A stretch of DNA of 25,697 nucleotides from Gammaproteobacteria bacterium (lineage in GTDB: Bacteria > Pseudomonadota > Gammaproteobacteria > Methylococcales > Methylococcaceae): the NCBI GenBank assembly GCA_009922685.1, contig RFVA01000033.1, positions 1 through 25,697 on the forward strand, read 5' to 3'. Under the pieces are notes generated by a model. That model did not search any database and had not been told where the DNA came from. It saw only the letters and a program-made list of their open reading frames with translations. A program made the translations under genes and the position numbers. Positions 1 to 25,697 of the stretch are shown in pieces; positions within the stretch are counted from its first letter, which is position 1; each line of letters starts with the position of its first letter.

Positions 1-78
1 AGATAATCATAGGCATTTCAGAGCGGCACACCGATTGCTGCGGCGTCTTCTTTTGAGGTCAACACCACGGATCGCTGC

Positions 79-1671
79 ATGAAAGGTTTTAAGGCTTCCC
101 GCGTTTTGGCGTTATTGTTCGGCCTCTTTTCAGAGGTCGGGATCGCCGCTGATCACTCGCCTTCTCCCCTCCGTGACGAAGCGATCAAAAGGCCTGAAGA
201 AACGCTCAGTGAACATCTCGCCACGGCTGGAAAAGCCTTGGGCATTAGGTTCCATGTCGCACCCGCCCTCAAGGAGGATCGGGTTCAAAAAAAACAAGGT
301 GTAGCGAGCGAGGCACAACTTCAAGCCGAGCTCAAGGCTTACAACTGGCTGGGAATCAGGGATGGCCTCGGTCAATGGGTCAGCATCAGGGTCACGGGGC
401 GCCGTGGCGATGGGAAGGATCTCGCGCCATCGAAGCAACAAGAAAACACCCTCCTGACCTTTCGGTCACCGCCTGCTCAGGCCCCGCTGCGCTACAAGGA
501 CTATCCCAGAGGATCCTTCTATCCCATCACCATCAAACGATCACAGCTTGAAAACATGGCCCTGGGTGACACGGTCAAACTCAGCCTCCCAGGGGGTGAC
601 TATACGATCCGCCACGATGATCTCCAGCACCACCCAAATGGCGACACCACGTGGGTCGGTCAATTAGAGAGTGACGGCAGCCGCCTTTCAAGAGCCCTCA
701 TCACCCTGGGGGACGGGGATCAGATCGATGGGCAAATCACGACGCCCGAAGGCATTTTTCAACTAGAATCGGACGCCTCGGGTCAGTGGCTGGTCGACCT
801 GAGTGCCGCAGGCTTTCAACAGGGGCATTATGAGGCACCTGGACTTTGGCCCGCACCCCCGCCGATTGCGCCTCCCCTTTCGGCCCAAAAAGCCTCGGCA
901 CTATCCCCGTCAGCGGGGCACACGGATCCTGACTTCGCTCCTGCCCAAGATGGCGGTGCCAAAACCAGCGTGATTGATGTTCTCCTGCTCTTTTCAGACC
1001 AGTTACCCGGCGATCAGATCGAAACGCGGCTCAATAGCCTCATGGCGATAGCGAATCAAGCGCTCAAGGACAGTCGCGCGCCCATCAACCTTCATCTCGT
1101 GGGGACCCAAGAGGTCACTCAAGTGGATCAAGGCGCTAACCGGACCCGGCTTCAGGCGCTCACCCAAGGTGCAGCCCCTTTTGAAAAAATCAAACGTCAG
1201 CGAGAACATCTGGGTGCAGATCTGGTGCTTTTGATCAGGCCCTTCGATCCAACCCATCAGGATTTTTCCTGCGGTGAGGCCTGGGTCAACGGAAGCCAAG
1301 GCGTGGCCCTGTCATCAGAGCTTGCCTATGGGGTCGTCAATGATGGCCGCAACCAAGGATTTTACTGCTCTAATTACACGCTGGCCCATGAAGTGGGCCA
1401 TCTTCTAGGTGCCGCTCATGATCGCGCCCACAGCACCCTGTCGGGGCATTTTTCCTTTTCCTATGGCTACGGAATTGGGGGCGCTTTTGGCGACATCATG
1501 AGTTACTTTAGCCCGGAGACGGGCCTTTTTGGGAATCCCGATTTGACCCTGTGTCAGGGTGGGCCCTGCGGGATTGCCATCGGAAAGCCTCAGGAGGCTG
1601 ATGTAGTTGAAACGTTTCGTCGAACAGGGGGGATGGTCTCAAGTTTTCTGGATCGCCCTTCGTCACCCTGA
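79..1671 (+). CDS. secreted zinc metalloprotease, metzincin / reprolysin-like
   Basis: N-terminal signal peptide (MKGFKASRVLALLFGLFSEVGIAA). Extended zinc motif HEVGHLLGAAHD (HExxHxxGxxHD), followed by a Met-turn-like GDIMSY. Confidence 0.8.
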   Translation: MKGFKASRVLALLFGLFSEVGIAADHSPSPLRDEAIKRPEETLSEHLATAGKALGIRFHVAPALKEDRVQKKQGVASEAQLQAELKAYNWLGIRDGLGQWVSIRVTGRRGDGKDLAPSKQQENTLLTFRSPPAQAPLRYKDYPRGSFYPITIKRSQLENMALGDTVKLSLPGGDYTIRHDDLQHHPNGDTTWVGQLESDGSRLSRALITLGDGDQIDGQITTPEGIFQLESDASGQWLVDLSAAGFQQGHYEAPGLWPAPPPIAPPLSAQKASALSPSAGHTDPDFAPAQDGGAKTSVIDVLLLFSDQLPGDQIETRLNSLMAIANQALKDSRAPINLHLVGTQEVTQVDQGANRTRLQALTQGAAPFEKIKRQREHLGADLVLLIRPFDPTHQDFSCGEAWVNGSQGVALSSELAYGVVNDGRNQGFYCSNYTLAHEVGHLLGAAHDRAHSTLSGHFSFSYGYGIGGAFGDIMSYFSPETGLFGNPDLTLCQGGPCGIAIGKPQEADVVETFRRTGGMVSSFLDRPSSP

Positions 1672-1710
1672 TGACGCTTTCGATCTCTTGCCATAAACCT
1701 CAATCCCCAA

Positions 1711-1753
1711 GGGGTATGAAGGGTGACCGCTCAGCGGCAGGCCTTCATACCCC
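1711..1753. terminator. bidirectional hairpin between convergent genes
   Basis: Perfect 12-bp stem GGGGTATGAAGG (1711-1722) / CCTTCATACCCC (1742-1753). It lies between the stop at 1671 (+) and the stop at 1765 (-). There is no strong T-run. Confidence 0.55.
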
Positions 1754-1764
1754 GGGGACCGCCA

Positions 1765-2322
1765 TCAAGGCTTAATACGGGTGATCTTAGAGCCTTCAAG
1801 GTTCAGGGCACCCATCAGCCCACGCTGACTCAGAATAAAGGAATAGACATTGGCTTTGCCGGTCGTCGTGGTTAGATTATTGGCTGCACCAGCATCCAGC
1901 GCCACGATGCTAGGACCGACCCCCACCTCAAAACCATCGGCGTTATTTAGGGCATCAAGATCCTTTTGCTTCATGAAGAAAAGGACATAGTCATAGGACT
2001 GGAAGCCTGCTTGAAAACCGACAGAACCCGATACAAAGTTGTAATAGCCCTCGGTCTTCTTGCCCTTTTTCAGAACGCCTTTCCCGTAATCGGCACCACC
2101 GATGAAGCCGGCCTTCACGATGTTAGAGAACACCAAAATGCCAGCCGCTTTTTTGCCGAGATCACGGGCAGCCGGTGATTCGGCATACAGTGTCTTCAGG
2201 GTTTCGCTTGAATCACGCTCCAATTTTCCTTGGGCGGCAACATCAACCTTGTCAGGGGTTGAAGAACAGCCAAGGCTGACGGCAAAAACCAGGGCAAGAG
2301 TGAAAATCAAAGATAGACGCAT
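1765..2322 (-). CDS. lipoprotein with SYLF (Ysc84/DUF500-like) lipid-binding domain
   Basis: Lipobox LGC in MRLSLIFTLALVFAVSLGCSS. Gly-rich beta pattern KAGFIGGADYGKGVL...GSVGFQAGFQSYDYVLFF...GALNLEGSKI is typical of SYLF-domain proteins as I remember them. Confidence 0.65.
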   Translation of the reverse strand: MRLSLIFTLALVFAVSLGCSSTPDKVDVAAQGKLERDSSETLKTLYAESPAARDLGKKAAGILVFSNIVKAGFIGGADYGKGVLKKGKKTEGYYNFVSGSVGFQAGFQSYDYVLFFMKQKDLDALNNADGFEVGVGPSIVALDAGAANNLTTTTGKANVYSFILSQRGLMGALNLEGSKITRIKP

Positions 2323-2470
2323 GACGGTGTCCTCGGTAAAAAAGTGATCAATCAGGTCGGGGGGGTATCTCGGAGCCCCATGATAAAGGCCTACCCGACA
2401 TCATCAAAAAACAACACGGTAAGAAATCAGGATGGATTCCTTGCCGCATTGTAGCGGATAGCAAACCCGA

Positions 2471-2968
2471 TCAAACGCGGTTTTGACCCGCATCTAAGGC
2501 GGCCTGAAGCTTCTCTTCATCTTGATGAGAGAGTGAGGTTTGGAGGATCTTGCCGCCTAGTCCCTTCAGCGCCTCAAGGACCTTATCAGGCGTTGCCTTT
2601 CGGACCAGGACGAAGAGCGCTGAGGATTCTGGCTTGAAATGCGCCGCGAGATCCTTCATGAAGTCATCGTTGACGCCCACATCCGTCAGTGCGCCAGACA
2701 TCGCACCGGCTCCGGCGCCAACGGCAGCGCCAAGCAGTGGATTCAGAAAGATCATGCCAATCAGGGCACCCCAGAATCCGCCACCAACGGCACCCATCTG
2801 CGTCAAGGGAATCGCCTGATTCAGCTTCACCTTGCCATCTGCCCCCTTGACCGCCACGACCGCGTCTTCAAGATCAATCAAGTAATCGTGCTGCAGCTTG
2901 AGAAGGGCCATACGGGTGGCTTCAGCCTGGGATTCGTTGTCATAACCAATGACGATCAGTTCACTCAT
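2471..2968 (-). CDS. DUF1269-like membrane protein
   Basis: MSELIVIGYDNESQAEATRMALLKLQ..., a glycine-zipper TM segment GAVGGGFWGALIGMIFLNPLLGAAVGAGAGAMSGAL, and a C-terminal repeat of the N-terminal domain. I prefer the ATG at 2968, which has GAGG 8 nt upstream, over the ORF-track start at 2986. Confidence 0.7.
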   Translation of the reverse strand: MSELIVIGYDNESQAEATRMALLKLQHDYLIDLEDAVVAVKGADGKVKLNQAIPLTQMGAVGGGFWGALIGMIFLNPLLGAAVGAGAGAMSGALTDVGVNDDFMKDLAAHFKPESSALFVLVRKATPDKVLEALKGLGGKILQTSLSHQDEEKLQAALDAGQNRV

Positions 2969-3205
2969 CAGGAATACCTCATTCATGCAAAATTGTTTTT
3001 TACTTCATCCATCTTTTCTTCATCGCAGTCTTCGATCCACGACCTCAGGGAAGATCCATCGACACTGCGTATTCAGAACTCTCCTTATACTCTTTATCGA
3101 CTAAGGTTGTACCTTGATCTGGAAGGTCATGGCCGACAACCTCTCTGATATCGGGGCATCATCCAAACGCCCCGTCCGCATCGAGACCCAAGACTGACTA
3201 GCTTA

Positions 3206-5605
3206 TTACTGAAAATTCGCATTAACATAAGAAGGGCCATTAAACACGAAAGTACAGGGTCCTGACCCCGAACAAGCCCCGCTCCAACCCACAAACTGTC
3301 GACCAACCAAGGGTAAGGCCGTCAAGGTCACCGACGTCCCCACATTGAACCTCGCACGACAGGAATATGTTTGCGGGGAACAATTGAGGCCCGGAGGGTT
3401 ACTCAAGACCGAGCCGAATTTATTTTTACTCAGGAAGAGTGAATATTTGGGAAGAGCAACGAAGGTCGCCCGAAGGCTCAAAGGTCGCACCAAACTGAGT
3501 TGGCAGGTATTTCCAACAGGTTTTGGGCATCCTGACCATGCCTTAAATGCATAACCTCCTTGAGGCGTTGCCGTAAGTAACGTTTGGGCGACCAAAGCCT
3601 CACAAGCACGATTGCCCCCGCCACACTTGATCTCCGTCGAAGAGCTGGTGATACTCCCATTAGAAGGATAGGCAACCCTTAAAAGATATCGAGGCAACAG
3701 TGCAAATTGTCCGGTCACTGTTTTATCCTGATCAAGAACCACTGAACAGCCCCCAGCACCCGAACAAGCTCCACTCCAACCCAGAAAGCTCCATCCGGCA
3801 TCAGGGGCAGCAGTGAGATTGACCGTAGTACCTAAAGTGAATGCACTTTGGCAGGCCGTGCCGCAGAGAATGCCTGAAGGGGTGCTGGACAGGGTCCCGT
3901 TGCCTATCTTGTTGGCCGTCAGAATCTTATTAGCTACAAAGACTGCCCCAATCGTCTTCTGACTATCCAACGTTAAAGAGCAAGAACCGCCCCCAGAGCA
4001 ATCCCCTGACCAACCCGAAAAGCTATATCCTTCTTTAGGTAACGAGGTCAAGACAACCTGAGTGCCCGCAATAAACTGCGCTGAACAGGACGATGGGCAA
4101 TCAATGCCCTGAGGCTGGCTTGTTACTCTGCCCCCACCCGTGACTGTGACCGTCATCATTTGTGGCTTGGTAGACTTCATCAGCCACTGACCTAAGTTGC
4201 CTTGATTGAATGCGAGATCAAAACGCCCATAGCTTGTGGTCCCACTTGGGTTACTACAGGAAATCGTCCCGCCATAAAGTTGGCCATAGACCTGCCCATC
4301 CTTGTTAAAAACTGCAGATCCGCTACTCCCGCCCTCCGTCATCCCTTGGGTGTAGTCAATCTCCAGAAAGGTCCCCGTGGAGGCATCAGCAACCGAACAG
4401 GTAAAGTTTGAAACTCCAGCCGCCACGCAGATCTGGAATTTGTTGAAGGATCCGAAACTTATTTTTTGAAGGTCGCCTTGAGGGTTGTGTAGCCCGGTTG
4501 CAGCCTGCCCAAAGAGGGGCGTCGAGGCAGTCCAACCGGCATAGTAAACGCCACCGGGTGGTGGGTAATTCAATCGTAGGAAGGAGGTATCTGTGGTCGC
4601 CGAATTATAAAGAAGGGTTGCACCCGGATAGATGGTTTGCCGGCCGTAATATGGAACCCCACTATTACAGGACGAGGCATGGTAGAACCACCAGGTCTGA
4701 AGCGATGAAGCAGTGCTCTGATTGGAGATACAGTGATTGGCAGTCAAAAAGTAAGGGGTAAAGGTTACGTCAATATCGTTTAGAAGGGTCCCCGTGCACA
4801 CGAAGGTCCCCTCCGGTTTGGTGTAAACCATCTGACCTACCGCATTGCTGGTTGTCGTCGACCAGTTCGGATAGCACATCACATCGAGATTACAGGCCGC
4901 CGCTGCCCGAGGAAGCGACGCCGCAAGATCACTAGAGGGCTCAACAAAAAGGTGCGAAATGATGGGGGTGCTGATAACGACCGAATCAAGGGGAGTTCCA
5001 TTGGGTAGAACAATTTCAATGCCGATGGTTTCCCCCAGAATCACCGGAGACCAATAAATACCGGCCACCTCCTCGGCATCACCAGCCTCAAGATTGACTG
5101 CAATGGTCTCGGAGATGGCCTTTCCTGATACTTCCTGAATCTCAGACGCATCATATCCAAAGAAACGGACGTCCGCCCCGGCTGGAATTAAGGAGGCCTT
5201 GATACCCATTCGAAGAGCTCGCGCGCCCGGCGATCGAATCGCTAACTGACCCACCCATTCCCCGCTGGGCAATGCCATCCAGTAAAGGCGCCTCTGGGTT
5301 TCGATGGGATCATCAACAACAGGAACATCCCGCATAAAGCCGATTTTTATGGGCCCGCCAGGATCACCGACCGATTGCGCCCGAGCTGCGGTGGCACTCA
5401 AAGGCTCTAGATCAATGCGCCGAGAACCTAAAGCAGCGCCTGGATCTCCTAAGAGCTTTACCGGCTCGGTATGTGCCTTCAGGGAGGGCCCTTTATAGGG
5501 CGCGCCATGGATGGCTAGTGGAAAACCCTCGGTTGGGAGAATGAAGGAGAAGGACATCAGGATCAGCACCGCCTGAAGGTGCTTCAAAATCGCACGAATG
5601 TTCAT
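3206..5605 (-). CDS. secreted trypsin-like (S1) serine protease with C-terminal repeat domains
   Basis: Signal peptide present. Catalytic His context LTANHC and catalytic Ser context TEGGSSGSAVF. The 799-aa protein has a repeat-rich C-terminus. Confidence 0.8.
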   Translation of the reverse strand: MNIRAILKHLQAVLILMSFSFILPTEGFPLAIHGAPYKGPSLKAHTEPVKLLGDPGAALGSRRIDLEPLSATAARAQSVGDPGGPIKIGFMRDVPVVDDPIETQRRLYWMALPSGEWVGQLAIRSPGARALRMGIKASLIPAGADVRFFGYDASEIQEVSGKAISETIAVNLEAGDAEEVAGIYWSPVILGETIGIEIVLPNGTPLDSVVISTPIISHLFVEPSSDLAASLPRAAAACNLDVMCYPNWSTTTSNAVGQMVYTKPEGTFVCTGTLLNDIDVTFTPYFLTANHCISNQSTASSLQTWWFYHASSCNSGVPYYGRQTIYPGATLLYNSATTDTSFLRLNYPPPGGVYYAGWTASTPLFGQAATGLHNPQGDLQKISFGSFNKFQICVAAGVSNFTCSVADASTGTFLEIDYTQGMTEGGSSGSAVFNKDGQVYGQLYGGTISCSNPSGTTSYGRFDLAFNQGNLGQWLMKSTKPQMMTVTVTGGGRVTSQPQGIDCPSSCSAQFIAGTQVVLTSLPKEGYSFSGWSGDCSGGGSCSLTLDSQKTIGAVFVANKILTANKIGNGTLSSTPSGILCGTACQSAFTLGTTVNLTAAPDAGWSFLGWSGACSGAGGCSVVLDQDKTVTGQFALLPRYLLRVAYPSNGSITSSSTEIKCGGGNRACEALVAQTLLTATPQGGYAFKAWSGCPKPVGNTCQLSLVRPLSLRATFVALPKYSLFLSKNKFGSVLSNPPGLNCSPQTYSCRARFNVGTSVTLTALPLVGRQFVGWSGACSGSGPCTFVFNGPSYVNANFQ
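3209..4159 (-). repeat. four tandem ~75-80 aa intragenic repeats (divergent InlB B-repeat type)
   Basis: Four units each end in a G(W/Y)xFxGWSGxCSGxGxCxxxL...F pattern: GYSFSGWSGDCSGGGSCSLTL, GWSFLGWSGACSGAGGCSVVL, GYAFKAWSGCPKPVGNTCQLSL and RQFVGWSGACSGSGPCTFVF. Confidence 0.65.
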
Positions 5606-5739
5606 AAGACAGACCTCTCGTCTGAAATTGCCACGATGACTCGAACTTCGAACCTTTATTAAAACAAAAAAACGCTCGCTTCATCTATCGCATCAACACC
5701 AATAATGAGACCCCTTCAAAGCAGCCTTAGCGACCACAT

Positions 5740-6813
5740 TCAAGCCAAAAGACTCACCGCCTTGATCTGAGCAAAAACATGCATACCGGGCGAAAGCTTC
5801 AGTTTCCCTAGAGAATAACGCGTGATTCTTGCCTTCAAACTAGTCTCCCCTATCGCCAAATGAACCATGACCTGATGGGGATCTTGGGTCGTGGTCACAT
5901 CAGTGATCAGGACATCGATAATATTAAGAATGCTGGTCTCACTCGCTCTATTGAGCGTGAGACTGATATCGTTTGGTGAGACATTCAAACGGACCGGCGT
6001 CCCCACCGGCCGATCAATCAGGGGCGTTTTAATGCCCCCCCCTTGAAAGGACAGATCGGTCAGGCCACTCAAGCGATCGTGACCGGCGATGACGGAAAAT
6101 AAGACCCCTCCCCATTCCCCTAAAGGATCGAAGGAGTGAGTCAGATCTGAAAGCACCGAGGCGATGGGCCCCTCCCTGGTGACTTGGCCCTGATCCATCT
6201 GAACCAGATGATCACCCAGCCGAGTCAGCTCTTCCAGTGCATGGGTCACATATAGGATGGGGATATTCAATTCGAGACGGAGCCTTTCAAGATAAGGCAA
6301 GATCTCGCCCTTCATCGGAAGATCGAGGGCCGCCAGAGGCTCATCCAAAAGGAGGATTTGAGGGCTCGTCAACAAGGCTCTTGCCAGCGCAATCCGCTGC
6401 TGCTCTCCACCCGATAGATGGCGGGGGTCTCGCTTGAGGAGGTGGCCGATTCCGAGAAGTTCAATCGCCTGATCCATTGTAATCCAGCGGGCTTCAGGGG
6501 AGACACGATGAAGCCCAAAGACCAGATTTTTCTCAACGGTCAAATGGGGAAAAAGGGCCGCATCCTGAAAAACGTAGCCAATAGGTCGACGATGACAAGG
6601 GAGATAAACCCCCCGATCATCATCCTGCCACACCTGATCCCCAACGACTAAAGAGCCTAAAGCTTCAGGCTCAAGCCCCGCCATACACCTTAGAAAAGTG
6701 GTTTTTCCAGAACCTGAGGCGCCAAAAATGATCGTCACACCCCGTGATGGGATGGTGACATCGAGCGCCAGCCGGAAATCACCCAAGGTTCGGTCAAAGC
6801 GTGCCTTGATCAT
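5740..6813 (-). CDS. modC: molybdate ABC transporter ATP-binding protein
   Basis: Walker A GASGSGKTT, ABC signature LSGGEQQRIALARAL, Walker B LLLDEP, and a C-terminal TOBE/Mop-like domain. The likely start is MIKARF at 6813, 14 nt after the modB stop. The ORF-track N-terminal extension looks spurious. Confidence 0.85.
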   Translation of the reverse strand: MIKARFDRTLGDFRLALDVTIPSRGVTIIFGASGSGKTTFLRCMAGLEPEALGSLVVGDQVWQDDDRGVYLPCHRRPIGYVFQDAALFPHLTVEKNLVFGLHRVSPEARWITMDQAIELLGIGHLLKRDPRHLSGGEQQRIALARALLTSPQILLLDEPLAALDLPMKGEILPYLERLRLELNIPILYVTHALEELTRLGDHLVQMDQGQVTREGPIASVLSDLTHSFDPLGEWGGVLFSVIAGHDRLSGLTDLSFQGGGIKTPLIDRPVGTPVRLNVSPNDISLTLNRASETSILNIIDVLITDVTTTQDPHQVMVHLAIGETSLKARITRYSLGKLKLSPGMHVFAQIKAVSLLA

Positions 6814-6826
6814 CTGAATGGATAGC

Positions 6827-7519
6827 TCATGAGCGACGCAAAAGACCGCCCCGACCCACGCCAAAACCATACAAAAGCAGCAGCATGAAAAAGGCAAATG
6901 CCACCATCATCCCCGCCAGGGTATGGGCCTTGGGATAATCAAACGCCTCGACATAATCATAGATCTCAATCGAGACCAAACGGGTTTCTCCAGGAATGTT
7001 GCCCCCGACCATCAGAACAACGCCAAACTCCCCGATGGTGTGGGCAAAACCGGTGACCGCTGCGGTCAGGAATCCCCGCTTCGATAAAGGCAGGACGATC
7101 CTCCCAAAGGTGGCCCATGGTCCGGCCCTGAGACTTTGGGCGGCTTCCAACAGGCGAGGTTCAATACCGGCAAATGCATTTTGCAGAGGCTGAACGACAA
7201 AGGGGAGAGAATAGAGCATCGACGTCACCACCAGCCCAGAAAAAGTAAAGGGCAGACCTTGAAGTCCCAAGGCCTTGGTCAGGGCACCAATAGGCCCCGA
7301 AGGACCCATCGCCAGGAGCATGTAAAAACCGAGAACGGTCGGCGGCAAAAAGAGCGGAAGGACCACAAAGGCCTCGACCATGCCTTTCAGTGGCGATCTT
7401 GTTCTGACTAACCACCACGCCAAAGGGGTCCCAAGAAGAATTAAAAGGCCGGTGACGGTCGCAGACAACCTCAGGCTTAGGAAGATGGAGTCGATGGCTT
7501 CGGCATCAAGGGGGAGCAT
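6827..7519 (-). CDS. modB: molybdate ABC transporter permease
   Basis: 230-aa polytopic protein. It is colinear with E. coli ModB as I recall it (LPLxLPPxVxG, EAAxxLGAxxWxxFxxIxLP, GEFG...NIPGETR). Confidence 0.85.
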   Translation of the reverse strand: MLPLDAEAIDSIFLSLRLSATVTGLLILLGTPLAWWLVRTRSPLKGMVEAFVVLPLFLPPTVLGFYMLLAMGPSGPIGALTKALGLQGLPFTFSGLVVTSMLYSLPFVVQPLQNAFAGIEPRLLEAAQSLRAGPWATFGRIVLPLSKRGFLTAAVTGFAHTIGEFGVVLMVGGNIPGETRLVSIEIYDYVEAFDYPKAHTLAGMMVAFAFFMLLLLYGFGVGRGGLLRRS

Positions 7520-8129
7520 GAGGTTTAGGGATCTGCCAGGGGGTTCTCTTCAGAAAATCAAGATCGATAATCACCAAGGCGATGATCCAGATCAGGGCAT
7601 CATAGGCATCAAACCATGCACCTTGATGAGCCCAGACCAGACTCAATCCGATAAGCGATAATAATACCCCTGCGCCCATCAGTTTGAACGCCAAGGGAAA
7701 TCGACTGACTAATCGCGGAAGCCGGCTCTCACATTCAAGAAGAACAATGGCGATCAACCAAAGGACTGAATTCATCACATCAAGCCAAGCACTCTCCCGA
7801 ATAAATCCCGCATAAGCTGTGGTGATCAATAGGATCGCCAGAAAGCGAAACGCTCGGTTTAAAGGGACCAAACGGACAGAGATCGGCTGATGGAGGTATC
7901 TTGCCTCAAGCTCAAAGGAAAAAAGCAGCCCGAGCCATGCGATCGAATCGAGCCCATCGTAAACCCGACCGGTGGTCACATAATAGGCCGAATTGAGAAG
8001 GAGAAGCCCTAGGATCATGAACTTTATCAAAACGCATCCTGCTCCCGAGCAGCCTCTTGACTGGCCCTCCAAAAAGGGGGAACCCCAACCATCCATGTTG
8101 TGCGTTTCGATTTCACCATTTTGAGGCAT
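7506..8129 (-). CDS. hypothetical polytopic membrane protein (start uncertain; ATG at 8018 is also possible)
   Basis: Four or five hydrophobic helices. Its 3' end overlaps the modB start by 14 nt. No recognisable motif, and no convincing SD at any candidate start. Confidence 0.45.
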   Translation of the reverse strand: MPQNGEIETHNMDGWGSPFLEGQSRGCSGAGCVLIKFMILGLLLLNSAYYVTTGRVYDGLDSIAWLGLLFSFELEARYLHQPISVRLVPLNRAFRFLAILLITTAYAGFIRESAWLDVMNSVLWLIAIVLLECESRLPRLVSRFPLAFKLMGAGVLLSLIGLSLVWAHQGAWFDAYDALIWIIALVIIDLDFLKRTPWQIPKPHAPP

Positions 8130-8231
8130 TAAGTCGGATAATGAGGGGCAATTGTAGCCGTCTCAAGGATTTAAAAACATGGTCGGAGCGACCCCGCATC
8201 CTTCTTTGAGACCCCCAACCAGAGATTTTTT

Positions 8232-9278
8232 ATGCTCAAGATCAAGGCGTATGCCGCACAGAACGCAACATCCCCCCTAGCGCCTTTCCCCATCGTCCGT
8301 CGCCCGCCGGGTCCTAAGGATGTTGAAATCGACATTCATTACTGCGGCGTCTGCCACACCGACATCCATCAGGCTCGCAATGAATGGCATGGCACCACAT
8401 ACCCCTGCGTCCCAGGCCACGAAATCGTCGGTGTCGTGACCTCGGTAGGATCGTCAGTTCGTGGTTTCAAGGTGGGAGACAAAGCGGCCGTTGGCTGCAT
8501 GGTCGGCGCTTGTGGTCATTGCGGGAGCTGCAAGGACGGTGAAGAGCAGTTTTGTGAACAGGGGCCCACCTGGACTTACAACAGCGAAGACAAGATGAAC
8601 GGTGGAACCACCTTCGGCGGTTATTCAGAGCGGATCGTGGTGGATGAGGCCTTTGTTCTAAACCTCCCAGAAACCCTCGATCCTGCAGCCTCTGCCCCTC
8701 TCCTTTGCGCCGGAATCACCACCTACTCACCGCTCCGTTACTGGAACGTCAGATCTGGGCAAACGGTCGGTATCGTCGGACTTGGTGGCTTAGGCCATAT
8801 GGCCATCAAGTTTGCTGCCGCCTTCGGTGCTGATGTGGTCCTGTTCACCACATCCCCTAAAAAAGCCGACGACGCGATCCGTCTTGGCGCCAAGGAGGTG
8901 GTGCTCTCGACCGACGAAAAAGCAATGAGCCAGCATCTCAACCGCTTTGATTTCATTCTAGATACCGTCTCCGCAGCGCATGACCTTAATCCTTATCTCA
9001 ACCTTTTGAAAAGGAATGGCACCATGACACTGGTCGGTGTCCCGCCGGAGCCTTTCTCCATCGCGGCGCCACACCTCATCTTTGGCCGCCATCAACTTGC
9101 AGGATCATTGATCGGCGGTATCAAGGAGACCCAAGAGATGTTGAACTTTTGCGCCGATCACAACATCACCAGCGACATTGAACTGATTTCGATCGCGGAT
9201 ATCAATGAGGCTTATGAACGCATGTTAAGGAGTGATGTGAAGTATCGATTTGTAATCGATTTGGCCACGCTGACCTGA
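8232..9278 (+). CDS. NAD(P)-dependent zinc alcohol dehydrogenase (YahK / cinnamyl-ADH-like)
   Basis: GVCHTDIH...GHEIVG catalytic zinc motif, structural zinc CGHCGSCKDGEEQFC, and Rossmann motif GIVGLGGLGH. Confidence 0.9.
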   Translation: MLKIKAYAAQNATSPLAPFPIVRRPPGPKDVEIDIHYCGVCHTDIHQARNEWHGTTYPCVPGHEIVGVVTSVGSSVRGFKVGDKAAVGCMVGACGHCGSCKDGEEQFCEQGPTWTYNSEDKMNGGTTFGGYSERIVVDEAFVLNLPETLDPAASAPLLCAGITTYSPLRYWNVRSGQTVGIVGLGGLGHMAIKFAAAFGADVVLFTTSPKKADDAIRLGAKEVVLSTDEKAMSQHLNRFDFILDTVSAAHDLNPYLNLLKRNGTMTLVGVPPEPFSIAAPHLIFGRHQLAGSLIGGIKETQEMLNFCADHNITSDIELISIADINEAYERMLRSDVKYRFVIDLATLT

Positions 9279-9288
9279 TCACCGATCC

Positions 9289-11268
9289 ATGAAAGACCTG
9301 CACCATCGACTTGAATTATTGTCACCGGCCAAAACGGCGGCGATTGGAGTGGCCGCTGTCAATCATGGTGCGGATGCCATCTATATTGGGGGGCCGAGCT
9401 TTGGTGCCCGCCATAACGCGAGCAATTCAGTCGCCGATATCGAGCGGCTCGTCCAGCATGCCCATCGCTATCACTCTCGCGTCTTCGTCACCCTCAACAC
9501 CATTCTTCGGGATGACGAACTCGAACCCACCCGCCGTTTGGCTTTTGAGCTATACGAAGCGGGGGTGGATGCCCTGATCCTTCAGGATATGGGGTTGACG
9601 ATGCTCGATCTGCCGCCCATTCAGCTCCACGCCAGCACCCAATGTGACATTAGAACCCCCGAAAAGGCGCGTTTCCTTCAGGATGTCGGTTTTTCACAAA
9701 TTGTCCTGGCCCGCGAGCTTGATCTTCATCAGATCCGATCGATAGCCGAATCCATTGATCGTGCTGTCATCGAATACTTCATTCATGGTGCACTGTGTGT
9801 CGCCTATAGTGGCCAATGCTTTATTAGTCATGCCCATACCGGCAGGAGCGCCAATCGGGGCGATTGTTCACAAGCGTGTCGTCTTCCTTATGAGGTGAAG
9901 GACAGCGAAGGCCGCATCGTCGCGCATCAAAAACATGTCTTATCGGTCAAGGACAACGATCAAAGCGCCAACCTCAAGCTGCTGGTCGATGCCGGTGTTC
10001 GGAGCTTCAAAATTGAGGGACGCTATAAGGACCTGGCCTATGTCAAAAACATCACCAGCCACTACCGATCGCTCTTAGATCAGATCCTCGAGGAGAACCC
10101 CCTTCTCCAGAAAGCCTCCAGTGGCACCACCCGATTCTTTTTTGTGCCAGAACCTCAGCGAAGCTTCAATCGAGGCAGTACCGACTATTTCATCCATGGA
10201 CGTCAGGAAGATATCGGCGCCTTTGACACGCCGCAATCAGCGGGCCTCCCTCTCGGTTGGGTTGAGAAGACCCGCGCCGATTCTTTTGATCTGGTGCTCA
10301 ATGAGGGGACCGGCGCACTCAACAACGGCGATACACTGACCTACTACGATCTCCAAAAAGAGCTCAAAGGCTTTCGGGTTAACGTGGCTGAATCACTCGG
10401 TGAATCTCGTTGGCGCGCCTTTCCCAATGAACCTATGGCCGGGTTCAAGGATTTACGCCAAGGCGTTGAACTCTCAAGAAGCCGCGATATGGCCTTTGAA
10501 CGTCTCATGGAGAGTGACCGAACGGCGGAGCGTCGGATTGCTCTCGATATGACCCTCAGTGAGACCGCCGAAGGGATCCTCTTGGAGCTTCAGGACGACG
10601 AGGGGCATCAGGTCGCCCTCGAGCACCGTCACGAACGACAGCCGGCCCGTGACCCGGCTCGCGCCGAATCAGCCCTCAGGGAGGCTCTAGGAAAGCTGGG
10701 TAACACCCTCTTTGAAGCACGCACCATCACCTTGAAACCCCTTAAAACAAACCCACTGGGATTCTGGCCCCCTTCCCTTTTAAACGAAATCCGCCGCCAA
10801 GGCATCGCAGCCCTCGAATCTTTAAGGGCAGACACCTTTGAGAGGCTGCCAAGGGCCATTCCCATCGAACCCCCTGCTCCCTACCCAGGTGACAGCCTCT
10901 CTTATTTGGCCAATGTGTATAACCATGAAGCTCAGCGCTTTTATTTGAAGCATGGGGTAGCGGTGGTTGAAGCCGCCTATGAAAGTCATGAGGCTCTAGG
11001 GGAGGTCAGCTTGATGATTACCAAGCATTGCGTCCGCTACTCACTGTCTCTTTGCCCAAAGCAAACCAAGGGGGTCACCGGCGTCCAGGGCACCATCCGA
11101 GCAGAACCCCTGGAGCTGATCAATGGCAAGGAAAAGCTGACCCTTGTATTTGACTGTAAACCCTGTGAAATGCATGTCATGGGTAAGATCAAGCGGCATG
11201 TCCTCAAAGAAATGAAAGCGGAGCCCATCACGTTTTATCGCTCCAAACCTCTGGGCGGGACCCCTTGA
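9289..11268 (+). CDS. U32 family peptidase, long (~650 aa) YdcP/RlhA-like class
   Basis: U32 signature EYFIHGALCVAYSGQCFIS. The 659-aa length matches the YdcP (23S rRNA 5-hydroxycytidine synthase RlhA) size class rather than the YegQ or UbiU/V classes. Confidence 0.8.
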   Translation: MKDLHHRLELLSPAKTAAIGVAAVNHGADAIYIGGPSFGARHNASNSVADIERLVQHAHRYHSRVFVTLNTILRDDELEPTRRLAFELYEAGVDALILQDMGLTMLDLPPIQLHASTQCDIRTPEKARFLQDVGFSQIVLARELDLHQIRSIAESIDRAVIEYFIHGALCVAYSGQCFISHAHTGRSANRGDCSQACRLPYEVKDSEGRIVAHQKHVLSVKDNDQSANLKLLVDAGVRSFKIEGRYKDLAYVKNITSHYRSLLDQILEENPLLQKASSGTTRFFFVPEPQRSFNRGSTDYFIHGRQEDIGAFDTPQSAGLPLGWVEKTRADSFDLVLNEGTGALNNGDTLTYYDLQKELKGFRVNVAESLGESRWRAFPNEPMAGFKDLRQGVELSRSRDMAFERLMESDRTAERRIALDMTLSETAEGILLELQDDEGHQVALEHRHERQPARDPARAESALREALGKLGNTLFEARTITLKPLKTNPLGFWPPSLLNEIRRQGIAALESLRADTFERLPRAIPIEPPAPYPGDSLSYLANVYNHEAQRFYLKHGVAVVEAAYESHEALGEVSLMITKHCVRYSLSLCPKQTKGVTGVQGTIRAEPLELINGKEKLTLVFDCKPCEMHVMGKIKRHVLKEMKAEPITFYRSKPLGGTP

Positions 11269-11422
11269 GGATCCACCTGGGTTGTGTTGGCTCTCGAAGA
11301 GGAGATCCTGGGATTAAGAATAAGATCGCAGGACACCCATCCCCTCGAGGCGATGCACAACGGGGTGCTGACCTCATGACCCCCCTCGAGATAGCCTTCA
11401 TCCTTCGATCTGAAGGGTTCCC

Positions 11423-12406
11423 ATGACCCTCATCCGCTATGAGGGCAAGACGTTTGAGGTGGGTCCTAAGGAGTCCCTTCTCGATAGCCTCAACGCCCAA
11501 GGCGCCGCCATCCCCTCATCCTGCCGAAGTGGCCTCTGTCAGACCTGTCTCATGCAGGCGCGATCGGGTGTCCCACCTGAATCTTCGCAATCAGGTCTTC
11601 AAGAGGCCCTCCGCCTCGAACACTATTTCCTCGCCTGCCTCTGTTATCCAGAAGAAGATCTTGAGGTATCCCTTCAAGGGGGAGCAAGGCCCCTGATTCC
11701 CGCCAGAGTGATTCGGCTCGAACGACTCAGTGAGACCATCAGGCTGGTCGCCTTGAAGCCTGAAGCACCGATGACATTCCGTGCGGGACAGTTTGTCCAT
11801 CTCTTTCAAGAGAAAGAGATCTTTCGAAGTTATTCGATAGCGAGTATCCCTTCGGATGATGAGATTCACCTCCATGTAAAGCTTCAGCCTGATGGCGAGG
11901 TGAGTGGATGGGTCCATGAATCGCTGAAGGTCGATCAGATCATCCACCTCAGTGGCCCCTTGGGGCACTCTTTTTATGTGGGAGGCCAGCCTGAACAACC
12001 CTTACTTCTCATAGGAACAGGCGCCGGCCTCGCCCCCCTCTTCGGCATCCTCCGTGACGCGCTATCACAGGGGCACACAGGCCCCATCAAACTCTTTCAT
12101 GGAAGCCGCCATCCACAAGAGCTATACCTCGGCCCGGAACTCCAGGAGCTATCGATCCACTCCAATCATTTTGAATATAGGGCCTGTGTCTCAGGCGATC
12201 AGGTGGCTCATCCATACGAAAGAGGCCGTGCCAGTGACCTGGCCTTTGAGGAACTGACCGATCTCAGGGGGTGGCGAATCTTTCTCTCAGGTCATCCGGC
12301 GATGGTTAAAGAAGCACAAATGACGGCCTTCCTTGCTGGAGCCTCTTTGCGGGATATCAGTATGGATCCCTTCACCTTCACCCAAGTGGGTTCAGAGGGG
12401 GGTTGA
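11423..12406 (+). CDS. 2Fe-2S ferredoxin domain fused to an FNR-type FAD/NAD(P)H oxidoreductase
   Basis: Plant-type ferredoxin cysteines SCRSGLCQTC...LAC. FAD motif RSYSIAS and NAD motif LLIGTGAGLAPL. Confidence 0.8.
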   Translation: MTLIRYEGKTFEVGPKESLLDSLNAQGAAIPSSCRSGLCQTCLMQARSGVPPESSQSGLQEALRLEHYFLACLCYPEEDLEVSLQGGARPLIPARVIRLERLSETIRLVALKPEAPMTFRAGQFVHLFQEKEIFRSYSIASIPSDDEIHLHVKLQPDGEVSGWVHESLKVDQIIHLSGPLGHSFYVGGQPEQPLLLIGTGAGLAPLFGILRDALSQGHTGPIKLFHGSRHPQELYLGPELQELSIHSNHFEYRACVSGDQVAHPYERGRASDLAFEELTDLRGWRIFLSGHPAMVKEAQMTAFLAGASLRDISMDPFTFTQVGSEGG

Positions 12407-12531
12407 TCCACCCCCCTGAGCGCCTTCATCGCAGCGTGGGGATCTTGAGGATCTCATGACAAACCGTGCTTGGGTCTAGATCTCTTCAGTGTCATCATAT
12501 ATAGACACGGTAAAAAGAGGAGTCAGAACGC

Positions 12532-13332
12532 GTGATGTGGCTAAAAATAGGCTGTGAAATGACCTTCGATGTGGAGGTGCCGACCCCTTTCATTTTTATG
12601 CTGCGGCCGCGTAATGGCTCCCAACAGTGGGTTGCAAGGGAATCCTATACTCTCAATCCCCATGTCCCCGTTTATGAATATACGGATGTTGCTGGCAACC
12701 TTTGCCAGCGCTTGGTGGCCCTACCTGGCGCATTTTCATTAAAAGTCAGTGCTGACATCCTCACCAGCGAAACGATTGACTTTGCCCCTGGGGCCCCTTT
12801 TGAGGCTGTGCCCTATCTGCCGGACGGCGTTTTGACCTACCTCCTGCCTTCACGCTACTGCGAGTCGGATCGCTTCATTGATTTAAGCCAAGAGATCGTC
12901 CTCGGCATCAACCCAGGCTATGACCAAGTAGCCAGATTAACGCAGTGGCTTCGAGAAACGATTCGATTTAACCCCAACTCCCCTCACTTTCAGATGTCGG
13001 CCGTCGAAGTCTTTCAGGCTGGCGAGGGCGTGTGCCGGGAGATTGCGCATCTTGGGATTGCTCTTTGCCGTAGCCTATGTATTCCAGCTCGCATGGTCGT
13101 TGGCTATCTTCATGGCCTTGAGCCCATGGATTTTCACGCTTGGTTTGAAGCTTATGTTGATGGTCGTTGGTATACCTTCGATCCGACCCAACCATCGCCC
13201 AGGGGAGGCCGTGTTGTCGTCGCTTATGGTCACGATGCAGCCGACGTGGCCATCTTTAATCAGTTTGGCCCGCCCCTTTATCCCCGGCAAATGACCGTGT
13301 GGGTCGAACCCTTAGCGAAACCACCAGAATGA
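12532..13332 (+). CDS. transglutaminase-like cysteine protease family protein
   Basis: Core GEGVCREIAHLGIALCRSLCIPARMVVGY...H...D (Cys-His-Asp arrangement). GAGGAG lies 9 nt upstream of the GTG at 12532. Confidence 0.8.
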   Translation: MMWLKIGCEMTFDVEVPTPFIFMLRPRNGSQQWVARESYTLNPHVPVYEYTDVAGNLCQRLVALPGAFSLKVSADILTSETIDFAPGAPFEAVPYLPDGVLTYLLPSRYCESDRFIDLSQEIVLGINPGYDQVARLTQWLRETIRFNPNSPHFQMSAVEVFQAGEGVCREIAHLGIALCRSLCIPARMVVGYLHGLEPMDFHAWFEAYVDGRWYTFDPTQPSPRGGRVVVAYGHDAADVAIFNQFGPPLYPRQMTVWVEPLAKPPE

Positions 13333-13535
13333 CTGAGGGCTTGCAAAAACCGGCGGTGTGGGGGCGACTTTTGCACAGTATCTTTTAAGTGACTGATTTT
13401 TGGTAAAGACTCAACCATAGATCAATGACTTACATATATATCTATATAAATCATCCACTTACAAAACACATCAAATACTGGTCATTCCAACAGAGGTCCC
13501 AGCACACCCCGCTTCCCACAGGACTGCCCACAGAC

Positions 13536-13558
13536 TTATGCACAGAAATTGTGGATAA
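13536..13558. promoter_or_regulatory. two convergent DnaA boxes
   Basis: TTATGCACA (13536-13544) fits TTATNCACA. TGTGGATAA (13550-13558) is the reverse complement of the perfect TTATCCACA. A weaker TTTTGCACA lies at 13369-13377, and an AT tract (ACATATATATCTATATAAAT) lies around 13430-13450. Confidence 0.45.
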
Positions 13559-13686
13559 ATCTAAAACCCCCAATGAGTCCTTACCCTTCGATGAATTCCC
13601 GAGCTTTTTCCTTTGTTGAATCCCCTGGTCAAAGGCGTAGCATCAAACCAAGGCTCCTCGGCCGCTCCAGGGATTGAGAAATGGGT

Positions 13687-13887
13687 TTAAAGGCTTGAGG
13701 CTACTGGGGCAGCGAAATAGGTAAGAAGGTGCCAAGAAAATTGATCAGAGTTTCCAGAATAATCTTGAACATGCCCTGCTCGAGCCGGGACAGATAATGC
13801 CAATCTTTTCTCAGCATTAACAGAAAAAGCGGCCGTAATAAGGCCTAGAGACAATACCGAAGCTCCAAATATACTCAAAGACTTCAT
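13687..13887 (-). CDS. small secreted hypothetical protein (66 aa)
   Basis: AGGAGG lies 5 nt upstream of the ATG at 13887. Signal peptide MKSLSIFGASVLSLGLITAAFSVNA. No known motif. Confidence 0.45.
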   Translation of the reverse strand: MKSLSIFGASVLSLGLITAAFSVNAEKRLALSVPARAGHVQDYSGNSDQFSWHLLTYFAAPVASSL

Positions 13888-14023
13888 AAAACCTCCTGAC
13901 AATGTCACCGTTTATTAAGATTTTAGGGAAGCGCGATTAATGCGGTTATGAATCGGGTTTTAGTAGGATGGCCTGATATTGTCATAAAAATCGACAATAG
14001 GCCAAAAGTCAAGACCTCGATGT

Positions 14024-14054
14024 CGAAAAAAAGGCCGCTCTATCTTACGGCCTT
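14024..14054 (-). terminator. rho-independent terminator
   Basis: On the minus strand, AAGGCCG-taagatagag-CGGCCTT is followed by TTTTTTTC. It lies about 110 nt downstream of the 14167 stop. Confidence 0.6.
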
Positions 14055-14166
14055 GTCATGCAATGTCCTATCGAGCCGATTGGCATCAAGATCCAAATCA
14101 CTAGGTCCTTGACGATGGATGTGGACGAGAGAATGGCATTAGGCAACTTCAGCGCCATTGAGCGGC

Positions 14167-14636
14167 TTAGCTAGATCGTCTGACCTTCAATCTGTGCATC
14201 TTCCATGCACCAGAATTACCATATCCAGCACCGGTGACCGAACTATCTGTCGGAGTTATTATTCCGCCCGTAGGACTTTCGCCAAAAGCGCATGAGCATG
14301 CAGCTAAAGGAACTCCATTTTGTGACTTCCCAGTCTTCGTACACACCATCGACCAACATTGACTAATCGCCTGTGACGATTGTCCTGAAAAGGTGCCCGA
14401 CGTGAGCGTAGTAGGTTGGGGAGCGCATTCTTGTGCTATCGGTGCAGCACTTTCCCAATTGAGTGCCTCCTGAGGATAGGGACTGTTCAGCCCGTAGAGG
14501 CTATAGATATGGCCTTTGGGTGCCCGGCAACTGCTCCCCATTGTGTTTGAATTTAGGGCCGCAATTGAGGGGCCTTTCAGGATGGGACACATCACGATTG
14601 TTTCGGGGAAAAGCACCTAGTTTTATCTATGGTCAT
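14167..14636 (-). pseudogene. degraded Cys-rich protein gene (distant paralogue of 15312..16049?)
   Basis: A strong start (AAGAGGAGAGAAGTC-ATG at 14636) opens a 14-codon frame that stops. The 149-codon ORF continues in another frame. It shares the pattern QCW..VC....CSC with the 245-aa protein and has no signal peptide. Confidence 0.3.
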
Positions 14637-15311
14637 GACTTCTCTCCTCTTAAAAAATAATCTAATTTAGTAACTATTCTCATTTTGTAACATACATCCT
14701 TTTCATAAAGGCAAAAAGACGCCTATTGCCGATAAGACAACAACGACGGGCATTAAATTGTCTCTTGGGTTCAAGCTCATGTTTCTTCTCTTTTGGTAGG
14801 CTTTGAAATTCTAGCTAAGCACTCATTCATCCCTTTACCGGTTAATCCTGTTTTACGGCAAACATGCTGAGAACGCAAAGAACATTTTCTCGTGAGCTTT
14901 AACTCGGAGTGGAAAGCCCCTGCAAGAGGGCCAATCATTGAAGCGGACCTTTGAAAGACCGTACGCAACCGGATGCACCCGTGCTAACAAGCAGGCCGCA
15001 AACTATGAGACGCACTTTTTGAAAAAAACACCGGATCTCTGTGGCCTTTGGCCAGTGCAGTACTCGCTAAAAAGTGGCCGTCTTAATAGTAAGTTCTATG
15101 TGGATGGCTCGGCTGTCAAAATTCCTGACCGCATGATCAAGGGCTTAGTGCGTGACACCTCCTATCTCTGCTTGAAACTTCGCTGATGGTGTCGGGCGGC
15201 TCTAAGACTTGAGCCACATAGTCTGACAGCGGAGTTCTCATCGACCGCAGAAACTTATCTGTTAGGATGAATCACTAACTCCCGATCCGCTCGATCTCAA
15301 TCGCTGTAAAA

Positions 15312-16049
15312 ATGCACACACTAAAAGTAAGGCAAGTTCTCGAATTGATTTTGCTCTTCATTTTTTCGCTCGCAGCTCATGCTGTCGTTAAGTGCCCAAC
15401 AGCGAGCACCACAAATAACGGTTTCGCACTTTGTGCCACAGCGCAGTGCTGGACACTCGACGGCGTCAGCTATTGCAAGTGCAACCTGATGAATGAAGAA
15501 AGCATTTCAGCCCCTTTCAACTACACTGAAGGTGGGACGATGAAGGACGTGTGCGACTTGCTTGTTCAGGGTGTAACCAATGGATTCACTATCAGCACTT
15601 ATGCAACCCCTGTGACGGTATTGAAGAGCTATGATCCAGCGACCGGGGGTCAGGGTCCAGCGCAAGCTTTGTACACATGTAATGAGCCGGGTTATTCACT
15701 CAAGCCGGCTTATTCCGCGCAGTGTGACGGCGGCGTTTGCTTCACGAGCACTACAAACACTGACTTTCCAGGATTGGGGCACATTGGTAGCAGTGAAATT
15801 GTTTGCTCCTGCCCGCCCACACCCAATAAAAGAGCATTTCAGATCTCTGGGCCTTGGAGCTGTGCTCCGGGCGAAGCCAATCGAGGAAACAAGTGCTGCG
15901 ACAAGAAGTTCTACACACAGTTTTGTGGTGTGCGTTCTATCAAAAAGACAGGGACTGTTATGGCGGTGGGCTCCACTGCCGGAGTTCCTGTGATTCTTTC
16001 AACGTTGCTCGATGGTCAGCCTCCATTGCTGAACAGTTGCAAATTTTGA
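15312..16049 (+). CDS. secreted cysteine-rich hypothetical protein (18 Cys in the mature part)
   Basis: Signal peptide MHTLKVRQVLELILLFIFSLAAHA. Internally repeated motif AQC(W/D)..(D)G(V)..C.C. No family recognised. Confidence 0.6.
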   Translation: MHTLKVRQVLELILLFIFSLAAHAVVKCPTASTTNNGFALCATAQCWTLDGVSYCKCNLMNEESISAPFNYTEGGTMKDVCDLLVQGVTNGFTISTYATPVTVLKSYDPATGGQGPAQALYTCNEPGYSLKPAYSAQCDGGVCFTSTTNTDFPGLGHIGSSEIVCSCPPTPNKRAFQISGPWSCAPGEANRGNKCCDKKFYTQFCGVRSIKKTGTVMAVGSTAGVPVILSTLLDGQPPLLNSCKF

Positions 16050-16070
16050 TTTGTTAGCCCAAAGCCTGTT

Positions 16071-16319
16071 TTGGCTGAGCACGCGGGTAAACGAGCGGCG
16101 GTCATTCAATCGTTGATCGAAACCGTCAAGCTGAACGGCGTCGATCCGGCGGCCTGGATGAGGGAGACTCTTCAGGAACTTCCCCTATGGCCGAACAAGA
16201 GAATCGATGAACTTCTGCCCATAGACGGATGGAGCCGGCAGAGGCTTAAGCTTCCCCCATGCTCCCCCAAAAAACTCAAGACAATAAAAAAGGCTAGGCA
16301 TTTCTACCTAACCCTTTGA
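16071..16319 (+). mobile_element. IS66-family transposase C-terminal remnant (truncated)
   Basis: GKRAAVIQSLIETVKLNGVDPAAWMRETLQELPLWPNKRIDELLPIDGW matches the conserved IS66 TnpC C-terminus (..SLIxTxKLNGxDPxAYLxxVLxxLP...RIDELLPWNW). Similarity covers about 16074-16232. There is no N-terminal part and no inverted repeats. Confidence 0.7.
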
Positions 16320-16323
16320 TTTA

Positions 16324-16368
16324 TGGTGGGCCGTGAAAGGCTCGAACTTTCGACCTATGGATTAAGAG
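16324..16368 (-). other. tRNA-Lys(CUU) 3' half only (anticodon loop to CCA); att-type scar
   Basis: The minus strand reads CTCTTAATCCATAGGTCGAAAGTTCGAGCCTTTCACGGCCCACCA. This gives anticodon loop CU-CUU-AA, T-arm GAAAG/TTCGAGC/CTTTC, acceptor 3' strand, discriminator A and CCA. It is close to E. coli tRNA-Lys. The 5' half (GGGCCGT..., ATGGA) is absent. Confidence 0.7.
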
Positions 16369-16557
16369 AAAACTGGCGGATCACTTTCTCTAATATTTTC
16401 AATATATTACATCATATTTTTTTCGGTGTGTAGCAAAGTGTGTAAGCCTCCAACCTACTCAAATCACACGAAAAAGTAAGCGCAGCGTGAAACACCTGAA
16501 ATTAACGCCCCAACAGCACCCCCACTGCCCTGCCGTTGCTTGAAGGCGCGGGACGCT

Positions 16558-16613
16558 ATTACTGAATTTAAGTAACTTGGCGCCGACATCACAACGTCAA
16601 AACTTTTACGTTG
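16558..16613. repeat. hairpin-repeat pair Y1 (16558-16576) + X1 (16592-16613)
   Basis: Y1 is ATTACTgaatttaAGTAAC. X1 is CAACGTCAAAACTTTTACGTTG. Both recur at 17921-17972. Confidence 0.6.
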
Positions 16614-16673
16614 AGAGCAGCATCTGGCTTACTGAAAGCAAGGGTTTAGATGGCGCACTTTTCAATAGGCTAC

Positions 16674-16895
16674 CTACTGTTCGCCATCTTCACTCGAGGC
16701 TAATGACCGCAAGTCGAGCCCTTCAACTGCAGCATCGACCACATAACCAGACCTGAGTCTTTCATAAATTGCCCAGCAACCCTCACAACAGAAACGATCA
16801 GCCGTGTTAACAGTCTTTATGGTTAATCCGCAGAGTTTACAGCGCATCTCAAACTCATCTCCCATGCCATCCATACACAAAATGCAGCGCACCAA
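16674..16895 (-). CDS. small cysteine-rich zinc-ribbon protein resembling the N-terminal metal-binding domain of CcoI/CopA-type ATPases (start uncertain)
   Basis: RCKLCGLTIKTVNTADRFCCEGCWAIYERL fits CxxC-x12-FCCxGCxxxY. Confidence 0.45.
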   Translation of the reverse strand: MVRCILCMDGMGDEFEMRCKLCGLTIKTVNTADRFCCEGCWAIYERLRSGYVVDAAVEGLDLRSLASSEDGEQ

Positions 16896-17184
16896 TCAGA
16901 CTAATTGACTGTCCCCGAAGCCTACAAATAGCAATACGTTCGGACCAACACCGTGCCACAGCAAGTCTTGGGCCACAGCATAAGCATCTGTTTACGCCTG
17001 GCTTTTGCCTATGCTGTTGGCTAGAGGATCTTAGGAATAAGTGATTTCACTGATTAAGGTGCGCCATATGCCGCACATGATCAGGCCAAAGTGTTACAGT
17101 TGTGCGAAGAGGAGGGCTGTACCCCTCACTTTGCCATCATCTCCACTAACAACTAGTGCGCGACCCGAAAACGGGAGTTCTTGA

Positions 17185-17859
17185 TTGTCTGCCGATTTCA
17201 TCTTTGTCGTAGGTGCTTTTTCATCCGGAACCACTGCTGTTACCGGGATGCTAATGAATCTTGGCGCAATTGCGTTCGGCCCGTTCGGCATAACAAACGA
17301 CCCACGCACTCAAACCAGCCTTGAAAGCGTTGCCCTACAGCGCCTGTGTGACGATCTAGTCAGTGAAGATGTGCTTCAGATTTGGGAAGGAAAGCGACTT
17401 CAAATCGTACCCAAACTAGTAGGATTTAAAAGAGAGATTGATGCCATCATCTCGCAAAAAAGCGGCATTCAGGGCAAGCCTATCGTTTTCAAACGCGCAA
17501 CAACCGCCCTTTTCCTAAAAGAAATTGATCTGATCTTCAAACCCAAGTTCATCTTCGTTTACAGAGACCTTGCTGAAATTGAGCGAACCAAGGTAAGAAG
17601 GGGTTGGGGCGAATGCCATGGTCAATCTGGGGCAAAAGTCATCAACTCTCATATGCGCTCATTTGCTTCCTCCTCTTATGATCCATTCACAGTTCGATTT
17701 GAGGACATTCGAAGAAATCCGAGAGCAATGGCGGAGGCAATGTCTAACGAGCTGGGCCTCAACCAGACTGAAGAAATGCTACAAGCCGCTTCAAACTGGA
17801 TCACTGATCACAACAAGCGCTTCGGCATCGATCAAATACTAGCTCAGCACGATAGCTAG
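17185..17859 (+). CDS. sulfotransferase-like protein (TTG start)
   Basis: A PAPS-loop-like FIFVVGAFSSGTTAV lies near the N-terminus, followed by a FIFVYRDLAEI motif. GGGAG lies 7 nt upstream of the TTG. Confidence 0.45.
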   Translation: MSADFIFVVGAFSSGTTAVTGMLMNLGAIAFGPFGITNDPRTQTSLESVALQRLCDDLVSEDVLQIWEGKRLQIVPKLVGFKREIDAIISQKSGIQGKPIVFKRATTALFLKEIDLIFKPKFIFVYRDLAEIERTKVRRGWGECHGQSGAKVINSHMRSFASSSYDPFTVRFEDIRRNPRAMAEAMSNELGLNQTEEMLQAASNWITDHNKRFGIDQILAQHDS

Positions 17860-17920
17860 TAACTCCGAAGCAGACAGACCGAAAGGCGGGATGATCATCA
17901 ATGAGCCGCTTGGGAACGCT

Positions 17921-17972
17921 AACGTCAAAACTTTTTACGTTGCCCCACATGCCATTACTCAATTTAAGTAAT
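17921..17972. repeat. hairpin-repeat pair X2 (17921-17941) + Y2 (17954-17972)
   Basis: X2 is AACGTCAAAACTTTTTACGTT, which equals X1 apart from one extra T. Y2 is ATTACTcaatttaAGTAAT, matching Y1 at 17/19. The order is mirrored relative to Y1-X1. Confidence 0.6.
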
Positions 17973-18004
17973 AGACCCAGCATTCACTGTAGCTATGCCC
18001 CTCA

Positions 18005-18334
18005 TCACCGCAGGGCTTGGCTGTTTTGAGTAGCGACTTTCTGGCTGATTTGCACGTCACCCGAACCAAAACCGCTGATAGGCTTGGGCTGGACTGGTTG
18101 ATTTTGCTGGGGTTGAGGCTGTTGTACAGGGGTGACTGAGTTTGGTTTAGGCATTGGAACAGGCTGGACAGGAACCGTTGACTGTCTTGTCGCCCGTTTC
18201 GTTTTTGCCTTTCGCTGCTTGGCTGCTTTTGCCTGCTGTTTTGCCTGAATCGCTATCGATGTCCAGACCTTATCGCTAATCAGTTTCCATAAAGCCATCT
18301 GTTCTTCAGCTGACGCAAATTCCACAAGGCGCAT
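18005..18334 (-). CDS. hypothetical protein with a Lys-rich then Pro/Gln-rich low-complexity region
   Basis: 109-codon ORF downstream of the two coupled ORFs. No motif recognised. Confidence 0.45.
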   Translation of the reverse strand: MRLVEFASAEEQMALWKLISDKVWTSIAIQAKQQAKAAKQRKAKTKRATRQSTVPVQPVPMPKPNSVTPVQQPQPQQNQPVQPKPISGFGSGDVQISQKVATQNSQALR

Positions 18335-18432
18335 AAATCAAACATCTCCTGCTCATCCCTGATATTTACGCGCCCTGCCTGATTTTCGATGTTAAACCCT
18401 GAAAACCTGAAGTTAAGGTTTTTGATTCTGGC

Positions 18433-18594
18433 TTACTGCACTGGATATGGCCCGAACACGATTCTGCCTCCGGGCCCCGCCATCGACTGCGCCAGTGCTG
18501 TTGCCTGTATCGCATTGTCGGCATAAACGAAGGTGTGGACCATGCTCCTGCTGCCGTTGTTGATAATTTCAAGTCTCACGGTATATCTGTTCAT
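18433..18594 (-). CDS. 53-aa hypothetical protein (below the ORF-track cutoff)
   Basis: MNRYTVRLEIINNGSRSMVHTFVYADNAIQATALAQSMAGPGGRIVFGPYPVQ. Its ATG overlaps the TGA of the upstream gene (TGATG), which suggests translational coupling. Confidence 0.4.
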   Translation of the reverse strand: MNRYTVRLEIINNGSRSMVHTFVYADNAIQATALAQSMAGPGGRIVFGPYPVQ

Positions 18595-19040
18595 CATGCC
18601 CCCTTCTTGAAGCCAGATCGAAGTGCACCCGATGCCTTTTCGATTTCAGCATCCAGTTCACCTGCCAGTACCGCATTCTTTACCGTGGTCAATGCTTCGA
18701 TCAGGGCATTCAGGTCGGCCACTTCAACAGCGTTCTTGCCCTTGCCGAGCTCAATCACCTTGCTGCCATAGCGCACATGAAAGCAGTAGCCCCCAGTAGC
18801 ACTGATCCAGAACCAAGGCCTTACTCGCTTAAATGTTTCGACTTGTACCTTCTGTCCGGTTGCTGGGTTTGTGGTTGACTTGATGATACGAGGAGTAAAG
18901 TTGGCGCCAGACTGTTTTGCCCTTGCCATGTCGATCTGCTCGTCCAGTTTTGACGCCAGTTTATTGCGCTGTCGCTGGACTCCGTTAACACGTGGCGCTT
19001 GGCTTGCGGTGACCAGTTTCAGTGTGTTCAAAATGCTCAT
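18594..19040 (-). CDS. conserved-looking hypothetical protein (148 aa)
   Basis: I prefer the start MSILNTLKLV at 19040, with GAGGA about 7 nt upstream. The longer ORF-track N-terminus is Cys/Ser-rich junk. The sequence resembles island or plasmid-borne proteins I cannot name with confidence. Confidence 0.6.
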   Translation of the reverse strand: MSILNTLKLVTASQAPRVNGVQRQRNKLASKLDEQIDMARAKQSGANFTPRIIKSTTNPATGQKVQVETFKRVRPWFWISATGGYCFHVRYGSKVIELGKGKNAVEVADLNALIEALTTVKNAVLAGELDAEIEKASGALRSGFKKGA

Positions 19041-20247
19041 TGCTCGTCCTCGGTCTTGTTGAATGAGCCACGAGCGTATTGTCGGATTCGGGATCTGGAC
19101 AACCGAAATCTGCCAGCACCCTGCCCCTAATCCGTCAACAGAACCACATTTGCCAGCACTGATCTGCGGTTCGGCTAAATAAAAATGAAGGCACTTAAAG
19201 GCAACACAACTCCCCACACAGCAAGACGAAAAGCATGATGCGGGCATGTTGGACAGGCACTACAGACTGTTGATGTCCCGGGCTTGCGGGTTTAATCAAG
19301 CGGGTAACAATAAAAGCACTCCACGCAGCAGACGGAGGAGGACACCCAGCGACAACAGCGCACCTGCAGCTTCTACCCCTTCACCGGGATGCTGATCCGA
19401 TATGCCTATATACAACGGATTTAGCTGCAGTAGAAAAACATTAAGGCTAAATGATCGGGACATTGCCATGACCGGCGCAATGCGTTCCCGAGCTTTCCTG
19501 CATGCGACAGCTTGTATGCAAGAAAGTACCGCTGGGTCGGGGTGCAAGCTCCGAGGATGACAGCAACGCGAGGTACCGCCCAACCGCCTCTGGATCGTTG
19601 TAAAGCTGAATGCGAAGGGGACTCACAGAAAGTCTTTTTTTACTTCCTCCGATTGCGGGGAAGTAATGTCTCAAGGATCTACAGAAAGATAAACAAATCC
19701 ATTCAGCATCATTCACCTTCAGACAGCGAATGAATTTTATGAAAAGAACATCATGCTTGAGCTTTGTGAGTGATGAGAGCGACAGCGAGCAGCATCGAAC
19801 AAAGTGAAAAGCTAGCAGAGTTGAGCGCAGCGAGACTCCGCTCATATATGCCCTGTCAGCCTTGAGACAAATGAAATGCTCTGGCACTAGGTTCAGGGTG
19901 TCGAAGGCGGACCGGTCCTTCCTATTCATATCGACTTGGTTTCATGATCGAACGCTGAGCGATTCCTCTTCTTCTCGCATCAACTACTCCTTTATCCCGA
20001 AGGAGATCACGAAGCAAGGGGTACCGAAACAAAATCACCAGCCCGACTTGATAAGTAGCTGACTGCAATTTTATACGCGGGCTATTTTTTCCCAGCAGGA
20101 CCCACTTCGGGCGGCGCAGCACAAGACGCTACAGCAGACGATCTCGATTTCGGGCTGGTGCATGTAGCGAGTCGAGGGAATCCAGACGCTGCTGACGCTG
20201 ACTGAACTTGTTGCTTGAGCAAACTCTTGAACACCCAGATTTCGATG

Positions 20248-20294
20248 CTGCAGGGCTAAATACGATCACTGCAGGAAATGTAAAAACCCTGCAG
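20248..20294. promoter_or_regulatory. three helically phased CTGCAG(G) repeats upstream of the recombinase gene
   Basis: CTGCAG occurs at 20248, 20269 and 20289 (spacing 21 and 20 bp), 120-165 bp upstream of the ATG at 20415. Confidence 0.4.
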
Positions 20295-20414
20295 TGCCAG
20301 CGACTCAGCGTTCAATTTCATGGGGTTACGCAATTCTCATTTTCGGTTGTCCTCACAAGACCGTAGAAATTACGCTGTAAGTCGCTTTTTTATGCGGTAC
20401 AGGAGGATTTAACG

Positions 20415-20987
20415 ATGAAGAAAGCACGGATTTTGAGCAAGCAGGAGTTGAGGCGCGTACTGGACCACATTGCCACCCGCCCCCATTCTGCAAGAAACAG
20501 GGCTTTGATTTGCACGATGCGTTATGCAGGACTCAGGGCATGTGAAGCCGCTTCTCTCAAAATGAAAGATGTGCTCGATGCCCAGGGCGAAATCAAAATC
20601 GAAATCTACCTAACAGCCCAACAAACCAAGGGCAAATCAGGCAGATCCGTGCTCATCAATTCCAAATTATCTAAAGAGCTATCGACTTACTTGCAGGGCA
20701 TGACGATCATCAGTCCCGAGCAAAGCCTGTGGCCCACCCAGAAAAATTCGATTCGCGGTTTCACTGCTAACGGCATTTCTGGATTTTTCTGTCGATTATT
20801 TAAGGAGGTGGGTCTCGAGGGCGTTTCAAGTCACGGTTTCAGGCGCGAATTCATCACCACGCTCGCCAACCACTCCATCGGCATCCACACCATCATGTCA
20901 CTTTCAGGGCATCGTCGGCTTTCATCGGTTCAGGAGTACCTAAGCGTGACTGACGAGCAGAAGCGACGGGCCGTGGAGATGCTTTAA
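20415..20987 (+). CDS. small tyrosine recombinase, catalytic domain only (FimB/FimE-like size and layout)
   Basis: 190 aa. R in AGLRACE, HxxR in SSHGFRREF, GH in LSGHRRL, Y in VQEYL. The N-terminus ILSKQELRRVLDHIATRPHSARNRALICTMRYAGLRACE parallels FimB FLTHSEIESLLKAA..HAARNYCLTLLCFIHGFRASE. AGGAGG lies 8 nt upstream. Confidence 0.85.
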   Translation: MKKARILSKQELRRVLDHIATRPHSARNRALICTMRYAGLRACEAASLKMKDVLDAQGEIKIEIYLTAQQTKGKSGRSVLINSKLSKELSTYLQGMTIISPEQSLWPTQKNSIRGFTANGISGFFCRLFKEVGLEGVSSHGFRREFITTLANHSIGIHTIMSLSGHRRLSSVQEYLSVTDEQKRRAVEML

Positions 20988-21008
20988 AAACCTGAACTTC
21001 AGGAAAGC
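20986..21008 (+). repeat. site A: AAAAACCT-GAACTTC-AGGAAAGC (perfect left arm only)
   Basis: Lies between the convergent stops of the recombinase gene (20987) and the 151-aa gene (21015). Confidence 0.7.
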
Positions 21009-21014
21009 TCAAAT

Positions 21015-21470
21015 TCAAATCAGTTCACACTTCCATTTCGTTTGATCGTTGCCTAACCCATCCCAGTTGGCAGATGCGACCCAGTAATCCGTGGGCAGCA
21101 CATCAATGTAAAACTGAAACCAATCACTATCGCCCCCAGCCAACGAAATGAAATGCGGAAGGCTGATGGAAAAAACCAAACCCTCATTATCACGCTGAAA
21201 GTGGTAGAGGTGCAGAGTGAAGCCCTTAGACTTCAGGTGCTCATTGATCTCTTCATGGAACTTTTGTACATCCGCGTTTTGAAACCAGTACGGGTCCGTA
21301 GGTAAATCTTCTGGACCACTAAAAAACGGAAATTGGGCTGCTGGGCCTTCTTGGGCTTTTTTCCAAAAAATGAAGTCTCTGACTGCCGCACGGATTTCAG
21401 CAATCAGCGTGTCGAACACTTGCCGCTCAATGAACATCGTGGACGCATCATCGTTCAAGTAGCTTGTCAT
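21015..21470 (-). CDS. hypothetical protein (151 aa)
   Basis: Clean ORF with balanced composition. No motif recognised. It is flanked by sites A and B. Confidence 0.6.
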   Translation of the reverse strand: MTSYLNDDASTMFIERQVFDTLIAEIRAAVRDFIFWKKAQEGPAAQFPFFSGPEDLPTDPYWFQNADVQKFHEEINEHLKSKGFTLHLYHFQRDNEGLVFSISLPHFISLAGGDSDWFQFYIDVLPTDYWVASANWDGLGNDQTKWKCELI

Positions 21471-21491
21471 GGCCCGTTATAACTTGAACTT

Positions 21492-21514
21492 GAATTACTG
21501 AACTTCAGGTTTTT
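21492..21514 (+). repeat. site B: GAATTACT-GAACTTC-AGGTTTTT (perfect right arm only)
   Basis: Lies between the stop of the TGT-like gene (21524) and the start of the 151-aa gene (21470). Confidence 0.7.
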
Positions 21515-21523
21515 GATTTTGGA

Positions 21524-22909
21524 TTACGGATTCGGCTCATCGGCATCATCGAATTCCAAATCCATATCCACTTCCGGGTCATTGATAGCAGCCGGTGCAA
21601 CTTGATCGAAAAGTGACTGGTATGCGTCAATCCTGTCCATCGGATTTTGAGCAGCAAACACATCCGCTATGGCATCCAATGTTGCCTCGAATTGTTCAGG
21701 GATATTTCGAATTGGTCCGAAGGCATCCTCATTTGCCCGCCTCATAGCATCAAGATAAACCCATGCATTGTGGTTCATGAGCATCATGTTGCTGAGTGAA
21801 TCTAGCCTGTGCTTTTCAAACTCGTCATCACGACAAACGAGATGATGCATTTCGAGCATTTTGCCCAGTGGCGATGACGGCTCTGGGAAGAGCTGGGGAT
21901 TATTTTGATCTGCATAATTCGAAGTCTGCTTAAGCGTCACCAACTTGATCGCCCAATCTTTTCTGTCATAACCCAGAGCCGGGGACACAGCATATTGATC
22001 GTGTCGTCCCCCACATTTAAACGGGGTTGCGCTATCGTAGGTGATTTGAATTCCCGGGTTTACGCTTCGTAGTTCACGCTGAATTGCTGTCAGGAAAATC
22101 GCCCACTTTGTTTGCGACATGCCCAGCACATGCAAAACATCCTGCCCCAGATCAAATGCATTGTCGTCACGCATCATCACCAAAGTCCGCAGCATGTCAG
22201 CTAAACCACCGAGCCAGCCTGCAGTTCCTGCCAGACTCCAACCGCCATCACGAAACCAGTTCACAGCCTGCCACCAACGCTGCGTATTGCTCCAGTTGCT
22301 ACCTTGAACAACATTGAGCCAGCGAGTGTGCCCCTTCTTTATTTTTTGGATGAGCTGTAAGTTGCGGACTGTCATGTCCGTAAGCTGTTGCTCAGTGCAG
22401 TTGTGGAACGGTGATTTCGCCCCCCTGTTCGTCATCGCCCACAACGGCATATCGAGAGTCATCGCGTAATCTGCGTAACGATCCAGCCACTCGATAATCC
22501 AACGCTTTGCATCGTAGCTACCCTCCCAAGCACTTACAGCAGCGATCCCATGCATGCCCTCGAAGAACTCATAGCTCAAACCGCTCAGCGTACCTTTGCC
22601 GATTTGAAATCCGCCCGAATCACCAAGGAAAAATGATGTGTTAGGCGCCCGGCGGAACAGTGGCCCTCGCGTATCTTTGCCTACCGTGTAGCAACCGATT
22701 GAATGCAGGTAGTAGGGATAGTTCCACAATGCACTTTGCCCGGACCAGAATGCCAAATCCGCTATCGTGAAACCCTGCGGAACAGCACGCCCAACATCAA
22801 GCTGTCTATCAGTAAACGGCGCATAGGTTTCGTTGATTGCCGGGAGATAGATCGAGTAGTCGCCCGGGAAAGTGACATTGAAATCGTTGGTGTAGTTGAG
22901 TTGGATCAT
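21524..22909 (-). CDS. tRNA-guanine transglycosylase superfamily protein, DpdA-like (461 aa from MIQLNY)
   Basis: Ordered TGT motifs, numbered from M at 22909: FLGDSGGFQ (D97), MTLDMP (D153), VVQG (Q202), HVLGMS (~260-265) and TYDSATP (D292). Compare Z. mobilis TGT D102, D156, Q203, LMGVG ~260 and D280. AAGGGG lies 5 nt upstream of the ATG at 22909, which is 5 nt after the upstream stop. Confidence 0.8.
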   Translation of the reverse strand: MIQLNYTNDFNVTFPGDYSIYLPAINETYAPFTDRQLDVGRAVPQGFTIADLAFWSGQSALWNYPYYLHSIGCYTVGKDTRGPLFRRAPNTSFFLGDSGGFQIGKGTLSGLSYEFFEGMHGIAAVSAWEGSYDAKRWIIEWLDRYADYAMTLDMPLWAMTNRGAKSPFHNCTEQQLTDMTVRNLQLIQKIKKGHTRWLNVVQGSNWSNTQRWWQAVNWFRDGGWSLAGTAGWLGGLADMLRTLVMMRDDNAFDLGQDVLHVLGMSQTKWAIFLTAIQRELRSVNPGIQITYDSATPFKCGGRHDQYAVSPALGYDRKDWAIKLVTLKQTSNYADQNNPQLFPEPSSPLGKMLEMHHLVCRDDEFEKHRLDSLSNMMLMNHNAWVYLDAMRRANEDAFGPIRNIPEQFEATLDAIADVFAAQNPMDRIDAYQSLFDQVAPAAINDPEVDMDLEFDDADEPNP

Positions 22910-22914
22910 GCCCC

Positions 22915-24656
22915 TTACCTCAGCTCTTCGATTCTTTTCTCCAACGTCATCCAATCAAGGTCGTTAAGTTCAAAAGCTGGATCATCGTCGGGGTCTTGCG
23001 AAGGAAGCGGATCGATCGTTGTCATGGGGCTGTAGGGCTGGAAGTTCTCAAAGTTACGCTTGCCTTTCTCGTTACACGCAGGAATCCAACAATCGTAATT
23101 CGCTGCAGCAGTTTCAAAACGTAGATACACAGCATGGTTAGATACGGCGATAAACATGTCTCCCTGCAAGTTCAGTTCAGCAATCTGTGCGAGGACAAAG
23201 ATGAAGTCCCGAGGCAGCACATAAATCTCGTGGATGCTGTCGCTGCTATTTCCAGCGTAGGCACCTGTGAGCAGATTGAACTCCTTGTAGCTTTCAAACT
23301 GCGAACCCGAGAACTCCCAGACAACAGTCAACACATTTCCTGAAAACCTTAACTTCAGGATTTTGTGTTCTGGACGCTTATGCTTTGGACCGAAACTTTT
23401 GATCCACGGCTGCAACATACGACCGTTTATTTCGCGTAAACCGCCAAGGTCCACGGTGCCCTGCCATGCTGAGCTAAATGAATTAGGCTTAAAGTCCACT
23501 TGCCACCGAGGGGCACCAAATGACTCGTAGAACGGAATCAAACTGAGTGGTGGATGATTGTAGTTGCTGATGTGAGCTTCAAGATTTGCATCCCAAGATT
23601 CCGTGTACAGATCCAGGGGCAGCTTATTCTTCAGCCTTACGGTGTGAGCTGCGATAAAGCCTTCAGGAACATCTCGGAAAACAGACTTATCGGGTGTCTT
23701 ATAGAGATTGAATCGCCGCGCATTAAGCAGCTTGGTTTCGATCGATTGCCGGGTGCTTGTCTGCAGAAAAACGTCACCATCGTCTCGATTGATGATTTGG
23801 CTTTTGGGTTTAGCATGGATAACAACCGATGACTCCACGCCTGTATGACTCAATAAAAAACTCTGCTGCTCCGGACGATAAATGAGTCGACGATGTGAGG
23901 GTTCCTTAGCGTTTTTCTTGTCCGAAAACTCATCGCTAATCCTGCTCAGCTCCTTAAAGCGGGCTTCATCTTTTGCAATGACATAAGGGATATTGAGGAT
24001 GTGGAGAGGCTCAAGAACAGCACGGACAGTCAATGGCAAAGCATCCAGATTTGTCATGTAGCTTTCCACACTCAAACTACTGATGAGCTTTGGATCTGCG
24101 CTGCTGCCGAGACAAACAACGCCCGATTCATCACGTTTAACAAGGACTACGCTGAAACCGCTTCTATCCAGAGTTGCGGGAAGTGAGCTTGGAATTGACG
24201 GAAAAGCAGCATTGCTGAAAAAGCTTTCGTACCCCTCCTTGAAGAGCGGCCTGAACTCGATGTCGTCAAGCTCAAAAAGCCCAACCTCAACATCATCGTC
24301 ACTATCCAAGTCAGGCAAGCTCCACTTCTCCCTGACACCAGTTTTGCCGAAGTGCTGGACCAAATATCCAGATCGCTGTTCGTGATTTCGTTGCGACTTA
24401 CGAGCTTTAGCACAGGGCGGAAATTGATACTGCGGAGGCTGTAGAAGATGATGTGATTTTGCTCGAAAACCGTGGGCAAATAGCTGGGATCGGACGACAC
24501 CTCCCGCCACCACATGTACACCCGCGCCCACAACTTTGACTCAGCCTCACGAGTCAGTCGTTTGAACGCATTTATCGTCTCGTAGCTGGACTGCAACTTT
24601 TCCAGCGTTTCCGTTTTGGGGGCTTCGGTTTCGGTTTGAGCTTCTGGATTAGACAT
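22915..24656 (-). pseudogene. large hypothetical protein (~580 aa if repaired), reading frame broken near 24340-24370; first gene of the TGT-like module
   Basis: The frame from the ATG at 24656 looks protein-like up to ...SRNEITNSDLDIW and then turns to Ser/Arg junk. The other frame is junk until ...YLVQHFGKTGVREKW and then stays protein-like to the stop at 22915. The C-terminal tail is acidic. Confidence 0.55.
23342..23364 (+). repeat. site C: GAAAACCT-TAACTTC-AGGATTTT (both arms 7/8), inside the large CDS
   Basis: Encodes KILKLRFSG in frame on the minus strand. Confidence 0.55.
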
Positions 24657-24679
24657 AAAAAGCTGAAGTTCAGGTTTTA
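24657..24679 (-). repeat. site D: AAAAAGCT-GAAGTTC-AGGTTTTA (the only copy with an inverted spacer)
   Basis: Starts 1 nt upstream of the ATG at 24656. Positions 24657-24678 are the exact reverse complement of 24828-24849. Confidence 0.75.
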
Positions 24680-24826
24680 CTCAGAACGAAAGCTATCACA
24701 CCCATCCAAGCAGCCGAATCATCATAATTAATGACGAAATCCCGGATAGAAGCAGGGTGCAGCAGTCAGATCGAAACGCAGCTAGGCGACGGTGCCTTTC
24801 TGATTGGCTTTTCGGTTTGGACTTTG

Positions 24827-24849
24827 AAAAACCTGAACTTCAGCTTTTT
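24827..24849 (+). repeat. site E: AAAAACCT-GAACTTC-AGCTTTTT
   Basis: Perfect 22-bp inverted partner of site D, with 148 bp between them. Confidence 0.75.
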
Positions 24850-24879
24850 CCAATCCAAACTTTTACAGGGTGCTGAAAC

Positions 24880-24907
24880 AAGAACAGGCGCCAAAGCGCC
24901 CGTTCTT
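24880..24907 (-). terminator. probable terminator of the IPTL-CTERM protein gene
   Basis: The minus strand reads AAGAACGGGCGC-TTTG-GCGCCTGTTCTT (one mismatch) followed by GTTTC. It starts about 22 nt after the stop at 24930. Confidence 0.5.
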
Positions 24908-24929
24908 AGTCATCAACGAAAGCCACCAA

Positions 24930-25697
24930 TCAATAGCTGCGTTCGCGATGAAAATGCCATCCAACAACCGTCATCAGCATCAATGCCAGCAGCAACTGGG
25001 TCCATTCAGAAAGTGATGGGACTGCGACTGCGGCTGGGGCCAGAGAAATAGCCACCGTAACCTGCGAGGATGTTGCAGAAGCATAGCTAGAATCCGCCGC
25101 CTTGGTCGCCGTCACGACACAATTCCCTGCTCCCATCCCAGTCAAGGTTGCACCATTTAAAGTACACGGACCGCTGACAAGGTTGTAGGTCACAGCACCC
25201 GATCCACTTCCTCCGGTCGTACTGAGGGTGGACGTGCCGTTGACGTTGATACTGGTAGAACTAGGGACTACGACAAGGGTGGCTTGGGTGGCTAATACCA
25301 CCGTCGCAACTTGCACTGCGCTGCCGCTGTTTCCGCCATTGGTGGTGGTTACTACCGCCGTGAGGCTGCCAGTTGTATTCGGCGGAGACATCAAATTAAC
25401 AGTCAGCTGAATAGAAGTAGCGGCAGAAACACTCCCGACAGCACCGTTATTGAACACAACCGTGTTGTTGCCCACAGTCGTATCAAAATTGGTGCCGGTG
25501 ATTGTCATCGAGGGGGCATTGATGGCAAGGTTTGCGGTTGACTGTGTGACTGTTGGCGGAGCAGCGGGCGTGACCGAATTACTGGCGGAAGAAGAGCCAC
25601 CTGTGCCCGATGTGTTCGTGGCCGTAACCGTGAAGGTATAGGCGGTGCCATTGGTTAAACCTGTCACGGTGATGGGGCTTGAAGCGCCGGTGCCGGT
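24930..25697 (-). CDS. surface protein, C-terminal part (5' end outside the window), with FN3 and Ig-like repeats and an IPTL-CTERM sorting signal
   Basis: The C-terminus VPSLSEWTQLLLALMLMTVVGWHFHRERSY fits IPTLSEW plus a TM helix plus a basic tail. The FN3 end reads LTNGTAYTFTVTATNTSG. The frame stays open to the window edge, so the M in the ORF track is an internal GTG. Confidence 0.75.
   Translation of the reverse strand, partial: TGTGASSPITVTGLTNGTAYTFTVTATNTSGTGGSSSASNSVTPAAPPTVTQSTANLAINAPSMTITGTNFDTTVGNNTVVFNNGAVGSVSAATSIQLTVNLMSPPNTTGSLTAVVTTTNGGNSGSAVQVATVVLATQATLVVVPSSTSINVNGTSTLSTTGGSGSGAVTYNLVSGPCTLNGATLTGMGAGNCVVTATKAADSSYASATSSQVTVAISLAPAAVAVPSLSEWTQLLLALMLMTVVGWHFHRERSY

Follow-up and report, generated by a model that had tools for sequence, protein, structure and literature searches.

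The window (the whole stretch of DNA that was analysed, 25,697 nt) contains six type-1 copies of a 23-bp dyad-symmetric repeat and two related type-2 palindromes. All eight sites are located inside a low-GC genomic island, which extends from approximately 16.3 to 24.85 kb, and none is found in the flanking host chromosome, of which the window includes 16 kb of ordinary sequence. The motif is not a genome-wide repeat. The palindromes are members of a widespread, unnamed family of sites which is tied to islands of this kind. We tentatively interpret them as core-type sites of the tyrosine recombinase of the island that mark the borders of its modules, a reading to which we give somewhat less than an even chance. 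Recombination at the sites is unproven.

Five of the type-1 sites (A to E, Table 1) had been listed in a preliminary description of this DNA, and their coordinates are all confirmed. The central base is indeed G in D and C in the other four, the array starts as described at the stop codon of the small tyrosine recombinase gene (A overlaps the TAA at 20985-20987), and four copies, namely A, B, D and E, are placed at gene boundaries. The statement that no other copy exists has to be corrected in view of a sixth copy, F, which has two mismatches to the consensus and thereby fewer than A, B or C; the two type-2 palindromes are also absent from that list. Orthologues of F are present in the related loci L010, L105, L113, L114 and L148. 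The repeat is real and not due to chance: in dinucleotide shuffles 0.00 matches to the 23-mer with up to three mismatches are expected, and the 13-bp core with up to two mismatches was observed seven times against 0.66 expected, a number reached by 0 of 100 shuffles.

Table 1. Coordinates of the palindromic sites and of the genes and fragments of the island within the window.
Feature	Position	Strand	Description
3' tRNA-like fragment	16322..16370	-	T-arm, acceptor stem, CCA; read directly from the sequence
Type-2 palindrome T2a	16555..16579 (approx.)	.	GCTATTACTGAATTTAAGTAAC...; left arm intact, outer right arm degenerate
Type-2 palindrome T2b	17951..17975 (approx.)	.	GCCATTACTCAATTTAAGTAATAG; between 201-aa sulfotransferase-like and 109-aa genes
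Backbone genes	18005..18597	-	109 aa (18005-18334) and 54 aa (18433-18597), separated by F
Type-1 site F	18401..18423	.	GAAAACCTGAAGTTAAGGTTTTT; between 54-aa and 109-aa genes; central base G
DUF6641 protein	18594..19040	-	148 aa; in 57/80 loci
Tyrosine recombinase	20415..20987	+	190 aa, catalytic domain only; Pfam PF00589 (Phage_integrase), E = 2.4e-26
Type-1 site A	20986..21008	.	AAAAACCTGAACTTCAGGAAAGC; overlaps recombinase stop codon
151-aa gene	21015..21470	-	bracketed by A and B
Type-1 site B	21492..21514	.	GAATTACTGAACTTCAGGTTTTT; 461-aa gene stop / 151-aa gene start
461-aa protein	21524..22909	-	'TGT-like' in the preliminary description; DSGGFQ motif at residue 97
First cargo gene	22915..24656	-	610 aa in intact allele L002
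Type-1 site C	23342..23364	.	GAAAACCTTAACTTCAGGATTTT; intragenic
Type-1 site D	24657..24679	.	AAAAAGCTGAAGTTCAGGTTTTA; adjoins ATG (24656) of first cargo gene
D-E spacer	24680..24826	.	147 bp between annotated 23-mers
Type-1 site E	24827..24849	.	AAAAACCTGAACTTCAGCTTTTT; final site ahead of chromosomal flank

None of the copies matches the consensus perfectly. A is good in its left arm only, which is perfect, while its right arm reads GGAAAGC; B is good in its right arm only, which is likewise perfect, and has a type-2-like left arm (GAATTA). The outward-facing arms of these two sites are thus the perfect ones and those toward the 151-aa gene are imperfect; a deletion between A and B would yield the only perfect 23-mer. 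Site A is kept in L010, L165 and L129, including its GGAAAGC arm, and site B in L129 and L126. Three metagenomic contigs terminate within 32 bp of B.

The sites had been described as two inverted 8-bp arms around a 7-bp spacer. The dyad copies are real, but an 11-1-11 palindrome fits better, the 7-bp spacer being itself palindromic. T2a and T2b share the 11-bp centre of type 1 and differ in the arms (type-2 consensus GCTATTA-CTGAA-T-TTCAG-TAATAGC); further type-2 sites are found four times in L011 and twice in L007. The part common to all site types in this clade is CTKAA-N-TTMAG. In a dyad of odd length the axis passes through a base pair, which suits the 7-bp overlap of tyrosine recombinases and not the 2-bp crossover of serine recombinases. 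The odd-centred dyad and the AT-rich centre fit a tyrosine-recombinase core with a 7-bp overlap.

The island is probably tRNA-integrated. One of its ends is probably given by the tRNA-like fragment, although ARAGORN detects no whole tRNA; the same layout of tRNA fragment, about 200 bp and then a palindrome is seen in L046 and L079. Starting from the recombinase, the modules follow in the order A, 151-aa gene, B, 461-aa and 610-aa genes (C inside), D, E and chromosomal flank, and the other side of the backbone carries F, T2b and T2a. The flank after E comprises the 3' end of a surface-protein gene and a terminator. Both the recombinase and the palindromes are accompanied most constantly by the DUF6641 protein, whose AF2 model (pLDDT 89.6) has no fold match in PDB or BFVD. 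Proteins with 59-63% identity to the 151-aa protein are encoded in L010 and L129. For the 461-aa protein no family match was found, and a 39%-identical homologue lies beside the recombinase in L007, L011 and L105. The first cargo gene is frameshifted in the window by a 91-bp deletion at 24349/24350. The intact allele in L002, together with the homologue in L007, which aligns across site C (residues 70-574), places C inside one real protein and not at a gene border.

The recombinase aligns with the C-terminal domains of XerA, XerC and XerD, and the residues R, K, HxxR, H and Y are present. Among 37 homologues of 38-94% identity R41, H140, R143, H166 and Y175 do not vary at all, and K72 hardly does. 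To judge from these residues the enzyme looks catalytically competent, and their retention over this range implies that it needs a DNA substrate. An N-terminal core-binding domain is missing, as would suit half-sites that are short. GTDB genomes contain more than 560 relatives. As the preliminary description had suggested to check, palindromes do occur beside homologous recombinases: a palindrome lies at the stop codon in close relatives and in a minority of the 40-50%-identical ones. It overlaps or directly follows the recombinase stop in the window, L010, L011, L012, L105, L129, L164 and L165, and among about 75 distant loci roughly 15 have palindromes of the family type (GTC...GAC) 12-62 bp downstream of the recombinase (L013, L024, L041, L058, L063, L078, L084, L086, L097 and L101, among others).

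Relatives of the recombinase from freshwater Burkholderiales reside in similar islands, beside DUF6641. About one third to one half of those islands carry odd-centred, lineage-specific palindromes of 15-25 bp of their own at module borders. The arrays comprise TGTCGTGT-W-ACACGACA (five copies in L013), GTCGTTT-W-AAACGAC (seven copies in L041 and at least 14 in L046), AGCGTTACTT-W-AAGTAACGCT (four copies each in L067 and L076) and AGCGTCCCGT-W-ACTGGACGCT (three copies in L030), with the loose common consensus GTYRYTT-W-AARYRAC. Copies of one family differ in having either of two complementary bases at the centre, and both orientations are thereby represented.

According to the explanation we favour, the 23-mers would be dyad-symmetric protein-recognition sites. 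The prime candidate enzyme is the adjacent 190-aa recombinase, of which one monomer would occupy each inverted half-site, with cleavage on either side of the AT-rich centre, approximately 7 bp apart. We infer that the recombinase binds and cuts the sites. Asymmetry is limited to the central base pair, which leaves the sites with hardly any orientation, so that recombination could invert or delete. The sites would punctuate modules in a layout like that of pdif-bounded modules or integron cassettes. That they belong to the adjacent recombinase, as proposed earlier, is consistent with the competent-looking enzyme, the palindrome at its stop codon and the border arrays of related islands, although no rearrangement was found.

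Several observations count against this explanation. A fully palindromic spacer is atypical of directional tyrosine-recombinase sites. Recombinases 87-98% identical to that of the window adjoin type 1, type 2/3 or type 4 sites, and those of L030 and L033 are 84% identical and have different cores, while a single core type spans recombinases just 45-52% identical. About half of the fully flanked recombinase loci are devoid of such a palindrome. A small tyrosine recombinase is absent from a metagenomic cluster of 21 loci that carries the type-1b site and DUF6641; the site overlaps there the stop codon of a serine recombinase. Palindromes also follow large-integrase and many cargo genes, so that adjacency to the small recombinase is not unique.

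The suggestion of a shufflon- or cassette-like array is not supported by the comparison of loci. Several metagenomes and MAGs provide about 20 independent contigs of the locus, which are all collinear and contain no inversion, deletion or circular-junction variant at any site. In a cargo module with 29% DNA divergence the gene order and the positions of A, B, C and D are unchanged, which is stability and not shuffling. As no variant was seen in present-day populations, any exchange at the sites would have to be rare and to act on an evolutionary timescale. Like the R64 shufflon (Rci, sfx), the island has multiple short sites in both orientations near a tyrosine recombinase, one of them intragenic; however, only C is intragenic here and no alternative segments exist. 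Rci has 384 aa, and its asymmetric sfx sites, with one conserved arm, lie within alternative C-terminal segments that are seen to invert.

The sites themselves are conserved at the nucleotide level, unlike a terminator or a chance repeat, as indicated by the retention of A to D and by C. In the 610-aa protein, site C corresponds to KILKLRFS at residue 462. It lies within 27 nt that are identical in L129 and L126; it is the only 23/23 window in a gene which is 71% identical overall in these two loci.

In favour of the recombinase reading, sites are placed at junctions. Homology of the window with L105, L148, L113, L010 and L114 extends from 17982, 7 bp to the right of T2b, to inside or at A, and these loci have a type-1 site where the window has T2b. 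Metagenomes show the type-1b site next to alternative left and right flanks, at least three of them, and homology begins exactly at the site; in L119 E and its flank are joined to an inverted, diverged backbone. Against that reading, the same backbone (94-100% identical) is found with cargo 1, with cargo 2 and empty. The exchange points coincide with site edges or fall within the recombinase gene and not at site centres, and the half-site adjoining the recombinase is not conserved. This pattern would be expected for homologous replacement between conserved flanks.

The main rival, which we consider unlikely, is that a dimeric protein encoded by the island binds the palindromes to repress, insulate or roadblock modules, without any recombination. 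The preliminary description had also mentioned operators. Candidates for the binding protein are DUF6641, a small protein that escaped recognition, and the recombinase in the role of a repressor. The dyad symmetry extends over the whole site with the proposed spacer, and the half-site alleles CCTGAA, CCTTAA and GCTGAA are freely mixed, as for independent monomer contacts. D, which adjoins the start of the first cargo gene, and E, 170 bp upstream, resemble a looping pair, C precedes a conserved in-frame internal start (GTG/ATG, minus strand) by 9 nt, and site positions are long stable, with no rearrangement seen. DUF6641 adjoins palindromes in tyrosine- and serine-recombinase islands alike. A precedent is MrpR (YopR) of the Bacillus prophage SPbeta, a protein of tyrosine-recombinase fold in a mobile element with multiple short repeats, which binds about ten SPBRE sites (PMC10516654). 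MrpR has however lost the catalytic residues, which are invariant here, and its 15-bp sites lie in promoter regions, whereas most sites of the islands are at gene 3' ends. Many are placed between convergent gene ends or just past stops, without an obvious operator target. Furthermore, one backbone is combined with modules of three unrelated arm types, so that a single backbone regulator could read only the short common centre. No HTH or RHH protein was detected in backbone or cargo, the DUF6641 model matches no DNA-binding fold, and the central base has no orientation bias relative to transcription, unlike in stoperators.

It is rather improbable, in our estimate, that the palindromes are relics, or module-end sequences for a different enzyme, and move together with the modules. 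Candidates would be terminal inverted repeats that abut each other, att-like sites for the large integrase of the islands or for host Xer, or relics of old captures that now only mark borders; the small recombinase would in that case serve a different purpose, for instance resolution or excision of the island. The site type indeed tracks the module and not the backbone: cargo 1 goes with type 1, and cargo 2 lies between two identical type-3 sites in L105 and L158. Module junctions of L164, L137, L046, L041 and L038 carry pairs of different site types back to back, at distances of 7-45 bp. Palindromes follow large-integrase genes by 11-37 bp in L013, L038, L041, L046, L063, L066 and L067, and in the serine-recombinase cluster DUF6641 and the site are accompanied by an integrase-like gene of 437 aa. 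In L007 a 3'-end remnant of the recombinase is duplicated around an inserted FG-GAP gene, which means that one or more insertions took place without use of the palindrome. On the other hand, the island of the window has no large integrase yet eight well-preserved sites, relics would not stay identical over 27 nt in a gene 31% diverged at the protein level, and the sites have no similarity to dif or pdif (11-6-11 over 28 bp).

RNA-level hairpins (weak bidirectional terminators, REP-like mRNA stabilisers or translational hairpins before starts) are very unlikely: most copies do lie 2-30 bp past a stop codon, the type-1 stem is flanked by A5 and T5 tracts, A reaches the score of a minimal terminator when read on the minus strand, and D, C and B precede start codons by 0, 9 and 21 nt on the transcribed strand, but the folds are weak (-2.1 to -7.6 kcal/mol, half of them no better than shuffled sequence), the arm mismatches G.G, C.C, T.C and A.A are neither wobble nor compensated, types 2, 3, 4 and the GTCGTTT types have no U tract, no Rfam family matches, and ordinary chromosome in the window has no site. 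The sites are not good terminators; true GC-rich, canonical ones stand beside them in L046 and L105, and transcription must read through where downstream genes start 0-21 nt after a site.

Among known systems, the pdif (Xer) modules of Acinetobacter plasmids are similar in that short dyad sites punctuate discrete gene modules, which occur in varied contexts and orientations and whose movement was inferred by comparative genomics and not shown directly. A pdif site has distinct XerC and XerD arms around an even spacer and depends on host XerCD. The sites of the islands are in contrast 15-25 bp long, odd-centred and fully palindromic, and a dedicated 190-aa recombinase is encoded by the island. 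Integrons (IntI, attI, attC), especially sedentary chromosomal ones with uniform attC, likewise have a tyrosine recombinase beside an array and an imperfect palindromic repeat of lineage-specific sequence after most gene 3' ends. However, the recombinase has no IntI-specific extra domain and stays, at 35.6 bits, far below the integron-integrase cutoff of 265, the sites are near-perfect palindromes of 21-25 bp whereas attC sites have 57-141 bp with extrahelical bases, island genes lie in both orientations in a stable cargo order, and no conserved attI-like half-site is found beside the recombinase.

Tycheposons and similar cargo islands that target tRNAs in streamlined planktonic bacteria resemble this type of island: partial tRNAs flank them, their cargo modules can be swapped, and tyrosine and serine recombinases replace each other (bioRxiv 10.1101/2020.12.28.424599). 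The passages of that paper that were considered describe no internal palindromic punctuation sites, and its text contains 'palindrom' zero times and 'inverted repeat' once.

FimB/FimE-type invertases also have about 190-200 aa and consist essentially of the catalytic domain alone, and D and E, exact reverse complements over 22 nt, form a perfect inverted pair directly upstream of an operon, as in invertons (149 nt between the 22-nt arms by repeat finder). The recombinase is nevertheless weak on the model of tyrosine-type DNA invertases (26.5 vs 221 bits), no sigma-70-like promoter is predicted in the D-E spacer, no flipped variant occurs among the contigs of the locus, and the island has eight sites instead of two. 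The D-E spacing is not kept in L129, in which the distance to the next site amounts to 1.9 kb. The cargo-less variant L164 also has E together with the right-hand 22 bp of the D-E spacer.

All five copies of the 23-bp palindrome claimed in the preliminary description were recovered from the window by a pattern search allowing up to three mismatches and by a core search. The same searches revealed a sixth copy, site F, so that the earlier statement that no other copy is present had to be given up. A chance origin of the repeat is excluded by shuffling, which gives an expectation of 0.00 matches for the 23-mer and 0.66 for the core. None of these type-1 copies matches the consensus perfectly; A has a good left arm only, B a good right arm only, and D is the reverse complement of E across 22 nt. 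Two additional palindromes (T2a and T2b) form a second type with the consensus GCTATTACTGAATTTCAGTAATAGC. All eight sites are confined to 16.5-24.85 kb of the window, and no site was found in its first 16 kb (1-16500). REP/BIME palindromes are dispersed in intergenic regions chromosome-wide. The sites have an 11-1-11 layout that can also be read as 8-7-8, with an overlap, GAASTTC, that is palindromic apart from the central base pair. This central base differs between orthologous sites, for example between A of the window and A of the related locus L129. Outside the window the motif was found with DUF6641 islands, many metagenomic matches having a flank too short to judge.

Palindromes, genes and other features of the window and of related loci (L numbers)
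Feature	Position	Strand	Sequence or description
Site F	start 18401		GAAAACCTGAAGTTAAGGTTTTT
Site A	start 20986		AAAAACCTGAACTTCAGGAAAGC
Site B	start 21492		GAATTACTGAACTTCAGGTTTTT
Site C	start 23342		GAAAACCTTAACTTCAGGATTTT
Site D	start 24657		AAAAAGCTGAAGTTCAGGTTTTA
Site E	start 24827		AAAAACCTGAACTTCAGCTTTTT
Type-2 palindromes T2a, T2b	~16555 and ~17951		arms differ; 11-bp centre CTGAA-N-TTCAG common with type 1
IS66 C-terminal remnant	16071-16319		adjoins tRNA-like fragment
tRNA-like 3' fragment	16322-16370	minus	T-arm, acceptor stem, CCA; read from sequence
DUF6641 gene	18594-19040	minus	
Tyrosine recombinase gene	20415-20987	plus	190 aa
461-aa gene	21524-22909	minus	
610-aa gene	22915-24656	minus	
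Block of ~75 bp, window	16476-16553		
Block of ~75 bp, L011	413-461, 1007-1076, 1513-1561		
Recombinase 3'-end remnant, L007	10478-10518, 11958-11998		
Serine recombinase gene, L155	6170-6784	minus	stop codon overlaps type-1b palindrome
Serine recombinase gene, L112	6139-6720	minus	stop codon overlaps type-1b palindrome
Repeat near large-integrase genes	L029 8391, L031 16553, L080 15663, L083 13393		(T)TTTGCAAAGAATTTGCAAAG
Palindrome, L013			TGTCGTGT-W-ACACGACA, 5 copies
Palindrome, L041 and L046			GTCGTTT-W-AAACGAC, 7 copies and 14 or more
Palindrome, L067, L076, L101			AGCGTTACTT-W-AAGTAACGCT, 4, 4 and 2 copies
Palindrome, L030			AGCGTCCCGT-W-ACTGGACGCT, 3 copies
Palindrome, L063, L066, L081, L086, L087, L090			GTCGGTT-N-AACCGAC

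The first part of the window (1-13300) is ordinary chromosome of about 53% GC, which encodes proteases, an ABC transporter and dehydrogenases. Beyond it the GC content is lower, and an IS66 remnant and a tRNA-like fragment, which probably marks the island end, precede the island. The island ends inspected (window, L046/L079) are marked by such partial tRNA-like fragments; the layout in L046 and L079 is as in the window, with a tRNA-Phe-like fragment (a sequence reading), about 200 bp and a palindrome. A 258-bp "cassette" common to these two loci proved to be this tRNA-fragment island end. The left part of the island contains a 201-aa sulfotransferase-like gene, T2b, a 109-aa gene, F, a 54-aa gene and DUF6641, followed by 1.4 kb without convincing ORF, the recombinase gene and A. 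On the minus strand a 151-aa gene comes next, then B, and after it the 461-aa gene and the 610-aa gene, which contains C; D and E, 149 bp apart, close the series. E is followed by a terminator and by the 3'-terminal part of a surface-protein gene. A sulfotransferase cassette common to the window and L011 was discarded, as the L011 gene is not homologous.

A 160-aa ORF rich in Cys, Ser and Leu is annotated within the 1.4-kb gap (19040-20415). In L010 residues 1-99 and 97-160 match separately, at 98-100% identity and with a slight overlap, as a frameshift would cause; at the DNA level the gap is 99-100% identical to L010 and L105. An ncRNA was considered here and rejected, since at depth the conservation does not exceed that of the neighbouring genes and Rfam gave no match.

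The label "TGT-like", which the 461-aa protein had received earlier, rests solely on the motif DSGGFQ at residue 97. No match was found in Pfam, NCBIfam, PADLOC, PHROGs or a PDB sequence search, and with the Pfam, NCBIfam and PDB searches empty membership in the TGT family was rejected. Nor is the cargo taken as a defence system, given zero PADLOC matches. The upstream partner of the 461-aa protein (509-610 aa) is conserved alongside it in four island variants. In the window the 610-aa gene is frameshifted, 91 bp being missing at 24349/24350 in comparison to the intact allele of L002, which is otherwise 99.98% identical to the window. In L001 and L004 the gene enters unrelated sequence 75 bp further on, where the contigs end; this break looks like an IS junction, and the population thus appears to contain two distinct disruptions of the gene. 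Nine nt past C, an in-frame GTG (23334, minus strand; ATG in L129) follows a purine-rich stretch, and a C-terminal portion of about 140 aa might also be made separately.

The recombinase, which comprises a catalytic domain alone, belongs to PF00589 (Phage_integrase; Pfam score 93 bits against a cutoff of 27.1, E 2e-26), and over residues 6-188 it aligns with XerA, XerC-like and XerD structures in their C-terminal domains. The tyrosine-recombinase catalytic set R-K-H-R-H/W-Y is present: R41, H140, R143, H166 and Y175 do not vary among 37 homologues of 38-94% identity, and the conservation of K72 is 90% or more. Because these residues are kept across the homologues, the protein is apparently an active enzyme, unlike the MrpR/SPBRE repressor, which has the recombinase fold, has lost the catalytic residues and has its repeats in promoter regions (PMC10516654). 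In contrast to the SPBRE repeats, most palindromes sit at gene 3' ends or between convergent genes. More than 560 relatives of the recombinase are found in GTDB genomes, chiefly of Burkholderiales (Polynucleobacter, Limnohabitans, Oxalobacteraceae). Its most constant neighbour is DUF6641 (826 homologues at E <= 1e-8), which 57 of 80 loci have close by; most loci also contain an integrase of 350-450 aa. A phage origin was dismissed, as IMG/VR does not contain the motif and no palindrome arrays accompany the viral relatives of the recombinase.

The repeat belongs to a broad family: many related islands bear an odd-centred palindrome of their own which is repeated at the borders of modules. The stop codon of the recombinase gene is often overlapped or trailed by it, and large-integrase genes and many cargo genes are trailed by palindromes as well. 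No palindrome is present at about half of those recombinase loci whose flanks are complete. The site type tracks the recombinase phylogeny loosely, with a mean identity of 68% within and 55% between types and with clear exceptions. Full-text literature searches found no description of this palindrome family or system.

Among close relatives the island backbone is 94-100% identical and occurs in three states. In the window it carries cargo 1; in L105 and L158 it carries another cargo, which lies between two type-3 sites of identical sequence (CAGTTACTTAAAATAAGTAACTC). In the empty state, seen in L164 (positions 1-215), the recombinase stop is followed by a type-4 site (AGCGTCCAGAAAATCGACGCT) and, after 20 bp, by an E-like site and the chromosomal flank. 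The same junction is found in L166 (1-200), where the contig ends short of the flank. Any model of integration can take these cargo-less islands as its natural "empty" reference. Exchange points among the close relatives fall on the edges of sites or within the recombinase gene, not at site centres, and the recombinase-side half-site is not conserved. Further breakpoints lie 85-90 bp off a site, at a terminator, and 52 bp off in L015/L017. Homologous replacement between conserved flanks accounts for the exchange points equally well as site-specific exchange, and mosaic breakpoints were therefore not accepted as proof of the latter.

Several observations point to the sites as junctions. In metagenomes the left and the right flank of the type-1b variant (AAAACCTTAASTTAAGGTTTT) each come in several alternatives, and homology begins exactly at the site. 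In L119, E and the chromosomal flank are joined to an inverted, diverged backbone. Three contig ends are located within 32 bp of B and one inside F. Contig ends of isolates were abandoned as a sign of heterogeneity, since most of these contigs end in IS elements and L030 alone starts inside a palindrome. Mirrored defects (F/C, D/E) were likewise not retained as traces of spacer flipping by repeated inversion, because the half-sites CCTGAA, CCTTAA and GCTGAA mix freely in metagenomes. In L007 an inserted FG-GAP gene has on its far side, just before a type-2 site, a duplicated remnant (80% identical) of the 3' end of the recombinase gene; in this case at least, insertion made use of the gene end and not of the palindrome.

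The shufflon- or cassette-like behaviour suggested in the preliminary description was not seen. About 20 independent contigs of the locus are all collinear, without rearranged junctions at the sites, and A, B, C and D keep their position in a module which is 29% diverged at the DNA level (L129, L126). In these two loci C lies within 27 identical bases and is the sole 23/23 window of the 610-aa gene. It follows that the sites are old and have a function, and that no shuffling of the module is under way. The repeat is a genuine, apparently island-specific and functionally constrained dyad site.

Core sites of the loxP/FRT/dif type consist of two inverted recombinase-binding arms around a 6-8-bp overlap. 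The 8-7-8 reading of the palindrome has this layout, and an odd centre is compatible with a 7-bp overlap. Since a minimal tyrosine recombinase that appears to be active must have sites, and since the palindromes are the sole conspicuous candidates with the right geometry, we tentatively regard recombination sites as the best single explanation. The asymmetric overlap that gives direction to a simple core site is, however, reduced here to the central base. If the sites are substrates of the recombinase, the enzyme, with its 190 aa, and its sites, about 21 bp long, would form a compact new site-specific recombination system. Such a system would influence which flexible genes circulate in abundant freshwater bacteria (Polynucleobacter, Limnohabitans, Oxalobacteraceae), and could supply a candidate minimal recombinase/site pair for genome engineering.

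Integrons have an IntI of about 320 aa with an additional domain, in contrast to the 190 aa found here; the integron integrase model TIGR02249 scores 35.6 bits against a cutoff of 265 and covers residues 5-95 only. Their attC sites measure 57-141 bp, with R''-L''/L'-R' and extrahelical bases, whereas the sites in question are near-perfect palindromes of 21-25 bp. Xer/dif and pdif sites have 28 bp, XerC/XerD arms and a 6-bp spacer, and the window sites differ from these in length, in sequence and in their odd centre. Shufflons contain several inverted sites in alternative, rearranging 3' gene segments; here C alone is intragenic, and the 610-aa protein is collinear with its homologues in L007, L129 and L126, that of L007 aligning through site C (residues 70-574). 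In Fim-type switches a promoter segment bounded by inverted repeats occurs in both orientations. Despite the D/E repeat this is not the case here: a scan for sigma-70 consensus promoters revealed no promoter-like site in the D-E spacer (24680-24826), the segment has the same orientation in L002 and the window, no contig of the locus has it flipped, and the spacing is not conserved, so that an invertible promoter was rejected.

The constrained dyads could also have an operator-like role, which we consider less likely but viable. A DNA-binding protein for this role was not found. The AlphaFold2 model of DUF6641 is confident (pLDDT 89.6) and consists of a long helix, a beta-sheet and two helices, yet has no significant match in PDB or BFVD, and DUF6641 was given up as a recognisable DNA binder. 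Stoperators of Cluster A mycobacteriophages are asymmetric sites oriented with transcription; the palindromes are symmetric, and without stoperator-like polarity their central base is unbiased relative to the adjacent gene. A polarity relative to the upstream gene, which seemed strong by eye in L046 and L067, was gone in an automated count. As operators, the sites would represent the regulatory code of many uncharacterised islands that form a large family, and DUF6641 or the recombinase would gain a regulatory role.

That the sites are used by another enzyme is less likely still. A metagenomic cluster of 21 loci combines the type-1b site with a DUF6641 protein (40% identical) next to a 437-aa integrase-like gene; the small tyrosine recombinase is absent from this cluster, where a serine recombinase gene (193-204 aa; Resolvase + HTH) has the site across its stop codon. 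Adjacency to a recombinase gene alone is thus no evidence that this recombinase uses the site. The serine enzyme is probably not the user, because an odd-centred dyad is unfit for a 2-bp crossover. A likeness of ATCAAAAACC to Hin/Gin hix half-sites was rejected, as it holds solely for F and B with the wrong spacing, and no hix-like flanks are present in the serine-recombinase cluster. The serine recombinase gene of L112 lies in a 2.3-kb segment bordered by two sites whose central bases are opposite and whose inverted flanks are extended (GTGAGATWTCT, 11 nt, site).

Terminators or RNA hairpins are improbable, since intrinsic terminators form stable GC-rich hairpins with a U tract, while the hairpins of the sites are weak (-2.1 to -7.6 kcal/mol) with uncompensated mismatches, A alone passes a permissive terminator scan, true terminators adjoin the sites, and Rfam gave no match.

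Starting from recombination sites as the preferred explanation, a wider but doubtful proposal is an undescribed modular-exchange system of freshwater Burkholderiales islands, probably tRNA-integrated, made of the catalytic-domain-only tyrosine recombinase, DUF6641 and short palindromes. The recombinase, always with DUF6641 as partner, would act on very short, odd-centred and nearly direction-less palindromes between gene modules. Recognition would be limited to a few base pairs or to the geometry of the dyad, and modules with different arms could therefore share one array. If true, this would be a third route to cassette-style gene capture beside integrons and pdif modules. Whether the sites are recombination sites or operators, the palindromes are a practical marker of module limits in islands of the DUF6641/recombinase type.

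Two further elements accompany the palindromes or the integrase genes. A separate repeat is found near large-integrase genes in four loci. A conserved block of about 75 bp directly adjoins the type-2 palindromes and is without Rfam match. It is present three times in L011, upstream of small genes, and forms a tandem site-block-gene array in which one small gene begins with an apparent signal peptide. The block could be a promoter or 5'-UTR element.

What the first reader, a model, noticed from the sequence alone, without database searches (positions are those of the whole stretch)
21015..24656. Orphan TGT/DpdA-like transglycosylase operon with two partners of unknown fold
**Seen in the sequence.**
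- The 461-aa protein carries the TGT active-site motifs in the right order and at nearly the same positions as Z. mobilis TGT: DSGGFQ, xLDxP, VQG, xLGxx and YDSxxP.
- I see no CxCxxC...H zinc motif.
- It has an extra ~170-aa C-terminal region ending in an acidic tail (DPEVDMDLEFDDADEPNP).
- It is tightly coupled to an upstream ~580-aa protein that also has an acidic tail (DPDDDPAFELNDLDW...). The two are separated by 5 nt.
- It is followed by a 151-aa protein. I can assign a motif to neither partner.

**Established knowledge.** TGT-superfamily DpdA proteins in genomic islands and phages exchange guanine in DNA for 7-deazaguanine bases. They normally occur with DpdB/DpdC or with folE/queD/queE/queC.

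**Inference.** None of those partner genes is visible in this window. This may therefore be a new minimal base-exchange module. It could act on DNA or RNA, could serve anti-restriction or defence, and may borrow host preQ0.
Basis: partly seen in the sequence, partly recalled or inferred. Interest (0 to 1): 0.85.

Follow-up and report, generated by a model that had tools for sequence, protein, structure and literature searches.

The report
DpdA-like enzyme with clamp-fold partner
This locus encodes a very divergent relative of the enzymes that swap guanine for 7-deazaguanine in nucleic acids, paired with a protein shaped like a DNA sliding clamp, and the pair is the constant core of a previously undescribed family of small mobile genomic islands; in this particular window the clamp-like gene is broken.

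Summary
The 461-aa protein (21524-22909, minus strand) is a real but very divergent TGT/DpdA-superfamily TIM barrel. No Pfam, NCBIfam, PADLOC or PHROGs model detects it. A pLDDT-93 model has Z. mobilis TGT as best PDB match, and profile comparison links it to a phage TGT-domain protein (98%) and E. coli Tgt (81%). The three catalytic Asp are the most conserved residues of the family, which has at least 929 clusters at 50% identity.

The "~580-aa" upstream gene is not intact here: a 91-nt frameshifting deletion disrupts it, while a near-identical sister contig has 610 aa. Its C-terminal part has a sliding-clamp (PCNA/9-1-1/beta) fold. The 151-aa gene is a lineage-restricted ORFan, not a conserved partner.

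The module is not orphan. In 48 loci the clamp-like gene always abuts the TGT-like gene, usually with a 190-aa tyrosine recombinase, a large integrase, DUF6641 and conserved palindromes. No que or dpdB genes lie within 10 kb.

Distant phage relatives sit near FolE and QueE, including in PA5oct, whose DNA has a modified G.

Best reading (0.5): a clamp-tethered DNA guanine-exchange enzyme carried by an integrative island and using host preQ0. It is a new variant of a known kind.

The parts
21524..22909 (-). Gene B: 461-aa divergent TGT/DpdA-superfamily TIM barrel. Putative catalytic residues are D97 (acid/base), D153 (base recognition), Q202 and D292 (nucleophile). It lacks the zinc Cys cluster and has a helical C-terminal region.
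   Evidence: conservation. (AF2 model, pLDDT 93.4). (best PDB matches are Z. mobilis TGT 1efz/1pud, E 1.5e-7). (the only named BFVD hits are TGT/DpdA). (hhalign 98%, 81% and 59%).
22915..24656 (-). Gene A, disrupted here. Intact relatives are 600-610 aa with an N-terminal helical domain, a disordered linker and a C-terminal clamp-fold region of about 290-370 aa, followed by a conserved acidic SEDPDD motif and a terminal helix. The window lacks 91 nt at 24349|24350, which shifts the frame.
   Evidence: two ORFs in different frames. (deletion relative to L008 and L079). (AF2 model of intact homologue P0122, pLDDT 73.9 overall and 85-95 over most of the clamp-fold region). (332 Foldseek hits at E<=1e-3; all top 50 are PCNA, 9-1-1 or beta clamps, TMt about 0.6). 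(consensus).
21015..21470 (-). Gene C: 151-aa lineage-restricted ORFan lying between two palindromes. It is a variable cassette, not a conserved partner.
   Evidence: only two related clusters, 98% and 62% identity. (present only in the closest relatives). (replaced by a 332-aa ORF in L007, with homology breaking at the palindromes). (no family hits).
20415..20987 (+). Short tyrosine recombinase, 190 aa, catalytic domain only, with the full catalytic set R41 K72 H140 R143 H166 Y175. It is a conserved neighbour of A-B.
   Evidence: Phage_integrase, E 2.4e-26, covering model positions 3-171 of 172.. (recombinases present in 41 of 48 island loci, with a short one usually within about 2.5 kb). (invariant catalytic residues in 43 short homologues).
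18594..19247 (-). DUF6641 protein. The homologues are about 148 aa, so the true start is probably internal. It is a recurrent island backbone gene.
   Evidence: PF20346, E 2.6e-10. (present in 35 of 48 island loci). (148-aa call in the near-identical L078).
24828..24849 (.). Palindromic element AAAACCTGAACTTCAGCTTTTT. It is a perfect 22-nt inverted repeat of the element at 24657-24678, with 149 bp between them.
24657..24678 (.). Palindromic element ending 1 nt before the ATG of gene A. A related palindrome occupies the same position (-7 to -34) in distant islands.
21493..21514 (.). Palindromic element 10-30 nt after the stop codon of gene B. The position is conserved (+10 to +24) in distant islands. 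It forms the left boundary of the gene C cassette.
20983..21005 (.). Palindromic element between the convergent gene C and the short recombinase. It forms the right boundary of the gene C cassette.
18402..18423 (.). Palindromic element (one mismatch in the core) downstream of the DUF6641 gene.

Best explanation
The locus is part of a small integrative genomic island. The family's backbone is a large tyrosine integrase, a 190-aa catalytic-domain-only tyrosine recombinase, DUF6641, conserved palindromic sites, and a tightly coupled gene pair, A and B.

B is a highly divergent member of the TGT/DpdA transglycosylase superfamily with an intact active site. A carries a sliding-clamp fold.

The most likely mechanism is DNA base exchange.
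- A tethers B to double-stranded DNA. This is inferred by analogy with DpdB, the ParB-like ATPase that canonical DpdA needs and that forms a tunnel around DNA.
- B flips out a guanine. [quoted passage not shown]
- A 7-deazaguanine base, most simply preQ0 from the host queuosine pathway, is then inserted.

The modification would shield the island and host DNA from restriction, or mark them as self.

What is shown:
- the fold of B and its conserved catalytic residues;
- the clamp fold of A;
- the invariant adjacency of A and B;
- the island context;
- the FolE/QueE linkage in the phage clade.

What is inferred:
- that the substrate is DNA;
- the identity of the inserted base;
- the tethering role of A;
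- the biological role.

In this window gene A carries a 91-nt frameshifting deletion, so this copy is probably inactive.
For: **B belongs to the TGT superfamily**
- The best PDB matches are Z. mobilis TGT and murine QTRT1. Generic TIM barrels come only after them.
- The only named BFVD matches are phage TGT/DpdA proteins.
- hhalign gives 98.1% (E 7.8e-14, 264 columns) to a phage TGT-domain protein, 80.9% to E. coli Tgt and 59% to a DpdA1-type set. All motif blocks align in register.
- D97, D153 and D292 correspond to Asp95, Asp130 and Asp256 of Salmonella DpdA. Asp95Ala or Asp256Ala abolishes exchange there (PMC10164549). They are invariant or nearly so across the family.

**Link to DNA and deazaguanine**
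- A has a DNA sliding-clamp fold. It abuts B on the same strand in 48 of 48 island loci.
- Phage-clade homologues of B lie near PolB, FolE and QueE in L059, L060, L061 and L063. In PA5oct the homologue lies near QueE.
- PA5oct DNA resists restriction enzymes in a pattern pointing to a modified G, and no DpdA has been named for it (PMC12191111).
- Canonical bacterial Dpd also relies on the host Q pathway for preQ0.
Against: - No biochemical data exist for any member of this family.
- No Pfam, NCBIfam or PADLOC model recognises B.
- B has Gln where DpdA has the base-reading His181.
- No ATPase partner is present, whereas DpdA needs DpdB and ATP.
- No que genes lie near any island copy.
- The strict linkage to two recombinases, DUF6641 and the palindromes looks more like backbone than cargo.
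- Ring formation by A, and contact between A and B, are untested.
- A is disrupted in this window and in several near-identical contigs.
Confidence: 0.5

Rival explanations
1. A and B are backbone (life-cycle) genes of the island rather than a modification cargo. In this reading the TGT-like enzyme processes DNA at the conserved palindromes, for example by excising or exchanging a base or forming a covalent intermediate. The clamp-fold protein recruits or retains replication or recombination machinery. Together they serve excision, replication or cassette exchange alongside the short recombinase.
For: - A-B is always found with tyrosine recombinases and DUF6641. The smallest islands (about 8-10 kb, for example L005 and L031) contain little else.
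- The conserved core palindrome CTKAAnTTMAG sits just before the ATG of A and just after the stop of B in distant lineages: 46 copies against 4.65 expected.
- A cassette between two palindromes has been swapped.
- An HUH/Y1-like small protein occurs in about 20 islands.
- Some chromosomes carry multiple copies.
- No que genes are nearby.
Against: - No precedent is known to me for a TGT-fold enzyme acting in mobility.
- The base-recognition residues (D153, Q202) are conserved as in guanine-exchanging enzymes.
- The phage-clade homologues lack recombinases and sit in deazaguanine-synthesis and replication contexts.
- Elements with a broken A persist in populations.
Confidence: 0.2
2. A-B is an anti-phage or anti-plasmid defence that works in the opposite direction. 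The clamp-tethered TGT-like enzyme scans incoming DNA and removes 7-deazaguanine or other modified guanines. It would act by exchange back to G or by hydrolysis to abasic sites, in analogy with defence glycosylases.
For: - The islands carry variable defence-type cargo: a C5-methylase plus NaeI, SNF2 plus DUF1156, and an AAA_15/21 ATPase.
- Glycosylase-based defence against deazaguanine-modified phages exists (bioRxiv 10.1101/2025.10.29.685425).
- TGT chemistry passes through a covalent intermediate that could be hydrolysed.
Against: - There is no direct evidence.
- PADLOC gives no hit.
- The known defence glycosylases have HhH or UDG folds, not the TGT fold.
- The close link to recombinases is not explained.
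Confidence: 0.1
3. B is an RNA (tRNA) guanine transglycosylase like bacterial Tgt or archaeal ArcTGT, and A is unrelated to its chemistry.
For: - The best matches among solved structures are tRNA-guanine transglycosylases.
- B has Gln202, as bacterial Tgt does, where DpdA has His.
Against: - The zinc subdomain Cys ligands used in tRNA TGTs are lost.
- The invariant partner has a DNA-clamp fold.
- The gene is carried on mobile islands and in phages, next to DNA polymerase and FolE/QueE.
- The closest sequence-detectable relative is a phage TGT-domain protein.
Confidence: 0.05

Closest known systems
Bacterial DpdA/DpdB of the Dpd system (Salmonella Montevideo; PMC10164549)
   Same: - B has a TGT-fold enzyme with the same three Asp and the Phe four residues after the first Asp (DSGxF).
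- Both work as a two-protein module in which the partner is thought to encircle or hold DNA.
- Both are carried on a genomic island.
- Both have no que genes of their own, so preQ0 would come from the host.
   Different: - No family-level sequence membership: PADLOC and Pfam give nothing.
- The partner has a PCNA-like clamp fold and no NTPase motif, rather than a ParB-like ATPase.
- There is no DpdC-K.
- B has Gln in place of His181.
- B has a longer N-terminal extension and a helical C-terminal region.
Phage TGT-domain and DpdA proteins (Vibrio phage GR7B_00174; DpdA1 of 9g; DpdA2 of nt-1; PMC10516641)
   Same: - hhalign gives 98% to GR7B_00174 over 264 columns, including DSGGFQI, LDxPT, HxLG and the (S/Y)D(S/A)S motif.
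- Foldseek hits nt-1 R9TGF0 and actinophage DpdAs.
   Different: - The phage proteins keep CxCxxC (GR7B) and His at the Q202 position.
- They sit with que genes or ParB-like genes.
- They have no A-type partner and no recombinase.
- Identity is below 25%.
Uncharacterised jumbo-phage homologues (PA5oct EST35_0316, Phosso, Vibrio phage 2.275.O) and phage-like metagenomic contigs L059-L064
   Same: - They belong to the same superfamily by direct sequence search: 25-29% identity, tblastn E 1e-22 to 1e-35.
- They share the same invariant residues.
   Different: - They are linked to PolB, FolE and QueE.
- They lack A, the short recombinase and DUF6641.
- They are longer, at 485-540 aa.
tRNA-guanine transglycosylase (Z. 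mobilis and E. coli Tgt, PF01702)
   Same: - It is the best match among solved structures.
- hhalign gives 81% with the catalytic motifs in register, including Gln in the VQG motif.
   Different: - It falls below Pfam detection.
- There are no zinc ligands.
- The genomic context and the partner differ.
Sliding clamps (PCNA, 9-1-1, beta clamp)
   Same: The C-terminal 290-370 residues of A match clamp structures at probability 1.0 and TMt about 0.6.
   Different: - There is no sequence-family membership.
- A has an extra 130-aa helical N-terminal domain and an acidic C-terminal motif.
- No clamp loader or polymerase is nearby.
- The oligomeric state is unknown.
Short tyrosine recombinases with palindromic sites (FimB/FimE-type invertases; Xer/pdif modules; integron cassettes)
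   Same: - The recombinase is 190 aa with the full catalytic set.
- Palindromic sites bracket genes, and one bracketed gene has been exchanged.
   Different: - No recombination has been shown here.
- The sites share no sequence with fimS, dif or attC.
- The HMM scores lie far below every named subfamily cut-off.

Membership tests
TGT superfamily (tRNA-guanine transglycosylase-like TIM barrel) | (beta/alpha)8 barrel most similar to TGT structures | tested here: met
   The AF2 model has pLDDT 93.4. The top Foldseek PDB matches are 1efz/1pud (E 1.5e-7, probability 1.0) and 7ovo, with generic TIM barrels only from E 5e-4. The named BFVD hits are all TGT/DpdA.
TGT superfamily (tRNA-guanine transglycosylase-like TIM barrel) | Three active-site Asp (acid/base, base recognition, nucleophile) in register | tested here: met
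   D97 and D292 are invariant and D153 is at least 90% conserved in 66 diverse members. They align to the corresponding Asp of E. coli Tgt, of phage GR7B_00174 and of the DpdA1 set.
TGT superfamily (tRNA-guanine transglycosylase-like TIM barrel) | Scores above the Pfam PF01702 gathering threshold | tested here: not met
   There is no hit at E<=1 for the window protein. Only 3 of 66 family members give weak hits, the best at E 0.0045.
TGT superfamily (tRNA-guanine transglycosylase-like TIM barrel) | Zinc site CxCxxC...H | tested here: not met
   C171 is the only invariant Cys. CNCPVC of the phage protein aligns to a Cys-less segment. Only the His region (NHN, H380) is retained.
DpdA (DNA guanine transglycosylase; bDpdA, DpdA1-4) | Recognised by DpdA models or profiles | tested here: inconclusive
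   PADLOC gives no hit. hhalign to a 7-member DpdA1-type set gives 59%, E 9e-5. hhalign to a phage TGT-domain protein gives 98%. There is no DUF6610 (DpdA4) hit and no BLAST link to phages carrying DpdA3.
DpdA (DNA guanine transglycosylase; bDpdA, DpdA1-4) | His (His181 in Salmonella DpdA) reading the Watson-Crick edge | tested here: not met
   The aligned position is Gln202 (VVQG), as in bacterial Tgt. The feature is described in PMC10164549.
DpdA (DNA guanine transglycosylase; bDpdA, DpdA1-4) | Genomic link to DpdB (ParB-like), DpdC or preQ0-synthesis genes | tested here: not met
   phmmer with FolE, QueD, Gat-QueC, QueE and ParB-like queries finds nothing in the island loci. It hits only the phage-like contigs L059, L060, L061 and L063. 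The neighbour clustering agrees.
DpdA (DNA guanine transglycosylase; bDpdA, DpdA1-4) | Exchanges guanine in DNA for a 7-deazaguanine | not testable with these tools
   This needs LC-MS/MS of DNA or a [14C]guanine exchange assay.
Sliding clamp (PCNA / beta clamp / 9-1-1) | Clamp-domain fold | tested here: met
   There are 332 Foldseek hits at E<=1e-3. The top 50 are all clamps, with TMt 0.38-0.63 over 281-340 columns. The model pLDDT is 85-95 over most of the region.
Sliding clamp (PCNA / beta clamp / 9-1-1) | Closed ring oligomer around DNA, loaded by a clamp loader | not testable with these tools
   No multimer prediction was available. No loader or polymerase gene appears in the island loci.
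Sliding clamp (PCNA / beta clamp / 9-1-1) | Sequence-family membership (Pfam PCNA or DNA_pol3_beta) | tested here: not met
   There are no Pfam hits for the window fragments or for the intact L079 protein. A profile search against PDB sequences finds nothing.
Tyrosine recombinase (the 190-aa neighbour) | Phage_integrase catalytic domain with R-K-H-R-H-Y | tested here: met
   PF00589 at E 2.4e-26. R41, K72, H140, R143, H166 and Y175 are invariant in 43 homologues.
Tyrosine recombinase (the 190-aa neighbour) | N-terminal core-binding domain of full-length integrases or Xer proteins | tested here: not met
   The protein is 190 aa and the catalytic-domain model already covers residues 7-181. Scores are far below the XerC/D, integron and GmtY cut-offs.

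The most novel reading that the evidence does not exclude
The clamp-fold protein and the TGT-like enzyme may be the core machinery of a previously unrecognised type of integrative, cassette-bearing island. In that case base exchange or excision by a transglycosylase at the conserved palindromic boundary sites would be mechanistically coupled to site-specific recombination by the 190-aa recombinase, or to replication of the excised element. That would be a use of TGT chemistry in DNA mobility rather than in modification.
Probability: 0.1. Interest if true: 0.9.

Novelty: new variant of a known kind. Interest (0 to 1): 0.7.

Why it matters
- **A large hidden branch of a known superfamily.** If the best reading holds, this is a branch of at least 929 clusters at 50% identity, with no Pfam model and no papers found in my searches, of the enzymes that write 7-deazaguanines into DNA. 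It would extend that chemistry from Dpd islands and phages to many freshwater and marine Proteobacteria.
- **A new kind of helper.** A PCNA-like clamp fold would stand in for the ParB-like ATPase DpdB. That bears on the open question of why DNA transglycosylation needs a DNA-encircling partner.
- **A candidate for PA5oct.** The family also offers a candidate for the unidentified inserting enzyme of PA5oct-type jumbo phages, whose DNA carries a modified G.
- **A new island family.** The island itself, with two tyrosine recombinases, DUF6641, palindromic cassette boundaries and an insertion next to secA in several genomes, appears undescribed.

Tried and rejected
- **Family libraries and PDB sequence searches.** Pfam, NCBIfam, PADLOC and PHROGs scans of A, B and C gave nothing useful. 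phmmer and profile searches of B and A against PDB sequences gave no hits.
- **Narrow profile comparisons.** hhalign with the narrow alignment A1 gave only the DSGGFQ motif against E. coli Tgt (8%) and nothing against the DpdA set. The broader alignment A3 was needed.
- **RNA elements.** I looked for a preQ1 riboswitch or any Rfam element and found none.
- **Palindromes as terminators.** I rejected this reading. The RNA hairpins are weak, at -2 to -9.5 kcal/mol. One palindrome abuts the ATG of A. The core sequence is conserved across classes while the arms change.
- **A-type partner outside the islands.** I looked next to the phage and plasmid homologues of B and found none by HMM. The conserved 243-aa ORF upstream of the phage-clade B could not be shown to be a clamp.
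- **HUH/Y1 reading of the 180-195-aa island protein.** This rests on motifs only. Pfam gives no support.
- **GMT (gamma-mobile-trio) membership.** Rejected: GmtY scores 27 bits against a cut-off of 340.
- **DpdA3 or DpdA4 identity.** Not supported.
- **Literature searches.** Searches for DUF6641, DUF6876 and DUF6626, and for DpdA together with 'tyrosine recombinase' or 'sliding clamp', found nothing relevant.

Full report
**1. What is in the sequence**

Three ORFs lie head to tail on the minus strand.
- Gene B runs from 21524 to 22909 and encodes 461 aa from the ATG at 22909. It is identical to the NCBI call P0001, 'hypothetical protein, MAG Gammaproteobacteria bacterium'.
- Gene C runs from 21015 to 21470 and encodes 151 aa.
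- Upstream of B lies gene A. It ends 5 nt before the ATG of B.

The tool lists a 169-aa ORF (24147-24656) and a 538-aa ORF (22915-24531) in a different frame.
- tblastn with the intact 608-aa homologue from L008 shows that both pieces are homologous and that residues 101-131 are missing.
- A DNA alignment with L079 settles it. L079 is near-identical to the window (99.98% from gene A onward, 96.8% upstream of the deletion) and carries a 610-aa A. The window lacks exactly 91 nt between positions 24349 and 24350.
- Three further contigs carrying the identical B (L078, L082, L083) end inside the same 91-nt stretch. The disruption therefore looks like real population-level variation rather than a reading error of mine.

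**2. Gene B is a divergent TGT/DpdA-superfamily enzyme**

Curated libraries see nothing.
- Pfam, NCBIfam, PADLOC and PHROGs give no hit.
- PDB sequence searches with the protein or with family profiles give no hit.

The family is nevertheless large.
- The word-indexed search finds 529 hits.
- The exhaustive search finds 929 representative clusters at 50% identity, 676 of them at E<=1e-10.
- All hits that carry any annotation are labelled 'hypothetical' and have no Pfam domain.

The structure points to TGT.
- An AlphaFold2 model built from 43 homologues is confident (pLDDT 93.4, pTM 0.93) and is an alpha/beta barrel followed by a helical C-terminal region.
- Against the PDB, the best matches are Z. 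mobilis TGT (1efz and 1pud, E 1.5-2.0e-7, probability 1.0) and murine QTRT1 (7ovo). Generic TIM barrels follow only from E 5e-4.
- Against BFVD, the best matches are uncharacterised phage proteins (E 8e-24, TM up to 0.79). Every named match after them is a phage 'tRNA guanine transglycosylase' or 'queuine tRNA-ribosyltransferase'.

Conservation and profile comparisons agree.
- In an alignment of 66 members sharing about 25% identity, the only invariant residues are D97, S98, G100, Q102, H260, L262 and D292. D153, P155, N199, G223, W224 and G263 are at least 90% conserved.
- That profile matches Vibrio phage GR7B_00174, annotated 'TGT domain-containing protein' (PF01702 at 24.1 bits, just under the 26.3 cut-off). 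The match has 98.1% probability and E 7.8e-14 over 264 columns.
- It matches E. coli Tgt at 80.9%, E 1.3e-5.
- It matches a seven-member DpdA1-type set at 59%, E 9.2e-5.
- In all three the blocks DSGGFQ, LDxP, VQG, HxLG and YDSxSP align in register.

D97, D153 and D292 thus correspond to Asp95, Asp130 and Asp256 of Salmonella DpdA. These are the acid/base, the base-recognition residue and the nucleophile. Asp95Ala or Asp256Ala abolishes guanine exchange in that enzyme (PMC10164549).

Two differences from DpdA stand out.
- The position of the base-reading His181 is Gln202, as in bacterial Tgt.
- The zinc Cys ligands are gone. The CNCPVC of the phage protein aligns to a Cys-less segment in B, while B's NHN motif (H380) aligns to its HHN.

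The acidic tail itself occurs only in the closest relatives.

**3. Gene A has a sliding-clamp fold**

- The intact homologue P0122 (608 aa, 71% identical) was modelled from 16 sequences. Overall pLDDT is 73.9. Most of residues about 280-570 score 85-95, with dips near 335-345 and 375-395, and the linker at 133-209 is disordered.
- Foldseek gives 332 PDB hits at E<=1e-3. All of the top 50 are PCNA, 9-1-1 or beta clamps, at probability 1.0 and TMt up to 0.63 over about 290 columns.
- No sequence model sees this.
- The N-terminal helical domain of about 130 aa remains unassigned.

**4. Gene C is not a partner**

It has only two related clusters (98% and 62% identity) among 5.8 billion proteins. 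It occurs only in the window's nearest relatives. In L007, where B is 75% identical, it is replaced by an unrelated 332-aa ORF, while B on one side and the recombinase on the other remain homologous.

**5. The module is not orphan: it is the core of an integrative island**

I fetched 58 genome loci plus metagenome contigs, called ORFs, and searched them with profiles and by clustering. In 48 non-redundant loci with B at 30% identity or more:
- A lies immediately upstream of B on the same strand in 48 of 48.
- Tyrosine recombinases are present in 41. Typically there is a short one of 188-244 aa within about 2.5 kb and a large one of 400-470 aa within 2-7 kb.
- DUF6641 is present in 35.
- Other recurrent small genes are DUF6876, DUF6626 and a 180-195-aa family with HxHxAxG...GWxxYxxKE motifs.
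- The remaining genes vary. They include a C5-methylase plus NaeI, SNF2 plus DUF1156, and an AAA_15/21 ATPase.

Three loci have secA as a flanking gene. In L005 the island sits between secA and argJ, and in L001 its integrase abuts secA. Two Pseudohongiella chromosomes carry two copies each.

The window has two of these backbone genes.
- The short recombinase is at 20415-20987 (Phage_integrase, E 2.4e-26). Its catalytic set R41, K72, H140, R143, H166 and Y175 is complete and is invariant in 43 homologues.
- DUF6641 is at 18594-19247.
- No large integrase is present in the window.

**6. A conserved cis element**

- The 22-nt palindrome AAAACCTGAAsTTCAGGTTTT occurs in five intergenic positions of the window. 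Its core has 6 matches (up to one mismatch) against 0.5 expected.
- Two copies form a perfect inverted repeat bracketing 149 bp, with the inner one ending 1 nt before the ATG of A.
- Across about 1 Mb of loci, the core CTKAAnTTMAG occurs 46 times against 4.65 in shuffles. It recurs 7-34 nt before the ATG of A and 10-24 nt after the stop of B. The outer arms change in a palindromic way between lineages.
- Gene C lies between two copies, and the homology with L007 breaks at them.
- The RNA hairpins are weak.

I read these as protein-binding or recombination sites. What binds them is unknown.

**7. Is it linked to 7-deazaguanine?**

- A phmmer survey with FolE, QueD, Gat-QueC, QueE, ParB-like, DpdA and Tgt queries found nothing in any island locus.
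- The same survey found FolE in the distant, phage-like contigs L059, L060, L061 and L063, and QueE in L059 and L061. In these contigs the B homologue lies downstream of a family-B DNA polymerase.
- Jumbo phages of the PA5oct group encode a B homologue (EST35_0316, 25% identity, E 1e-22). It lies 3 kb from a gene annotated 7-carboxy-7-deazaguanine synthase, with PRTase and glycosyltransferase-like neighbours.
- PA5oct DNA resists several restriction enzymes in a pattern that points to a modified G. That study names QueE and a PTPS but no DpdA (PMC12191111).
- Canonical bacterial Dpd also takes preQ0 from the host queuosine pathway (abstract of PMC10164549). The absence of que genes from the islands is therefore not evidence against base exchange.
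- No preQ1 riboswitch is present.

**8. Most likely mechanism**

*Shown:* B has the fold and the conserved catalytic and base-recognition residues of guanine-exchanging transglycosylases. Its invariant, probably translationally coupled partner has a DNA-clamp fold. Relatives in phages sit in deazaguanine-synthesis and replication contexts.

*Inferred:* A holds B on duplex DNA. This would be the role proposed for the ParB-like ATPase DpdB, which forms a 20-Angstrom tunnel around DNA and is required by DpdA. B would then exchange guanine for a host-made 7-deazaguanine through an Asp292-linked covalent intermediate. I put this at 0.5.

The main rival, at 0.2, is that A-B serves the island's own recombination or replication at the palindromes. 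That would explain the strict linkage to recombinases better. Against it, I know of no precedent, and it does not explain the phage clade.

Defence by removing modified guanines (0.1) and tRNA modification (0.05) are less likely.

In this window the frameshift in A makes the module probably inactive.

**9. Comparison and novelty**

B fails membership of PF01702, of the PADLOC Dpd models, and of DpdA3 and DpdA4. It lacks the zinc site and the DpdA His. It clearly belongs to the superfamily and works, in all likelihood, like a DpdA.

I found no description of a clamp-fold partner, the recombinase link or the palindromes in the searchable literature. I rate the finding a new variant of a known kind, with interest 0.7.

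Noticed in passing
window 18402-18423, 20983-21005, 21493-21514, 24657-24678, 24828-24849; also 23343-23363 inside gene A: A conserved 22-nt palindrome (core CTGAAsTTCAG) brackets the A-B pair, gene C and other small genes. The same core sits before the ATG of A and after the stop of B in islands from other proteobacterial classes, with arms that covary. The copy inside gene A is conserved in the four closest loci.
   Followed up: partly
window 24349|24350; L079 589-679; 5' ends of L078, L082 and L083: Gene A is hit twice in the same 91-nt stretch in near-identical elements. The window has a clean 91-nt deletion. Three other contigs break there after 28-53 nt of unrelated sequence. An intact allele (L079, L081) coexists. 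This could be a hotspot, a phase switch, or selection against A.
   Followed up: partly
L034:15179-15766, L024:4147-4692, L001:12129-12704 and about 17 other island loci; not in the window: A 180-195-aa protein family with conserved HxHxAxG and GWxxYxxKE motifs, reminiscent of HUH/Y1 endonucleases that act on hairpins. It has no Pfam support.
   Followed up: partly
L071 (phage 9g) 2006-3960; L074 (Streptococcus phage MS1) 472-1932: In two unrelated phages the canonical DpdA gene lies directly next to a sliding-clamp gene: the 9g 'replicative clamp' gp02 and MS1 DnaN gp7. This echoes the clamp-fold partner seen here.
   Followed up: no
L011 (PA5oct) 5974-7596: PA5oct EST35_0316 is a member of this family near QueE, a PRTase and a glycosyltransferase-like gene. 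It is a candidate for the enzyme that inserts the modified G reported for PA5oct. I did not scan the whole phage genome for a canonical DpdA.
   Followed up: partly
L059:5310-6047, L060:9234-9965, L061:9136-9867, L063:2591-3319, L064:4501-5244: A conserved ORF of about 243 aa (the size of a PCNA monomer) lies directly upstream of the phage-clade B homologue, downstream of PolB in the one locus scanned with Pfam (L060). I could not show that it is a clamp (profile search of PDB sequences and hhalign not significant).
   Followed up: partly
window about 13300-18000: G+C drops from about 0.54 to about 0.47 near 13.3 kb. An IS66 C-terminal fragment lies at 16071-16319 and a sulfotransferase-like ORF at 17185-17859. 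No large integrase is present, so this copy of the island looks decayed or rearranged.
   Followed up: no
window 24930-25667; L010 100-230: The fn3-like surface protein ends in a PSLSEW...hydrophobic...basic tail (a sorting-signal-like C terminus). A protein with the same tail is the neighbour of gene A in L010, which marks the right-hand junction of the element there.
   Followed up: no
L018 and L021 (OZ253535.1); L022 and L047 (OZ254078.1): Two copies of the island occur per Pseudohongiella chromosome, one pair only 26 kb apart. This suggests recent mobility or tandem insertion.
   Followed up: no
L012 (Azospirillum sp. B510 plasmid pAB510d) 6511-11123: A 26%-identical B homologue again lies next to a 190-aa integrase. 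Its neighbours (253 aa, and 560 aa as annotated) are not detectably related to A, so the link to the recombinase is older than the link to A.
   Followed up: partly
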